Virus record (IMG/VR): IMGVR_UViG_3300021964_010723
DNA length: 64,000 nt
From: a virus
Taxonomy: Duplodnaviria > Caudoviricetes
Strand: one strand, 5' to 3'
Shown: in pieces, positions 1 through 64,000 of the stretch
Numbering within the stretch: position 1 is the first letter of the stretch
How the letters are laid out: each line of letters starts with the position of its first letter
Made by a program: the position numbers and the translations under genes
The notes under the pieces: model-generated
Databases searched by the model: none
What the model was told of the DNA's origin: nothing
What the model saw: only the letters and a program-made list of their open reading frames with translations

Positions 1-663
1 GAATTAAGATATAATTCTAATGCAGTAGAATGGAGAGAAGATTTATTTGATTTGTGGAAGGAATTCAAAAGAGTTAGATTTCATTATAGCATAGACGCAC
101 ATGGAGAGCAAAATGATTACATACGATTTCCTAGTAATTGGACGCATCAAGAGAAAGTGTTTCATTTATTAGATAATTCTCCAGATCAAGTTGAAGTTAC
201 CACAGCTACTACAATATTAGCTTTAAATATTGCTTATATTCCAGAATTTGTAAAATGGAAAGTTTCTCAAGGATTTAAAAAAATCAATCAATGGCCATTA
301 GGTGCAGGAGGAATAAATATGCATTTTGCTTATTGGCCTCCTCAATTAAATGTTAAAGTTTTACCAAAAAATATTAAAAAACAAATAACTGAAAAATATG
401 AGAAAGAATTTTATCCGTGGATAGATGAAAATTGGAATAAATTTACTGGAGTAGCAGAAAACAATATTTCTTATGATGAATTTCAAAATGCACCATACGG
501 TAAAAAAAGATTCAAAGGAATTATAAATTTTATGAATGCTGAAGATTGGAGTGAAAGGCTACCTGAAACAAAAGAATATTTAAATTTAGTTAACGAACAA
601 AGAGGATGGACTAACAAATTTTTACAAGTATTTCCTATTTTTGAGGAGATAATATATGGGTAA
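1..663 (+). CDS. Twitch/SPASM-type radical SAM protein, C-terminal part (5' end outside window)
   Basis: Frame 1 is open from base 1 (ELRYNSNAVEW...); YSIDA..YIRFPSNW and FMNAEDW segments match the C-terminal half of paralog 10720-11883. Confidence 0.8.
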   Translation, partial: ELRYNSNAVEWREDLFDLWKEFKRVRFHYSIDAHGEQNDYIRFPSNWTHQEKVFHLLDNSPDQVEVTTATTILALNIAYIPEFVKWKVSQGFKKINQWPLGAGGINMHFAYWPPQLNVKVLPKNIKKQITEKYEKEFYPWIDENWNKFTGVAENNISYDEFQNAPYGKKRFKGIINFMNAEDWSERLPETKEYLNLVNEQRGWTNKFLQVFPIFEEIIYG

Positions 664-1834
664 GGATATTTGCTCTGCAGTTCATCATGGTTTATGTATC
701 ACTGCTTACGGCGCAGTAAATCCTTGTTGTGCTACAACACAAGATTTTTCTAATTTAGAAAATACTTCAAATCTTGTTGATTATTTTTATAATGATGTAG
801 AATTAGAAAAAGCTAGGAAAATAGAAATCGAAACCGAAGAATGGTTAGAAGCTTGTAAAGGTTGCGAAATAAAATCAAAATCTGGGCTAGTATCTCGAAA
901 AGATAAATTTTCTAATTGGTACAGATTCGTAAATCCTAAATGGACAGCAGAAAACAAACATGAGATACTTCATATGGATATAAGTTTTGGAAATTCTTGT
1001 AACCAAAAATGTATTATGTGCAATAGCAACTTTTCAAGTCAATGGTTAGATGATGATTTAGAAATGAAAGAAACTGCTCCATATATAAGGAATTGGAATG
1101 GACTTAAATTAAAAAATTGGAGTTTGACATATGAGTATTTAGATCAAATTGCACTATTAGTAACAGATAAAACGCAAAAAATAGAAATTAAGGGCGGGGA
1201 ACCTTTATATGATAAGAGATTTGAATATTTTGTATTAAAAGTTTTAGAGGTTAATGAGAATGTTATGTTTAATGTTAATACAAATGGTACACATTTTAGT
1301 ATGAAAAATATAGAAATGCTGAATAAAATTAAAAATATTAACATTGATATTAGTTTTGACGGTATAAACAAAATATATGAATGGATAAGGGGGACTGAAT
1401 GGAAAAGGTCAGAAGAAAATTTCCAAACATACCTGCAACATTGTAAACATTCTTGCAACTTAAATTATACCACTAGTATGTATAATATAGATCATTTTGA
1501 AATTTTTTACAATTGGGCAGCAGATTTATCCGAAAAATATAAAAAAGCTGTTCCTTGTCTTTTTACCCAAGTAGTTATGACTCCATCTTTTCAACAAATT
1601 ATGTACGCTGATAAAAGAAGAATACATCAAGGCTTAGAGCAGATAGAGCGTATTAAATACGATCCTCGAGGAACGCAATCAAGTACTAATTTATTTAGAC
1701 CAAGATTAGAAATTATTCAAAAATATTTAGAAAATCAATTATCTAAAACTGCTGATATTAACATATTTGAAAAAGCACATAATCATTTTGTAAAAATTAG
1801 GGGCTGGGATATAAGAGATTATGTTAACTTGTAA
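656..1834 (+). CDS. Radical SAM protein with N-terminal twitch/SPASM-like Cys cluster
   Basis: CNQKCIMC (CxxxCxxC), KGGEP, N-terminal C..CC..CxxC. Confidence 0.9.
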   Translation: MGKDICSAVHHGLCITAYGAVNPCCATTQDFSNLENTSNLVDYFYNDVELEKARKIEIETEEWLEACKGCEIKSKSGLVSRKDKFSNWYRFVNPKWTAENKHEILHMDISFGNSCNQKCIMCNSNFSSQWLDDDLEMKETAPYIRNWNGLKLKNWSLTYEYLDQIALLVTDKTQKIEIKGGEPLYDKRFEYFVLKVLEVNENVMFNVNTNGTHFSMKNIEMLNKIKNINIDISFDGINKIYEWIRGTEWKRSEENFQTYLQHCKHSCNLNYTTSMYNIDHFEIFYNWAADLSEKYKKAVPCLFTQVVMTPSFQQIMYADKRRIHQGLEQIERIKYDPRGTQSSTNLFRPRLEIIQKYLENQLSKTADINIFEKAHNHFVKIRGWDIRDYVNL

Positions 1835-2981
1835 GGTACCTTGGATCTCAATTACATTAAGCGGTAATGGAGACATTAAGCCGTGTTGTGTGTTTAAAGG
1901 AGGAGAGCATAGTATTCATAAAGGAGATACGCTTGACTCGACGTGGAAAGATTTTGATAAACTTCGTGAACAATTTATTAAAGGATATAAACCTGATAAA
2001 TGTAATCAATGTTGGAAAAGAGAAGAAACATTAGGATACAGTAGAAGAACATGGTATGATGATAAAATAAAAATTTGGCCAGAAACTTTTGATTTAAATC
2101 CTACAATGGAATTACGACATATGGATTTAAATTTTGGAAATACTTGTAATTTAAAATGTCGTATGTGTGGTAGTTGGGGCAGTACTGCATGGTTTAAAGA
2201 AGAAGAAAAACTAATGTCTTGTAATCCTGCATTACAAAGAGGAGTATCAAATCTTAAACCTACAATAATACCTGCTGATTATTGGGCTGATAAAAAAACG
2301 ATGTTTCGATTTTTAGAACGAATAGATTTTAAGGGCGGAGAACCGATGATGCAAGAAGGTATGTATGATTTCCTTGAGTATCTTGTTTCATGGGGATATG
2401 CATCTAACATAACTATTGCTTATACAACAAATGGTACTAAAACTCCTGAAAGGTTAAAAGAGCTTTGGCCAAAGTTTAAGAAAGTAAAATTAGTAATAAG
2501 TGTCGAAGCAACTGGTAAATTGTATGAATATATTAGAGGCGGCGACGTTCAATCTATAGATTCCTTAAAAGATAACATACATTGGTTTGATCAATTTAAT
2601 AATTTAAATGGTAGTTTTAACAGTGCTATACAAATTTATAATATATTTGCTTTACCAAAATTACTTGAATGGTTTAGAGATACTGTAAATGCTAGCAAAA
2701 AATGGCACACAGATCCAAATACTTTTAAATTTGATTGTTTAGTAGTTAATCCGCCGTATTTAGATATAAACATTATGCCAAACAGTTTAAAGAACAAAGC
2801 TATCTCAATAATAGAAGAAAAGAATTATAAAAGCCTTGGTGTTATAAAAAGTGCATTACAGAAAAAAAATACTTTTAATGATTATAACTGGAAATTGTTT
2901 ATAGATTTTACCAAACAATTAGATAAAATGCGGCATACAGATATTAAAGAAGTTGTTCCTGAGTTACAGGAGTATTTTTAA
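1821..2981 (+). CDS. Radical SAM protein with N-terminal twitch/SPASM-like Cys cluster
   Basis: CKVPW..GDIKPCC..CNQC; CNLKCRMC; GGEP; TTNGT. Confidence 0.9.
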   Translation: MLTCKVPWISITLSGNGDIKPCCVFKGGEHSIHKGDTLDSTWKDFDKLREQFIKGYKPDKCNQCWKREETLGYSRRTWYDDKIKIWPETFDLNPTMELRHMDLNFGNTCNLKCRMCGSWGSTAWFKEEEKLMSCNPALQRGVSNLKPTIIPADYWADKKTMFRFLERIDFKGGEPMMQEGMYDFLEYLVSWGYASNITIAYTTNGTKTPERLKELWPKFKKVKLVISVEATGKLYEYIRGGDVQSIDSLKDNIHWFDQFNNLNGSFNSAIQIYNIFALPKLLEWFRDTVNASKKWHTDPNTFKFDCLVVNPPYLDINIMPNSLKNKAISIIEEKNYKSLGVIKSALQKKNTFNDYNWKLFIDFTKQLDKMRHTDIKEVVPELQEYF

Positions 2982-4195
2982 TGTTTACTTTGAAAAATAG
3001 CTGTGTTTATATGAATAATTTTCCTTTCATTAATAATAAAGGACAATTAAAGCTTTGTTGTAAAAATAATACGTATACAATGGAAGGAAATATCAAAACT
3101 CATTCGTTAAAAGAAATGTATTTTAGTTCTTTATACAATGAGTTAAGGGATAAAATGTTAGCAGAAAAGGTTATAGAAGGATGTGATATTTGTTATTCAC
3201 AAGAAGCTCGTAACGAAGATAGTTTTAGAATTAGAGCTTTGACAAATATTACTAGAGAAGATAGAGATAAGATAGTTCCCTTTCCAAAAGTAAAGATACA
3301 AAATTTAGATCTAAGGATAGGTTCTACTTGTAATTTAATGTGTTCAATGTGTCATCCTACAGATAGTAGTAAATGGTATGCAAATTATGAAACATTTGCA
3401 AAAGAAGTTCATAATAAAAGTGACAATCATGTGAACATTATTAAATCAACAAATATTCCAACTGATTTAAATTGGGCAACATATGACGAAAGTTGGGATA
3501 ATATTTTTAAAAGTATTGATGATGAATTAAATTTTGTTTACATTGCGGGAGGAGAGCCTTTTTATATTAAAAAATTTCCTGAGTATTTAACACATTTAAT
3601 TGAAAAATCTCCTAATGCAATAATTGAAATAAACACCAATTCAACTGCTGCTATTCCAGAAAAGTATTTAGATAAATTAAAAGGAAAGTTACAATTACGT
3701 ATTAGTATAGATGGTTTTAGAAAAACAGAAGAATATCAACGTGCAGGTACAAATTGGAATGAGAAAATTAAGATAATTGATTCATATTCAAAATATTTTG
3801 AAATTAAATGTTTTGATATTACTCTAACAAGTTTTACTATTAGATCTTTGCCTTCTCTTGTAAGTTTTTTAGAAAATAGATATCCAAAAGTTCGTTTTTT
3901 ATTTAGACCTGTTGTAAATAGGCAAGGTCAAGATATTAGAAGTGTACCTAAAAAATTTTTAAGTCATGTAAAAACATTTTGTAAGGAAAAACAAGAAATA
4001 ATTAATGAAAATAAGGAAATGCGCTGGCATTATAACAATATTAATCAAATTTTAAATTTTTTAAATCAAGATTATATTGATGAAAAAGAAACATTACAAA
4101 AACTTGTAAAATATTGGGATGATTTAACAGGAATACATTTTAAATCTTTTGATACAGAATTTGGAAATTGGATAAATGAAAACCATAGCAGTTGA
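2981..4195 (+). CDS. Radical SAM protein with N-terminal twitch/SPASM-like Cys cluster
   Basis: KLCC..CDIC; CNLMCSMC; AGGEP. Confidence 0.9.
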   Translation: MFTLKNSCVYMNNFPFINNKGQLKLCCKNNTYTMEGNIKTHSLKEMYFSSLYNELRDKMLAEKVIEGCDICYSQEARNEDSFRIRALTNITREDRDKIVPFPKVKIQNLDLRIGSTCNLMCSMCHPTDSSKWYANYETFAKEVHNKSDNHVNIIKSTNIPTDLNWATYDESWDNIFKSIDDELNFVYIAGGEPFYIKKFPEYLTHLIEKSPNAIIEINTNSTAAIPEKYLDKLKGKLQLRISIDGFRKTEEYQRAGTNWNEKIKIIDSYSKYFEIKCFDITLTSFTIRSLPSLVSFLENRYPKVRFLFRPVVNRQGQDIRSVPKKFLSHVKTFCKEKQEIINENKEMRWHYNNINQILNFLNQDYIDEKETLQKLVKYWDDLTGIHFKSFDTEFGNWINENHSS

Positions 4196-4922
4196 GCATA
4201 GTAGTCCTAATCAAAGTAAAATTTTTAAAATAGAATGGAATTTAGGAAAACGTTGTAATTTTAATTGTAGCTATTGTGATGAATATACTCATGATAATTA
4301 TAGTAAGCATATACCTTTTGATATAGCAAAAAAAACTATAGATAAAATTATGGCTAAAACGCAAAATAAAAAAATTAAAATAAATTTAACAGGCGGAGAA
4401 CCTACGGTAAATCCTGATATTGAAGAAATAATTTCTTATATGTATGATAATAATATAGATATAGGAATAACAACAAATGGAAGTAGGAAGCTAAATTTTT
4501 ATCAAAAAATACTGCCAAAATTAGCAAGCTTAATATTTAGTTATCATATGGAATATCATGCAAGAGAAGTCCTTCCGGAAAATATTGTTGAAATATATAA
4601 TCTTGCTCAACAACAAAAAAAATATATTCACGTGCATGTTCATATGATGATGCTACCTACAAAATTTGATGAAGCAATTAATGCGTTTGATTTTTTTAAA
4701 CAGAATTCAGTTCCTGTTGTCATGCGCCGAATTAGACCAGCTTACAAAAAGGATAATGATGCAATTTATGAAAATAAAAAACTTATAGCTGGTAATATTG
4801 CAAGGCCTTTTTATGACGGTGTTGTTACATTGAAAATGACCCCAAATGGACCAGATTATTCAGGTGCTGATGATTATTATAGTAATGATGAGATAACATA
4901 TTTAGAAAATAACAATGTATAA
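4176..4922 (+). CDS. Radical SAM core domain lacking auxiliary cluster domain
   Basis: GKRCNFNCSYC, TGGEPT, TTNGS; ends before any SPASM region. Confidence 0.85.
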   Translation: MKTIAVEHSSPNQSKIFKIEWNLGKRCNFNCSYCDEYTHDNYSKHIPFDIAKKTIDKIMAKTQNKKIKINLTGGEPTVNPDIEEIISYMYDNNIDIGITTNGSRKLNFYQKILPKLASLIFSYHMEYHAREVLPENIVEIYNLAQQQKKYIHVHVHMMMLPTKFDEAINAFDFFKQNSVPVVMRRIRPAYKKDNDAIYENKKLIAGNIARPFYDGVVTLKMTPNGPDYSGADDYYSNDEITYLENNNV

Positions 4923-5304
4923 AATACTTAAAAATCAAAATAAAGCAGGTAGTTTTACGAATGTCGCTACTATAAGAAAAGATGGAAATGATATTTTTTA
5001 TGTAGAAGAAAATGTAAATGATATCACTGTAAGGCGAGAAAATCAGTATAAAGGTTGGTTGTGCTGGTCAGGTATCGAAAGTTTAATGATAGATGCAGAC
5101 GGAAATGTTTTTACTGCAACTTGTAGGACAAAAAAGTTAGGCAACATATATACCGAGTTTACTCTACCCGATGAACCCATTATATGTACAAAAAATTGGT
5201 GTGCTTGTGCAGCCGATTTAAATACAAGTAAAGCAATTGATATAGAATCAGCAAAATTATTAAGGAGGGCTAATAATGCATATTCTCGAACGTTGGGAAG
5301 CTAG
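4915..5304 (+). CDS. Stand-alone SPASM/twitch Fe-S domain protein
   Basis: GWLCWSG..DADGNV..TC..ICTKNWCAC matches the C-terminal domain of 15034-16149. Confidence 0.8.
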   Translation: MYKILKNQNKAGSFTNVATIRKDGNDIFYVEENVNDITVRRENQYKGWLCWSGIESLMIDADGNVFTATCRTKKLGNIYTEFTLPDEPIICTKNWCACAADLNTSKAIDIESAKLLRRANNAYSRTLGS

Positions 5305-5881
5305 AAGAACAGAACGATGGTTTTCAGATACACCTATAGAAGAAGAAAAAATTAAAATATTATGTAATATTATACCGTGTATTCCCGCTCAACAAGGAGA
5401 AGCAGATCATTTTTGGTTTTGTATTTCACGTAAAGAAATAAGACTTAGAACTTTTATTTCCGTTAATGTCTTTCAAAATAATAACGAAGATGGAAATTTT
5501 GGTTTTGGATCTGTTTATTCAGCTCCTTTTATGTTTCTCTCATGTGATAATCAAGCCAGTAGTTGTAATAATGCTTGTTTAAATATAGGGCTGCATACAG
5601 GCGTATTGCTTTCTGTTGCGCTTGAGCTAGGTTTAGATGTTGCTACAATAGGATGCACGGCTGGTTTTAATATAGATAAAGTTTCAGAGTTTAATACACT
5701 CATAAGGCAACGTAGATCTATACCCGGAGCTAAAGAATTATATCCTGTTACAGCAGTTTGTGTTGGTTATAAAGATAGGAAATATGCTAATAGAAATTAT
5801 ATTCAGATACATGGAAAATATGTTGCAACACAGTTATCTAAGCCCTATCGAAGGAAACCTAACAATTTTATAGGAAAATAA
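5276..5881 (+). CDS. Nitroreductase-family flavoprotein
   Basis: RRTERWF N-terminal FMN-binding-like motif; LSVALELGLDVATIG; AVCVGY. Confidence 0.7.
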   Translation: MHILERWEARRTERWFSDTPIEEEKIKILCNIIPCIPAQQGEADHFWFCISRKEIRLRTFISVNVFQNNNEDGNFGFGSVYSAPFMFLSCDNQASSCNNACLNIGLHTGVLLSVALELGLDVATIGCTAGFNIDKVSEFNTLIRQRRSIPGAKELYPVTAVCVGYKDRKYANRNYIQIHGKYVATQLSKPYRRKPNNFIGK

Positions 5882-5882
5882 A

Positions 5883-7172
5883 ATGGATTATAAAGAAAAA
5901 GCATTGTCTAGTAGTACATTTTGTCTATTGCCTTTTATACATATGGCAACAAAAACTGACGGGGACTTAAAGTTATGTTGTAGAAGTTGGCCAATTGGTA
6001 ATATATCTAAACAAAGTATAAAAAGTTTATGGAATGGTAATACATACAAAAGGGTAAGGATGCAAATGTTAAACAGTCAACGCCCTCCAGAATGTGATGC
6101 ATGTTGGCGTCATGAAGACATAGGTGTCAGAAGTATGCGACAAAGATACAATAAATCAAGATCAGAGCAATACCTAAATACCTTAGATAATTTGTCAGAT
6201 AATTATACAATGCCTTTACAAATTCCTATAATAGAAGCCAAATTAAGTAACTTTTGTAATTTAAAATGTAGAATGTGTCATCCATTAGACAGTACAAGTT
6301 GGAGTAAGGATTGGAAAGCAATTGAGCATTTGATGAAGGATGCAAATGAAAGCACATATAAAAAAGTTATAGAATATGATTTAACAGAAAAACCTTATAT
6401 AAATGCTTATGAAAATAATAATGAATTTTGGAGTGAATTTAAAGAAATTGCTCCGTTTTTAGATAGGATAGAATTTGCAGGGGGAGAACCACTTATTGAT
6501 CCCGTGCATTATAAAATTTTACATATACTTAAAGATTATGGAGATAATATAGAAATTAAGTATTCTACAAATTTAACTAGATTGAATTACAAGAAAGATG
6601 ATGTAGAAGTGCTTTGGAATTACTTTAAATGTATTGATTTAAATATTAGTATTGACGGTATATATGATGTTTATAATTACATAAGACAGTTAGGTGATTA
6701 TAATATTGTAAAAGAAAATATAAAAAAAATATCTAATCATAAAAAATTGCGTTATATAGGCGCAGCTATTACTTTACAAATTTATAATAGTTTTCAAATA
6801 CCTGCCATGTTTGACGAATTTGTAGAGGAATGTAATATTGACATACATACTCATAGAGTAAATTATCCTAAATTTTTAGATGCAAGGGTTATACCACAAG
6901 ATATACGAAATAGTATTATAAAAGATCTAGAAAAATATATACATACTGTATCACAAAAAACCCATACAAATTGGACAAAAGAAAGGAAAAATAAGGCTAT
7001 ATCTCATTTAGAGGACGCAATAGCTATGTTTAAAGGAGGAGATATGTCAGCGCAAATAAACAATTTTATAGAATTTAGCGATATATTAGATAAAAAACAA
7101 GAGGTTAAAAAGACGTGGAGAGAATTGCTGCCAATATTAGTAAAAGGTATTAATAAAAATGATCACAGCTAA
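5883..7172 (+). CDS. Radical SAM protein with N-terminal twitch/SPASM-like Cys cluster
   Basis: FCLLPFIH..KLCC..CDAC; CNLKCRMC; AGGEP. Confidence 0.9.
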   Translation: MDYKEKALSSSTFCLLPFIHMATKTDGDLKLCCRSWPIGNISKQSIKSLWNGNTYKRVRMQMLNSQRPPECDACWRHEDIGVRSMRQRYNKSRSEQYLNTLDNLSDNYTMPLQIPIIEAKLSNFCNLKCRMCHPLDSTSWSKDWKAIEHLMKDANESTYKKVIEYDLTEKPYINAYENNNEFWSEFKEIAPFLDRIEFAGGEPLIDPVHYKILHILKDYGDNIEIKYSTNLTRLNYKKDDVEVLWNYFKCIDLNISIDGIYDVYNYIRQLGDYNIVKENIKKISNHKKLRYIGAAITLQIYNSFQIPAMFDEFVEECNIDIHTHRVNYPKFLDARVIPQDIRNSIIKDLEKYIHTVSQKTHTNWTKERKNKAISHLEDAIAMFKGGDMSAQINNFIEFSDILDKKQEVKKTWRELLPILVKGINKNDHS

Positions 7173-8523
7173 ACAACAAAGAGAAATTTTGCAATTTGGT
7201 TCTGTTGCTGTAACCTATGTTGCAGAAAAAGAACATAGATACAGTGATAAAGTTTTTGCCAGACTTTGTAAAAATGTGGCAGAATATGATGTTATTCATC
7301 TTATAAAAAATGGAATTGCAGCGTCTATAGAAAACAGTTTAGTAGATAGTCTAAAATTTGCAAAAGCATATGACAAAAAATTTCTTTTATATTGCCAAGT
7401 AGGAAATTTAATTATTTGGGAAGAGATTGCAGAGCATTTAAAAGAAATTTTATTATTAAATCCTACGGTAAAATTTATAGGACATATTTTACAGCATAAT
7501 AATAAAAGTTTTTATATTCATCCTCAATTTTTTTTAATAGATGTGAAATGGGCTATTAGTAACAAATGCGTTACCATTTGTAATGAGCATTCGGATATTA
7601 AGTGGGAAGGCCCGTTATTAAGCAGGAGTAAAGAAAATTTTCATGATAATTACACTCCTATTTGGGTGCAGGCTACAGGTAAATATAAAAATTTTGTTGG
7701 AAGAGGTAAAGGAGCAAATATTATTGATATATTGGCACGATCTGCTGCAGATTTTATGCCTTGGCAAGTGAATGTTAGAAAAAATAAAAAATTTTTGTAT
7801 CCTACAGTAAAACAAGAATTAATTAAACAAAAAAATGAGATTTTTGAGGAAATGTTGTTTACTAGACCGTATGTTGCTAATACAGAAAATATTACACCTA
7901 AAGCAATGTTATCAAACATAAATCCAAAAATAAAGTTTAATATATCTTTTTCTCCTGCTAGTGGAATATTTTGGTTTTTATTACCTTATTACTTAAAGGT
8001 CACGTCGTTTGTTTATGATTCGTCGCCATATGCACTACGTATGGTTGAAAAAATTAGAATGGATTGGAATGGTAGGAATTATAAAGAGTTTGTAATTAAA
8101 AATTTTTTAAACGAAAGTCCTAATATAGGTTTGTATGCCGCTCATACAGGACCATTTTTAGATCAAGCAAATGATCTGATTGATTCTTTAGGGGAGGATT
8201 TTGTTAGATGGTGGCATAAAAATAATAAAGGTCCTTTACGACAAGTTAATTTATGTAATTTTTCTAATTTTCAAAGATTATTAGTAGATGATCATAAAAA
8301 TTTAAATGTTTTTTTTAATTTTTCTAATATTTTTCATTTTAGACCAGTAGCTGTTTTTAATAGTTTACAAGAAAGGGTTAATTTGCTGAAGGAGATAAGA
8401 AATTTTATGTTAGAAAATTATAAATTTGTACATTTTCTTGGTACATCTCCTATTGGAAAAGACAAGATAGATGGAGATATAATTGATGGAAAATTAGTTT
8501 GCCCCCTAAAATTATTCGAATAA
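7159..8523 (+). CDS. Hypothetical two-domain protein (possible glycosyltransferase-like N-terminus, Rossmann/methyltransferase-like C-terminus)
   Basis: 454 aa, coupled to neighbours; GHIL..HPQFFLID..HDNYTP and PASG..YDSS segments; fold is a guess. Confidence 0.35.
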   Translation: MITAKQQREILQFGSVAVTYVAEKEHRYSDKVFARLCKNVAEYDVIHLIKNGIAASIENSLVDSLKFAKAYDKKFLLYCQVGNLIIWEEIAEHLKEILLLNPTVKFIGHILQHNNKSFYIHPQFFLIDVKWAISNKCVTICNEHSDIKWEGPLLSRSKENFHDNYTPIWVQATGKYKNFVGRGKGANIIDILARSAADFMPWQVNVRKNKKFLYPTVKQELIKQKNEIFEEMLFTRPYVANTENITPKAMLSNINPKIKFNISFSPASGIFWFLLPYYLKVTSFVYDSSPYALRMVEKIRMDWNGRNYKEFVIKNFLNESPNIGLYAAHTGPFLDQANDLIDSLGEDFVRWWHKNNKGPLRQVNLCNFSNFQRLLVDDHKNLNVFFNFSNIFHFRPVAVFNSLQERVNLLKEIRNFMLENYKFVHFLGTSPIGKDKIDGDIIDGKLVCPLKLFE

Positions 8524-8532
8524 ATAAAATAT

Positions 8533-9252
8533 ATGGATAAAAATATAATAGATTTATTTGAAAAGAACAAATCAATTGGTCATTATTCTAAAGGTGTGCC
8601 TGCCTTGCCAAAAGAAATGATTCCTTGGCAAGGCAATTATGATCAAGCTGCAATGTGGATATTAAAAAATAGTTATCTACCTACTTTACTTTTAGATTTA
8701 GAAATCCCATTTAATGAAATGCTTGCAGAATCTGTAACCAATGACGAATATTACGTAAAACATAGAGGTAATAGATCACCTGGGTGGTATAGCATGGCCA
8801 TACATGGAACTGCAGTTAACCATACCCAACCTGCAGAATATTATTACAAAAAAAATAAACCTAAATATGATTGGACTGATTTAGCAGAAAAATGTCCTAT
8901 TACAAAAGATTGGTTAAAAAGTTTAGAATTTGAATCTTTTAGTAGGGTTAGATTTATGAAATTATCTCCAGGAGGATGGATAGAACCACATCAAGATACA
9001 CATATTGCAGGAATTCAGGCATGGAATGTTGCTTTGAATCATCCCCCAGGACATGAATTTGTAATGGACAATTATGGATTGGTTCCTTGGCAAGAAGGGC
9101 AAGTTAGAGGAATAGATATTAGTTCTTTGCACAGTGTAAGAAATGTAGGAAAAAAGGATAGAATACATATAATTATTCATGGCAGTATTGGAGATAAATT
9201 TAAAAAGATAATTTGTAAAAGTTATTTAGATCTGTATGAAAAAACCTATTGA
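8533..9252 (+). CDS. Asp/Asn beta-hydroxylase-like 2OG-Fe(II) oxygenase
   Basis: RVRFMKLSPGGWIEPHQD..LHSVRN..RIHIII (HxD..H..R). Confidence 0.85.
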   Translation: MDKNIIDLFEKNKSIGHYSKGVPALPKEMIPWQGNYDQAAMWILKNSYLPTLLLDLEIPFNEMLAESVTNDEYYVKHRGNRSPGWYSMAIHGTAVNHTQPAEYYYKKNKPKYDWTDLAEKCPITKDWLKSLEFESFSRVRFMKLSPGGWIEPHQDTHIAGIQAWNVALNHPPGHEFVMDNYGLVPWQEGQVRGIDISSLHSVRNVGKKDRIHIIIHGSIGDKFKKIICKSYLDLYEKTY

Positions 9253-10723
9253 TATTGTGTTGTTAAGCACACCAGTAATGGAAACAAGAGTGCCTGCGCC
9301 TGCAATTTATTATCTAAAAGGCGCATTAAATCCGCATGGATTTAAATCTCGTTGTTTTGACTTAGTAAGAGATAGTGAAGAAAAATTTGGTGTAGAAGAC
9401 AATAAGAAAATAAACAGTTTTTTGTTAGCTAATTGGCATGCTGGAATGCTTGTTGATGAAGATGATAGAAGTATTTATAATAAAATTTTTCAATATTATA
9501 GAGAATATGTAAAAGAAAAAATATTATGTTTAAATCCTAAATACATTGGTGTGAGCGTTTTCAGTCAAAATAGTCAAAAATCAAGTCACATATTATGTAA
9601 AGCTTTGAAAGAATTTTTACCGCATACTAAAATTATTTTAGGAGGAACTGGGTTAGGTATTTCTATGGGCGGAAAAAAAGAGTTTGGATCTAATTTAATC
9701 GATCAAGGCTTAGCTGATTATTTTATTGACGGAGAAGGCGAAATTGCTTTAGTTGAACTATTAAAAGGTAATTTAAACTATCCGGGAATAAATTCTACAG
9801 TCTATAAACAAATTGATAACATAAATGATTTGCCTTTTCCTGATTATAGTGATTACATGCAAGATTACGGTAATATTAATAAAATTACTTTGACAGGATC
9901 TAGAGGGTGCGTAAGGCGTTGTAGTTTTTGTGATATAGGAGCATTTTGGAAAAAATTTAGATATAGATCTGGTGAAAATATTGCTGAAGAAATTATTAGA
10001 AATAAAGAATTGTATAAATCCCGAACGCACTTTTTTTCAGACAGTCTTATAAATGGAAGCATGAAAGCATTTAGAGATTTTTGTAATGTTATGGCAGATT
10101 ATCATAAAAAGTATCCAAGAGGGAAGGACCGAATTAGATGGGGAGGACAGTTCATAATAAGGAGTGAAATGCAGAGTCCTGCAGAAGATTATGAATTAAT
10201 GCGTAGAGCAGGTATGTCTTGGGCTAGCATAGGAATAGAGAGTGCAAGTGAAAAAGTTAGAGATCATATGGATAAACAATTTAGTAATACAGATATGTAT
10301 TTTAGTATTGATAGATTAATAGAGAATGACATACCTGTTACTGCTATGTTTATAGTAGGCTATCCTACAGAGACTGAGGAAGAATTTAAAGAAAATATAA
10401 AATGGCTACAGTATTATGCAGATAGAAATAGCAGTAAAGTAAAACAGGAATGGAAAGGGCAAATTAAAGATATAAATTTAGGACAAACCTTAGGTGTCTT
10501 ATCGGATAGTCCGTTAGGAAACATGGACATTTTTGAGGGAAAAGATACGTGGGTGTCAAAAGTTGTACCTGGTTTGGATTTTGAAGAACGGGTAAATAGA
10601 CGTAAATTGTTATCAAAAATTGCTAATGACTTAGGCTACACAGTAAGGTGGGACGAAAAACAATTACATTTTTTAAATAAAAAATTAGAAAGATGGCAGA
10701 GTAAAGGACGTCCTATAACATGA
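9236..10723 (+). CDS. B12-binding radical SAM protein
   Basis: N-terminal Rossmann-like region (ILGGTG, GEGE), GSRGCVRRCSFC, GIESAS, IVGYPTET. Confidence 0.9.
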   Translation: MKKPIDIVLLSTPVMETRVPAPAIYYLKGALNPHGFKSRCFDLVRDSEEKFGVEDNKKINSFLLANWHAGMLVDEDDRSIYNKIFQYYREYVKEKILCLNPKYIGVSVFSQNSQKSSHILCKALKEFLPHTKIILGGTGLGISMGGKKEFGSNLIDQGLADYFIDGEGEIALVELLKGNLNYPGINSTVYKQIDNINDLPFPDYSDYMQDYGNINKITLTGSRGCVRRCSFCDIGAFWKKFRYRSGENIAEEIIRNKELYKSRTHFFSDSLINGSMKAFRDFCNVMADYHKKYPRGKDRIRWGGQFIIRSEMQSPAEDYELMRRAGMSWASIGIESASEKVRDHMDKQFSNTDMYFSIDRLIENDIPVTAMFIVGYPTETEEEFKENIKWLQYYADRNSSKVKQEWKGQIKDINLGQTLGVLSDSPLGNMDIFEGKDTWVSKVVPGLDFEERVNRRKLLSKIANDLGYTVRWDEKQLHFLNKKLERWQSKGRPIT

Positions 10724-11883
10724 ATACTAAAACGTTTTGTATATTGCCGTGGATGCATCTTGCAACTAATGCTAGTGGGAATTTACGAGTATGCTGCAAT
10801 TCGCTTCCTGGAAAAAATTTTGTAACAAAAGATAATGGTCAACCTTATAAAATTTATAAAGATAACTTAATTGAAGCATGGAATAGTGATGTTTACACTA
10901 AAATAAGGGAAGAAATGTTAAATGGTATAAGACCTGAAATGTGCACCCGTTGTTTTAGAGAAGAAGATACTGGAATAAAAAGTTCTAGGCAGGCCTGGAA
11001 TGAAAAATGGATGGAAAATAAAATTTACAGTAAGAATCCTGATTTTGAAATTAAATATGTAGATCTAAGATTAGGCAATTTATGTAATTTAAAATGTAGG
11101 ATGTGTAATCCTTATGCAAGTAATCAATGGGTAAAGGAATGGAATTTAGTAGAAGAAGCTCTGTCGCCAAGTGAATATGATAGGTTAAGTAATATGAATT
11201 GGCCTTCTGCAGAAAAAACTTGGATAAATTTATTTGCGATAGCAGAAACAGTTGATGAAATATATCTTACAGGAGGCGAACCTACTATTATTAAAGAACA
11301 GCATAGATTATTAGATTATTTTATTGATAATAATATTTCTCATAAAATCAAATTAAAATATAATACAAATTTAACAAATATTCCTGCAAAGCTTATAGAA
11401 AAATGGAAAAAATTTAAAACAGTCCAATTAAATTGTAGTATTGATGCAGTAGGTGATTTAGATAGATACATACGTTTTCCTAGTAATTGGAATCAAATAC
11501 AAGAGAATTTTAATCAGGTTAGACTGTTAAAAAATGTAAATATAGAAATACATTGTACAGTACAAATGTATAACATTTTGCGATTAGATGAATTTTTAGA
11601 TTGGGCAGGACCTTATAATAATAAAATTTATTTAAACATATTGAATCATCCTGAATATCTTAATATAAGGGTTTTACCTGTAGAGTTAAAATTTATTGTA
11701 GAAAAAAAATTAAAAAAGTATTTACATTTTCCTAAAGTTAAAGGGGTTATTGATTATATGTTAGCTGAAGACTGGGTTGACCAATACAAAAATTTTGTTG
11801 ATTATACGTGTAAAATTGATAAATCAAGAGAGCAAAATTTTGCAAACTTTGTACCTGAATTTCATTTAGAGAAATATGTATAA
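10720..11883 (+). CDS. Radical SAM protein with N-terminal twitch/SPASM-like Cys cluster
   Basis: FCILPWMH..RVCC..CTRC; CNLKCRMC; TGGEP. Confidence 0.9.
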   Translation: MNTKTFCILPWMHLATNASGNLRVCCNSLPGKNFVTKDNGQPYKIYKDNLIEAWNSDVYTKIREEMLNGIRPEMCTRCFREEDTGIKSSRQAWNEKWMENKIYSKNPDFEIKYVDLRLGNLCNLKCRMCNPYASNQWVKEWNLVEEALSPSEYDRLSNMNWPSAEKTWINLFAIAETVDEIYLTGGEPTIIKEQHRLLDYFIDNNISHKIKLKYNTNLTNIPAKLIEKWKKFKTVQLNCSIDAVGDLDRYIRFPSNWNQIQENFNQVRLLKNVNIEIHCTVQMYNILRLDEFLDWAGPYNNKIYLNILNHPEYLNIRVLPVELKFIVEKKLKKYLHFPKVKGVIDYMLAEDWVDQYKNFVDYTCKIDKSREQNFANFVPEFHLEKYV

Positions 11884-13105
11884 TAAAAAAACATATTGTC
11901 CTATGCCTTTTGTGACAATGACTGTGAATCCAGGAAATTACATTTCACGATGTATGATGAGTCATAAATCAATGGGAGAAATACAATCAAAAACTTTGCA
12001 AAATTTAGCGTTTGAAACGCTTAGATCTAATATGCTAAATGGAGTTTGGGATAAAGAAGGTTGTAAAGTTTGTTATAATAGAGAAAATGCAAATTTAGAT
12101 AGTCAAAGGTTAAAATGGTTAAAAAATGAAAAAATATATTTAGATGAAGAAGGTATATATGAAAAAAATATTAATTTAAGCAGAAATAAAATTTATCATT
12201 TATATTTAAATTTTAGTAATATTTGTAATTTTAAATGTAGAATGTGCGGACCGCATTTTAGTAATGCATGGTTAAGTGACCATAGGAAATTGTTAGAGAA
12301 AGGAATATATAAAGAAATTTATAATACATCTTTTATTATTCCACCTAAAAGTCAAGTAGATATAGATAAATTTTTATTAGAATTTGGTAATGATTTACAA
12401 AATTTACGGCAAATTTGGATCACAGGAGGAGAACCGTTTATTGATAATAAATTATTTGATTTCTTTGAAAAGCTAGGAAGTTATGCAGATTTAAAAAATA
12501 TAAAGGTAAGTATAAACACAAATGGTAGCAAGTTAGATGTTAATAAATTGAAAATTTTAAGGAATTTAAAACAAATTGTAATTAATTTTAGTGTAGACGC
12601 TGTAGGTGATTTGTATAAGTACATGCGTGGTTATAATTATGATTTTAAAGAAATTGATAAAAAGATAAACAATTGTTTAAAATTACAGAATGAGCAAAAT
12701 AATTTAAATATTGCTGTAAATGGAACTTATCAATTATATAATATTTTGAATGTAGAAGATTTTTGGCTATGGGGTAAAAAAGTCGCTAATTCTAAAAAAG
12801 GAAATTGGATAGAATATAGAACACTTTCTGGTCCAAATTTTCTTGCTGCTCGTCATGCACCTTTAACAGTAAAAAATAAAGCAGTAAAAATTTTGCAAAA
12901 ACTAATAGATGACGATAAAGATTTTAGTCATAATCATTATTTGCAACAGGCTATTTGTGAATGTAAATTAAATGCTGTACCAGAGTATATAAAAAAATTT
13001 GTTAATTTTAATAACGCACTTGATAATATAAGGAATGAAAAGTTAAATGATTATTGCGAGTTTTTATTAAAAGGCTGGAGTGAAGAAGGTAATTTAGATG
13101 AATAG
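11876..13105 (+). CDS. Radical SAM protein with N-terminal twitch/SPASM-like Cys cluster
   Basis: YCPMPF..SRC..CKVC; CNFKCRMC; TGGEP. Confidence 0.9.
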   Translation: MYNKKTYCPMPFVTMTVNPGNYISRCMMSHKSMGEIQSKTLQNLAFETLRSNMLNGVWDKEGCKVCYNRENANLDSQRLKWLKNEKIYLDEEGIYEKNINLSRNKIYHLYLNFSNICNFKCRMCGPHFSNAWLSDHRKLLEKGIYKEIYNTSFIIPPKSQVDIDKFLLEFGNDLQNLRQIWITGGEPFIDNKLFDFFEKLGSYADLKNIKVSINTNGSKLDVNKLKILRNLKQIVINFSVDAVGDLYKYMRGYNYDFKEIDKKINNCLKLQNEQNNLNIAVNGTYQLYNILNVEDFWLWGKKVANSKKGNWIEYRTLSGPNFLAARHAPLTVKNKAVKILQKLIDDDKDFSHNHYLQQAICECKLNAVPEYIKKFVNFNNALDNIRNEKLNDYCEFLLKGWSEEGNLDE

Positions 13106-14153
13106 GTATTGCGAAGCAGGCAAAAATCATGTATGGATACGGTCTATGGATGCAGGACCAATCGCTCAATTGTGTTGTAGTTTAGACAGGAGTAATATAC
13201 ATAGATATCCATTAGATAAGGTATCTGATTTTTTAACATTGTTAGATTCTGCAGAATGGAAAAAAAAGTATGATGTGCTTGAAAAAGAAAGATTAGACGA
13301 ATGTAGTAATTGCTATAAAGATGATCAACAAAAAAAATATAGTCAAAGAAGAAAAATAAATAGTCTTTGTAGAAATGGCAAGTTTTTTTTAAAAATTGAT
13401 TTTAGTAATAAATGTAATTTAAAATGTTTAATGTGTAGCAGTGCTAGAAGCACATCTTGGATTAAAGATGAATACCAATTAAAAAAAGATTTAGATTGGT
13501 GGACTTGGGGGCCTATAAAGTATTCTACATTGGGAGACGATTGGTGGCATAATTTATCAAACTTGTTTTGGAATAGTGTAGGCACAGTTGAAATTTCAGG
13601 AGGCGAACCGTTATATCAAGAAGATGCAATTGCTTTTTTAGAGTTTTTTGCTCATTCTTATCCAAATATCACAATAAGAATAATAACAAATGCAACTTTG
13701 TTAAATGACAATGTTAAAAAAATTTTTACAAAAATAAAAACATTAGATGTTTTAACAAGTATAGATGCATGGGAAGATGAAATTTATAGATATAGTAGAG
13801 GCGGAGTACATTCGTTAGATAAAATAAAAGAAAATCTTAAAATAATTAATTCTATTGTTACAAGGCATGCTGTTGTAGATACCTTACATCCAGTAAACTA
13901 CGATCAATCTCTTATTGGAAAGCAATGGCTTAGGCAAAATGGTTTAAAAGTTGATTATCATGCTTCGTATGTGTTTTCGCCAGATTTTTTAGATCCAAGA
14001 AAAGTATTACCTGCTAATTTATTGCCCGGAAAAAAAGATTATAAATTAATGAAAAGATTTAAAGAATTTATTTTAGCATTAGATAAAATACGAAATACAA
14101 ATATTTTTGATATAAGACCAGAATTTGAAAAATGGTTTAAGGAGATAGGATGA
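13098..14153 (+). CDS. Radical SAM protein with N-terminal twitch/SPASM-like Cys cluster
   Basis: QLCC..CSNC; CNLKCLMC; SGGEP. Confidence 0.9.
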   Translation: MNRYCEAGKNHVWIRSMDAGPIAQLCCSLDRSNIHRYPLDKVSDFLTLLDSAEWKKKYDVLEKERLDECSNCYKDDQQKKYSQRRKINSLCRNGKFFLKIDFSNKCNLKCLMCSSARSTSWIKDEYQLKKDLDWWTWGPIKYSTLGDDWWHNLSNLFWNSVGTVEISGGEPLYQEDAIAFLEFFAHSYPNITIRIITNATLLNDNVKKIFTKIKTLDVLTSIDAWEDEIYRYSRGGVHSLDKIKENLKIINSIVTRHAVVDTLHPVNYDQSLIGKQWLRQNGLKVDYHASYVFSPDFLDPRKVLPANLLPGKKDYKLMKRFKEFILALDKIRNTNIFDIRPEFEKWFKEIG

Positions 14154-15034
14154 AAATAGGAATTTTTGGAGATAGTTTTGCAGAAAAAGTTAATCCTGTA
14201 TTGTGGATTTGTTCAACCTTAAAGGAAAACAAGTATACAAATTACTTAAGAGAAAAAATAAGGGAAGATACTTATATTTGGCATGATTATTTTGCTGAAC
14301 AGGGGCATACAGTGCATGATTATGGTAGGGGTGGTACCGATATCTATTATTCCTATTATCAGTGGCTGCATAATCATGAAAAATATGATTGTTGCATATT
14401 TCTTGTATCAGGTTTTCGTAGGCTCTCGGTAAGGCACAAGGACTTTAATGCAAAACATGAACAAGATCTTTGGTATTCTGTTGTAAATGTGCAAGATGCG
14501 TTACGCAAATCAAATCCAAATAAAAGTCTATTTAAAGGAAGCAAGAATAAAAAAAATGTCTATTATAATAACTTTGCAAAAGCTGCAATATATTATTATA
14601 AAAGTATTGATGGCTACGATCCTTTTAGGCATATACATTTTTGTGAGTTAATGTTGAAAGAAATACAACAAAAGAGGCCTGATACGTTATTTGTACCAGC
14701 AGTATATAATGATCCTTTAAAAAATTCACCTACTTTAACAGACATTTATTTTATGGAAACAGCAGCAATGGGAGAAGTATATCAGAAAGAGTTAGAAAAC
14801 AATACATGTTTTATTGTTGAAGGTAACGGATTTGCTGATATAAGAGTTGCTCATTTAAGTAAGAAAAATCATGAAATACTAGGAAAAAAGATATATGATA
14901 GTATTATGAATAAGGTAACAAATTTTAAAATAATTATTGAAGATTATATAATGGAATTTTCTCAAGACGAAATAGACAAATGTTGGATTTCGAAACAAGA
15001 ATACAAGAATATAATTGAAAAAAGATATGCATAA
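14150..15034 (+). CDS. SGNH/GDSL-like hydrolase-fold protein
   Basis: IFGDSF at N-terminus, GRGGT block, late H (AHLS). Confidence 0.55.
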   Translation: MKIGIFGDSFAEKVNPVLWICSTLKENKYTNYLREKIREDTYIWHDYFAEQGHTVHDYGRGGTDIYYSYYQWLHNHEKYDCCIFLVSGFRRLSVRHKDFNAKHEQDLWYSVVNVQDALRKSNPNKSLFKGSKNKKNVYYNNFAKAAIYYYKSIDGYDPFRHIHFCELMLKEIQQKRPDTLFVPAVYNDPLKNSPTLTDIYFMETAAMGEVYQKELENNTCFIVEGNGFADIRVAHLSKKNHEILGKKIYDSIMNKVTNFKIIIEDYIMEFSQDEIDKCWISKQEYKNIIEKRYA

Positions 15035-16149
15035 TGAATACAGATTTAAAATATAGTAATTATGATTTTACAAAAATACCTTTTAAAGATTTAGTACAAG
15101 TTGGTCAACGAACTTTATTATATAGAGATATTTTTACAGTATCTTGGTTACTAGGTAGATATTGTAATTATCGTTGCTCATACTGTTGGCCGTATGCTAG
15201 ATCTAATTCAAAAGATCATCGACCTACAAAATTATGTCTATTGACCATAGATGAAATAAAGAGGCAAGCAAGGACTAACGGATTTAATAGTTTCCATTTT
15301 AGCTTGTCAGGAGGTGAGCCGACATTTCATCCTGGATACTTAGATATCTTAAAATATCTGGCAGATGATGTTCCTAACACGAATTATACAAGCATACACA
15401 TGACTAGTAATTGTTCTAGACCATTAGAATGGTTTAAACAATATGTTGAATATGCAAAACCATTTCATAGGGCAAGTATTACAGCGAGTTTACATACAGA
15501 ACATGTATGCACAAAAGATCAAATGCAAGATTTCGCGGATAAATTAATCCTATGTCAAGAAAACGATGTTCAAATTACAATAAATCAAGTTATGGTACCT
15601 GAATGGTTTGACAGAGATTGGGAGAATGCTTTATTTTTCCATGAACAAGGAATAAATGTAACACTAAAACCGCAAAGTGATCCTACTGCTAGTCGTGTTG
15701 TTGATGGGTATACAGATGAACAATTAACAAAATTATGGAATGGGATGCCACAGCGTGCCTATACAGAATCTAAACGTAAATGGGATGATAGACCAAAGCC
15801 GTCTTATGATATCAATCCAGGAATAATGGGTAAAAATGATGCGAGTGTGCCTTGGCATATGCAAGTAGAGTTTACTGATAAAGATGGAAAAAAATGGTAT
15901 ATAGATCAGGCGGAAAGATTTAATGCTTTTAATTTTAATAAATTTAAAGGATGGAGCTGTAATGCAGGATTTCAGGGTATAATTATTAGAGAACCAGATG
16001 GAAGTGTAAAAAGAAGTTATAGCTGTCATGATGTGCCTTTAGGAAATATTGAAACAGGTTTTAATTTGTTTAAAAAACCGGAATTTTGTATAACTGATAG
16101 TTGTGTGTCAAGTGCTGACAGCAAAATTCCAAAAAGGAAAGTTTTATGA
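15034..16149 (+). CDS. Radical SAM protein with C-terminal SPASM/twitch domain
   Basis: CNYRCSYC, SGGEPT, GWSCNAG..DGSV..SC..CITDSC. Confidence 0.9.
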   Translation: MNTDLKYSNYDFTKIPFKDLVQVGQRTLLYRDIFTVSWLLGRYCNYRCSYCWPYARSNSKDHRPTKLCLLTIDEIKRQARTNGFNSFHFSLSGGEPTFHPGYLDILKYLADDVPNTNYTSIHMTSNCSRPLEWFKQYVEYAKPFHRASITASLHTEHVCTKDQMQDFADKLILCQENDVQITINQVMVPEWFDRDWENALFFHEQGINVTLKPQSDPTASRVVDGYTDEQLTKLWNGMPQRAYTESKRKWDDRPKPSYDINPGIMGKNDASVPWHMQVEFTDKDGKKWYIDQAERFNAFNFNKFKGWSCNAGFQGIIIREPDGSVKRSYSCHDVPLGNIETGFNLFKKPEFCITDSCVSSADSKIPKRKVL

Positions 16150-16571
16150 AATTTTACATTACAGGAGTAAGAAGAGGTTTAGGAAAAGCGTTAAGTACTA
16201 AATATGGAAATTGTGGTTCTTTAGAAGAATGTGATATCTTTATTAATTGTAAGCACGATGGATTTCAACAGGTTGAAATGCTGTACAAGGCAGCAGAATT
16301 AGGTAAACGTATTATTAACATTGGATCACACGCAAGCGACTATACATACTTAATGAAATATTCTGTTGAAAAGAAGGCATTACGCGAAGCAAACCATCAT
16401 TTATTCACTACTGGAGTTAATACGACATGTGTAAACTTCGGATATATAGATACTGAAAGTCAAGCACATAAAGATGTTTCTAAAATGAGTGTGGATTACT
16501 GTGTTGGCGTAATAGATTGGGTGCTAAGCCAGCCATATCGGATTAAAGACATTACAGTAACGCCTACGTAA
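16146..16571 (+). CDS. Minimal short-chain dehydrogenase/reductase
   Basis: TGVRRGLG (TGxxxGxG), INIGS, YSVEK (YxxxK); only 141 aa. Confidence 0.75.
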   Translation: MKFYITGVRRGLGKALSTKYGNCGSLEECDIFINCKHDGFQQVEMLYKAAELGKRIINIGSHASDYTYLMKYSVEKKALREANHHLFTTGVNTTCVNFGYIDTESQAHKDVSKMSVDYCVGVIDWVLSQPYRIKDITVTPT

Positions 16572-16598
16572 TGTCTAACTTATGGACAATTTTTACTA

Positions 16599-18425
16599 AT
16601 GAAAAAAAATGTTTTATTATGTACTTTTAGTATTCAATTTCAAGATTGGTTGCCTTATGCTGTAGGGTGCCTTATATCTTACTGCAAAAGAAATGCTAAA
16701 ATAAATGAACAATTTAATTTTTTAGAACCAGAATTTTTACAGAGATCTGTTTTTGATACACAAATGACTAAAAAGTTACAAAAAACAAATATTTTAGGAC
16801 TTACTTGTTATATATGGAACCAAGAAATAAATGATAGGTTAGCAAAAAGATTTAAAAAAATTAATCCAAATGGTTTAGTAGTGTATGGAGGACCACAAAT
16901 ACCAGAAGATAAAGAAGAGGCACAAGAATATTGTAAAGAAAGACAATATGTTGATATATGTTTTGTTGGACCAGCTGAAGAAAATTTCAAACAATTTTTA
17001 CTTAAACTAGATGATCCTATAGATAGTCATGAAGGCACTGTTGGTATAGGATGGAATAATGTAAATGTTGACAGAAAATTGTATAAAGTAAATTATACTC
17101 CTACACCTTATACTGATGGAACGTTAACTAAAATGTTTTTCCTTACAGGAGATAATTATGTCATACCTATGGAAACAAACAGGGGGTGTCCGTATGCTTG
17201 TGCATTTTGTGATTGGGGAAGTGTAATAAAAAGTAAAATAACAAGATTTGATAAAGATGTTATTATGAAAGTTTTTGAACTAGCATTTAAGGGTAACATT
17301 AATAGAATCGAATTTATAGATGCAAATTATGGTGTTTTTCCTGTAGATTTGGATTATGTAAATGAAATGATACGATTGAAATACGAGTATAAAAAAAACG
17401 ATATGAAAGTAACGTTTTGTGGACTTGCTAAAAACGGAAGTAAATACCTTGCTGAAATAATGACAAAAGTACAAAAAGAGTTTGAAGAGAATAATAATAC
17501 TATGAAATTAAGTATACAAACTCATACAAAAGAAGCTTTAGAAGTCGCAAGTAGGCAAAACATCAGTAATGAAAAAATGTTAGAAATTTATAACAATGTA
17601 AAAAAACAAGGATATGAAATTAATAGTGAATTAATTATAGGTATGCCAGGCGAAACAGATGAAACGTGGTTAGATGTTTTACAAAAAGATATCGATAATG
17701 GTTGTAAATTTAACAGATGCTATCCGTTAAGTGTAATGCCTAATACTACATATTATTCAAAAGAATTTAGAAAAAAATATAATGCAAATTTAATAAAAAT
17801 TTTTGCACCAAAAGACCTTTTGAATATGAAATTAACCGATTATCATAAAAATCGACAAAATGCTCGATTTATTAAAACTAATGTTAGCATGACAGATACA
17901 TTACAATGGCGCAGTATGACTATGTTTAATTGGTGTTACAGTTATACGAATGAACAATTAGAAAAAATGTACATGTATTGGTGGTGGTTCAGTACTTTGT
18001 TTAATACAGGATTTGCTAGAAAGTTTATGTTAATTTCTAAAAAATCGATTCGTTATCAAGCTTATGATTTTTTTGATAAAATTGATAAAATGCCGTTATT
18101 TAAATCATTTTTTGATGATCAGCAGTATGCCTTTAAACAAAATTTAAGCACTAAGGAGGAAATTGTATATTTGACTGATCTATTGAGTGTCCAGTATATT
18201 ATTAAAAATCATATGCGGCTTAGAGAAGTAGTTGATATTTATGATAATTTAGATATAGCAGCAAATGAAATTCGTTTAGTTTATAAAGATTTTACGTTAG
18301 ATCATATTGATAATTTTTTAACAAAAAGACATTATTATAAATTATATTCTGCAGACGGAAATATGGAAAAAAAATATGCCAACAGTTTTGTATCAGACAC
18401 CACCGTTGATTTACTTGCGAACTAA
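16599..18425 (+). CDS. B12-binding radical SAM protein
   Basis: LPYAVGCL, VYGGP, ETNRGCPYACAFCDW, IIGMPGET. Confidence 0.9.
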   Translation: MKKNVLLCTFSIQFQDWLPYAVGCLISYCKRNAKINEQFNFLEPEFLQRSVFDTQMTKKLQKTNILGLTCYIWNQEINDRLAKRFKKINPNGLVVYGGPQIPEDKEEAQEYCKERQYVDICFVGPAEENFKQFLLKLDDPIDSHEGTVGIGWNNVNVDRKLYKVNYTPTPYTDGTLTKMFFLTGDNYVIPMETNRGCPYACAFCDWGSVIKSKITRFDKDVIMKVFELAFKGNINRIEFIDANYGVFPVDLDYVNEMIRLKYEYKKNDMKVTFCGLAKNGSKYLAEIMTKVQKEFEENNNTMKLSIQTHTKEALEVASRQNISNEKMLEIYNNVKKQGYEINSELIIGMPGETDETWLDVLQKDIDNGCKFNRCYPLSVMPNTTYYSKEFRKKYNANLIKIFAPKDLLNMKLTDYHKNRQNARFIKTNVSMTDTLQWRSMTMFNWCYSYTNEQLEKMYMYWWWFSTLFNTGFARKFMLISKKSIRYQAYDFFDKIDKMPLFKSFFDDQQYAFKQNLSTKEEIVYLTDLLSVQYIIKNHMRLREVVDIYDNLDIAANEIRLVYKDFTLDHIDNFLTKRHYYKLYSADGNMEKKYANSFVSDTTVDLLAN

Positions 18426-18996
18426 AAAAACAGGAAGTTTTTCTTTAAAATTTTGTATGAGAGAATATGCATATAATAATCAAATCACTATTTTAGATGT
18501 TAAAAGTAAATATACTGATACGCTAGACACGCATAAGTTTATAAGTCATATGCCGGCTAAAGATTTAAGTAAAAGACTTGATGTATGGAATAGTGCTTAC
18601 AAATTTACGTTTGTTCGTAATCCATGGAAAGTAATATATAGTTATTATATTTATATAAAATACACATTACCAATGTATAATTATCAAGTAAAAGAATCTT
18701 ATTGTGTTAATAATTTAAATGACTTTGTGCTAAGTTTGCAAGACATACACGGAACAATAAATTTTAATAGAGAAATTTATACAATTGATAATCAAGTTTG
18801 TGCAAATGTTTTTGATATATCAAGTATTCCTATAGTTATGAAAAAACTATTTATGATAGACAATGTTCCGTGTAAAAATACACAAAAATATAATTTTAAT
18901 ATAAATGAGTTTACATCAAGATTAGATAACTATGTTTATAATGATTATGAATGGGAAATAAATGAGTTTGCTTACACAAAACCTACCTTGGATTGA
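18376..18996 (+). CDS. Sulfotransferase family 2-like protein
   Basis: YLRTKKTGSFS (PKTG-like 5'-PS loop), FTFVRNPW (3'-PB motif). Confidence 0.75.
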   Translation: MPTVLYQTPPLIYLRTKKTGSFSLKFCMREYAYNNQITILDVKSKYTDTLDTHKFISHMPAKDLSKRLDVWNSAYKFTFVRNPWKVIYSYYIYIKYTLPMYNYQVKESYCVNNLNDFVLSLQDIHGTINFNREIYTIDNQVCANVFDISSIPIVMKKLFMIDNVPCKNTQKYNFNINEFTSRLDNYVYNDYEWEINEFAYTKPTLD

Positions 18997-19564
18997 TGTT
19001 GACTATGACATTCCTAATAAAAAAGAATTATTAAGGTTAATCAAAACAGTTGAGTTTGTATTAGCTGACAACAAAGTTGACGAATCGTACGACGGCATTT
19101 ATCGCCGAGCTCATAATCTTACTATTGGTAAACTATGGGATCAGCAAAATATTAATGCTGAAGGCTATGACATGAAGCCATTACCTGATCAAAAACCTTA
19201 TAAAGAACTGCTAGAACTTACTTACGAAACTTCAGTTAAGGTCAAAAAAGATTTAGACTTACCAGAAAAATTACTTTACCATTGTGGGCTATTTATATTT
19301 GTTCCTAAGCAGACTAGAATAGCATATCATGTTGATAGTTTTAGAAACTGCAATGTAAGTATGCCATTAGCAAATGAAGGTTCTTATACTCGTTGGAAAT
19401 TGCCAAATGGTGAAATAGTAGAAACTTTATATGCCCGAACAGCAGTACTAGACACACATACACCGCATTGTGTTGATAATAAATCAGATAACGATCGTTA
19501 TAACTATCAGTTGACATTTCACGCAGATGTATATATTAACGACATACGGAGTTTGTTTAGATGA
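18962..19564 (+). CDS. 2OG-Fe(II) oxygenase, Asp/Asn beta-hydroxylase-like
   Basis: YHVD..DTHTPHCV..RYNYQL. Confidence 0.8.
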   Translation: MSLLTQNLPWIDVDYDIPNKKELLRLIKTVEFVLADNKVDESYDGIYRRAHNLTIGKLWDQQNINAEGYDMKPLPDQKPYKELLELTYETSVKVKKDLDLPEKLLYHCGLFIFVPKQTRIAYHVDSFRNCNVSMPLANEGSYTRWKLPNGEIVETLYARTAVLDTHTPHCVDNKSDNDRYNYQLTFHADVYINDIRSLFR

Positions 19565-19626
19565 ATCCGTGGAATCAAATACACACACTGCCGCAAGTCG
19601 ATGTTTTAATTGAACAAACGAAATAA
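19561..19626 (+). CDS. Candidate 21-aa small ORF MNPWNQIHTLPQVDVLIEQTK
   Basis: ATG overlaps upstream stop as ATGA; fills the only large gap in the array. Confidence 0.35.
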   Translation: MNPWNQIHTLPQVDVLIEQTK

Positions 19627-19656
19627 AAGATAAATGGTTAGAGGAGATTAGTACAT

Positions 19657-20316
19657 ATGAGTATGCTTGAAAGACAGATAAATTATGCTGCTATAGTTAG
19701 CTGCGGCGACTTTCTCGAAACATTATATCCTAAATTCGATTATGAAACTGTTGCCCGTATTGTATTTGAATATGGAGATAAACACGGTTGGTATGAGCGT
19801 GGAAATCACGGAGTTAGTGGATTATCTATAGTTAATAAAGATGGAAATACAATTAGTCCAGCAGTTGATAGTATACGTAGTTATAATAAAGAAAACAACA
19901 CAAATTGGATAGAAACAGACTTTAGACAAAAAACAGAGTTGTATAACGCAGTTGTAGAGCATATACCTTTGTTAAAGGATGCAGAACCTTTTCTATGTCG
20001 TAGCCACTTTATTAAGATGTCTCAGGGTGGAATATTTCCACCGCATCATGATGGCTTAGATGCTATTAGAATTGCAATTCCTATTTGGAATTGTGGAACA
20101 GATGACTTTAAGTGGGGATACGAAGATAGGATCCTTCAAATGAAAGAAGGTCTTTGTTATTATATGAACACATTAAAAAAACATTGGGTTGCTAGTTTTA
20201 CTGACGATTGTTTGTTTTTACTTTTAAATATAGAACCTACCCCAGAAGCATGTTACTGGTTATGGGATACAGCACTAGGAGGATGTAATGCACCGAAGCG
20301 AAGAACTAGGCCTTAG
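19657..20316 (+). CDS. 2OG-Fe(II) oxygenase, Asp/Asn beta-hydroxylase-like
   Basis: AGGAG RBS; GGIFPPHHD..NTLKKHWV. Confidence 0.8.
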   Translation: MSMLERQINYAAIVSCGDFLETLYPKFDYETVARIVFEYGDKHGWYERGNHGVSGLSIVNKDGNTISPAVDSIRSYNKENNTNWIETDFRQKTELYNAVVEHIPLLKDAEPFLCRSHFIKMSQGGIFPPHHDGLDAIRIAIPIWNCGTDDFKWGYEDRILQMKEGLCYYMNTLKKHWVASFTDDCLFLLLNIEPTPEACYWLWDTALGGCNAPKRRTRP

Positions 20317-21004
20317 TCGAGTTGTTGATGCTGGAATGACTGAAGAATGGTATAATGATATAGTAAGTGATCTACAACCTGCAATAGACTTAATAGAAAA
20401 GCACCTTAATAGTGGTTACGATAATCCAGGAGGAGAATACTTTAATTTAAGTTGGCCACTTGGCCATACTCCTTATATGCCTGCAGAACAAAAGAAGGAA
20501 CGCACAGAGCAAGGCCTGTATGAAGAAATTGAATTTGATGATTATGTACTAAATTGTAATTACTTCCGAAAAGGTACACCTGAAGAATATATTGTGCATG
20601 GTATACGCCCAAAGTATACTAGTTTTGCAGTAGGTAAACATGTAAAAAGATATATCGATACAATTGCAGAAATAGACGGCCATCAAGACAGAAATAAAGT
20701 TATGTTAGTTATGTACAAAGGTCCTAACTTTAGTATGCAATGGCATAACGATAGTTACACATACAATAGATATCAGCTTCCAATTACTACTACACCGTTT
20801 GGACAGTTTGGCTGGCAGTATACACACAATGATGGATCTGTTGAAGAAACTTGGTTAAGTTTAGATAAGGGTGTTACATATTGGGTAGACACACAAACTA
20901 CACATATATTTGATAACAGTCGTCCGGGCTGTACTGGACGTATACACTTTATGGTAGACTACTTAGATTGGAAACCACATTACGAAAACGGATTTAAACC
21001 ATGA
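20288..21004 (+). CDS. 2OG-Fe(II) oxygenase, Asp/Asn beta-hydroxylase-like
   Basis: WHND..RYQLPI..DTQTTHIF..RIHFMV. Confidence 0.8.
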   Translation: MHRSEELGLSRVVDAGMTEEWYNDIVSDLQPAIDLIEKHLNSGYDNPGGEYFNLSWPLGHTPYMPAEQKKERTEQGLYEEIEFDDYVLNCNYFRKGTPEEYIVHGIRPKYTSFAVGKHVKRYIDTIAEIDGHQDRNKVMLVMYKGPNFSMQWHNDSYTYNRYQLPITTTPFGQFGWQYTHNDGSVEETWLSLDKGVTYWVDTQTTHIFDNSRPGCTGRIHFMVDYLDWKPHYENGFKP

Positions 21005-21894
21005 AGATAATAGACGAATCTACAATACATCCTAACTTACAAGTTCCTTGGAAAAGCCAAGAAGATGAATTCGTACCTGACTTTGATAAAAAAGTTGATT
21101 TAGATGAAAAGCAAAGATACGAATCACAAGTTGCAAGATATGAACAAGAAAATCCAGTTAGCACTACTATTAAAGAAATACCTCATCTAAAATTAAAATT
21201 GCCGCTTTTTAATTATGAACAGGCATGGAATGAAGTACAGCAGTTAGATGATGAAACATTTAGCCGTTGTAATCTACGTAATTATAAAGAAACGCAGGAA
21301 AAAGGGCCGATTTTGCATCCACACTGGTATAGTAAGACAATAGTAAATTATACTCCGCATAGTTATACAGGGCAAGGTAAACAAGCTAAAGAAGAAGCAG
21401 CCTGGGCATATCCAGAGTATCAAAAATATGCTGCTAGCATAGTAGATAACGTTCCTCGCTTAAACAGTGAAGATATGGAATTTTACAAAACTGAAATTTA
21501 CGATCAGTTACCTACTATTACAAATTTTATTAATACGTATATTGCTGATACAACATATCGTATGCACGTATGGAAAATTAAAGACGGTGGTTATTTAAAT
21601 TGGCACAACCATGCACGATTACCTTGGCATAGCGATGTTATTGTTAATGATAAAGCAATTGTACATTTGCCATTGTACACACATCCTGATGTATATATGC
21701 TAGTTCGTAAGGAAGGCAAAATTTATGCTGAACATTATAATCCAGGAGAAGTATGGATATTCAATTACATATACGATCATGCTGTAGATAATCCAACAGA
21801 TGTGTTTCGCTGTCATATTGTGTTGTATGTGCCACTAACTGATAAAAAGTTTTGCAGTTTAGTAGAAAGGTCTTTAAATGATCAAAGAAATTGA
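21001..21894 (+). CDS. 2OG-Fe(II) oxygenase-like protein, HxH variant
   Basis: GGYLNWHNH..IVHLPL..NYIYDHAV..RCHIVL. Confidence 0.75.
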   Translation: MKIIDESTIHPNLQVPWKSQEDEFVPDFDKKVDLDEKQRYESQVARYEQENPVSTTIKEIPHLKLKLPLFNYEQAWNEVQQLDDETFSRCNLRNYKETQEKGPILHPHWYSKTIVNYTPHSYTGQGKQAKEEAAWAYPEYQKYAASIVDNVPRLNSEDMEFYKTEIYDQLPTITNFINTYIADTTYRMHVWKIKDGGYLNWHNHARLPWHSDVIVNDKAIVHLPLYTHPDVYMLVRKEGKIYAEHYNPGEVWIFNYIYDHAVDNPTDVFRCHIVLYVPLTDKKFCSLVERSLNDQRN

Positions 21895-22408
21895 TACGTG
21901 CGATTATAATATTTTACAAGATGTTAATTTTATAGTAAAGGATGCCGAGTATCTAGCAAATATTATAAAAAAACCGTGTAGAATAACTTTTTATATTTCG
22001 GAACATCGAAATTGGAATCAAATGCAGTCATTACCTGTCTTTGAAGATAACGAAAGATTTACATGTTTAGGTCCAAAACCAATGATTGAAATTTATCATT
22101 GTAAATATAAAAACAATTTAGAGTTAGATTTTTTAAAAGATATTAAAAAAAAATATAATATTACAGACTTTGTTGTTGCTTGTATGAGTCCAAATTTTAT
22201 AATGAATTGGCACACAGATTGGTTCGGCGGCAAACGTTTGCATATTCCAATTGTAACAAATGATCAGTGCTTTCTTGAAACAGAAGAATTAAAAGTAAAT
22301 TGTCAAACTAATAAAGTTTATATTTTAGATACCGAAGTTGAACATACAGCATGTAATCTTGGAAATTCAAATAGATTACATTTAATAGGCGATTTAAATG
22401 CAATGTAA
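21878..22408 (+). CDS. 2OG-Fe(II) oxygenase, Asp/Asn beta-hydroxylase-like
   Basis: WHTD..RLHIPI..DTEVEHTA..RLHLI. Confidence 0.85.
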   Translation: MIKEIDTCDYNILQDVNFIVKDAEYLANIIKKPCRITFYISEHRNWNQMQSLPVFEDNERFTCLGPKPMIEIYHCKYKNNLELDFLKDIKKKYNITDFVVACMSPNFIMNWHTDWFGGKRLHIPIVTNDQCFLETEELKVNCQTNKVYILDTEVEHTACNLGNSNRLHLIGDLNAM

Positions 22409-22988
22409 AAAAATTGATATTAATATCGACATAAATACACTAAAAGATATATTAAGCCCTTATTGCAATAATTTACATAACATTGCAAAACAATATCCAG
22501 ACGATATTGTAAGAGTAATGACTAATTATCCTGCAGGGTTAGGGCATTACACAATGAATAAACGCTTAGACGAAAATTGGCAAGTAATTGAAACTGATGA
22601 ATATTTTCTATATACAATGATTAACAAATTTAGTACACGTATGATAAGTGTTTACTATAAAGAGTCTGCCGATATTGACAATTATATACAAGAAATTATA
22701 AACAAAATACAATCTGTAGAAAATATAAAAGATAAAACTCCTGTAGTTGCATTAGTATATGCTGGTCCTAAGTTTAGATTAGAGAAACATATCGATAGTA
22801 AAGGGTTAGTAAGGTATCATATTCCGCTAGAAACTACTGAACACAGTTATTTTGTAACTTATGATCCTAAAACTAAGTGGTGGCCAAAAGAAGGCGACGT
22901 ATGGCGTTTAGAGACTGAGAAATATCATGCAGCAATGAACGATAGTGAAACAGAAACAAGAATACATATGATAGTGGATTTTATCTAA
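22398..22988 (+). CDS. 2OG-Fe(II) oxygenase, Asp/Asn beta-hydroxylase-like
   Basis: KHID..RYHIPL..ETEKYHAA..RIHMIV. Confidence 0.85.
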   Translation: MQCKKIDINIDINTLKDILSPYCNNLHNIAKQYPDDIVRVMTNYPAGLGHYTMNKRLDENWQVIETDEYFLYTMINKFSTRMISVYYKESADIDNYIQEIINKIQSVENIKDKTPVVALVYAGPKFRLEKHIDSKGLVRYHIPLETTEHSYFVTYDPKTKWWPKEGDVWRLETEKYHAAMNDSETETRIHMIVDFI

Positions 22989-23617
22989 TGACTAATGTAA
23001 CGCTATTAGACACAAATTTTAAAGATATGTTAACTGAGTTAAAAACTGAGCTAGCGCCTTATCTTGCAGCAATGCAAGATTATGAGCAACATTTAGATTT
23101 TAGTAAATACCCAAATAGAGTAGCAATTGTATACCCTGTAGGCAATACACAAAAAAGTTTATATGCAAGCAGAAATCTTGATAAAAAGAAACCAGTTCAC
23201 AGAGATTTTGAAACATACAAAAGTTTGCAATTATTTTTCCCCGGACATCAAACTTTAAACCATACGCTCCAACTTAAAGGAGGAAAATATCCTGTTGATA
23301 TAATTAATAAAATAAAGTTTATTATTTTTAAAGAAACTGGATATGATGTATTAGAGTGCGAAGCAGCAATTGCAACAAAGTATAAAAACTACACATTGCA
23401 GCCGCACATTGACGGTGATAAGGAAGAAAGTGGAGTAACGAACAGAATTCATTTGGTATTAGAGTCTAGTGAAACAAATTACTTTGAAGATGAAAATAAA
23501 ATGAGATACAACCTTAAAGAAGGAGAAGTTTGGGATCTAGATGTTACACGTACACATGGTACTGGAAACTTTTCAGATGCTAGAGCTACTCATCTAGTTC
23601 TCGATTACAAAGGATGA
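22988..23617 (+). CDS. 2OG-Fe(II) oxygenase, Asp/Asn beta-hydroxylase-like
   Basis: PHID..RIHLVL..DVTRTHGT..RATHLVL. Confidence 0.8.
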   Translation: MTNVTLLDTNFKDMLTELKTELAPYLAAMQDYEQHLDFSKYPNRVAIVYPVGNTQKSLYASRNLDKKKPVHRDFETYKSLQLFFPGHQTLNHTLQLKGGKYPVDIINKIKFIIFKETGYDVLECEAAIATKYKNYTLQPHIDGDKEESGVTNRIHLVLESSETNYFEDENKMRYNLKEGEVWDLDVTRTHGTGNFSDARATHLVLDYKG

Positions 23618-25173
23618 AACTTTTACTATGTACTATACCTAAAAATGGAGTCAATACTCCTAGTCTAGCAATCGGATACCTTCAAGCGGCTTGTAAGCAG
23701 CAAGGCATAGCCGTAGAAGTAAGAGATTTTAACTGGGACCTCTGGAATGCTACTATACATACGGACTGGTGGGAAATATGGAAAGAGTCTAACACAGATT
23801 TATACAAAGGTAATCGATTTAATCAGTTTGTCAATGAAGTATACGACAACTTTCTTGATAAGTGGGCAGAAGAAATAGCAAACAACAATGCTGAATGGAT
23901 CGGCATCAGTTGTTTTAGCTATCGTAGTTTGCCTAGTTTGAAACTTCTGGCTCCTAAAATCCGCAAACTTGCTCCTACTAAAAAGATAATTGTCGGCGGC
24001 GCTCCTATAGCAACATATGCAAATTGGATTATAGCAAATAATATAGCAGATTATGCAGTTGAAAGCGAAGGCGATGTTGTGCTTCCTAAAATACTTAAAG
24101 GAGAGATACAGCCCGGAATTGTTAAATCTATACAAATTGATGACCTTAACTCCTTACCGCCAGCAGATTATACAGGACTAGATTTTTCTAAATATATCCC
24201 AGGAGATCCAGGCGGACTACGAGTACATCATAATTCAGCCTGGACTAGTAATAGAGTTGAAGCAGGAATAATGGGTAGTAGAGGATGCGTTCGTAAATGT
24301 ACATTTTGTGATGTAGAACAGTATTGGCCTAAATTTAGATGGCGCAGTGCCGAAAGCATTTATGACGAAATGCTAATGCTATACAACAAAGGCATAAACG
24401 AAATATATTTTTACGATAGTTTAATAAATGGTAATCAAAGCGAGTTTGAAAAGTTGCTAGATTTAATTATCGCAGATGGTTCTAAGTTTAGAAGTATCAA
24501 AGGTTTAGCAATTTTTAAATTTCAGCCTGAAAGGTTGTATGAAAAAATGTCTAAAGCAAATGTGAAACAACTAAGTATCGGGGTAGAAAGTTTCTCAGAA
24601 GAAATTCGTACACAGATGCGTAAAAAGTTTAGCAATGCTACTATGGAAGAAAATCTTGAAATGTACAAAAAGTACAAAATAAGAGTAGTACTGCTAATGG
24701 TAATAGGGTATCCTAGTGAACGAGAAAAACATCATAAAGAAAATCTTAAATGGATAAGAGAACATGCCAGCATGGCACAAGGAAAACCAATTAGTAGAAT
24801 TGAAATAGGCGGAACAATGATTATACTACCTGGAGCTCCTGTGTTCAAAGATCATATGTTTGATTATTATATTGACAAAAAAAATGAATGGATTTCACTA
24901 AATGGTAGAGAATCTAATACGATGGATGTTAGAGTGAGACGTAGAGAAGAAACTGAAGACTATTGTGCTCGTTACGGATTTGCTACTGGAAGTGTATATG
25001 GAGAAGGAGGAATTGTTTTAGGTGATCATGAAAAAAATAATGCTGCTGACTATAAACGCCCGCAAGATAGTCTGACACCATTAACAAATATTAATAAGTT
25101 AAATTTTGAAGAAGACGGCATTGTATTAGGATGGGAAAGTGATCCAACTCGACCATTACATCAAAATTCGTAG
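23614..25173 (+). CDS. B12-binding radical SAM protein
   Basis: PSLAIGYL, IIVGGA, GSRGCVRKCTFC, GVESFS, VIGYP; paralog of 9236-10723. Confidence 0.9.
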   Translation: MKLLLCTIPKNGVNTPSLAIGYLQAACKQQGIAVEVRDFNWDLWNATIHTDWWEIWKESNTDLYKGNRFNQFVNEVYDNFLDKWAEEIANNNAEWIGISCFSYRSLPSLKLLAPKIRKLAPTKKIIVGGAPIATYANWIIANNIADYAVESEGDVVLPKILKGEIQPGIVKSIQIDDLNSLPPADYTGLDFSKYIPGDPGGLRVHHNSAWTSNRVEAGIMGSRGCVRKCTFCDVEQYWPKFRWRSAESIYDEMLMLYNKGINEIYFYDSLINGNQSEFEKLLDLIIADGSKFRSIKGLAIFKFQPERLYEKMSKANVKQLSIGVESFSEEIRTQMRKKFSNATMEENLEMYKKYKIRVVLLMVIGYPSEREKHHKENLKWIREHASMAQGKPISRIEIGGTMIILPGAPVFKDHMFDYYIDKKNEWISLNGRESNTMDVRVRRREETEDYCARYGFATGSVYGEGGIVLGDHEKNNAADYKRPQDSLTPLTNINKLNFEEDGIVLGWESDPTRPLHQNS

Positions 25174-25787
25174 TCAAATAGTTTTATTTCGTATGCAAAA
25201 TCTTTTAAGATTTGGTCGTGCATCCAATCTTTGTATAACGTTTTATATGTAGCCTTGCTGTGTGTACCTGTGTTTAAAACTGGTAAATCTGGTAATATAT
25301 ATCCGCTAAAGATACTATTTAAATAATTACGTAAATGTTCTATAGGAAGGATGTGTTTGGCTACTATAGTTCCGTCTAATGTGTAGTAATCTTTACCTGG
25401 ATTCAATGTGCCACGTAGTTCTAAAAGTCCTTGACAGAAGCGGTTAAATGTGTCTGTAGGTACTTGTGTAACTCCTAGCTTTTTCATATGATAAAATTTA
25501 CTTGCTAATAAATTCCATGGGTTGCGGACAGTAACTATTATTTCCATTTTATTCCACCACTGTGGAAATGTTTCTTTGGCTCTCGCCGCAGTCATGTGAT
25601 GCGTAATTATAGTGTCTTGTTCAATGTCAACATTAAAGTTGCTTTGTTTATAATTTAAACTTGTTAAATAGGGACGATGATTAATTTTAGCAAACTCTAC
25701 AAGCCAGTGTGTCATGCTAAGACTTGCACTTTTTGGCTGGCGTAAGTAACAAATAAATTTTCCAGGCGGAAAGATTATACTAGTCAC
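25161..25787 (-). CDS. Sulfotransferase family 2-like protein
   Basis: LRQPKSASLS, VTVRNPW; probable GTG start at 25787 overlapping the upstream TGA. Confidence 0.75.
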   Translation of the reverse strand: MTSIIFPPGKFICYLRQPKSASLSMTHWLVEFAKINHRPYLTSLNYKQSNFNVDIEQDTIITHHMTAARAKETFPQWWNKMEIIVTVRNPWNLLASKFYHMKKLGVTQVPTDTFNRFCQGLLELRGTLNPGKDYYTLDGTIVAKHILPIEHLRNYLNSIFSGYILPDLPVLNTGTHSKATYKTLYKDWMHDQILKDFAYEIKLFDYEF

Positions 25788-26248
25788 ATTATTCTCATAA
25801 TAAATTGATGTCCGCCATAGTGCAATTGTTCGTGTGAAATATTCCAAAGGTATTTTGAGAATTTAGCAAAATATTCAAATAGTTTAGGACTTTCCTCTCT
25901 ACTTAGCCAGATACTGGTATAGCCTAGGGCTAATGCATACTTTGTACTAAGATCCAAAGTTTCTAATCCTCTTGCTAAATCATTAGACTTAGTGCCAAAA
26001 TTGTAAGTTCTTTCTCGAGTATGTCGGCTCATAATTCTTATTGATTTATTATATTCTGGTCTTTCTATTCCAGCACTATAATAAATTAGTTCTCCATTAT
26101 AGTATGCCATTCTAGCAAATTTAGTGTATTCAAATAAAGGCCATTTTAAGTAATTATCTGCGTGTCTGTGAGTAGAATTTTTTTCAAATAGAGTTTTTAT
26201 TGCATTTAAATGGCTGTCTATAGGCTCTAAATACCATTTTAGGTGCAT
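25784..26248 (-). CDS. Hypothetical protein, possible GNAT-like fold
   Basis: 154 aa, coupled at both ends; ALALGYTSIWLS resembles a GNAT C-terminal motif (weak). Confidence 0.3.
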   Translation of the reverse strand: MHLKWYLEPIDSHLNAIKTLFEKNSTHRHADNYLKWPLFEYTKFARMAYYNGELIYYSAGIERPEYNKSIRIMSRHTRERTYNFGTKSNDLARGLETLDLSTKYALALGYTSIWLSREESPKLFEYFAKFSKYLWNISHEQLHYGGHQFIMRIM

Positions 26249-26871
26249 AAATTATTCTGCAAGAAATTTAAATCTTCAGTGCCTTTTAATGAAAACATCA
26301 AAGCAGTCCTATCATTTAGACTATCATTTACAACAGAATGTGGAAAACCTACATTTAAAAAATAAATTTTTCCAGCTTTTAAATTGTATTCTTCAATCTT
26401 GTTTTTTCTTTTAAAAAGATTTTTTACATTTTTATCTGTTTCAATGGGATAGATACATCTTACAGCATAATCTACGTTATAATCTACATGGAAAGGAATA
26501 GTTTTTCCTGCTGACAATTTTGTTATACGTATGCGACTTACAGGAGCTTTAAAAAGTTTTTTTAAATTATTTTCTAGCCAAGTATCTTTGAAAAAAGGTG
26601 TAGCTACATTGTACAAATGTTCTTCTTGTCTTTTCAATCTTTCTTTAATATTTTCTGTGTAAGGCAAAATTTCTGAAGGGTTAGTTAAATTTATTTGTTC
26701 AAAGTTGTCATATACATTTTTAACTAATTCCATGTGATTGTCACATAGCATCGGATTAGCAGACCTAACATCGATAAATTTGTCTTTTATGGTTAAAAAA
26801 TATTCATTGACTTTATTAAAATCAATAGTAAATGGAAATTCTGCAACGTTAGGTAATACATGTTTATTCAT
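26239..26871 (-). CDS. 2OG-Fe(II) oxygenase, Asp/Asn beta-hydroxylase-like
   Basis: RIRITKLSAGKTIPFHVD..NVGFPHSVVN..RTALMF. Confidence 0.85.
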   Translation of the reverse strand: MNKHVLPNVAEFPFTIDFNKVNEYFLTIKDKFIDVRSANPMLCDNHMELVKNVYDNFEQINLTNPSEILPYTENIKERLKRQEEHLYNVATPFFKDTWLENNLKKLFKAPVSRIRITKLSAGKTIPFHVDYNVDYAVRCIYPIETDKNVKNLFKRKNKIEEYNLKAGKIYFLNVGFPHSVVNDSLNDRTALMFSLKGTEDLNFLQNNLCT

Positions 26872-27640
26872 TATATTCTGCCATTAATGGTGATAAGCTA
26901 ATTCTATTTATGTTGTTTGTACGTTTGAATTTATTGTAAATTGGATTAGTTGATGTTGCAAGCCAAACCGAATCGCTAGGTGTTAAATCTAATTTATCAC
27001 AAATTTTGTATTGTAAGTTGTTAAGTCGGTTGTATACATAGTTAATATCAAATGTTTTTATAATTTCTTCAGATGCATTATGAGCAATATAATTATAATA
27101 TTTTGCACTGTTTATTAGGTTTTCTAATTTATTATCTTGTGTCCTAGAAAAAAACCATCCTGTTCTAATGTTTCTAATGCCAAATGATTTACTTAAACTA
27201 TAAAATACATATTCGATATTATCACTATTTTTTATTTCAATAATTTTGGTACTACCTATATATGCTAAGTCTAAAGCAACAGGAATATCAGTAGGAATGT
27301 TTCTATAATTACCATGTATACTACTAGGACAACTTATATAATGGATATATGAATCATGTATTGTAGCTGTTTTTGGAACCCATTGATAATCGCCGTCGTC
27401 TAAAAAAATTTTTCGTTTTTCATTTGACAACCACCAATCTAAGCCTTGTGTAATACCATTCATTGGATAAACATAAAAATTAGATAAATCTATTATAGGA
27501 TGCAACCATTGAACTATATTTGTTTTATACGGAGTTACGTTGTCCAAATCATAAGGTATACGAGATATTGTTTTCCGAACCTCGCTAAGAACGTTTGTTC
27601 TTACTGCTGTGCTTTGAGCTAGTAATTTATTTACTTGCAT
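26864..27640 (-). CDS. PLP-dependent aminotransferase class I/II-like protein (short)
   Basis: NGITQG, DLAY, SLSKSFGIRNIRTGW PLP-lysine motif. Confidence 0.8.
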   Translation of the reverse strand: MQVNKLLAQSTAVRTNVLSEVRKTISRIPYDLDNVTPYKTNIVQWLHPIIDLSNFYVYPMNGITQGLDWWLSNEKRKIFLDDGDYQWVPKTATIHDSYIHYISCPSSIHGNYRNIPTDIPVALDLAYIGSTKIIEIKNSDNIEYVFYSLSKSFGIRNIRTGWFFSRTQDNKLENLINSAKYYNYIAHNASEEIIKTFDINYVYNRLNNLQYKICDKLDLTPSDSVWLATSTNPIYNKFKRTNNINRISLSPLMAEYNE

Positions 27641-28205
27641 TTATGTGATGAGTATGATGGTCCCCTTCAAAAGGAGCAATAAAACTTAACCAAAAACAAT
27701 TCTTTGCAGTGCCAGTGGAGGTATGGCCCCACAAATTTAATGCACCAAAACCTATGTATGATAATAGAGAAATTAAAGATAAAATTATTATCGAATCAAT
27801 TCCAAATAATAAAAATAGAATGAAAGCATTTACAGCATATAATAGATAGATATTTTTGTGAACAAATACAATGTATTGATTTTTTATTACATCTTTTATA
27901 AATTTTCTAGGAATGTTTTTTACTTTCCAAAGACTGAATAAAATTACATACCATTTTAAATATTTTCTACTATGAGGATCTTTTGGAGTGTCTGAATAGG
28001 TATGATGCATTCTGTGAACACCGACCCAAGTCAAGGGAGATTTACATCCGCAGAGCATGCCACAGTATAAAATTAAAATTTCGTGGAATACACTAGTTGT
28101 AAATGTTTGATGGGCATAAAAGCGATGATAACCAAAGGTAATACCAATTGTAGAAGTAATAAAATATAAAAGATATGACAGTAATGTTAGACTTAATACA
28201 TCCAT
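27627..28205 (-). CDS. Membrane fatty-acid (delta-9-like) desaturase
   Basis: Three His boxes HRFYAH, HRMHH, HHTHH; hydrophobic segments. Confidence 0.85.
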   Translation of the reverse strand: MDVLSLTLLSYLLYFITSTIGITFGYHRFYAHQTFTTSVFHEILILYCGMLCGCKSPLTWVGVHRMHHTYSDTPKDPHSRKYLKWYVILFSLWKVKNIPRKFIKDVIKNQYIVFVHKNIYLLYAVNAFILFLLFGIDSIIILSLISLLSYIGFGALNLWGHTSTGTAKNCFWLSFIAPFEGDHHTHHINASK

Positions 28206-28214
28206 TATAATTTT

Positions 28215-29798
28215 TTATGATAGATTTACCCATCCGCTGCCATCATACCCTTGGAATTTTGGCACAGCAGGAGAGCCACCTTGAGATCCATCATCAAGAA
28301 GAAAAATTATCATTCCTGCAGCAGGAGAAGTAATATCTGCATCTCTTGCAGTGCTGTCAGCATAAGTACCTAAGTTAACAGGCCCACCAAATGCAGCGTC
28401 ACCGTCTACAGTTAATCTAGCAGTAGCAATGTCTGTTCCTATTGATAAGGACCCGTCTTCTTGTATGTAAACTCTAGCTGTTGCAGGAAAATTTTGTATC
28501 GGTCCTCGACAGAAAAATTTAAATCCATCTGTTCCGCCTTTGATAAAAGCATCTGTTATATCTTCTCCATTAAGATCTGATCGGGTGAAATCTAATCTGC
28601 CATGGTCGTTACCAGCACCTGACAGATCTAGATCAGAGCGGTTATAATTCAATTGGAATCTAGTTTGTCCTTGTCCTCTTACTCTAATGTACCAAAAACC
28701 GTTTACTCCGGTTGAATCTACTATTTCTAAATTTTTAGCTGGAACAGCGATAAGTTGAGTGGTTAAAGAGTCTGATGTTACAATACTGGCAATTACATTA
28801 CCAGTCAAATTACCACTAACATTCCCTGACACGTCTCCAGTCAAGTCACCAGTAACATTCCCGAACACGTCTCCAGTCAAGTCACCAGTAACATTCCCGA
28901 ACACGTCTCCAGTAACATTTCCGATCACGTCTCCAATAACATCACCTTGTATATCAATATAACCTATTCCTGTTACGTGATCAATCAACACACTAGAATC
29001 TGTACCTATTAGGCTTGCTTCTATTGTCAATGCTTCTATGAAAGGAGTGTGTATCGTGGTATTTACCTCTAAGGTGTCTACAGTAGTATTTGTTGCAGTT
29101 AAAGTATCAATAGTTGCAGTGTCAGAGATCGTTATGGTACTCAAAGTTAAAACATTTGGAACTACAGGTCCAGGAATCCATTTGTTTGTTGAGCTGTCCC
29201 ATTTTAATACATCTCCAGGATATATAGTGCCAGGATAAGAAATATCCTTTAAATCCTCAATAGAATTATTGCCTAAATATACATTTTCGCTAGTTCTGCT
29301 AACTAAGACTTGACCATTGACACCTTGTATAGATGCTGTAATACTGTTTGTTGGTATCCAAGTACTTGAGGATGCTGAATACCTAAGTACATCATCGTTA
29401 GCTGGATTCTCTGCATCTACATCAGGAAGATCAGAAAGCACATTATTATCTAGTACTAGTTTGCTGTTTGCTCCGTCAACTAATGGCTGGGAATCGTCGC
29501 CAAAAATACTACCCGTTACATCTGTTATAATGGTAGGAATGGTAAGTGTTCCTGTCGCTGAAATATCTCCGCTAATGTTGATATTACCAAAACCTACAAT
29601 ATCTTGTCCATTTAAGTCTATATCGGCACCTAATTGTGGAGATGTGTCATTTATCAAATCTGAAACGCTCACACCACCTGCAGTAACTCCGTCCCCTATA
29701 TATAATCTTTTTGTATCAGTTGAGTAAACTAGCTCACCTTCTACGAAAACAATGCCAATGCGCTCTAAGTCTGTTCCTCTACGTATTCGTAACGCCAT
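28215..29798 (-). CDS. Tail fibre/virion structural protein with Mtd/hyaluronidase-type N-terminal motif
   Basis: LRIRRGT..GELVYSTDTKRLYIGDG; G-x-V/L-x repeat tract; C-terminal GMIIF..FQGYDGSGWVNL; TATAAATA upstream. Confidence 0.75.
   Translation of the reverse strand: MALRIRRGTDLERIGIVFVEGELVYSTDTKRLYIGDGVTAGGVSVSDLINDTSPQLGADIDLNGQDIVGFGNINISGDISATGTLTIPTIITDVTGSIFGDDSQPLVDGANSKLVLDNNVLSDLPDVDAENPANDDVLRYSASSSTWIPTNSITASIQGVNGQVLVSRTSENVYLGNNSIEDLKDISYPGTIYPGDVLKWDSSTNKWIPGPVVPNVLTLSTITISDTATIDTLTATNTTVDTLEVNTTIHTPFIEALTIEASLIGTDSSVLIDHVTGIGYIDIQGDVIGDVIGNVTGDVFGNVTGDLTGDVFGNVTGDLTGDVSGNVSGNLTGNVIASIVTSDSLTTQLIAVPAKNLEIVDSTGVNGFWYIRVRGQGQTRFQLNYNRSDLDLSGAGNDHGRLDFTRSDLNGEDITDAFIKGGTDGFKFFCRGPIQNFPATARVYIQEDGSLSIGTDIATARLTVDGDAAFGGPVNLGTYADSTARDADITSPAAGMIIFLLDDGSQGGSPAVPKFQGYDGSGWVNLS
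28790..28946 (-). repeat. In-frame tandem repeat with 12-bp periodicity; two identical 36-bp units
   Basis: acacgtctccagtcaagtcaccagtaacattcccga at 28829-28864 and 28865-28900, encoding GDVFGNVTGDLT-type repeats. Confidence 0.95.
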
Positions 29799-29830
29799 GT
29801 CTTATAACTCCTAATATTCCTTGCTTTATA

Positions 29831-29838
29831 TATTTATA
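29831..29838 (-). promoter_or_regulatory. T4-type late promoter TATAAATA
   Basis: Exact consensus in the intergenic gap about 33 nt upstream of the tail-fibre start. Confidence 0.6.
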
Positions 29839-29845
29839 TAAAATT

Positions 29846-30130
29846 CTATTTTCTTTTTTTTAGAAAAGTAGTAGTTTTTTTTTGGATATCTTTTTTAATT
29901 TTTTTTGTGTCTAATCTAAAATCAATATCTTGGATAGTGTCTTCGTATTCTTCAAAAAGCTTATATAATGATTCTTCTATATTTGTGTTATCATTATTTA
30001 GTTTACTTTTTTTTACATCTATATCCCAAATTTTATTATCGTTAAATGTTATTCTAACAGAATGCAAATATTTAATAGGTATAGTTGTAAGTTCTAAATT
30101 CTTAAAAATTTCAACCCATTGATCATCCAT
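29846..30130 (-). CDS. Hypothetical protein
   Basis: 94-aa ORF in the tiled - strand run. Confidence 0.7.
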   Translation of the reverse strand: MDDQWVEIFKNLELTTIPIKYLHSVRITFNDNKIWDIDVKKSKLNNDNTNIEESLYKLFEEYEDTIQDIDFRLDTKKIKKDIQKKTTTFLKKRK

Positions 30131-30131
30131 T

Positions 30132-30737
30132 TTAAGACTCTAGAATTTTTTTTACTGTTTTCTTTTTAGTTGGGTGTAGTTTTTCAGCCTCTTCTCTTAA
30201 TCTTTTTGCTTCTTTAAACATTGTATCAGCTTGTGATCTATAGTTTGCAGCTAATGCTTCGTCAGTTAGTGCCTCATTATCAGTTGTAGGTAAATTATCC
30301 TGTATGTCTATTGATTTAGAATTGGCTTTTTTTGATTGAGTAGGTTCTTGATTATCGGCTGTTAGTGCTAAATCGTCTATAGTAACACCTTTTTGCTCTG
30401 CAATTATTTTGTTTAATTCATCTAAAGATATTGAGTTGTTGGTATCAGGAGTCATTTCTACTTCATTTGTTTTGACTTTGATCATTTTTCCAGTAGTATG
30501 AAATCTAGCAAGCATGTTGCTACCATCAGATAATGTACCTCTTGCCATTACTTGGGCAAATTCATATGAATTTTGCCCAGCATTTGATTCTACTAGTTTT
30601 ATTAAACTGTCGTGATCTGCTGCTTCTAAATTTTCTGTAGAAACACATACACATGAAGAAGAATCTCCTGGTAATGTTCGATATGCAACTACTACCTTCC
30701 TTTTAGATTTTTTAAGTCTACCAATGTGTTTAAGCAT
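30132..30737 (-). CDS. Hypothetical protein with C-terminal coiled coil
   Basis: Start reassigned to ATG 30737 (MLKHIG), preceded by GGAGG. Confidence 0.75.
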   Translation of the reverse strand: MLKHIGRLKKSKRKVVVAYRTLPGDSSSCVCVSTENLEAADHDSLIKLVESNAGQNSYEFAQVMARGTLSDGSNMLARFHTTGKMIKVKTNEVEMTPDTNNSISLDELNKIIAEQKGVTIDDLALTADNQEPTQSKKANSKSIDIQDNLPTTDNEALTDEALAANYRSQADTMFKEAKRLREEAEKLHPTKKKTVKKILES

Positions 30738-30963
30738 CCTGTCCTCCGGCTGCTTGTTGTTGAGCAGCAACAGCACTTAAAAAAGTTTCTAATTTTGTGT
30801 AAACTGTACCAATAGTAGTCATTTCATTTGGTTTAAAAGCTCCTCTGCTACTAGCAACATCAATAATTTGCTTCAACGCATTTAAGTCATTTACAGTTAA
30901 CTCTACATTTTGATCGCTTTCTTGCGCATCTGCTTTTTGTTCTTCTACTTGTTTTTCTGGCAT
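30730..30963 (-). CDS. Hypothetical protein
   Basis: Probable start MPEKQ at 30963; AAAGG upstream. Confidence 0.65.
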   Translation of the reverse strand: MPEKQVEEQKADAQESDQNVELTVNDLNALKQIIDVASSRGAFKPNEMTTIGTVYTKLETFLSAVAAQQQAAGGQDA

Positions 30964-30995
30964 AATAATTCCTTTAAAAAAAATGTGTGTTATAT

Positions 30996-31283
30996 TTAAT
31001 AATATTTCAAATGAGGACAAGCCAATGTGAAATAAGAAAGTTCTTTTGGATCTTCAAATCCTATTTGTAGGCATTCTTCAATTTTTTTATTGTTTGTATA
31101 CATTAATGAATTTGAAACATAGAACCTACCTTTTAAATTATTTAATATCCATCTCGAAATTGTTTCTTTCAAATTATATTGTAATGGAATATAGATGTAT
31201 TCAAAATATGACGGAGCAGTATTTGGTTGCCTTACATTATATATGTTAAGATGATTAGGTCTTTTTATTTTAAGCATTGTCAT
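30996..31283 (-). CDS. Hypothetical protein
   Basis: 95-aa ORF coupled to the vWA gene stop. Confidence 0.65.
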   Translation of the reverse strand: MTMLKIKRPNHLNIYNVRQPNTAPSYFEYIYIPLQYNLKETISRWILNNLKGRFYVSNSLMYTNNKKIEECLQIGFEDPKELSYFTLACPHLKYY

Positions 31284-32553
31284 AATGCGTTGTTAATCCA
31301 AATGGTGCTTGAAAGTTTTTGTCATGATAATCATGTATCATAAAAATTGTATCACAGTAATCCTCGTCGCCCCAACTATCCCAAGGATAGCCATCTGTAA
31401 ACATAATGAATTTCTTAGGCTCAATGTCATTCTGTTTCATATACTCCCAATTGCACATAAAATCTGTGCCCCCGCCGCCTTTTGGTTCATATGTATTTAC
31501 ATCATCTCCATTATCAGATGAAAAATCTTGTTCGTTATAAACTTGTGTGTCAAAGCACCAAACTTTAATTCTATAATCTTTATATTGTTGCATAATACCT
31601 TGTAGCTCGCTGAGCATGTCACGAGCTTGATCCTGTCCAATAGATCCGCTCATATCAAGTGCAACACATACATCAATTGTATCCTCAAAGTTCATTCCTG
31701 GCAATACTGCACCGGTATGCCAACCTTTTCTACTTGGGCGAGCAAATGTATAATCATTACGTATAGTAGATTGGATTTGGGTTTGGATAATCTCACGCCA
31801 GTTCATCTTAGGCTCGGTAAGTTCTTGTATCATGCGTTTAATTTCGCCTGGAACATTACCTGCACCTGCAGCTTGTGCAGCCTGCAACATACCTTCTTTT
31901 ACTTCGTCTTTGATTGCTTTGATCTCTTCTGCTGTTAGTTTGCGTGGTCTGCCATTTTCAGAGTCATCATCTCCTGCTCCGGATCCTTGCCCTTCTTGTT
32001 CGGGGCCTTCGGACCAGTCCATATGCTCGTCTAGTAAATCTCCTAACTCCTTAATAAATTCTTCACCCTTTTCATCTGCTTCTTTTTTCAATTCGTCATA
32101 GACTTCTTCACTAGTCCAGCCATCATACTTGTAGTCTTGGAAAATAGGAATCTGTGTGACTTTCTCGCCAATGCGTTCACGTAATAATAGATTGTTTACA
32201 AGATAGTCACAGGCAACGTTGTACAGCATAGGATTGCGATCATCTCTGCGACTCATATGATCATATACACAATGGAGGATTTCGTGTGCAATAACAAATT
32301 CGATCTGTTTTTCTGTAAGTTCGTTAAAGAATTGTGTATTGTAGTAGAGGTGTCTGCCGTCAGTTGCAGCAGTAGGACACCACGCATCGCAGGATTTGAT
32401 TTTAAGACGAGTTGCCATATTGCCGAAAAATGAATGGCGTAGCAAAAGACCTACACGAGCAACAATAATTTTGTCTTCGACCTCCTTGCTCATCTTAGCA
32501 AGTTCTTCTGGAGATAAATCTTTTGGCTGGAATTCTTTTGTGTCAACTGTCAT
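31270..32553 (-). CDS. DUF2201-like putative metallopeptidase with C-terminal vWA domain
   Basis: AATDG..HEILH (HExxH); DMSGS MIDAS motif; GGGTDF; FTDGY. Confidence 0.9.
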   Translation of the reverse strand: MTVDTKEFQPKDLSPEELAKMSKEVEDKIIVARVGLLLRHSFFGNMATRLKIKSCDAWCPTAATDGRHLYYNTQFFNELTEKQIEFVIAHEILHCVYDHMSRRDDRNPMLYNVACDYLVNNLLLRERIGEKVTQIPIFQDYKYDGWTSEEVYDELKKEADEKGEEFIKELGDLLDEHMDWSEGPEQEGQGSGAGDDDSENGRPRKLTAEEIKAIKDEVKEGMLQAAQAAGAGNVPGEIKRMIQELTEPKMNWREIIQTQIQSTIRNDYTFARPSRKGWHTGAVLPGMNFEDTIDVCVALDMSGSIGQDQARDMLSELQGIMQQYKDYRIKVWCFDTQVYNEQDFSSDNGDDVNTYEPKGGGGTDFMCNWEYMKQNDIEPKKFIMFTDGYPWDSWGDEDYCDTIFMIHDYHDKNFQAPFGLTTHYDNA

Positions 32554-32582
32554 AAAGTCTCCTATGATGTAATTATACTTAT

Positions 32583-32611
32583 ATTATATGAGAATGCGGG
32601 TAAGAAGTCAA
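32583..32611 (-). promoter_or_regulatory. Sigma70-type promoter of the vWA gene
   Basis: TTGACT-17 nt-TATAAT, then AGGAG RBS. Confidence 0.8.
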
Positions 32612-32637
32612 GGAAAAAATGGGCGCACTTGGCGCCC
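32612..32637 (-). terminator. Rho-independent terminator after MoxR ATPase
   Basis: GGGCGC-caagt-GCGCCC stem followed by ATTTTTT just after the stop at 32645. Confidence 0.75.
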
Positions 32638-32644
32638 GGTAGGA

Positions 32645-33724
32645 TTAAGCTTGTTGAGCTTTTGTAATGTAACGTCCGAAACGCTCGTGGAATTCATCAA
32701 AGCACTCAATTTCGTCCGGATCGATTGGGAGCTGATATTGTGTAAGTGCAAGTTTTACACCCATAACAACAAGTTCAGTTTCAAAATTATCCATCATAAA
32801 ACGTAAAAACTTGTCAACTTTAGAGTCAAACTTCTTGTCACCTTTGTCACATGCTTCTTTCAGTTCGTAGCACAGTGAAACAGTAAGTGAGTACATTGCA
32901 GAGATCTCTTTTGATTTGATCTCTTTAATCTTACCTTCGAGGATGTCAGTTGGATTAGGCATGCTTGCAGCAACTTTGCGATGTGCAACGAACTTAATAG
33001 CAAGACCCTCTCCGACACACCCTGATACAAGATCAGTTGTAGTTTCGTCGTCGAGATTGTCTTCGAGCAATTCGCTTACAAAACTCCAACTGCGGGGAGT
33101 AGCAAATGAACGATTGGGACTCTTAGGATCAAAATCATACAAATCACGCTTGGCAAACTGTAAAAAGCCTACAACATCCTTGTGGATTTTATTGTCAACA
33201 GCCCAGTTAAACCAGTCGTCGAAGCTTACAGCAAGTTCCAAGTGAACAAAGCGATTAGCAAGCGGAGCAGGCATGCGATAAGTAACACCTTTGTCAGTTT
33301 CTCTGTTACCTGCAGCAACAATATAAACGTTGTCTGGTAGTTCGTAAGCGCCTACACGACGATTAAGGATAAGCTGATATGCAGCAGCCTGTACAGCAGG
33401 TGCAGCAGAATTCATCTCATCTAAGAATAAGATAATAGCTTTGTGTTGTGAAGCCATAGCAGCGTCGGGCAACTCGACTGGAGGAGCCCAGCTCATCTTG
33501 TTGTCTTCTGCAGAGTAATAAGGAATACCTTTGATGTCAGTTGGCTCCCACAAGCTCAATCGGACATCAATCACATGAGCATCAAGTGCATCACCGATCT
33601 GATGCACAATGTCACTCTTGCCAATGCCTGGAGGCCCCCAAATGAATACTGGACGCTTCTTAGTGATAGCATGTGAAATACGTGACTTGGCTTTGTTTGG
33701 GGAAAGTGTTCGTGCAGTATCCAT
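32645..33724 (-). CDS. MoxR-family AAA+ ATPase
   Basis: Walker A GPPGIGKS, Walker B LFLDEMN, AAGN, PLANRF. Confidence 0.9.
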   Translation of the reverse strand: MDTARTLSPNKAKSRISHAITKKRPVFIWGPPGIGKSDIVHQIGDALDAHVIDVRLSLWEPTDIKGIPYYSAEDNKMSWAPPVELPDAAMASQHKAIILFLDEMNSAAPAVQAAAYQLILNRRVGAYELPDNVYIVAAGNRETDKGVTYRMPAPLANRFVHLELAVSFDDWFNWAVDNKIHKDVVGFLQFAKRDLYDFDPKSPNRSFATPRSWSFVSELLEDNLDDETTTDLVSGCVGEGLAIKFVAHRKVAASMPNPTDILEGKIKEIKSKEISAMYSLTVSLCYELKEACDKGDKKFDSKVDKFLRFMMDNFETELVVMGVKLALTQYQLPIDPDEIECFDEFHERFGRYITKAQQA

Positions 33725-33780
33725 TTAGTATCTCCTGGTAGGGTTAAAATGCGCTGCGCTCTGTTACGCAACATAATAAT

Positions 33781-33808
33781 AGTATAGCAGGTGTGTAGGG
33801 AAGGTCAA
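33781..33808 (-). promoter_or_regulatory. Sigma70-type promoter of the MoxR gene
   Basis: TTGACC-16 nt-TATACT with extended -10 TGn; AGGAG RBS. Confidence 0.7.
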
Positions 33809-34050
33809 GAGTTTTTTTGAGAATTTTTTGATAAAATTTCATTAACAAGCTCAGTTTCTATGTCCCATTGCAAGTCTTCTAGCATTATGTCTAGCTTTTC
33901 AAAATTTTCTTTGGCCTGTTTAATTTGTTCGCCTAATTCTCGCTTAAGATCTGAATCGGACATATTTTTGTATGTTTCTATAGCAGTTTTGAAGGTAGAT
34001 GGACTATCCGAAAGTTCAGCTAGTATGTCCTGCAACTCTTTATCAGTCAT
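33805..34050 (-). CDS. Hypothetical coiled-coil protein
   Basis: 81-aa ORF coupled to upstream gene. Confidence 0.65.
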   Translation of the reverse strand: MTDKELQDILAELSDSPSTFKTAIETYKNMSDSDLKRELGEQIKQAKENFEKLDIMLEDLQWDIETELVNEILSKNSQKNS

Positions 34051-34423
34051 ATCTACTCATCGCCTTTGTTAACCCATATTTTTCTAAATCACCACTAAAA
34101 AGATGTAGTTCCATAGATTTCTTTTCATCTGTCACAAAAATACTACTTTGCTCTAGGAAGTAAGGACAAGTTATAAATTGATCAAGGAAAATAATAGTTT
34201 GTGTGGTCAACTTGAGTGTCCTAGGCAACGGTATTTCGTAAAATCTTAAATCTATTTGATTGCTTAGAAAATTAAATCCTTCTTCGGTTAAACGCAGGCC
34301 GCCTTTATCTTTATCTCTAGTATTTTGCCACCATTTTCTTGTATAAAGTTTTAAGGTTGGAGGAGATATAGCTATATCAGCTTGTTTTAAAAAAATTTTT
34401 GTAAATATTTCTTTATTAGTCAT
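34043..34423 (-). CDS. Hypothetical protein
   Basis: 126-aa ORF in tiled run. Confidence 0.7.
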   Translation of the reverse strand: MTNKEIFTKIFLKQADIAISPPTLKLYTRKWWQNTRDKDKGGLRLTEEGFNFLSNQIDLRFYEIPLPRTLKLTTQTIIFLDQFITCPYFLEQSSIFVTDEKKSMELHLFSGDLEKYGLTKAMSRYD

Positions 34424-34697
34424 TTGTAAAATCTACAATCTTTTTTACAGAAAAATCATTTGTTTCAAATAATGAATTTAATTTTTTGGCAAGGTTATAA
34501 GCATGTCCAGGATTAGTAAAACTTGTTTTTTTATATTTTGGTCCGGGATGACTTAACAAGCTATGTCCACTTCTAAGATTAAATGGTTTGTTTTTATATA
34601 CAACCATCCATACAGCTTCTGCATCTAATATTTGTTCAACTCTATAATTTACTTTATTGGTATGCTCAAGTAATATATTTGGTTTTGGTCTACTCAT
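34416..34697 (-). CDS. Hypothetical protein
   Basis: Probable start MSRPKP at 34697. Confidence 0.7.
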   Translation of the reverse strand: MSRPKPNILLEHTNKVNYRVEQILDAEAVWMVVYKNKPFNLRSGHSLLSHPGPKYKKTSFTNPGHAYNLAKKLNSLFETNDFSVKKIVDFTND

Positions 34698-34705
34698 AAG
34701 TGTAT

Positions 34706-34939
34706 TTACCATCCTTTACCACCGTCTACAGTTATTGATATTATTTCTTCTTGTGTTGACTCCTTATCCTTTATTTTTTTATTATATAAATCTGCCAGTA
34801 ATAATGTTAAAACATACGTCAAATTCTTTGCATCTTGTATAGAAAGTCTAATTTCTCTGTCGCGTTTTGCATCTGCTGCTTTTATTAATTTTATAAAATT
34901 TTCTATTGGTATTGTATTTAAAGGTGTATTATTTTGCAT
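34706..34939 (-). CDS. Hypothetical protein
   Basis: 77-aa ORF in tiled run. Confidence 0.65.
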   Translation of the reverse strand: MQNNTPLNTIPIENFIKLIKAADAKRDREIRLSIQDAKNLTYVLTLLLADLYNKKIKDKESTQEEIISITVDGGKGW

Positions 34940-35396
34940 TTTTGTTAGCCAACGCAGATCTCATTTCGATTTTATTTTTAAAAGGTCCTTCGTACTGATA
35001 TTTTTCTATTGTAATTAATTTAGGACAATAACTTTTAACCCATCCTTTATCAAACTTTATAATATAGTATCCTGCACAATAAATACTTTTTGAATTTTTA
35101 CTTTTTGTGAACAAAGGTAATTTTTTTTGTATATTATACATTGCATTAAATGGTTTAACAGACGCTTGATAACCATGTACTTCATTAAAGTGATGTTCGA
35201 CAATTTCTAAATTTTCCCAAACAATTTGTTTCCCAAAATCTGTTTCTACAGAAACAGTGTTATCAAAAAATCTAGTGCCTTTACGATCAGCTAATAAAAA
35301 TTTGTCATCTGCTAAAGAAAGAGTGGCTACTTTTTCACCTTCGTCTTCTAAAATCCAAAATTTACCATTTATGATTTCTTTCGCGTGAACTGTCAT
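34929..35396 (-). CDS. Hypothetical protein
   Basis: 155 aa, overlaps RNase H stop; GGAG RBS. Confidence 0.75.
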   Translation of the reverse strand: MTVHAKEIINGKFWILEDEGEKVATLSLADDKFLLADRKGTRFFDNTVSVETDFGKQIVWENLEIVEHHFNEVHGYQASVKPFNAMYNIQKKLPLFTKSKNSKSIYCAGYYIIKFDKGWVKSYCPKLITIEKYQYEGPFKNKIEMRSALANKNAK

Positions 35397-36385
35397 TGTG
35401 TGTCTCCGTTATAGCTAGAGTTTATAATTTTTGCATATGCATCAGCTTGTTCAGATAATCTATTTAATTCGTGTTTTGCACAGAATTTCATAAATTTGAT
35501 TCCTACTTGTCCTACAGATTTACTAGGTGCATCTAGTATTTTGTTTCTAATTATTTCTTTAATTTCTTGCGGTTGTGCTGTAAGATCACATAGCATAACA
35601 TTTCTATTGTAATCATCCAGTACACGATGTTCAACACCTTCGTGATCAACCCAGCGTTGCAGCATAAGATTGTTCCAATTAAAACCTTTTGACTTTTTAT
35701 CGTCAAATGCTTCGAGCAATCCTACTTTATTTTTTGTACCTTTCTTACGGACGCCTGGATATGCACTGAACACATTATCACTAGTGTCTCCTCGCATACA
35801 TTTTTCAAATAGCAGCCATTCTGGATTGGGTGCAGGTTTAGGTTTTCCTGTTTTGCGATCTTTTACAGGATTACCTTTTTCTGTTAGATATCCATCTATT
35901 GTCGTAGTTTGATTTGTCACACCGTTATACTGTTTAACATTAGGCGATATGAGTTGAGCAAAGTCTCCGTCAGTTGAAATAATTACGTGTTGGTCGCTAG
36001 GATGCTGCTGAATCCAACCTGCGATTAGATCGTCTGCTTCTAGCTGCGGGTCGTGTAATACTGTACAATTAGTTTTTTCTATTATGAAGTCTTTGAATTG
36101 ATCAAATGTTTCCCAAAATGCTTTGTCTTCTTTTGCTTCACGTTCAGTAAGTGCATCACGAGATTCTTGTCTGTTACGCTTGTAAGGAGCGTAAAAATCT
36201 TTACGCCAGCTACGACCTTCTAAACAAAATACTACATGATCGCCGTTAAAATCCTGCCAAGCCTTTTTAACAGAACTTAATGTGACATGTAGCGCCATGC
36301 CTGTTTTCGTTTCAATGTCGCCACGTACAACATGGCGAGCACGGAAGAATGTGTTTGCACTATCAACTAGAATATAAGTTGCCAT
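35393..36385 (-). CDS. rnh: T4-type RNase H / 5'-3' exonuclease
   Basis: ILVDSAN, LEADDLIA, STDGDFAQL, GDTSDNV acidic motifs. Confidence 0.9.
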   Translation of the reverse strand: MATYILVDSANTFFRARHVVRGDIETKTGMALHVTLSSVKKAWQDFNGDHVVFCLEGRSWRKDFYAPYKRNRQESRDALTEREAKEDKAFWETFDQFKDFIIEKTNCTVLHDPQLEADDLIAGWIQQHPSDQHVIISTDGDFAQLISPNVKQYNGVTNQTTTIDGYLTEKGNPVKDRKTGKPKPAPNPEWLLFEKCMRGDTSDNVFSAYPGVRKKGTKNKVGLLEAFDDKKSKGFNWNNLMLQRWVDHEGVEHRVLDDYNRNVMLCDLTAQPQEIKEIIRNKILDAPSKSVGQVGIKFMKFCAKHELNRLSEQADAYAKIINSSYNGDTQ

Positions 36386-36405
36386 ATCTATTTAGATTAG
36401 AATGT

Positions 36406-36735
36406 TTATACTTTAATATACCCGATTCCGCGGTCGTTGTCAACCCCTTGCTCATTTAATATTTGTGTAGCAATAGTCCTGAACCATTGATCGACTAATT
36501 CTTCATTTGTTTCGCCTGTGTAGCCTGCATCAATTAGTTCTTCAATAAATTGATTGTTCCAATCTAATTCAAAGAATCCATTGCGAATATTTTCCGGATT
36601 AACTTGGGTGTCAAGCACTGCCACCCACGCTAGACCTTTTTTTGAAGCAATTTCTTTTTCTTTTGCAAGGATAGATCTACGCTCTTCTTCAGGTGATATA
36701 TGAGTTTTTTGTTTGTTTTTAAACCAGTTTAACAT
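36406..36735 (-). CDS. Hypothetical protein
   Basis: Start at 36735 via TAATG overlap with queE stop; FFELDWNNQF segment. Confidence 0.7.
   Translation of the reverse strand: MLNWFKNKQKTHISPEEERRSILAKEKEIASKKGLAWVAVLDTQVNPENIRNGFFELDWNNQFIEELIDAGYTGETNEELVDQWFRTIATQILNEQGVDNDRGIGYIKV
36415..36443 (-). promoter_or_regulatory. Sigma70-type promoter upstream of RNase H
   Basis: TTGACA-17 nt-TATATT. Confidence 0.65.
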
Positions 36736-37607
36736 TATGTACCCCAACTATTTCCGAATAAATCTACTTGCAGCCTAGGACTATACCTCCAGCCTTTTTC
36801 GAGTGCTAGTGCAGCTACATTTATTTTATTTGCACCATATTCTTCTTTGCACCCACCTACTGGCATAACATATACAGGAACATTTACTGTACCTTCTATA
36901 TATTGATCAACAGCTTTTTTAACATCTTCTATATCAGTTTCGTCTGCTACTACAAATTTAAGATACATTTTACTGTTACGTACATTCAAATATTGACAAG
37001 CTATTTGAGGCTTAATTGCATCACTCCATTTCTCCCCACTTACAGTTAATTTAGGACTACAAGCCCATGTAACTTTGAATTGCTCTTGTTCAGATAAAAA
37101 CGAGAAAAATTTATTGTTAAGCGGTTGTGTTGTATTTGTTTCAATTGTAAGATTCTTAAGATCTGCCATGCCCGGATGCTTGAATAATTCAATCCAAAAT
37201 CTCTGCCAAAGTAAAGGCTCGCCGCCTGTTAGTATAAAGTGTATATCTTGTCCATTATCCATCTGCCACTTTCCTTCTGGTGTTAAACTAAGCAAATGTT
37301 CTACAACTTCATCTACAGTCTTATCCATCATATACTTTTTAAATTCTGGATAGATGCTTGCGTATGTATCGCATCCTGTCCTAACCATAGGTAAATCTTC
37401 AAAGCGATGCACATTTTCCAAAACACCGTCGTCTAAGAACGCACGTACTTCGTCGCTGTACTTTTTCCTTTTTACACCCCTAGGCAGTCCAAAACCTTGA
37501 CAACGGAAGTTACAGCCAAAGCTCCTTAAAAATACGCTAGGAGTACCAATAAAATTGCCCTCGCCTTGTACTGAGTAGAATGCTTCTGAATATCTTAATG
37601 TCTTCAT
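36735..37607 (-). CDS. queE: 7-carboxy-7-deazaguanine synthase (radical SAM)
   Basis: SVQGEG..PSVFLR..GCNFRC, inserted loop then CDT; TGGEP; IETN; CSPK; next to folE. Confidence 0.85.
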   Translation of the reverse strand: MKTLRYSEAFYSVQGEGNFIGTPSVFLRSFGCNFRCQGFGLPRGVKRKKYSDEVRAFLDDGVLENVHRFEDLPMVRTGCDTYASIYPEFKKYMMDKTVDEVVEHLLSLTPEGKWQMDNGQDIHFILTGGEPLLWQRFWIELFKHPGMADLKNLTIETNTTQPLNNKFFSFLSEQEQFKVTWACSPKLTVSGEKWSDAIKPQIACQYLNVRNSKMYLKFVVADETDIEDVKKAVDQYIEGTVNVPVYVMPVGGCKEEYGANKINVAALALEKGWRYSPRLQVDLFGNSWGT

Positions 37608-38275
37608 CGGTGTCCTTTCATACTAAGGCATATGTCATAAAATTCTTGCTTTAGATATGGATCGGATTGGAAAGCACCTAGCATGATTGCGGTAGTCATG
37701 TCACTTTCATGTTCACGAACACCTCTGTGTGTCATGCAGTGATGTTCTGCTTTAACTACAACAGCAACATTAGGAGTCTTTGCATATTCAGATAATGCCT
37801 TTGCAATCTGTGTAGTCATTTCTTCTTGTATCTGCGGACGCTCTGCAATGTGATGTACAAGCCTGTTAAACTTGCTTAATCCAATTACTTCATCTTCTGG
37901 TACAATACCTACCCAACACTTGCCTACGATATTTTGGAAATGATGGGCACAGGTACTACGGATTGATATAGGTCCGCTAGTGTATAGGCTTTTGTACCCC
38001 ATGTTAGGAAATGCGGTAATTTTAGGAACAGGTTTATATCTTCCGCCGAAGATTTCCTGCACATACATTTTCGCTACACGTTTTGCAGTTTCGTTTGTGT
38101 TGTGATCGTTTTCAGTGTCAATTACTAGGCTGTCTAGTACTGCTTTAAATTTTTGTTCTACTTCTTCTTGTAGCAGTTCTATTTCGTATGGGGCAATATG
38201 TTCGCTAATATTGTCGTTGCTGTGGAATCTTACGTTTCGTTCTTTTAGTCTTTGTTTTATTTCATCGCTTATCAT
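37604..38275 (-). CDS. folE: GTP cyclohydrolase I
   Basis: STCAHHF, GLSKFNR, RPQIQE, HHCMTHRGV. Confidence 0.95.
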   Translation of the reverse strand: MISDEIKQRLKERNVRFHSNDNISEHIAPYEIELLQEEVEQKFKAVLDSLVIDTENDHNTNETAKRVAKMYVQEIFGGRYKPVPKITAFPNMGYKSLYTSGPISIRSTCAHHFQNIVGKCWVGIVPEDEVIGLSKFNRLVHHIAERPQIQEEMTTQIAKALSEYAKTPNVAVVVKAEHHCMTHRGVREHESDMTTAIMLGAFQSDPYLKQEFYDICLSMKGHR

Positions 38276-38280
38276 TTATT

Positions 38281-38308
38281 TCTCCGAGTTTGAGACGAGG
38301 ATGTCTAA
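38281..38308 (-). promoter_or_regulatory. Candidate structured 5' leader of folE-queE
   Basis: AGAC-atcctc-GTCT hairpin competes with TCTC-aaactcg-GAGA hairpin that covers the SD. Confidence 0.35.
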
Positions 38309-38314
38309 TAGTTA

Positions 38315-38343
38315 ATTGTATATGTATTTAGAAAATTTGTCAA
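38315..38343 (-). promoter_or_regulatory. Sigma70-type promoter of folE-queE
   Basis: TTGACA-17 nt-TACAAT; the -35 overlaps the rpe stop. Confidence 0.75.
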
Positions 38344-38975
38344 GTTTTTAATTCTTGTATCGCTTTTTTATAATCTGTTTTTTTAAAGACACTACTACCA
38401 GCAACCGCAACATCTGCACCAGCTTCAGCAATCTCTTTTATATTATTACAGTTAATACCACCATCTACAACTATCTTAATATCTTTATTTTGTACAATAG
38501 ACTTAATATTTTTAATTTTTTCTAATTGGTCATGTATAAAAAATTGGCCTCCGAATCCAGGATTTACAGTCATAATTAATATAATATCAATATCATTTAA
38601 TATATAATTTAAAACACTTTCATTCGTTGCTGGATTCAAACTTACTCCTGCTTTTTTACCAGCATTTTTAATAGTTTGAATTCCTCTATGTAAATGATTA
38701 CCTGCTTCTGCGTGAATTGTAATATGGTCAGCACCAGCCTCTGCAAAGGAAATTATATAATTTTCATAAGGCTCTATCATTAGATGCACATCAAATGGTA
38801 TTGATGTGCAATGTCTTACAGATTTCATAACATCAGGACCAAATGATATGTTAGGTACATAATGACCATCCATAATATCAATATGAATCCAATCAGCGCC
38901 TGCTTGACTCACATCTACAATTTCTTGTCCTAATTTACTAAAGTCTGCTGCTAAAATACTGGGGGCAATTAACAT
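38340..38975 (-). CDS. rpe: Ribulose-phosphate 3-epimerase
   Basis: [37 protein letters not shown]. Confidence 0.95.
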
Positions 38976-38991
38976 ATATATCCTAAATTGA

Positions 38992-39831
38992 TTAATAACT
39001 TTGGTTTAATCTCCAAACCAAATATTCTTTTGCGCCTATTGTTTCGTACTTTTGTTCTCCAACAAGACTGTCAACTTGGACATCATCGCAGGGATGTACA
39101 AAATGAGCGAAACTGTAACGGCTAGTATTGAGGTTAGTATTAACAACACGATGAGGAGTAGAAACATAACAGTCGTTAGTCCAACGTTGTAATAAGTCGC
39201 CAACGTTGACAATACAGGTATTTGGTATGTATGGCGCATCGATCCATTCATTAGTATTCCTAGGTTTAATTTGCAGTCCAGGATTTTCATCTGTAAATAA
39301 TATTGTTACAGTGCCGTAATCAGTATGTTCTCCGCCTCGCATTTGATTTTCCTGTATACTGTCATTCCATTTAGGATAATGTAAAATCCGTGTTGTAGTT
39401 GATTTAGATTTGTTATGTTTTGAAATTAGCTCTAGTTCTGGTAAATCTAATGCTAGTTCTATTAATCTCAGCACTCGATTTGTTAAAACAAATAACTGCC
39501 TATTCCAACTTAAACAGGTATATTTTTGTTCTTGGTTATACCATTGATTATCATTTCTGTGTTCACACCAATTAAAAGCTTCTTTTAAATCTACAGGTGT
39601 ACCTGGAGTTAAACTTTCTATCATACCTTGATAGCCTGTATTGGTTTCAGTAGATTTGTAAGCTATTTTATTCTTTTTTGTTTTACTTAATGAGAAAAAC
39701 TCTTGTGCATGTTTTAAAATATTAGAAATGTTAGTATCTGTTTTAAGATAAGCAAACCCTGTGTCTTTAAAGGCTGCATCTAATTTAAGGTGGGCGTTTT
39801 GATCTTGATAATTTATAACTGGAATTTTCAT
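38992..39831 (-). CDS. Isopenicillin N synthase-family 2OG-Fe(II) dioxygenase
   Basis: [35 protein letters not shown]. Confidence 0.9.
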
Positions 39832-39839
39832 AGTTAGTA

Positions 39840-39862
39840 GGGGCTAGTAGCCCCCCTTTTTT
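39840..39862 (+). terminator. GC hairpin with T-tract on the + (antisense) strand
   Basis: GGGGCT-agt-AGCCCC followed by CC-TTTTTT, between two - strand genes. Confidence 0.45.
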
Positions 39863-39867
39863 AATTG

Positions 39868-40920
39868 TTATTGCATTTCAGTAATTACACCGTCTACGTA
39901 ATAGCTCATAGAATCAATATCAGTTCTAGTTTGTCCCGGAGGAACTACTGTACCGTCTTGCTTTGTATATCCAGCTGAAAAAGGATAAGCAGCATCATAT
40001 TCTTCTGTTTCGAACCGTTGCTTTTCTCTTTCAATAATTTGTACAACTTCTTCAGGCACATTTGGTCCCCACGGACTAAGACCGACACAACCCTTTTCCA
40101 TACCCCAAAATGGTGTGTCAACTTCCCACGTTCCATCCTCTACTGATTTCATCACATGCTTGTAATATACATCCCAATTAAACATTGGTCCGGTTGCATA
40201 ACGGTCAGGTCCAAAATCGTTCATTGGAGCATCATTGCCCATGCCCCAAAGTGGTTTCTCCGGAGTTGACATTTTTTGAGCAAGCATTACTACAGATGGT
40301 GAATCTGTTGTTGTAAAGAATACATCCACTCCAGCTGAATGAAGAGCATCTGCTGCTGCTGTATCTTTTGCAGGATCAAACCATGAATTAATCCAAACAA
40401 TTTGGACTGTAATATCAGGGTTTACACTCTTAGCACCAAGTGTTGCTGCATTAATGTTTGAAATGATTTCTGGAATTGGATGCGAGCCTACAAATCCAAT
40501 CTTGTTTGTTTTTGTAAGCAAACCTGCAGCCATACCAGCTAGGTATCGTGCTTGGAATAATCTGCAATTATAGTTATTAAGATTATCTGCAGTTTTAAAT
40601 CCTGTGGCATGCATAAATTTAACATCTGGAAATTTCTTTGCAGCACTGACCATTGGTTCCATGTAACCAAAAGATGTGCCAAACACCACGTCATGTTTAC
40701 GAGCTAAACGGGTAAATACTCTTTCTGAATCTGCTTCTGGCACAGCTTCTACATAATCAAATTCATAACCAGACTCTACCATTCCTTGATAGTGTCTCAT
40801 ACTCCAGCCACCATCACTTTTTGGACCAACTAACACCAATCCTGCAGTTGGCTTTTCTGCTGCATTTGCAACTGTTGCAAATGCAATTAAAGTAATTAAT
40901 ATACTAATAATTTTCTTCAT
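39868..40920 (-). CDS. BMP-family ABC transporter substrate-binding protein with signal peptide
   Basis: Signal peptide ending ANA; DGGWS..H; FGTSFGY; YLAGMAAG; WINSWFDP. Confidence 0.85.
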   Translation of the reverse strand: MKKIISILITLIAFATVANAAEKPTAGLVLVGPKSDGGWSMRHYQGMVESGYEFDYVEAVPEADSERVFTRLARKHDVVFGTSFGYMEPMVSAAKKFPDVKFMHATGFKTADNLNNYNCRLFQARYLAGMAAGLLTKTNKIGFVGSHPIPEIISNINAATLGAKSVNPDITVQIVWINSWFDPAKDTAAADALHSAGVDVFFTTTDSPSVVMLAQKMSTPEKPLWGMGNDAPMNDFGPDRYATGPMFNWDVYYKHVMKSVEDGTWEVDTPFWGMEKGCVGLSPWGPNVPEEVVQIIEREKQRFETEEYDAAYPFSAGYTKQDGTVVPPGQTRTDIDSMSYYVDGVITEMQ

Positions 40921-40952
40921 TTATTTCCTTTTATATATAGGGTTTAAAAAAT

Positions 40953-41501
40953 TTAAGCAACTTCGTCAAATAGACTATCAAAATGTTCCTTGTCAGGACC
41001 ACCAAGGTTTCTTTTGCACGGATTTTGAATATTTCCAAACGGCAATCTTTTATATGTATCTATAAAATCTCGGACTAATTTTTTTTCCGTTTCGGCAGTT
41101 GGACTACTTGCAAATTTAGTCCTCTCCATTTTAGTAGTATCCCAAACATGAGCAACAATATCAGTCCTATGAACATAAATGTTGTCATGCATAGCTTTTA
41201 CTGCAGGAATCACTATGTCTTCCATATCTTTTCCATTAGTTGTCCTAGATTTGTCAATACCAAAGCCGGGGATATAAAGCAATTTTCTATATAATCGACT
41301 GTCCATGCCTGTAGACATTCCTATGTTAAAGATTTTACAATCTTCAGGAATTGTAAGTAGCTCAAAGGCGTAACAAAAATTTATAATACCTAAGTCTTTT
41401 TGCATAATCATTAGGATATCATACGGTTTTTTAATATACTTTAATTCGAATTTGTAGTCTGCGTTGAAAAGGGATACGTTATTAGGATTATTTGCTGCCA
41501 T
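40953..41501 (-). CDS. Hypothetical protein, possible GIY-YIG-like nuclease
   Basis: CYAF..IGMS..SR..TEKKL..LPFGN spacing resembles GIY-YIG core. Confidence 0.4.
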   Translation of the reverse strand: MAANNPNNVSLFNADYKFELKYIKKPYDILMIMQKDLGIINFCYAFELLTIPEDCKIFNIGMSTGMDSRLYRKLLYIPGFGIDKSRTTNGKDMEDIVIPAVKAMHDNIYVHRTDIVAHVWDTTKMERTKFASSPTAETEKKLVRDFIDTYKRLPFGNIQNPCKRNLGGPDKEHFDSLFDEVA

Positions 41502-41525
41502 AAAAAAACTCCTTGTAAAAGTTTT

Positions 41526-41554
41526 ATGATACTTTAATATTATCTTTTTGTCAA
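41526..41554 (-). promoter_or_regulatory. Sigma70-type promoter
   Basis: TTGACA-17 nt-TATCAT, AAGGAG RBS, upstream of 41501. Confidence 0.75.
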
Positions 41555-41557
41555 TGA

Positions 41558-42526
41558 TTATTTAAATTGTTTCTCAAATTCACGCAAACGCTTGTAAACA
41601 CTCATTAGCTCTACAATTTGTAACCATGAACGGATTATAAATTGCAAACTCTCTGCTACTTTCCCAAATGCTCTAGTGGTTTGACTTACAACTCCTAATG
41701 TAATTCCGCCTGCAATAATACTAGGGCCTAATGCTACATATGGTACAATTACCATACCTTGTAAATAACTCCACTTGGCAATGTTAAAGTAAAAATAATG
41801 TAAGTAAGATCTAAAATGGATTTTCCTTACATTTGCAAATAATAACTCAACATCTGTTATATTTGCACGGTACTGGTTGTCTTCTCCGTGGACAAGTTCT
41901 TTGCGGTATGCCGCTTCTTCTTTCTGTATATCGTATTCAATACCTGGAAGTTTACTACCTACTAAACTCAGTATCACAGTACCACCTAGTGCAGTAATTA
42001 AAACAGCCCATACAAGTCCATGATCAACATGTCCAAAGATAGGAAACTCTGTTACTGCTTTACTTAGTCCGTAAAGGATTGGTACAAATGCAATCAGCAT
42101 GAGTACGCTTTCTAATAATCCTACTCCTAAGTTTTCTGTTAAACGGGCAAACTTTAGTGTATCTTCTTGTACACGTTGACTTGCTCCTTCTATATGACGG
42201 ACACGTTGCCAGTTATCGTGATAATAATCTGCCATACTTTGCCGCCAACGGAACGTCCAATGATTAACAAGGAAGCCGTTAAATATTACATTAACAATAA
42301 TATAGATACCTGCAATGCTGAAAAACTCAAACATGTATCCATAATATTCTTCACTGCTAACAGATCCGGGTTGTGATAATGCACGTTGCAGAGCATCGTA
42401 AAACTTACCGAACCATTCGTTAATCTGGACATCTAGTTGCACACTATACCATATAGCAGCAACTATCGTTAGAGTACCTAGTGTACTCCATAGTCTCCAA
42501 CGACTATCGTAAAAAAATCTAAACAT
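41558..42526 (-). CDS. sbmA: SbmA/BacA-like peptide transporter
   Basis: QINEWFGKFYD, FRWRQSM, IEGASQRVQEDT, EAAYRKELVHGED, ELMSVYKRLREFE; multiple TM helices. Confidence 0.85.
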   Translation of the reverse strand: MFRFFYDSRWRLWSTLGTLTIVAAIWYSVQLDVQINEWFGKFYDALQRALSQPGSVSSEEYYGYMFEFFSIAGIYIIVNVIFNGFLVNHWTFRWRQSMADYYHDNWQRVRHIEGASQRVQEDTLKFARLTENLGVGLLESVLMLIAFVPILYGLSKAVTEFPIFGHVDHGLVWAVLITALGGTVILSLVGSKLPGIEYDIQKEEAAYRKELVHGEDNQYRANITDVELLFANVRKIHFRSYLHYFYFNIAKWSYLQGMVIVPYVALGPSIIAGGITLGVVSQTTRAFGKVAESLQFIIRSWLQIVELMSVYKRLREFEKQFK

Positions 42527-42534
42527 TTTATTTC

Positions 42535-43158
42535 CTAATTTTTTTCTGCAAGCAATATGATCATTTCCGACTTTGGGCGGAAATGTCGAGTTATGAATTT
42601 TTGCTTTAATGTTGGAATGTCTATATAAACACCATCTTTAACTGAGTACAGTTCTAAAATGGTAAATTTTGTTTTATCTATGATGCTTTCAAGTTCTGTA
42701 CAATTTATTTGCAGCATATTATCAGTATTCATACATTCTTGATTATTAGTCATTAATTTGATTACTTTTTCGTCAAAGTTATTTTTGTGCCAAAAGAAAT
42801 GGAACATTTTACCTTTGTGTTTAAGTTTCTTATGACACATGTCTAGTATGAAATTTATATTTTTTAACCAATGTAGTACACCAGTTGATACAATTAAATC
42901 AAAAGAATTGTCATTTAGTTTTTGCCAGGTATTTGTTTGACGTAAATCACCATTAATGAAATTTGGATTATTTATATTATGCTGAATGTCAATCCCAATA
43001 ACTTCTGTCATAAATTTATCTGCATTGGAAAAATCGCCACAACCTATATCTAGGCATTTACCTTTTGGAATCTTTAGTATTTTATTTTTCGGATACTTTA
43101 TTATTCCATCGTTAAGCACAAGGCCTGGAAATATAATATTATTTTTAAGCACCGTCAT
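42535..43158 (-). CDS. Class I SAM-dependent methyltransferase
   Basis: LDIGCG, FDLIVSTGVLHW. Confidence 0.8.
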   Translation of the reverse strand: MTVLKNNIIFPGLVLNDGIIKYPKNKILKIPKGKCLDIGCGDFSNADKFMTEVIGIDIQHNINNPNFINGDLRQTNTWQKLNDNSFDLIVSTGVLHWLKNINFILDMCHKKLKHKGKMFHFFWHKNNFDEKVIKLMTNNQECMNTDNMLQINCTELESIIDKTKFTILELYSVKDGVYIDIPTLKQKFITRHFRPKSEMIILLAEKN

Positions 43159-43160
43159 TT

Positions 43161-45828
<2,668 letters not shown>

Positions 45829-45854
<26 letters not shown>

Positions 45855-46233
45855 CTTCTCTAATGTATCTTAATAGTTCTTTATCTTGTACATTGTCTGG
45901 AATATTATTTTTATAAAAAATTTCGTAACTGTCGCTTCCGTACTTACCAATACCGTGTAGGTCCTTAGCGTTATTTTGATCCCATGTTAGGAAGTCTTGA
46001 CTCATACGGAACAATCGTTTTGTACGAACTTCGCCCATTCCTAGTGGACTTACAAGTTCTTTTACTGTATCAAAGTCTGCTTGTAAAAATTGTTCAGCAG
46101 TGCTCCACTGAGAAAAAAATTCAGGTAGTACACGTTTTACCTGCTTGCGATTAGTAAGATTTAAGCAGATAACACCTACCATGTGTTGCCATTTGTTAGC
46201 AACCTGCTGCTGTACCATAAGTTCATCTACCAT
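45829..46233 (-). CDS. MBD4-like HhH-GPD DNA glycosylase domain
   Basis: LHGIGKYGSDSY helix-hairpin-helix; CLNLT; PLGM; probable start MVDELM at 46233. Confidence 0.85.
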
Positions 46234-46786
46234 ATTGCCCCACATCTTCCCAAGGGTAAACTAACCATACATCCTCTTCTGCTTTGTTTACAGTATCGCA
46301 GTAGTAGTTTACAAGTTCAAAGTTGCTAGACAAGTTTTCGGTAAGCACAGCAAATCTTACACTATTACCCCAAATCTCTTTCCAAGCCACATCTCCTGGC
46401 ACACAACTACTTTGCCAATCTGTAACAATCCAGTCAAACGTTTTTCCTGAGTCGTTTATATCGTCAACAATTAAGATTTTTTTACGTTTCTCTGCAATGC
46501 TACCTGTTACGCTGTCAAAATAACCTTCGGTAGGTATAACACCATATCCATATGCATCTTCTGCCATCCAGCAATTGCTTTCTGTGTATAATCCATTATC
46601 TCGGAAGTTTACTTGTAGTGTGTCAGCAGGTATATTTGTCATGTTACTGATTATTGTAGCAGGTACGTTACCTCCACGGGTAAGACCTACTATATAATCA
46701 GGCCGCCAATTATCTGCATACAGTTGATTTACAATTTGTATGCACATTGTTTCAATATCATTCCACGAATAATATTTCTTTTTCAT
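46223..46786 (-). CDS. Type I phosphoribosyltransferase (purine salvage-like)
   Basis: VGLTRGG, ILIVDDINDSGKT PRPP loop, WLVYPWE. Confidence 0.85.
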   Translation of the reverse strand: MKKKYYSWNDIETMCIQIVNQLYADNWRPDYIVGLTRGGNVPATIISNMTNIPADTLQVNFRDNGLYTESNCWMAEDAYGYGVIPTEGYFDSVTGSIAEKRKKILIVDDINDSGKTFDWIVTDWQSSCVPGDVAWKEIWGNSVRFAVLTENLSSNFELVNYYCDTVNKAEEDVWLVYPWEDVGQYGR

Positions 46787-47094
46787 TATGCCTTTTTATT
46801 TTTAGATTTGTAATCAGCTTTTACTAAGTCGTATATTTGTCGGAAATTTCGATAGGCTTTATCTAATGCAGGATATTCTGCAGCCATTTTTTCAACTTCA
46901 CCTGTATTAATAAGTTCATTAAATGTAACAGTGTTATCCCAGATAGTAGTACTATAAGTAAAGCTATCTGGGTTGACTAAGGAAGTATTATCTGCCATTG
47001 TATCATAGGTTAAAACTTGTGATTCTTGATCGTCTAACGGTATAGTTATTGTCACAGGTCTGTTATAATTGTATTCTGGATTTACTTTATTCAT
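46786..47094 (-). CDS. Hypothetical protein
   Basis: 102-aa ORF coupled at both ends. Confidence 0.7.
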   Translation of the reverse strand: MNKVNPEYNYNRPVTITIPLDDQESQVLTYDTMADNTSLVNPDSFTYSTTIWDNTVTFNELINTGEVEKMAAEYPALDKAYRNFRQIYDLVKADYKSKNKKA

Positions 47095-48155
47095 TTTAAT
47101 GCATTATAAAGACGTGTACCAGAAAAGAATTTATTTTCTAAAAATTCTTTTTGTTCAATTATTTGTCCTTTATACTTACTATAGTTTTCCATGAAATGTA
47201 ATATTCTCTCCATTAAACTAATTTTATATTCTTTATAGGTATCAAAACTAGCAGTCCACGCACTAGGATATTTAAAATCATCTTGCGCCATTTCTTTATA
47301 ACTCAATCTATCTGGAACCATAGGAATACAATCTACAAGTAATCCTTCATACCAACTGATTCCTAAAGTTTCTTGTAAGTTTGCACTAAAAACAATTTTA
47401 GCTCGTCCTAATAATTCATGATACTCTTTTTTAGTTAATTTTTTATCTTGGCAAGTTACAAATTCATATTGTGGTAAAGATTCTTTTAGGTCTAAGAAAA
47501 TATCATGTTGTTTTTCTGGAGCAATCCTGTGCGGAAAAACTATAATATTTTCTTTCTGTCGGCCTCTATTACCAAACATACTGTCATGTAAATATTCCAT
47601 TGGCCAACCGACACGTTTGATTTTATGTAATTTTTGTTCATCTATTTCAGCTGTGTCTTTCCAAAATGTTTCAGTAAATAAATCAATATGAAATTCTGTT
47701 GCAAAAAAATTGTCATCGTAGCATTCATACATGCTCATTTCTGCATGTCTGACCCACGGAGAATCACCAATTAGTCTACCTAAGAAATCATGGTGATCAT
47801 ATGATCCAGCATGCCACATACCGCCAATTTTGATTTTATAACCTAGTAGTTCAGCCATATATTTTAATTGAATAACAGTAGGATTCCATGCATCAGTATA
47901 CAAGAAATAATCCCCGTCTTGTATTTCATTATTACAAAACATTTCTGCAATTATTTCTTGTTGTTTACTTTTGTAGACATTAGTACCACCAAAATTTAAA
48001 AAAGCTCCAGGAGTAGTATCTTGAGGAATTTCACCTCCGCTAATTGTTATAACAGATGCGCCGGTAGCTTTTTCAATTTGTTTAGGAAGCCAGTCTTTCC
48101 ATTGTTTAGTATATCTAGTTTCAACAGCTTCTAAGTCAACTATATAGATAGTCAT
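47091..48155 (-). CDS. GT-B fold glycosyltransferase (possibly DNA-modifying)
   Basis: FPHRIAPEKQ, QETLGISWYEG (E-x7-E), VPDRLSY. Confidence 0.8.
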   Translation of the reverse strand: MTIYIVDLEAVETRYTKQWKDWLPKQIEKATGASVITISGGEIPQDTTPGAFLNFGGTNVYKSKQQEIIAEMFCNNEIQDGDYFLYTDAWNPTVIQLKYMAELLGYKIKIGGMWHAGSYDHHDFLGRLIGDSPWVRHAEMSMYECYDDNFFATEFHIDLFTETFWKDTAEIDEQKLHKIKRVGWPMEYLHDSMFGNRGRQKENIIVFPHRIAPEKQHDIFLDLKESLPQYEFVTCQDKKLTKKEYHELLGRAKIVFSANLQETLGISWYEGLLVDCIPMVPDRLSYKEMAQDDFKYPSAWTASFDTYKEYKISLMERILHFMENYSKYKGQIIEQKEFLENKFFSGTRLYNALK

Positions 48156-48156
48156 C

Positions 48157-48330
48157 TTACCCTTTATTTTTACTGTTATACTTCTGCCAAATTAAGTAAC
48201 TTTCCCATACTCGGTCGCCTTTTTTATATAAACTAGATTCATGGAAAGGTTTACCCTCGAATCTACAATAGTCACGAAATGCGTCTAAATCATCAAAAAT
48301 TTTTCGGATAAGTGGATCTTTAATTGCCAT
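48157..48330 (-). CDS. 57-aa hypothetical protein missed by the ORF track
   Basis: MAIKDPLIRKIFDDLDAFRDYCRFEGKPFHESSLYKKGDRVWESYLIWQKYNSKNKG fills the gap exactly. Confidence 0.75.
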   Translation of the reverse strand: MAIKDPLIRKIFDDLDAFRDYCRFEGKPFHESSLYKKGDRVWESYLIWQKYNSKNKG

Positions 48331-48332
48331 TT

Positions 48333-48719
48333 TTATTTCTCTTCATAATCGTTATAAATTATTTGACAGCCATTTTCGCCATCTTCTGCAACATCAATTA
48401 CAACAAATCGACCTGGATACTTTGCGTGAATATGATGATATAAATCATCCGAAATCATTTCGCAGCTTTTATAGTCTAATTGAACTGTTCCTGTGTTATA
48501 TAGATTTTCACACCAGCGTTTAAATTGTATAAATTCAATTTCTCTATCATCATGGAAAACTTCTATTTGTACTTTGAAATGAAAAATATGTCTGTGTGGA
48601 TGACCTAAAAAGCTTACATCATATTCATCTCCTGTAGCAAGATTAGGATCTGTTAGTGCTGCAGGATATTTATGAATACCTTCTTTTTTAAAAGTTACCC
48701 AAATGCTTCTTTTACTCAT
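48333..48719 (-). CDS. dpdL: QueD-paralog T-fold protein of DpdL type (putative CDG decarboxylase)
   Basis: LGHPHRHIF fits the LxxxHRHxF signature; no QueD CxxxHGH; SCEMI C-terminal T-fold motif. Confidence 0.65.
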   Translation of the reverse strand: MSKRSIWVTFKKEGIHKYPAALTDPNLATGDEYDVSFLGHPHRHIFHFKVQIEVFHDDREIEFIQFKRWCENLYNTGTVQLDYKSCEMISDDLYHHIHAKYPGRFVVIDVAEDGENGCQIIYNDYEEK

Positions 48720-48730
48720 ATTACCTTTAT

Positions 48731-49258
48731 TTATTTTAGTATAGTATCTGCGGTATAATCTTTCCATTTTGTAAATTTATCACTTGCCATTAAGTCATGC
48801 AATCTATGACACCAAACTCCGGGATTTGTACTATTATAAGATATATCATCTATCTTAATCATTGTATTATAGTTCCAAAGTTTTACATATGGTATAGGAA
48901 TTCTAAGTTGCGGAATAAAATTATTAAACTCGCATAACCCTCCTTCGTTAAATTGTTCAATAGCATTAAAGGGAATATCTAAACTGCACAAGTGTCCTTC
49001 TTTTAGAAAGTGTTCTATCATCTGTTCCCATTGGTCCCATTCTTCCGGTGTTTGCGGATTAAAAGAATGATTAGCACCAAAAAAGATGTGTTCTGCTTTA
49101 AGTTTTCCTACAGCATTAGTAATGTCTAGTATAGGTTGTATTCCTACAACAAATAATGTATTCATTGAATAGGCAGGAGTTTTTTCAACTTCCCTACCAT
49201 AAAAAAATCTTACATTATCTCTATTTAACTTTTCGTTACTATAGTTTCTGTCCATCAT
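48731..49258 (-). CDS. Hypothetical protein between TGT-like and DpdL-like genes
   Basis: 175 aa; GREVEKTPA, HIFFGANHSF, NPGVWCH. Confidence 0.75.
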   Translation of the reverse strand: MMDRNYSNEKLNRDNVRFFYGREVEKTPAYSMNTLFVVGIQPILDITNAVGKLKAEHIFFGANHSFNPQTPEEWDQWEQMIEHFLKEGHLCSLDIPFNAIEQFNEGGLCEFNNFIPQLRIPIPYVKLWNYNTMIKIDDISYNSTNPGVWCHRLHDLMASDKFTKWKDYTADTILK

Positions 49259-50799
49259 ACCTCTTCAATATGTTCGTTATATTTTGTGATTGGATTAGTC
49301 ATCTTTTTACCTACAGCGCCTCTTGTGCCGATAATAGTGTCTAAAAATGGTCTGTAATCGTCACAAATTTTATTTGCTTTTTCTCGATCATCAGTTGAGA
49401 ATATTTCTTCAACTACTTCTCGAAAAGCAATCTTCTCAAATTTTTCATGCAGTAACATAGAAGGAAAAATTCCTGCATCATATTTCCGATTTGCTTCTTG
49501 TACTGCGTTTATATGCATCCAAACATTATGACCCATCATCAATGCATAGCTAAAACTATCCCAGCTAGTTGAATCTTTATCTCTAATAATAGGATTGCCG
49601 TCTTTATCTAATTTTATAGATCCATCTTTGTTTAATTCTGGATCTCCAGCAAGTACTTTGATAGCACCAACTTTATTTTTATCACCTATGTTATATACAC
49701 AAATGTCATTTGTAAGTAATTTATCTGAGATAGGACTATCCATAAATGATGTATGATTACCTTCTCTAACAAATGCTTTTCCAAATGGAGTAGTATCAGT
49801 TGCTAAATGCAAACCGTCTATGCTAGGAACCATTCTATAAACCCATTTTGATCTATCATCAGTTTCTAATTCACAGTAAATTTGACCATTAGCAGTTGCT
49901 AAAAATGGACTTGCACAATCAAATGTTATTGTGAAATTTTCATTATGGTATTTTCTAATTGCTCTTTGTACATCTGTTAGTAACGCAGCCCACTCAAGTT
50001 TACTTGTACCTAAGAAATGCATTACATCATGTGTACCTTTTTCTAGCAAACCATCATATCTTAATGCTATAAGTCTTTTAAGTGCTAAGTGTATATCACA
50101 CATATTTTGTCCGCCCATGCTCCAACCATTAAAGTGATTAGAAGGATATTTTTTTGGATCACAATAGTCTTTCATTTGTTGATACCAATCCTCTGCTTCT
50201 GTATGGTTTTCACCTTGTAACACATTTAAAAATTTACAAGCACCTGATCTATTTTTTAAAAAATAATTGTTATTAATTCTTGTTGCATCTACTGCTTGTT
50301 GGTAAGTAGTAACTCCTGTAGCTTTTTTTCCTTCGTCACTTCTAGCTACCCAGGCAGGAATGTCTAGTATCATTCCATAATCCATGTATTTGTCCATCCA
50401 GCGCAAAACGTCATTTCGTTTCTTACTAGCTTTAGGACAACTAGGATCTTTCCAGTCGCCTTCCCAAACACCTTTACCTATTTGGAATCCACCACTGTCA
50501 CCAAGTACCCAAGTATCTTCTCTGTTTCGATTCCTTATCATATCTTCGTTTGGATCATCTTTGGTTATGTCCAAGTTTGCATGACCTGCAGAATACAGTG
50601 TCCATTTATAATAAAATTTACCTTCTTGTTTATTAATGTAGTTAAGACTTTCGACACCGTTATTTAAATGCTTAGGAATTCTTGTTTTATCAACATATTC
50701 TTCAAATCTTTGTTTACCTACAAATGTAGCATAGAAGCCGCTAAGTGCAGGCAAAAATATTGCATAATCTTTTTGTGTTTCTGTTAAGTTTGTGTTCAT
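49255..50799 (-). CDS. dpdA: TGT-superfamily transglycosylase (DpdA-like)
   Basis: GDSGGFQ, MILDIP, LNVLQG, WSMGG, HFLG, FDCASP; start at 50799 via TAATG overlap. Confidence 0.65.
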   Translation of the reverse strand: MNTNLTETQKDYAIFLPALSGFYATFVGKQRFEEYVDKTRIPKHLNNGVESLNYINKQEGKFYYKWTLYSAGHANLDITKDDPNEDMIRNRNREDTWVLGDSGGFQIGKGVWEGDWKDPSCPKASKKRNDVLRWMDKYMDYGMILDIPAWVARSDEGKKATGVTTYQQAVDATRINNNYFLKNRSGACKFLNVLQGENHTEAEDWYQQMKDYCDPKKYPSNHFNGWSMGGQNMCDIHLALKRLIALRYDGLLEKGTHDVMHFLGTSKLEWAALLTDVQRAIRKYHNENFTITFDCASPFLATANGQIYCELETDDRSKWVYRMVPSIDGLHLATDTTPFGKAFVREGNHTSFMDSPISDKLLTNDICVYNIGDKNKVGAIKVLAGDPELNKDGSIKLDKDGNPIIRDKDSTSWDSFSYALMMGHNVWMHINAVQEANRKYDAGIFPSMLLHEKFEKIAFREVVEEIFSTDDREKANKICDDYRPFLDTIIGTRGAVGKKMTNPITKYNEHIEEV

Positions 50800-51530
50800 T
50801 ATTTTGTTTGACAAGGAATGATGTAATCATAAGTAGCTAATCCACTATCTACTGAAATTTTCATCACACCTGTATCTGAAATACTTATAGTAGAGTTTCC
50901 TGATAAACTTAAAATGCTTTGAACTTCTTGCACAGGATAGCTTTTTTGAGTAGTTAAACTGCCACCAGCTTTGTGTTTGAATACAAATTCACCTTCATGT
51001 GTTACGCTATCACCAAATGAAAATATGATATTATCATTATCTGATTTTACGTTAAAATGTAAATTTTCAGAGTGAACAGCACTCATTAGTTTCATCCTTG
51101 TGATGCTTGCTACAGGTGGCTCAAATTCAACACCCCACTGAGCACCTTTAAATCTTACACTTTTTAAATTCTTTTCAATAATATCTTTGTTAATAAACTT
51201 GTACTCATTTTTAAAATCTCCAATGACATTTTCAAAGTATAATCCAGCTGGATATTCTTCGTCATTTTTTGATTTGCGTACTACTTCAATTTTAGCATCT
51301 TCTTTATATTCAGGACTTTTTAGTAACAAGTTTAATTTATCTAAATTCCCCATACCAAATATTCCATCGAATTCATTAATTCGGTCATGAGTAGTTCCAA
51401 ATAAAATTACACCTCTGTTTTCTGTAATGCTGTTAATAGATGTTGAAGTAGAGTCTGTAGAAATTTTTAGTGTATTTAAAAATCCTAATCCATGTGTGTG
51501 TGATACGATGTCTTGTAAAATATCTTGCAT
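50799..51530 (-). CDS. Sliding clamp (gp45-like)
   Basis: 243 aa near DNA polymerase; FGM..LDKL, F.FGD, ISDTG.MKI.VDSG..YDYI pattern. Confidence 0.75.
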   Translation of the reverse strand: MQDILQDIVSHTHGLGFLNTLKISTDSTSTSINSITENRGVILFGTTHDRINEFDGIFGMGNLDKLNLLLKSPEYKEDAKIEVVRKSKNDEEYPAGLYFENVIGDFKNEYKFINKDIIEKNLKSVRFKGAQWGVEFEPPVASITRMKLMSAVHSENLHFNVKSDNDNIIFSFGDSVTHEGEFVFKHKAGGSLTTQKSYPVQEVQSILSLSGNSTISISDTGVMKISVDSGLATYDYIIPCQTK

Positions 51531-51545
51531 TTATCCTTTATAGTT

Positions 51546-54500
51546 TTAAGTTTTTTCTGTTCCTTGTAGTATATAATTGTATATACCATTTGGGCTTTTT
51601 ACAGTTATCATTAAACGGCCTTCGTCGGAAATTCGCATAACCTTGTCACCGTCTAACAATTGAATTGCTAAAATTTGAGGCACGTTGTACGTCCAACGTT
51701 TATCTAAGTGGCTAACAGGCATTAAGTACGAATTTCGATCGTTTACGAATAGCTTAACATGATTTTGCGCTCCTGTCAAGATAGGATTGTCTTTTATATT
51801 TTTAATTAAATCTTGCTGTACTTCAAAAGCGTAAACATATTTTTTATCTAATTCTGGTAGCGTTATTGGTCGTCTTAAGTCAAATCCTCTAACAACATTT
51901 TGGTCTTGATACTGTGGATTTACTGGAGGCAATGATGGTGGAACAGAGATATTGCCAGCCATATGCCTATGACGTGGGCAATAGTAATAATATGTATTAT
52001 TTTCTGCAACAGTCCAATTTACAGTATCCGAGCCATTACCAAATGACCCTCTTGCATGATATCTTGTTCCTTTTTCTTGTTTAGTTTTTATCCAAAAAGG
52101 ATGTATACTAACAGTCGCTGGATCTACGTTAAATTGAACTTTGTCTCCTATAGCAAAAGTTAGCGAAGGCATTGTTGCACTAAAGGTACCATTTCTATCT
52201 GTGCCTGACATTGTATAAGTGTCGTTCACATGGGATACTGTGATTATGTAATCAGGAGTAAATTCAGGTGACCATGCATTTCTTCCATAGGTGTAATCAT
52301 TTTCTTCATAGTAGTAAGGAGCCCATAAAGTGGAATCCTGTGGTAAAGGTAAATTTATATCATTAAAAATATGGTCATAAGGCGGTGTATTTGGAATAGG
52401 ATCTAAGTCAGGATGATATAGATTTTGTCGTGTATATATAACAGGAGGTTTGCCTATGCCTGTAAAGGGTTGAGCAGAATAACTGCTGAGGACAAATCCA
52501 TTGCCCGTGTCGTGCCTTATAAAAAATTCATTAGGTGTGTCATAAAAATTTACCACTTCTCCGCCTAATGTATCTGTAATTTGTAATCTACGATTATTTA
52601 TTATATTTTTAATATAATATTGTTGGTTTGTAGACAAAGTTGTTGTAGGAATTGCGCTAGCATCATTATAAGATTCAAATTGTATTGGCATATTTAATCT
52701 AAACCAACCTGTATCGTCTACTTCTAATTCATTTGCTTCGTGATAAATCTCAAATTCAAAATTGCTATATGGTACAGGCTTAACAGGGCCACCAATCGTT
52801 TCGGTAATAGTGAATTCCAATCTTACAAAATCTATTTTCATTTCAAATTCAAAATTACTATATGGTAATAGTAACTGTTCACCATTTGGTTCATCTGAAA
52901 GTGTAAAAAATCCGTCTTTATATACTTCTTTTATATAATATTTTTTGTATGGATCAGGTGTAACAGGATCTTGTAGTTCTGCTTCTATCAATGCATTTGC
53001 AGAGTCTGGTAAATTTTCAAAAGAAACCTCAATTCCTGGATATAAAACATCTATAAATCCTTTTTCAATAGGCACGTCTAAAGATAAAATTCCGTCGCTA
53101 TCTACTCCAGTGACTAAAAATTTTTCTTCTCCGTCATAAAATTTTGTTACTTCTTTTATGTAATAAGTTTTTGTAGGATCTAATTCTGCTTGTAATAACG
53201 CATTTGTGGAATCAGGCGGATTCCGAAATTTAACAGGCATGTTAGGTTCTAAATGTTTCCATAATTCTTTGCCATTCGTTTGTACATAGGAAAAATTAAA
53301 GTCAAAAATTTGATATATGTCCAAAACAACTGTCAAAAACAGTTCAAAATTTGTAAAAGGTAAGACATGAATAGGACCTCCCAAGGAGTCAGAAAAGGTA
53401 AAATTATGACAATCTATTATTTCTTTTACATAATATATACTTGTTGGATCTAATCCAGCAGCAACCACAGCGTCTGCACTGTCTGGCGGATTGCTAAAAC
53501 GTATTTGTTTTCCTACTTTTAAAATAGAAGTGTCTTCTATCGTTATGACCAGGTTTTCTTCATCAAGAAATGGTCCTATGAAATAATTCCTAGACGGAAC
53601 TTGTCTATATATAGTATCAGTGTATTCAGCAACTGTTCTTGTTATAGTTTTGAATTCGTCAATAATCCTAGAAATATATGTTCCTTTTATGTTTTTTTCC
53701 CAAGTTATCTTGCCAAAGTTTGGATTATCTTCGCCAAAATAAAATTCTAAATCATGTTCAGGAAATATATTTGATTCTGATACGATACGTGCCAAAAAAC
53801 TGAAATTTGAATAAGGAAGTAATAGTATTGCACCATTTAAGGAATTTGAAATAGTAAAAGATCCGTCGCTGAAAGTTGTTAGAACATAATAAATAGTATC
53901 TGGCAATAATCCAACATTTGATAATGCATTTGATGAATCATCCGTATTGCTGAAAACTAATTGTGTGCCTGGAGATACTAGTAATGTATTACTTAGTAAT
54001 CTATTATTATTATCAACGCCATTGATAATGTTTGTGAATATATTATTTGAATATAAATCAAATGTTACGTAATCTACATATGCAAGTGCCATTTTATCAA
54101 ATCTAGATTTTTGCAATTCAGTAAGATTAAGGCTAAAATTCCACAGACTGTTTTTAAAATCTATCATTTCATGTTGTGACGGAACTACGTTTCTATCTAT
54201 TAATTGCCACTCGTCTTTGAAGGTATCGTCGGGATTATCAAAATTTAATTTATTAGATACAAATTCATTATTTTCATCTATATTGTTAACAGCTATATTA
54301 CTGTCAGTTGGATATTCTTGTAAATTTTCTAAATAATTAAATAGCTTATAAAGATCAAACATGCCAAATTCAGCATTAAAATCAGTTATTTTCTCATCTG
54401 TTCTGGCATCTAAGTATACTATTTTATCTTCAGTAACCCCCTCTATGAAAGTATGATCCTGTATTATTTCAAAACTCGTTGTTAATGAACTAGAAAAATG

Positions 54501-55082
54501 TAAAAAATTATAATGTGAATCTTTTACGGTATTAGGTAAGTGTTGTGATGCGCTAATCCTAATTTTGTTGTCTTCTAGTATCTCATAAACAAAATATTTC
54601 GTTAATAATTGTAAACCTGTTAAGGATACTTTATTACCATAGATAGGAAATTCTTCAAAGACTAGACGCATACCTAAGTCTAACCAACTTGTGTCTTTAA
54701 CTCTCAAATAACTACGATCAAATTTTATATTAAAGCTTCCTGTAGGTGTACTTAAAGGTAATACTTCTCCAGGAAGTTCAGTTTCACCTATATTGAATTT
54801 TACACAGGTTGTATCTCCTACAATATTTTTTACATAATAATATTTTGCAGGATCTATTTCTGTAGATATACCTTCAAATCTAACTTTTATTTTAGATTCT
54901 AGCCACGGAACATTATTAATTGTTGTTACAAGTTGATTGTTTTCTACATCTACCCTTGTAATTGTACCAGTTAGATCTGGTATTATTTCAACAACTTCAC
55001 TTTTTATATGATATAATTTTAAAAAATGAAATAATGTATTATTGTAGGTATATTCTAATATTTCTTGTAATGTTGCTCTCAT
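51546..55082 (-). CDS. Sliding-clamp paralog interrupted by about seven beta-rich repeats and a cupredoxin-like domain
   Basis: Four segments align colinearly by eye with the whole of 50799-51530; inserts carry F..(D)..YYV..S..GG repeats and HPF..YYCPRHRHM. Confidence 0.75.
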   Translation of the reverse strand: MRATLQEILEYTYNNTLFHFLKLYHIKSEVVEIIPDLTGTITRVDVENNQLVTTINNVPWLESKIKVRFEGISTEIDPAKYYYVKNIVGDTTCVKFNIGETELPGEVLPLSTPTGSFNIKFDRSYLRVKDTSWLDLGMRLVFEEFPIYGNKVSLTGLQLLTKYFVYEILEDNKIRISASQHLPNTVKDSHYNFLHFSSSLTTSFEIIQDHTFIEGVTEDKIVYLDARTDEKITDFNAEFGMFDLYKLFNYLENLQEYPTDSNIAVNNIDENNEFVSNKLNFDNPDDTFKDEWQLIDRNVVPSQHEMIDFKNSLWNFSLNLTELQKSRFDKMALAYVDYVTFDLYSNNIFTNIINGVDNNNRLLSNTLLVSPGTQLVFSNTDDSSNALSNVGLLPDTIYYVLTTFSDGSFTISNSLNGAILLLPYSNFSFLARIVSESNIFPEHDLEFYFGEDNPNFGKITWEKNIKGTYISRIIDEFKTITRTVAEYTDTIYRQVPSRNYFIGPFLDEENLVITIEDTSILKVGKQIRFSNPPDSADAVVAAGLDPTSIYYVKEIIDCHNFTFSDSLGGPIHVLPFTNFELFLTVVLDIYQIFDFNFSYVQTNGKELWKHLEPNMPVKFRNPPDSTNALLQAELDPTKTYYIKEVTKFYDGEEKFLVTGVDSDGILSLDVPIEKGFIDVLYPGIEVSFENLPDSANALIEAELQDPVTPDPYKKYYIKEVYKDGFFTLSDEPNGEQLLLPYSNFEFEMKIDFVRLEFTITETIGGPVKPVPYSNFEFEIYHEANELEVDDTGWFRLNMPIQFESYNDASAIPTTTLSTNQQYYIKNIINNRRLQITDTLGGEVVNFYDTPNEFFIRHDTGNGFVLSSYSAQPFTGIGKPPVIYTRQNLYHPDLDPIPNTPPYDHIFNDINLPLPQDSTLWAPYYYEENDYTYGRNAWSPEFTPDYIITVSHVNDTYTMSGTDRNGTFSATMPSLTFAIGDKVQFNVDPATVSIHPFWIKTKQEKGTRYHARGSFGNGSDTVNWTVAENNTYYYYCPRHRHMAGNISVPPSLPPVNPQYQDQNVVRGFDLRRPITLPELDKKYVYAFEVQQDLIKNIKDNPILTGAQNHVKLFVNDRNSYLMPVSHLDKRWTYNVPQILAIQLLDGDKVMRISDEGRLMITVKSPNGIYNYILQGTEKT

Positions 55083-55134
55083 TTTAGCTCCAGGTCATTA
55101 TATACATAGTATTTAACTAAATTTAAATGACTGG

Positions 55135-55689
55135 TTAAGCCGCATTGTCAAATGTTTTAGGCAGGTTGTTTATAATTATTTCAATCTTGTTGTCGTCGTC
55201 TTTTAATTTTATAGATATGTTTTGATGTTCTTCTAAGATTGCTTTGTGTTCTACTCCGTCTTGTTTAATAGTAATTTCTTTAGCTTGAGACATTTTGTTA
55301 AGTTCAACGCCACCAAATATTGCATTATGTAAATCCATATAACCACAATCCATGCCAACGCCATACATGCTCATGTCAAATCCAAATACTTGATATAGGA
55401 CGTATCTATAGCTTCCGTTTTTTATATAGTCACCTTTATGTATACGTTTACAAACAGCATAAAAAGCTTTTTCTCTTTCTTCTTCAGACAGCTTGTCCCA
55501 CCATTCGTTATTGTCTGCTTCGTATTGTTCTGTTGCTTCTTTGTATGCTTTTTGTGCAGCTATAAATTCAGGAGAGTTAATACTATCTAATAGTCTTTTC
55601 TTTTTAAGTTCTACTGCATGTCCATTATAAGACTCTTCCCAGTTAGAGGCTATTTCTTTTAATTTTTTAGTAGTTTCTTCGTCTGTCAT
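55135..55689 (-). CDS. Hypothetical protein
   Basis: 184 aa directly downstream of DNA polymerase. Confidence 0.75.
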   Translation of the reverse strand: MTDEETTKKLKEIASNWEESYNGHAVELKKKRLLDSINSPEFIAAQKAYKEATEQYEADNNEWWDKLSEEEREKAFYAVCKRIHKGDYIKNGSYRYVLYQVFGFDMSMYGVGMDCGYMDLHNAIFGGVELNKMSQAKEITIKQDGVEHKAILEEHQNISIKLKDDDNKIEIIINNLPKTFDNAA

Positions 55690-55692
55690 TAT

Positions 55693-58362
55693 TTAATCCC
55701 ATTCAAACAAATTATTAAAATTATTTTCCTGTTTTGTTTCGTCTAAATTATAATTTAGCACACCAATAAGGTTGTCTAATTTTTTGTCAATAATTGCTTC
55801 CTCCATGCCGTCGCTATCAAAAGGAAGTTTTTTAAACCAATCAGGTAATCTAAGCTCATCGACAGGATATGCAACACTTGTATAACCTATTGGATTAGGT
55901 TTTAATTTACAAACGATAACTTTCATGCCGTCTACAATATCCATACTATATCTATCATTATTAATATGCTTTAAGGAATTCCAATTTAAACTTGCTCTTA
56001 CATGTCCTGGTAAATTAGCTTTGCCTTTAGATTCTTCTAGTCTTTGATAGTGTCCTATCTTATTAGCACGTTTAGGAGATCCTTTTTCCCAACCTGGACG
56101 GCTTTTAAAATCTGTGCGAAATTCTGTAATTCTGTCTATTATTTCAGACTCTGGTGCTTCTTTTAGCACCATCATTAAAATTTCAGACAAAAATTCTTGC
56201 ATAAAAACTGGAGTATCTGATCTACGCAAATCAAGACCCATTGCTTTTACTTTACCTGGTTTGTCATCAACATCTTTTCGTTCACCTTCTAAATCATAAA
56301 CTAAAGCTGCATAACGTTTTTTTGTTATGTAAAGTCCTGATTCTGCTACGATTTCTCTACCTGCTGCAATTACAGCAGATCTACTAGCAGGGCAATGGAA
56401 TGCTCTTAGCATAAAATCTTTAAAAGTGGTGTTGGCTTCTTCTGCTACTTGGTCATAGAGTCTAATTACTGCTTCTTTTGACCAAGGAATAGTTCCATTA
56501 TCTATTTCTGTTTTTAAAACAGGATATGCACTGAAATAAACTGAATCTGTGTCTCCATATATTACTGCTTTGCCAACGTGATTGTATTCACCTGTTATAA
56601 CTTTATTAACTTCGGCACTCATGTGTTTTACTATTTGTCTACCAGTTAGTGTAGTTGACTGGCCAATACGTTTGTCAAAAAATCGACAACCTGGATTTAA
56701 GATTGCACCATACAATGAATTTAAGTTAATCTTTTTTACAAGTTGGCGTTTATCCCAAAATGCAATCTCAAGTTGATTATCAGCTTCAATTGCTTTCTTT
56801 TTCATAGCTTGCAGATCTTTACGTTCTGCATACCAACGTTTCAATATTCCTGGAATAACTCCTTCAAATTCAGTTGTAAATATTGTACCGTTAGCACTTA
56901 ACATCCAAGGCATGCCGCTATCAAATATTAGCTTATAAACTTCTGCGCCGCTTAGTGTCTCTGATCGACCGTCTTCAAAGTCTAATGTAAGTACAGTATC
57001 TTTTCGTTGATCTAATACTGCTTGATATTCTTCTGTACCAAAGCGTCCTTCCCAAGCTCCTGCAAATGATTTCTTTTCTAAGGTTATTGCTTCATTAATT
57101 ATGCTGTCTGTTATTTCAGGACGTAATTGTCCTACAATTGTTTCTGGTGCCATATTTAATGCACGAATAACACTTGGATATAGACTGTTTAAGTCCATAC
57201 TTCCGATCCATTTGTGTACACCTTTTTTTGGAAATGCAACATACGCACCAGCAGCAGCAGTGTTTTCATCATCTCTTTTTGGACGATTAGGTACTCTCAT
57301 GCCTCTTTCATGTGCTTCATTTATTATAGCTTGTTCTGTCACTGCAACTGCACCCATTGTGGTTTGTAATAATACAGTATTAGCATGGGCAAGTTCGTTG
57401 CTTAGATCAATAAATTTTAGTTTTTTGTCTAACTTATCTAGCAGTGCAACGTCTTGCCGGTTGTATTCAATAAATGTTTTAAAATCGTTGTTGTATAACT
57501 GGTCAAGTGTACCTTCGTAAACAGTTTTACGCTCGCCTACTTCCATTTCGCCAATTGCATCTAGTCTATAGCTATGTCGTTCTTCGTATGTGTACTTCCT
57601 ATATAGTTCAAGACTGTCTAAATGCACACGGCCAACAAGATCAAACGTTTCAGCTTTTTTGCCAAACTTTTCATATTCTCTTTTCTTAGGCAATTGCTTC
57701 CACAAGCAAAAGCGTCTTGTATCATCCTTGCTTAGTATTCTGCTTACACGATTAACAGTATACGGAATATCATATCCTTCTGAGTTCCAACCACTTAATA
57801 CGTCAGCATCTTCTATAAGATCAAGGAATGTTTCAAGCATTTCTCCTTCATCTGTAAAAAGTAATACATCATCACCCCATTCTGAAACTTCATGCTTTGC
57901 TTGTTCTAATGAAAGTGTTTTAGGAGGAAGGGCTAGTGTAATAAGAACATCTAACCATTGTAGATTTACAGTAATTGCTGTAATTGGCATGAAAGGATCT
58001 GCTGGATCAGCAAATCCTCTATCAGGATCAAAATCTGTTTCAATATCAAAAAACGCAATATTTAACTTAGGAGCGTCCTGATTGAGATAATTTTCACTTA
58101 GGCATTGGAAAATAGGATTTACGTCACTTTCAAATAAAGTTTTGTCTCTATTAATTGCTATTTCTTTACGAAAATCTTTTGTGTTTTTACAGATAATTTT
58201 TGAAAGAGGATCACCGTAGATACTTAGATGTTTTCCTTTAGGATCTTTGTAATAAAAAGTATATTTAACTGGAAATTCTAGGAAGTGTTTTTTACCTTCT
58301 TTTCGTTCAACAACTCTGATAATGTCTTCGTTTCTGTCAAAAATTGCGTCTACGTAACTCAT
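55693..58362 (-). CDS. Family B DNA polymerase (T4 gp43-like) with 3'-5' exonuclease
   Basis: DIETD, GWNSEGYD, YNRQD; DLNSLYPS, KINLNSLYG, YGDTDS, KKRY; no intein. Confidence 0.97.
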   Translation of the reverse strand: MSYVDAIFDRNEDIIRVVERKEGKKHFLEFPVKYTFYYKDPKGKHLSIYGDPLSKIICKNTKDFRKEIAINRDKTLFESDVNPIFQCLSENYLNQDAPKLNIAFFDIETDFDPDRGFADPADPFMPITAITVNLQWLDVLITLALPPKTLSLEQAKHEVSEWGDDVLLFTDEGEMLETFLDLIEDADVLSGWNSEGYDIPYTVNRVSRILSKDDTRRFCLWKQLPKKREYEKFGKKAETFDLVGRVHLDSLELYRKYTYEERHSYRLDAIGEMEVGERKTVYEGTLDQLYNNDFKTFIEYNRQDVALLDKLDKKLKFIDLSNELAHANTVLLQTTMGAVAVTEQAIINEAHERGMRVPNRPKRDDENTAAAGAYVAFPKKGVHKWIGSMDLNSLYPSVIRALNMAPETIVGQLRPEITDSIINEAITLEKKSFAGAWEGRFGTEEYQAVLDQRKDTVLTLDFEDGRSETLSGAEVYKLIFDSGMPWMLSANGTIFTTEFEGVIPGILKRWYAERKDLQAMKKKAIEADNQLEIAFWDKRQLVKKINLNSLYGAILNPGCRFFDKRIGQSTTLTGRQIVKHMSAEVNKVITGEYNHVGKAVIYGDTDSVYFSAYPVLKTEIDNGTIPWSKEAVIRLYDQVAEEANTTFKDFMLRAFHCPASRSAVIAAGREIVAESGLYITKKRYAALVYDLEGERKDVDDKPGKVKAMGLDLRRSDTPVFMQEFLSEILMMVLKEAPESEIIDRITEFRTDFKSRPGWEKGSPKRANKIGHYQRLEESKGKANLPGHVRASLNWNSLKHINNDRYSMDIVDGMKVIVCKLKPNPIGYTSVAYPVDELRLPDWFKKLPFDSDGMEEAIIDKKLDNLIGVLNYNLDETKQENNFNNLFEWD

Positions 58363-58428
58363 TGTGTCTTTCTCGTTATTTTGTGGCTAACGTACCATCT
58401 ACATGCGTAATGCGTAAAAGTTTATTTA

Positions 58429-58716
58429 TCAATACCACCCCATTGCACGACCAAAACCAAAAACATGTAAACATGCAAAGTAAATTGTCATAACTAATGG
58501 CCATCCTACACCTCTCCTAACAAATGCAATAATACTAAATACTGCACCTGTAAAGCTTACAGGATAGATTAAATGCATAGGAGGATGTTGTGCTGTTACA
58601 GATATCCACGTCATACTAGTGAAAACACAAATACTAGCTATAGTTTCAAAATAAAATGCAGTTCTGTCGCTAGTATAACTCCTAATCCAAAAATCTTTTA
58701 TTTTTTGCCATAACAT
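58429..58716 (-). CDS. Small membrane protein
   Basis: Three hydrophobic segments in 95 aa. Confidence 0.7.
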   Translation of the reverse strand: MLWQKIKDFWIRSYTSDRTAFYFETIASICVFTSMTWISVTAQHPPMHLIYPVSFTGAVFSIIAFVRRGVGWPLVMTIYFACLHVFGFGRAMGWY

Positions 58717-58976
58717 CAGTGATCCTTACCTACTGTAGCGATTAAAGTTTCTAAATCTTCAAATTCGTCAGCAACACGATGCCAATCTGCTTTATGAGCA
58801 ATTTTTATTGCTTTGTTAATTAAACTTGGCTTTACATTAAGCTCCTCTGCAACAGCCTTTACAGTGTCTTTTAAGCCTTCGTTTAAATCCTGTATTTCTT
58901 GTAATACAGTGCATCCTTCATTAACTAGTCTTTCTAATTTTGCTTTTTCATCAATACCATAGACTCTATCGCTCAT
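58716..58976 (-). CDS. T4 DsbA-like dsDNA-binding protein
   Basis: LKDTVKAVAEELNVKPSLINKAIKIAHK pattern; 86 aa. Confidence 0.6.
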   Translation of the reverse strand: MSDRVYGIDEKAKLERLVNEGCTVLQEIQDLNEGLKDTVKAVAEELNVKPSLINKAIKIAHKADWHRVADEFEDLETLIATVGKDH

Positions 58977-59622
58977 TGTTACTCCTTAAAAGTGTCAAAA
59001 TATAATTGTAGAATTTTTTATGATGGTCTTCATCCATATGGTTGGGTCTATTATCTATGTCTATATCAACCTTATTATACTGTATCAAGGCATCTTTGTA
59101 AACTAAAAAATTTTCTGATTTTGTAAAATCAAATAAATTTTGTGTAACATTATCAAAACAAGGTAAAACTATTGTTTTTTTGTAATCTTTAGTCAAATAT
59201 TTTAATAATAATATTATTTTAATAATTTCAGTTTCTAAATATGTAGAATTGTAAATATAATCTTTTAAAAATTTTTCTATAAAAAGTTTAAATCTCAAGT
59301 ACTTATTTGTAATTTCTTGTAATTTAGTAGGTATTTTAGGTTGTAAAATATGGTTAACTACAATTTGATGTTCTGGTTTGAAAAATGCAAAATTAAATCT
59401 TGTAATACTACTTAAACAAAAAATTATTGAGGTTTTATCTTTATTATGAATACGGTTATTTATTTTTAAAAATTGCTGTAAAGCAAAATCAGGTCCTGTG
59501 CCTGATACTGCAAAATTTTGTGTAATAAAATTTTTACTTAAACGGTTTGGCCATGTGTATTCAAATTGTTTTCTGTCATGCGAAACTGCGAAACTATCAC
59601 CAAATATTAATAAGCGTTGCAT
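58966..59622 (-). CDS. SGNH/GDSL-like hydrolase-fold protein
   Basis: IFGDSF, AVSGTG, RPNHM. Confidence 0.6.
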   Translation of the reverse strand: MQRLLIFGDSFAVSHDRKQFEYTWPNRLSKNFITQNFAVSGTGPDFALQQFLKINNRIHNKDKTSIIFCLSSITRFNFAFFKPEHQIVVNHILQPKIPTKLQEITNKYLRFKLFIEKFLKDYIYNSTYLETEIIKIILLLKYLTKDYKKTIVLPCFDNVTQNLFDFTKSENFLVYKDALIQYNKVDIDIDNRPNHMDEDHHKKFYNYILTLLRSNNER

Positions 59623-59634
59623 ATATTAATTTTG

Positions 59635-60270
59635 TTATTCTGATTTCCAATAGTACTCGTCGGTGTCTCCAAGCCTGTATGAATAACCATTTTCAACTTG
59701 GTAAAATTGTGTGCTTACTTTGAAATCAGGATTTTTTGGTTGCTTAGGGGTTAAGCTATTGTCGTATACTCGCATCCTATTGTTCGGATAGGCTGCATAT
59801 TGTCCATTATCTAATTCTAGAATATTAAAACTTTTGTGTTCTTCCGGTATTTCACTAGTGCTGTAATCTATTTCGTCTGCACTTTCGTGATAATTGTCTA
59901 GTGTAAATAGATACGTTCCGTGCATTACTTTATGGCTACGGGTAAGTATTTCAAAATCCATACTACCTATAAATTGTTTATATATAGCAGTTACACCATA
60001 ATCCATCGCATTCCAAAACTGTAAGTCTTGTAATGGTAAATCTGGATCTGGTTTGTTTGGTTCATTTACAAATGCACTGATAGGAAGTTTGTCATATAGT
60101 GCTGCATATTCGGGGAGATAAGTTTCGAAGTAGAAAGCTCTACCGGGCATACTTTTTACGGTCACCCAGTGACCTTCTACAAATTCTCCATGTCCACCTT
60201 TAAAATCCATTAGATATTCTTTGCGGACATAGACTTTAGTGTTGGGTAGGTTTGCTAATAAAGCACTCAT
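59635..60270 (-). CDS. Hypothetical protein
   Basis: 211 aa, aromatic-rich, coupled to upstream gene. Confidence 0.75.
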   Translation of the reverse strand: MSALLANLPNTKVYVRKEYLMDFKGGHGEFVEGHWVTVKSMPGRAFYFETYLPEYAALYDKLPISAFVNEPNKPDPDLPLQDLQFWNAMDYGVTAIYKQFIGSMDFEILTRSHKVMHGTYLFTLDNYHESADEIDYSTSEIPEEHKSFNILELDNGQYAAYPNNRMRVYDNSLTPKQPKNPDFKVSTQFYQVENGYSYRLGDTDEYYWKSE

Positions 60271-60725
60271 TTAGGAACACAATTAGGAACTTCTTTGCCG
60301 TTCTTCTTTTTCGTTCCTACCATTTTGTAGTTTTTCCAGCAAGGATCACTGTCTGCTTCGTCTACTTCTTTCTCTTTAGATTTTTCTTGTAGATTTTTAG
60401 TTAAATGTCTTGCAAGACTGCCTTTGTACGCACTTTCAAACGGCATTTCTACTTCCATGTCACTAGGCTCGTTCTTTTTCTCAAAGTTCATTTTATAATC
60501 TAAATTATGATAAACATTGCCTAAACCTTCAGCAGCTTTTGTAATCTTAGCTTGTACCCAGCCTTCTAAACCTTCTTGCTCGCTGACACCTTTGAGCATT
60601 TCGTGTAGCTTTATTGCATACTTTGCAATTTTATACAGATCTGATCTAGCCATTTGTACTTCATGATCTAGCTCTGCTGCATGGGCTAAGTCCCCTAAAC
60701 CTTCTTTAAATTCTTCTTTTCTCAT
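60267..60725 (-). CDS. Hypothetical protein with C-terminal DPCWK..NCV module (candidate head protein)
   Basis: GGAG RBS, ATAAATA upstream at 60749-60755. Confidence 0.7.
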   Translation of the reverse strand: MRKEEFKEGLGDLAHAAELDHEVQMARSDLYKIAKYAIKLHEMLKGVSEQEGLEGWVQAKITKAAEGLGNVYHNLDYKMNFEKKNEPSDMEVEMPFESAYKGSLARHLTKNLQEKSKEKEVDEADSDPCWKNYKMVGTKKKNGKEVPNCVPK

Positions 60726-60751
60726 GAGTTCTCCAAATATATTTTGTATAT

Positions 60752-60964
60752 TTATCTCTTTATAACGCCGCCCATTAGATTGATATCAGTATCAATAGCA
60801 TTTTTAGCAGTACCGTCTGGATTTGTAGCTTGTGGTGCTTTTGGCAATCCGTTTTTTCCTTTTTTAATTTTTCTATATGCTGCAGGGACACTTGTAACTG
60901 TTGCAATATTCCCTGCTGCAGTTGCACCTGCTGTTGCTGATTCTAATATTTCACTTACAATCAT
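60752..60964 (-). CDS. Small hypothetical protein (candidate head protein)
   Basis: MIVSEILE N-terminus; Ala/Thr/Gly-rich. Confidence 0.65.
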   Translation of the reverse strand: MIVSEILESATAGATAAGNIATVTSVPAAYRKIKKGKNGLPKAPQATNPDGTAKNAIDTDINLMGGVIKR

Positions 60965-61212
60965 TTTAGAAAGTCGCCTTTCATTCTACCTAATTTTCTT
61001 TGTGGTTTCCTTGTTTGAGGAGGATATTGGTCTTTTTGTCTACTGTAGTATGCATCTTCAGCTGATTTATCTATATAATCGATTGTTTTTTGCTGAGCAA
61101 TATTAAATGCTGCTTGCTTTACTTGATCAGCTGTAATATTTTGTGCAGCTCTACCAAAATTAATTGCTTTTATAATATCTTTCAAGGATAAATCAATCTC
61201 ATTTAATTTCAT
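60961..61212 (-). CDS. Small hypothetical protein
   Basis: MKLNEI N-terminus; ATGA coupling. Confidence 0.65.
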   Translation of the reverse strand: MKLNEIDLSLKDIIKAINFGRAAQNITADQVKQAAFNIAQQKTIDYIDKSAEDAYYSRQKDQYPPQTRKPQRKLGRMKGDFLK

Positions 61213-61424
61213 TTTTTCCTTCCTCTAAATTGCACAGGGCCAGTCATGTAAGGTTGACTAAACCAAAGTTTGAACCAATCTTGATCTCCGGGTTTTAATC
61301 CCATTTCCTTTTCTTTTTTCTTTAATGCAGTTGCAGTTTCACTAGGATTTTCATCTATCTTATATTCTGTATATCCTGTAAATTCTGTTATGCCTGCTAG
61401 TTTTTTAAGCTCGTCTAAATTCAT
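61209..61424 (-). CDS. Small hypothetical protein
   Basis: MNLDELKKLAGI N-terminus; ATGA coupling. Confidence 0.65.
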   Translation of the reverse strand: MNLDELKKLAGITEFTGYTEYKIDENPSETATALKKKEKEMGLKPGDQDWFKLWFSQPYMTGPVQFRGRKK

Positions 61425-62269
61425 TTTTTTGGCTGATGCACTTCAGGATGTTGGTGAGTGCCACCAATTTCTTTATACTTGGCACCCATCTTGTCTAACA
61501 TACGCTTCATATGCGACATTTCCTCAGGAGTAGAAAATGTCATTACAGTATCAGAATCTTCATTCCCGTATTCTTTTGGATCTTGCTGTGCAAGTGTAGG
61601 ATAATGTTGTCCTAGCTTATACCAATCTAAGTCACCAGGTGTATCTATTACTAATGTTAATTTAGGTTGTGGAATAATTGTATCATGACCTACCATATGT
61701 GCTTCATTTACGTTTAAAAGTCCTTGTAATTTTTTAAACATGTCTTCTGCATAAGGTTGGGCAGCTTGTGTTATACCGGCTTGGAATGCATCAAAATCAT
61801 TATCCACTACAGTTTGTCTAAGTTTTGTTGCACTCATGCCTCGGGCTCCGGGATCGTCTGGATCTCTTTCTAATCTAACTAGATCAATATTATCAAAACT
61901 AAAGTTGTGCATTGCAGCTTCTACACCGTTATATTTTTTAATAACAGTGCCCATCTTAGCTTCACCTTCTAGATATATTAAATTTGTATATCCCATTTTG
62001 TATAATCTGTCTGCAGCAACTAAAGCATTTTTTGCTAAACCTACAGCAATATTATTAAAGCTTTTTTGTGCCCAATCTAATTTTTCTGCTGCTGACAAAG
62101 GGTCAGAAGGGAGTTTAGCAGGTCTATCACTTAAAAAGAGGAAAGCATCTCCAGGTTGTTTTACTATTTCTTGTACTAAAAGCTCATGACCATTTGTTGC
62201 AGGATTTAATCTGCCAAATGCAAATGCGGCAGTTTTACCAGGTGCTTCAAATAACTGTCTTAATCTCAC
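61421..62269 (-). CDS. HxGH nucleotidyltransferase (cytidylyltransferase-like) with C-terminal extension
   Basis: FGRLNPATNGH, MSATKLR. Confidence 0.75.
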   Translation of the reverse strand: MRLRQLFEAPGKTAAFAFGRLNPATNGHELLVQEIVKQPGDAFLFLSDRPAKLPSDPLSAAEKLDWAQKSFNNIAVGLAKNALVAADRLYKMGYTNLIYLEGEAKMGTVIKKYNGVEAAMHNFSFDNIDLVRLERDPDDPGARGMSATKLRQTVVDNDFDAFQAGITQAAQPYAEDMFKKLQGLLNVNEAHMVGHDTIIPQPKLTLVIDTPGDLDWYKLGQHYPTLAQQDPKEYGNEDSDTVMTFSTPEEMSHMKRMLDKMGAKYKEIGGTHQHPEVHQPKK

Positions 62270-62601
62270 TTATAATCACCTTTTTCTATCTGCTTTAATT
62301 CTTCTTCACGTATTTTATTCAATAATCTACGTCTATGGTCTTCGTGGAAGATGTCATCTGGCATATTAGCAAGTTTATATTCCTTGCAGTAACTGTTTAT
62401 GCCTCTTGTAACCATAGGCGACAATATTGAATCAGGATCAAAAGAAGATCCTCCCCTATGCATATCAGCCATTTTAGCAACAGTAGGGTAATAATCTTTC
62501 CTATAAAACATAGGATTATTACGCATGAATACTAAAGCATCGTCTACTAAATCAAAATCAATATCTTTTTTTAGGTTAATTCCTAACTCATCTAATCTCA
62601 T
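62266..62601 (-). CDS. Hypothetical protein
   Basis: Start reassigned to ATG 62601 (MRLDELG), one base after the upstream TAA. Confidence 0.7.
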   Translation of the reverse strand: MRLDELGINLKKDIDFDLVDDALVFMRNNPMFYRKDYYPTVAKMADMHRGGSSFDPDSILSPMVTRGINSYCKEYKLANMPDDIFHEDHRRRLLNKIREEELKQIEKGDYK

Positions 62602-62602
62602 A

Positions 62603-62869
62603 TTACCACGCTCTACATGACCAGTATCTAGCTTTATGTCTAGGTCCTGGATTATCACAGTTGTGTCTTGCTCTAAAACTTTTTCTTCTTTCTGGATTAT
62701 TTTTCTTAATAGTCATATTAGGATCACCAAAGTTGACCTTTACAACATTACCTTTTGGATTTTTAACATAAACTTTTGATTTTTTAACATCGCCTTGCAT
62801 AGGCTTACCAAGAGGTACATCTCTGCCTTGGTACTCAGCTTCGGTATTAAATATCTCAGAAACTAACAT
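62603..62869 (-). CDS. Small basic protein with FRARHNC..RYWSC motif
   Basis: VKVNFGD..RRKSFRARHNCD..KARYWSCRAW; ATAAATA at 62875-62881. Confidence 0.7.
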   Translation of the reverse strand: MLVSEIFNTEAEYQGRDVPLGKPMQGDVKKSKVYVKNPKGNVVKVNFGDPNMTIKKNNPERRKSFRARHNCDNPGPRHKARYWSCRAW

Positions 62870-62873
62870 ATTG

Positions 62874-63587
62874 TTATTTATCTAAATCTTTGCGATAAAC
62901 AAGCTCGTCAGTACGTCCTAGACTATTTCCTGCCATTAAAGTTACAAGTGTTAAGACAGATTTATCACGTACATACATCAAACATCCCTCTAGTCCATAA
63001 CCTTTTTCCATATATTCTAATGTGCTTGCAGATACTTTTACTTTATCACTGTTGTTCTTACACCATTTACCAAAACTAGGAATACCTTTGTTACTGTTAA
63101 ATTTAACTTTCCATTTGTATTCTGGAGGCTTGTCAACAAGGATAATATGACCATTCGCTAACAATGCCTCGACATATTTAGGATCTGGTTGATGGAATTC
63201 TTGAGCACATTCGATTCTAGTAGCCATTTCTAATAACCATGCTTTATCATTTGCGTAAAACTTACCAGTATATGGCCAATCTATCCTAATCTTAAATTCT
63301 CTACTAACTAATTTTTCAGTAAGACATTTATAAATTGTTTGTGCATCCCTAAAATGACGATATTTAATTTTGCCGTTGCTAATATCGTCACGTATATGAT
63401 GCGGTATATCTGAGGTTAATCTATGCTTATCTTCAAAGTAAAGGCGAAGCCCGTCGAGTATTCTCATTGCCCAAGCAGGACCACTTGATTGGCAGTTACG
63501 AAAAATTACCAGTAAAGGATTTTGGCATTTCAGCGCATAAAGATATTCATTATAAAATAACTTATTTGTCTCAATGTGCTGCAACAT
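62874..63587 (-). CDS. Hypothetical protein
   Basis: 237 aa coupled to clpA end. Confidence 0.7.
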   Translation of the reverse strand: MLQHIETNKLFYNEYLYALKCQNPLLVIFRNCQSSGPAWAMRILDGLRLYFEDKHRLTSDIPHHIRDDISNGKIKYRHFRDAQTIYKCLTEKLVSREFKIRIDWPYTGKFYANDKAWLLEMATRIECAQEFHQPDPKYVEALLANGHIILVDKPPEYKWKVKFNSNKGIPSFGKWCKNNSDKVKVSASTLEYMEKGYGLEGCLMYVRDKSVLTLVTLMAGNSLGRTDELVYRKDLDK

Positions 63588-64000
63588 GCTCCTCCTCTAC
63601 TGTAATATCAAACTCGTTATCTTTAATAACGATCTTACATTTTCCGCCATTTTTTAAACTACCAAACAACATTGCTTTACTAAGCGGTTTTTTAATTTCT
63701 CTATCAATAATCCTCTGCAATGGTCTTGCACCCATCTTGCTGTCATATCCTTTCTCTACGAGCATGTCAAGTGCTTCGTCATCGATTGATATTGTGATAT
63801 TTTTGTGCTGTACCTGTTGTCTAAGTGCATATAAAAATTTGCCTACAATTTTCATCATAGTTTCTTTGCTTAATTTGCCAAATGTGACAACACCGTCGAG
63901 CCTATTCCTAAATTCTGGAGCAAAAAAGTTTTTGAGTTCTGTATCTGAATACGTCTGATCAAACTCATTACCAAAGCCTATAGTGTTTTTCTCTGCTTCT
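63571..64000 (-). CDS. clpA: ClpA/ClpB-family AAA+ chaperone, C-terminal part (5' end outside window)
   Basis: Frame open to the window edge: IGF..FAPEFRNRLDG..GYDSKMGARPLQRII. Confidence 0.9.
   Translation of the reverse strand, partial: EAEKNTIGFGNEFDQTYSDTELKNFFAPEFRNRLDGVVTFGKLSKETMMKIVGKFLYALRQQVQHKNITISIDDEALDMLVEKGYDSKMGARPLQRIIDREIKKPLSKAMLFGSLKNGGKCKIVIKDNEFDITVEEEHVAAH

What the first reader, a model, noticed from the sequence alone, without database searches (positions are those of the whole stretch)
47091..50799. DpdA-like, unknown, DpdL-like, 57-aa and glycosyltransferase operon: candidate new hypermodified deazaguanine
Seen: five tightly packed genes: a long (about 514 aa) TGT-fold protein, a 175-aa unknown, an LxxxHRHxF T-fold protein, a 57-aa ORF and a GT-B enzyme. 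folE and queE lie 10 kb away; no queC or canonical queD is in the window. Established: FolE/QueD/QueE make CDG, DpdA inserts deazaguanines into phage DNA, and DpdL is linked to decarboxylated 7-deazaguanine, a route that needs no QueC. Inference: the coupled glycosyltransferase and two unknowns suggest a further, possibly sugar-bearing, deazaguanine derivative that I cannot match to a described base.
Basis: partly seen in the sequence, partly recalled or inferred. Interest (0 to 1): 0.8.

Follow-up and report, generated by a model that had tools for sequence, protein, structure and literature searches.

The report
Deazaguanine DNA-modification operon with glycosyltransferase
An uncultured estuarine jumbo phage carries a tightly packed operon that most likely swaps guanine in its DNA for a 7-deazaguanine-type base, and the operon includes a sugar-transferring enzyme and an unknown protein that no described deazaguanine pathway accounts for.

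Summary
On the minus strand, 47091-50799 carries five overlapping or abutting genes.

- **514-aa protein:** no Pfam, PHROG or NCBIfam hit. Its AlphaFold model (pLDDT 92.6) matches tRNA-guanine transglycosylases (Z 19-20.5), and the family keeps the TGT catalytic motifs.
- **175-aa protein:** conserved, with no assignable fold.
- **144-aa protein:** a true DpdL homologue, 56% identical to ACP17 DpdL and 33% to phiST DpdL, with the LxxxHRHxF motif.
- **57-aa ORF:** conserved, unknown.
- **354-aa protein:** a GT4-like GT-B glycosyltransferase with an EX7E motif.

FolE and QueE lie 10 kb away. A canonical QueD lies about 52 kb away in a near-identical contig. No QueC was found.

The DpdA-like, DpdL and GT genes are linked in seven phage lineages: marine jumbo phages, PA5oct, Phosso, ACP17, X1/BUDD, BCSR5 and BUCT-ZZ01. 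PA5oct DNA is reported to resist G-site restriction enzymes, and its base is unidentified. The paper that defines DpdL does not mention the GT.

No data show a sugar on the base. phiST carries DpdL without this GT and has plain dDG. I rate a deazaguanine DNA modification at about 0.8 and a sugar-bearing base at about 0.4. This is a new variant of a known kind, testable in cultured phages.

The parts
49255..50799 (-). DpdA-like DNA guanine transglycosylase candidate (514 aa), jumbo-phage clade of the TGT superfamily
   Evidence: AF2 pLDDT 92.6. Foldseek top 50 hits are all TGT. VIA Z 19-20.5 over about 300 aa. D101, S102, G104 and D294 are invariant; D146, G196, W226 and L263/G264 are conserved in 90% or more of the 74 diverse homologues. 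The family HMM hits ACP17 gp123 (2e-11) and phiST DpdA3 (2e-4). It is 35% identical to PA5oct EST35_0316.
48731..49258 (-). Conserved 175-aa protein of unknown fold family; pathway-linked accessory enzyme or subunit
   Evidence: 29 invariant residues in 40 homologues, many of them polar. Homologues are ACP17 gp122, next to its dpdA (HMM 1.5e-18), and a PA5oct gene 27 kb from its cassette (42% identity). There is no clear fold match: best Z 6.7, with QueE cores at Z 5.2-5.9 and TM 0.59. No sequence-profile link to QueE.
48333..48767 (-). DpdL-family T-fold protein (QueD paralogue, proposed CDG decarboxylase)
   Evidence: phrog_17812 at 1.2e-35. 56% identical to ACP17 gp125 and 33% to phiST CGPG_00067, the two DpdLs named in PMC10516641. 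Carries LxxxHRHxF in place of QueD's CxxxHG(H/Y).
48157..48330 (-). 57-aa basic protein, conserved in the marine clade, function unknown
   Evidence: Found at the same position in 52 of the related marine loci, 38-100% identical. pI 9.1. No family hit.
47091..48155 (-). GT4-like GT-B glycosyltransferase (354 aa), candidate tailoring enzyme of the deazaguanine base
   Evidence: Weak Pfam Glycos_transf_1 hit (E 0.0017). The Xanthomonas phage X1 homologue (26% identity, E 5e-31) passes Glycos_transf_1 at 45.5 bits. The second Glu of EX7E (E270) and R210/E214/K215 are conserved in all lineages; the first (E262) is conserved in all but BUCT-ZZ01, which has Asp. ESM Atlas neighbours are GT1/GT4 clusters. 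45% identical to PA5oct EST35_0317 and Phosso 'glycosyltransferase', and 38% to ACP17 gp124.
46786..47094 (-). 102-aa acidic protein, conserved in the marine clade, unknown
   Evidence: Same position in 35 related loci. No family hit.
46223..46786 (-). Purine (xanthine/guanine-type) phosphoribosyltransferase; probable salvage of the guanine released by base exchange
   Evidence: Pfam Pribosyltran 4.8e-11 and NCBIfam xanthine PRTase 7e-9. Found in 48 related loci. Homologues sit inside the PA5oct (EST35_0321) and BUCT-ZZ01 deazaguanine cassettes. The salvage role is inference.
37604..38275 (-). GTP cyclohydrolase I (FolE), first step to CDG
   Evidence: Pfam GTP_cyclohydroI 4.4e-47. In related contigs that lack the purine island it follows the cassette directly.
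36735..37607 (-). QueE-like radical SAM enzyme (CDG synthase)
   Evidence: 40% identical to the annotated BUCT-ZZ01 QueE (2e-68), 32% to X1 QueE and 29% to PA5oct QueE. Only a weak Pfam Radical_SAM hit.

Best explanation
The operon is the core of a post-replicative guanine-to-7-deazaguanine DNA modification system of an estuarine/marine jumbo phage.

Proposed sequence of steps:
1. FolE, QueD (encoded elsewhere in the genome) and QueE convert GTP to 7-carboxy-7-deazaguanine (CDG).
2. With no QueC, the DpdL-family T-fold protein processes CDG. Decarboxylation to 7-deazaguanine is the published proposal.
3. The 514-aa DpdA-like transglycosylase exchanges guanine in phage DNA for the deazapurine.
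4. The purine PRTase returns the released guanine to GMP/GTP, which feeds FolE again.
5. The GT4-like glycosyltransferase, and probably the 175-aa protein, are additional pathway members that decorate the deazaguanine, most likely with a sugar.

The virion base would then be a derivative beyond plain dDG.

Shown here: the folds, families, motifs and conserved linkage. Inferred: DNA rather than tRNA as target, the order of steps, the salvage role and the sugar acceptor. My odds are about 0.8 for a deazaguanine DNA modification, about 0.55 for the GT as a pathway member, and about 0.4 for a sugar on the base in virion DNA.
For: - **TGT fold:** confirmed, with an invariant catalytic Asp pair and a substrate Asp conserved in at least 90% of homologues.
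- **Link to phage DpdA:** the family profile reaches ACP17 gp123 and phiST DpdA3.
- **DpdL:** the 144-aa protein is homologous to both named DpdLs and carries the motif (PMC10516641).
- **GT:** GT4 hallmarks are conserved, and a homologue passes the Pfam threshold.
- **Operon structure:** gene junctions from -37 to +7 bases.
- **Conservation:** the order pol, clamp, TGT, g175, DpdL, g57, GT, g102, PRTase, FolE, QueE, RNaseH recurs in about 80 marine contigs.
- **Linkage:** the GT sits next to or within 3 kb of DpdL in seven lineages: marine jumbo phages, PA5oct-like, Phosso, ACP17, X1/BUDD, BCSR5 and BUCT-ZZ01.
- **Precursor genes:** a canonical QueD with CxxxHGY is in all three related contigs that extend far enough. 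No QueC scores above cut-off in 10 contigs.
[quoted passage not shown] Its base is not identified (PMC12191111).
- **Missing component in earlier work:** dpdL plus dpdA of ACP17 or phiST alone gave no dDG in E. coli, and the authors suggested that other enzymes may be needed (PMC10516641).
- **Chemical precedent:** huimycin and the dapiramicins carry a sugar on N2 of a 7-deazapurine, attached by a glycosyltransferase (PMC7439116). Queuosine is glycosylated in tRNA.
- **No alternative acceptor seen:** no ThyA/hydroxymethylase family gene in five large related contigs, so no obvious hydroxymethyl-pyrimidine acceptor.
Against: - There are no chemical data for this phage or for any relative's base.
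- 7-deazaguanine has no hydroxyl, so the acceptor atom is unclear.
- DpdL's activity has never been demonstrated.
- Five DpdL lineages show no GT of this type (phiST-like, RHph_I1_18, Bakedbeans, Ahp1, D479). phiST DNA is plain dDG.
- In Phosso the TGT-like gene is 170 kb from the DpdL-GT pair, and in PA5oct the g175 homologue is 27 kb away.
- The related contigs are fragments (17-72% complete), so absence of QueC or a hydroxymethylase is not proven.
- The GT is acidic (pI 5.5), which gives no hint of DNA binding.
Confidence: 0.5

Rival explanations
1. The system makes only a known base (dDG as in phiST, or dCDG). The glycosyltransferase, though linked, acts on something else, such as another DNA base, a virion or host protein, or an envelope glycan. 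The 175-aa protein is unrelated to base chemistry.
For: phiST has DpdL and DpdA3 without this GT and carries dDG (PMC10516641). Five DpdL lineages lack a detectable GT of this type. dDG offers no hydroxyl acceptor. BUCT-ZZ01 carries a second GT in the same block, which could point to a glycan rather than a base target.
Against: The GT lies directly between or beside dpdA and dpdL, often with overlapping stop and start codons, in seven distant lineages. No hydroxymethylase family gene was found in five large related contigs. dpdA plus dpdL alone did not yield dDG in E. coli. PA5oct is sensed by nucleases described as targeting hypermodified DNA.
Confidence: 0.3
2. The modified base enters DNA before or during replication. 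The PRTase converts the free deazapurine to a nucleotide that is reduced, phosphorylated and polymerised. The TGT-like protein and the GT then have proofreading, salvage or tailoring roles.
For: A purine PRTase is a recurrent member of the cassette in marine jumbo phages, PA5oct and BUCT-ZZ01. The cassette sits among replication genes: DNA polymerase, clamp and RNase H. D479 has a dNMP kinase near its DpdL. The deazaguanine paper reports nucleoside-form ADG in cells infected with phage CP220.
Against: The catalytic Asp pair of a base-exchange enzyme is strictly conserved, which argues for active transglycosylation. The literature finds a DpdA in every phage with deazaguanine DNA and reads the modification as post-replicative. 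Guanine salvage explains the PRTase more simply.
Confidence: 0.1
3. The TGT-like enzyme modifies tRNA (phage or host) rather than DNA, and the operon tunes translation.
For: The nearest solved structures are all tRNA enzymes. Glycosylated queuosine exists in tRNA.
Against: The TGT zinc-binding CxCxxC...H motif is not conserved in the family. The family is closer by profile to phage DpdA proteins than to TGT: Pfam TGT hits only 2 of 74 members weakly. The genes lie among replication genes. PA5oct DNA itself is restriction-resistant at G-containing sites.
Confidence: 0.04

Closest known systems
Phage DpdA3/DpdL system of Cellulophaga phage phiST (FolE, QueD, QueE, DpdL, DpdA3 giving dDG; Cui et al. 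2023, PMC10516641)
   Same: Same QueC-free logic. It has a homologous DpdL (33% identity with the same LxxxHRHxF motif) and a transglycosylase that the window family's profile detects (E 2e-4), plus FolE, QueD and QueE.
   Different: phiST's DpdA3 is 259 aa against 514 aa here, and is only remotely similar. phiST has no homologue of the GT4-like glycosyltransferase, the 175-aa protein, the 57-aa protein or the PRTase. The published pathway does not mention a glycosyltransferase.
Acidovorax phage ACP17 cassette gp119-gp126 (QueD, FolE, gp122, DpdA gp123, gp124, DpdL gp125, QueE)
   Same: It contains homologues of four of the five genes: g175 (gp122), the DpdA-like enzyme (gp123, by profile only), the GT (gp124, 38%) and DpdL (gp125, 56%), all contiguous.
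   Different: The transglycosylase belongs to another clade (424 aa, grouping with X1 and BUCT-ZZ01). The gene order differs, and there is no 57-aa gene or PRTase in the block. Its DNA base has not been reported. Only its DpdA and DpdL were tested, without success.
Pseudomonas jumbo phage PA5oct (Wroclawvirus) locus EST35_0311-0325
   Same: Same clade of 514-540-aa transglycosylase (35% identity, full length).
   Different: The g175 homologue lies 27 kb away. DpdL has HFH in place of HRH. The host and habitat differ. The base remains unidentified there too.
Bacterial and eukaryotic tRNA-guanine transglycosylase (TGT, e.g. Zymomonas mobilis, PDB 1pud/2pwu)
   Same: Same (beta/alpha)8 fold (Z about 20). 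The order and spacing of the DSGGFQ, LD, Q, GG and catalytic D motifs match (Z. mobilis numbering is from memory).
   Different: About 12-14% identity. No conserved zinc motif. Extra inserts and a C-terminal helical region. Below Pfam threshold.
HuiG of huimycin biosynthesis and QTMAN/QTGAL of vertebrate tRNA (glycosyltransferases acting on 7-deazapurines)
   Same: They show that glycosyltransferases can put sugars on 7-deazapurines. HuiG acts on the N2 amino group of the free base (PMC7439116). QTMAN and QTGAL act on queuosine's cyclopentenediol.
   Different: No homology to the window's GT was tested or shown. The substrates are a secondary metabolite and tRNA, not DNA. This is an analogy of chemistry only.

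Membership tests
TGT/DpdA superfamily (guanine transglycosylases) | TGT-type (beta/alpha)8 barrel fold | tested here: met
   AF2 model pLDDT 92.6. Foldseek top 50 hits are all TGT (probability 1.0). VIA Z 19-20.5, 293-327 residues aligned, rmsd 4.0-5.6.
TGT/DpdA superfamily (guanine transglycosylases) | Catalytic Asp pair (DSGGFQ Asp and nucleophile Asp) and substrate-binding Asp | tested here: met
   D101 (GDSGGxQ) and D294 (SxDxxSPF) are invariant, and D146 (LDxP) is conserved in at least 90% of 74 homologues down to 26% identity. Correspondence to Z. mobilis D102/D280/D156 rests on motif order and on the sub-threshold HMM alignment 97-220 to 101-233. It was not derived from a residue-level structural superposition.
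TGT/DpdA superfamily (guanine transglycosylases) | Zinc-binding CxCxxC...H subdomain of tRNA TGTs | tested here: not met
   After D294 no column has Cys in more than 51% of sequences, and only H424 (88%) is conserved.
TGT/DpdA superfamily (guanine transglycosylases) | Sequence-model membership (Pfam PF01702 TGT) | tested here: not met
   No hit for the window protein. Only 2 of 74 family members reach E 0.011.
DpdA3 subfamily (phiST CGPG_00065 type) | Close sequence similarity to phiST or Campylobacter phage DpdA3 | tested here: inconclusive
   The family HMM hits phiST_65 at only 11 bits (E 2e-4 in a 25-sequence set) and ACP17 gp123 at 34 bits. tblastn of the window protein finds only PA5oct-like, Phosso and one Vibrio phage. 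The protein is twice the length of phiST DpdA3. It is best treated as a separate jumbo-phage clade. No tree with DpdA1, 2, 4 or bDpdA was built.
DpdA (functional definition) | Inserts a 7-deazaguanine into DNA | not testable with these tools
   Only indirect support: the replication-gene context and the restriction resistance of PA5oct DNA (PMC12191111).
DpdL (QueD-paralogous T-fold, proposed CDG decarboxylase) | Homology to phiST CGPG_00067 and ACP17 DpdL | tested here: met
   33% (1e-14) and 56% (5e-47) identity over the full domain.
DpdL (QueD-paralogous T-fold, proposed CDG decarboxylase) | Signature LxxxHRHxF replacing QueD's CxxxHGH | tested here: met
   The window protein reads L-GHP-HRH-I-F. 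It aligns with the DpdL proteins and against three QueDs that carry C...HGY.
DpdL (QueD-paralogous T-fold, proposed CDG decarboxylase) | Co-occurrence with DpdA, FolE, QueD and QueE, without QueC | tested here: met
   FolE and QueE are in the window. QueD is in the near-identical contig. No QueC scores above cut-off in 10 related contigs, all of them fragments.
DpdL (QueD-paralogous T-fold, proposed CDG decarboxylase) | CDG decarboxylase activity | not testable with these tools
   Not demonstrated in the literature either.
GT4-like GT-B glycosyltransferases (Pfam Glycos_transf_1) | Glycos_transf_1 C-terminal domain | tested here: met
   The window protein itself is below threshold (18.4 bits against a cut-off of 26.4). 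Its homologue in phage X1 (E 5e-31) scores 45.5 bits. ESM Atlas neighbours carry PF00534.
GT4-like GT-B glycosyltransferases (Pfam Glycos_transf_1) | EX7E motif and the basic Arg/Lys pair of the donor site | tested here: met
   E262-x7-E270 and R210/E214/K215 are invariant in 34 marine homologues. E270 and the R/E/K residues are conserved in PA5oct, Phosso, ACP17, X1 and BUCT-ZZ01. E262 is conserved in all of these except BUCT-ZZ01, which has Asp. The meaning of the motif is from general knowledge of GT4 enzymes.
DNA base glycosyltransferases (T4 alpha/beta-GT type) | Sequence or structural similarity to known DNA glucosyltransferases, and DNA as acceptor | not tested
   No model of the GT was made. 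Sequence and profile searches against PDB chains gave nothing.

The most novel reading that the evidence does not exclude
The GT4-like enzyme transfers a sugar onto the 7-deazaguanine. The acceptor could be the exocyclic N2, as in huimycin, or the electron-rich C7/C8, or a group installed by the 175-aa protein. The virion DNA of this very abundant marine jumbo-phage lineage, and of PA5oct, ACP17, Phosso, X1 and BUCT-ZZ01, would then contain a glycosylated deazapurine. To my knowledge this would be the first sugar-bearing purine-type base in DNA. The 175-aa protein would be a new enzyme family in this route.
Probability: 0.38. Interest if true: 0.88.

Novelty: new variant of a known kind. Interest (0 to 1): 0.72.

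Why it matters
All known sugar-decorated DNA bases that I am aware of are pyrimidines (glucosyl-hmC, arabinosyl-hmC, base J). All eight known DNA deazaguanines are small C7 variants. A conserved cassette of glycosyltransferase, DpdL and DpdA-like enzyme predicts a further class of base.

The cassette is common and environmentally abundant. The transglycosylase family alone has more than 7,800 clusters at 90% identity and 932 at 50% in public data, mostly marine.

It would explain two loose ends. One is why dpdA plus dpdL alone failed to give dDG in E. coli. The other is what the unidentified modified G of the therapeutic jumbo phage PA5oct is. The PA5oct base matters for phage therapy because END-type nucleases and restriction systems discriminate on this modification.

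The question can be tested directly in cultured phages. The work also defines a long, Pfam-invisible clade of DpdA-like enzymes that annotation pipelines currently call hypothetical.

Tried and rejected
- **Sequence libraries for the 514-aa and 175-aa proteins:** Pfam, PHROGs, NCBIfam and a PDB sequence search gave nothing. A family profile against PDB gave only sub-threshold TGT rows at E about 2.
- **Megablast of the operon against phage records:** no match.
- **Own assembly:** not held. The nearest record, G001, lacks the locus.
- **Fold of the 175-aa protein:** Foldseek PDB best E 0.05. VIA-wide best Z 6.7 (STAS). AFDB returned only its own unnamed family. QueE cores recur at Z 5.2-5.9 and TM 0.59, but hhalign against a QueE alignment gives 0.7% probability. 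No fold assignment was made.
- **Complex prediction of the 514-aa protein with the 175-aa protein:** no verdict (score 0.00). I make no claim about binding.
- **GT profile against PDB sequences:** only chance rows.
- **Pfam scan of 34 marine GT homologues:** only one weak hit.
- **Large homologue search with the GT alignment:** saturated by close relatives and added nothing beyond JGI labels.
- **Supplementary tables of PMC10516641 and PMC7824862:** not held, so I could not check how ACP17's DpdA or PA5oct's genes were classed there. The MMBR 2024 review is also not held.
- **Sequencing runs:** all holders are Illumina contigs, so no signal of base modification could be read. RNA-library contigs cover pieces of the operon at 90-99% identity, but they cannot prove transcription.
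- **Trp-halogenase-like gene beside queD in the near-identical contig:** I considered it as a source of an acceptor hydroxyl. I set it aside because the two other contigs have a different gene at that place.

Full report
**1. What is there**

The window is low-GC phage DNA (29-41% GC). From about 64 kb down to 25 kb the genes run on the minus strand. The finding's interval holds five genes with junctions of -4, -37, +2 and +1 bases. The same tight packing continues upstream to the clamp gene (junction -1) and downstream to a 102-aa gene, a PRTase, an HhH-GPD protein and purA.

The order on the minus strand is:
- family-B DNA polymerase (55693-58362)
- a 184-aa gene
- an 1178-aa clamp paralogue
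- a 243-aa clamp-like gene (50799-51530)
- the 514-aa protein
- the 175-aa protein
- the 144-aa protein
- the 57-aa ORF
- the 354-aa protein
- the 102-aa protein
- the PRTase
- the HhH-GPD protein
- a 96-aa gene
- a purine/pentose island: PurA, a PurT/PurK-like ATP-grasp enzyme, a methyltransferase, SbmA, a Bmp-family protein, a 2OG oxygenase and Rpe
- FolE (37604-38275)
- a QueE homologue (36735-37607)
- a 113-aa gene
- RNase H

**2. The 514-aa protein is a TGT-superfamily enzyme of a clade that sequence libraries miss**

Pfam, PHROGs, NCBIfam and a PDB sequence search all return nothing. The family is nevertheless very large. More than 7,800 clusters at 90% identity were scored, most about 70% identical and many from marine surveys. 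There are 932 representatives at 50% identity.

An alignment of 74 diverse members, down to 26% identity, shows that D101, S102, G104, P148, G225, H261 and D294 are invariant. D146, Q106, N192, G196, W226, L263 and G264 are nearly invariant. These lie in the motifs GDSGGxQ, LDxP, LNVLQG, GWxxG, HxLG and SxDxxSPF. From memory of Z. mobilis TGT, the order and spacing match D102, D156, Q203, G229/G230, M260 and D280.

The AlphaFold model built on this alignment has pLDDT 92.6 and pTM 0.91. Its 50 best Foldseek matches in the PDB are all tRNA-guanine transglycosylases. VIA-align gives Z 19.1-20.5 with 293-327 aligned residues for bacterial, archaeal and eukaryotic TGTs.

The zinc-binding CxCxxC...H element of tRNA TGTs is not conserved. 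A profile of the family detects ACP17 gp123 (E 2e-11 across the catalytic core) and phiST CGPG_00065, the prototype DpdA3 (E 2e-4). It also detects the X1 and BUCT-ZZ01 transglycosylases at E about 1e-5. In cultured phages, full-length relatives occur only in PA5oct-like Pseudomonas jumbo phages (35%), Sinorhizobium phage Phosso (27%) and one Vibrio jumbo phage.

I therefore treat it as a separate, long, jumbo-phage clade of DpdA-like enzymes.

**3. The 144-aa protein is a DpdL**

It matches phrog_17812 (1.2e-35). It is 56% identical to ACP17 gp125 and 33% to phiST CGPG_00067, the two proteins that Cui et al. 2023 named DpdL. It carries L-xxx-HRH-x-F where QueDs have C-xxx-HG(H/Y), together with the family's other conserved blocks. 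DpdL is proposed, but not shown, to decarboxylate CDG.

**4. The 354-aa protein is a GT4-like GT-B glycosyltransferase**

Its own Pfam score is sub-threshold. Its homologue in Xanthomonas phage X1 (E 5e-31) passes Glycos_transf_1 at 45.5 bits. The second Glu of the EX7E motif (E270) and the R210/E214/K215 residues are conserved from the marine clade to PA5oct, Phosso, ACP17, X1 and BUCT-ZZ01. The first Glu (E262) is conserved in all but BUCT-ZZ01, which has Asp. ESM Atlas neighbours are GT1/GT4 clusters. Some database records label homologues 'glycosyltransferase family 4'. An invariant N-terminal E-x-RYT block may belong to the acceptor site; this is inference.

**5. The 175-aa protein is a conserved orphan**

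Forty homologues share 29 invariant residues, many of them acidic, His, Asn or Lys, which is the pattern of an enzyme. It is homologous to ACP17 gp122, the gene just upstream of that phage's dpdA (HMM E 1.5e-18). It is also homologous to a PA5oct gene 27 kb from its cassette (42%).

The model (pLDDT 85) has no convincing structural neighbour. The recurrent but weak resemblance is to the QueE core (Z 5.2-5.9; TM 0.59 over 140 residues). There is no Fe-S motif and no profile similarity. A complex prediction with the transglycosylase gave no verdict.

**6. Conservation and linkage**

In 80 IMG/VR loci the order pol, clamp, TGT-like, g175, DpdL, g57, GT, g102, PRTase, (HhH), FolE, QueE, g113, RNase H recurs. 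The window's purine island is a lineage-specific insertion between the PRTase/HhH genes and FolE. The contigs reach 256 kb at an estimated 72% completeness, so these are jumbo phages of roughly 350 kb. The stretch occurs in estuary, salt-marsh and marine metagenomes from many studies.

Among cultured phages, a GT of this type lies beside or within 3 kb of a DpdL in:
- PA5oct-like phages
- Phosso
- ACP17
- X1/BUDD
- BCSR5
- the cyanophage BUCT-ZZ01

ACP17 reads gp122 (g175-like), gp123 (DpdA), gp124 (GT), gp125 (DpdL), gp126 (QueE), all contiguous. Five other DpdL lineages show no such GT: phiST-like, RHph_I1_18, Bakedbeans, Ahp1 and D479.

A purine PRTase also recurs inside the PA5oct and BUCT-ZZ01 cassettes.

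**7. Completeness of the precursor pathway**

No QueD is in the window. A canonical QueD (PTPS 62 bits, C-xxx-HGY) lies 52-56 kb upstream of the transglycosylase gene in all three related contigs that extend that far. One of these is 98-99% identical to the window. No QueC scores above cut-off in ten related contigs. No ThyA/hydroxymethylase family gene was found in five. All of these contigs are fragments.

**8. Literature**

- Cui et al. 2023 define DpdL and DpdA3. [quoted passage not shown] The word glycosyl does not occur in the paper.
- Iyer et al. 2021 credit PA5oct with a 'deazaguanine synthesis/incorporation system'.
- A 2025 preprint shows that PA5oct DNA resists five G-containing restriction sites and is targeted by END nucleases that sense hypermodified DNA. 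The base was not identified.
- Sugars on 7-deazapurines are known on N2 of the free base in huimycin and the dapiramicins and on queuosine in tRNA.
- My searches found no report of a glycosylated deazaguanine in DNA.

**9. Reading**

The best-supported mechanism runs as follows:
1. GTP is converted to CDG by FolE, QueD and QueE.
2. DpdL processes CDG.
3. The 514-aa enzyme exchanges guanine for the deazapurine in DNA.
4. The PRTase salvages the released guanine.
5. The GT, and probably g175, tailor the base further.

The folds, families, motifs and linkage are shown. The DNA target, the order of steps, the salvage role and the sugar acceptor are inferred.

The main rival is that the base is plain dDG or dCDG and the GT works elsewhere.

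**10. Verdict**

This is a new variant of a known kind of system, with a specific and cheaply testable prediction in cultured phages. The earlier notes I retrieved from this scan were all on this same genome, so I saw none on other DNA. Those retrieved touch the neighbouring clamp paralogue, the purine island and the PRTase/HhH pair.

Noticed in passing
L099:1947-3161 (contig G007, 98-99% identical to the window at the TGT locus; outside the window): A flavin-dependent Trp_halogenase-family gene (Pfam 1.4e-49) lies directly downstream of the canonical queD. The two other contigs that carry queD have a different 275-309-aa gene at that position.
   Followed up: partly
window 45829-46245 (-): A small 138-aa HhH-GPD (endonuclease III-like) protein lies in the same coupled run. 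Homologues occur in 22 related loci but at varying positions, sometimes between the DNA polymerase and clamp genes. It might be a glycosylase or a decoy related to the iEndoIII sensors of END nucleases. This was not tested.
   Followed up: no
window 51546-55082 and 50799-51530 (-): The 243-aa protein (phrog_12062) resembles PA5oct's 'structural protein' EST35_0314 (31%) and Phosso's annotated sliding clamp (25%). The N- and C-termini of the 1178-aa neighbour resemble it. This matches the clamp paralogue already noted by an earlier report.
   Followed up: partly
L083 (ACP17) about 5213-5701; record 83047-83532: tblastn aligns all 175 residues of the window protein to ACP17, starting 90 bases upstream of the annotated gp122 start (83137). 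The ACP17 gene is probably longer than annotated.
   Followed up: no
L090 (Synechococcus phage BUCT-ZZ01) 3001-4344 and 5992-7158: This freshwater T4-like cyanophage has two glycosyltransferase genes in its deazaguanine block. One is a 447-aa Glyco_trans_1_4 protein and the other is the GT354 homologue. The block also holds a xanthine-guanine PRTase between queE and queD.
   Followed up: partly
L094 (Vibrio phage Bakedbeans) 4221-5372: The DpdL-like match lies in the C-terminal part of a 383-aa annotated ORF (gp176). This is a possible DpdL fusion protein.
   Followed up: no
window 38340-45556 (-): The purine/pentose island (Rpe, 2OG oxygenase, Bmp, SbmA, methyltransferase, PurT/K-like enzyme, PurA) is absent from this position in most related contigs, where FolE and QueE follow the PRTase/HhH genes within 1-3 kb. 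It is therefore a lineage-specific insertion into the deazaguanine module.
   Followed up: partly
window 45500-51600: Short contigs from four metatranscriptome libraries of different studies match parts of the operon, including DpdL, g175, the TGT-like gene and the PRTase, at 90-99% identity. This hints at expression of close relatives, but DNA carry-over cannot be excluded.
   Followed up: partly
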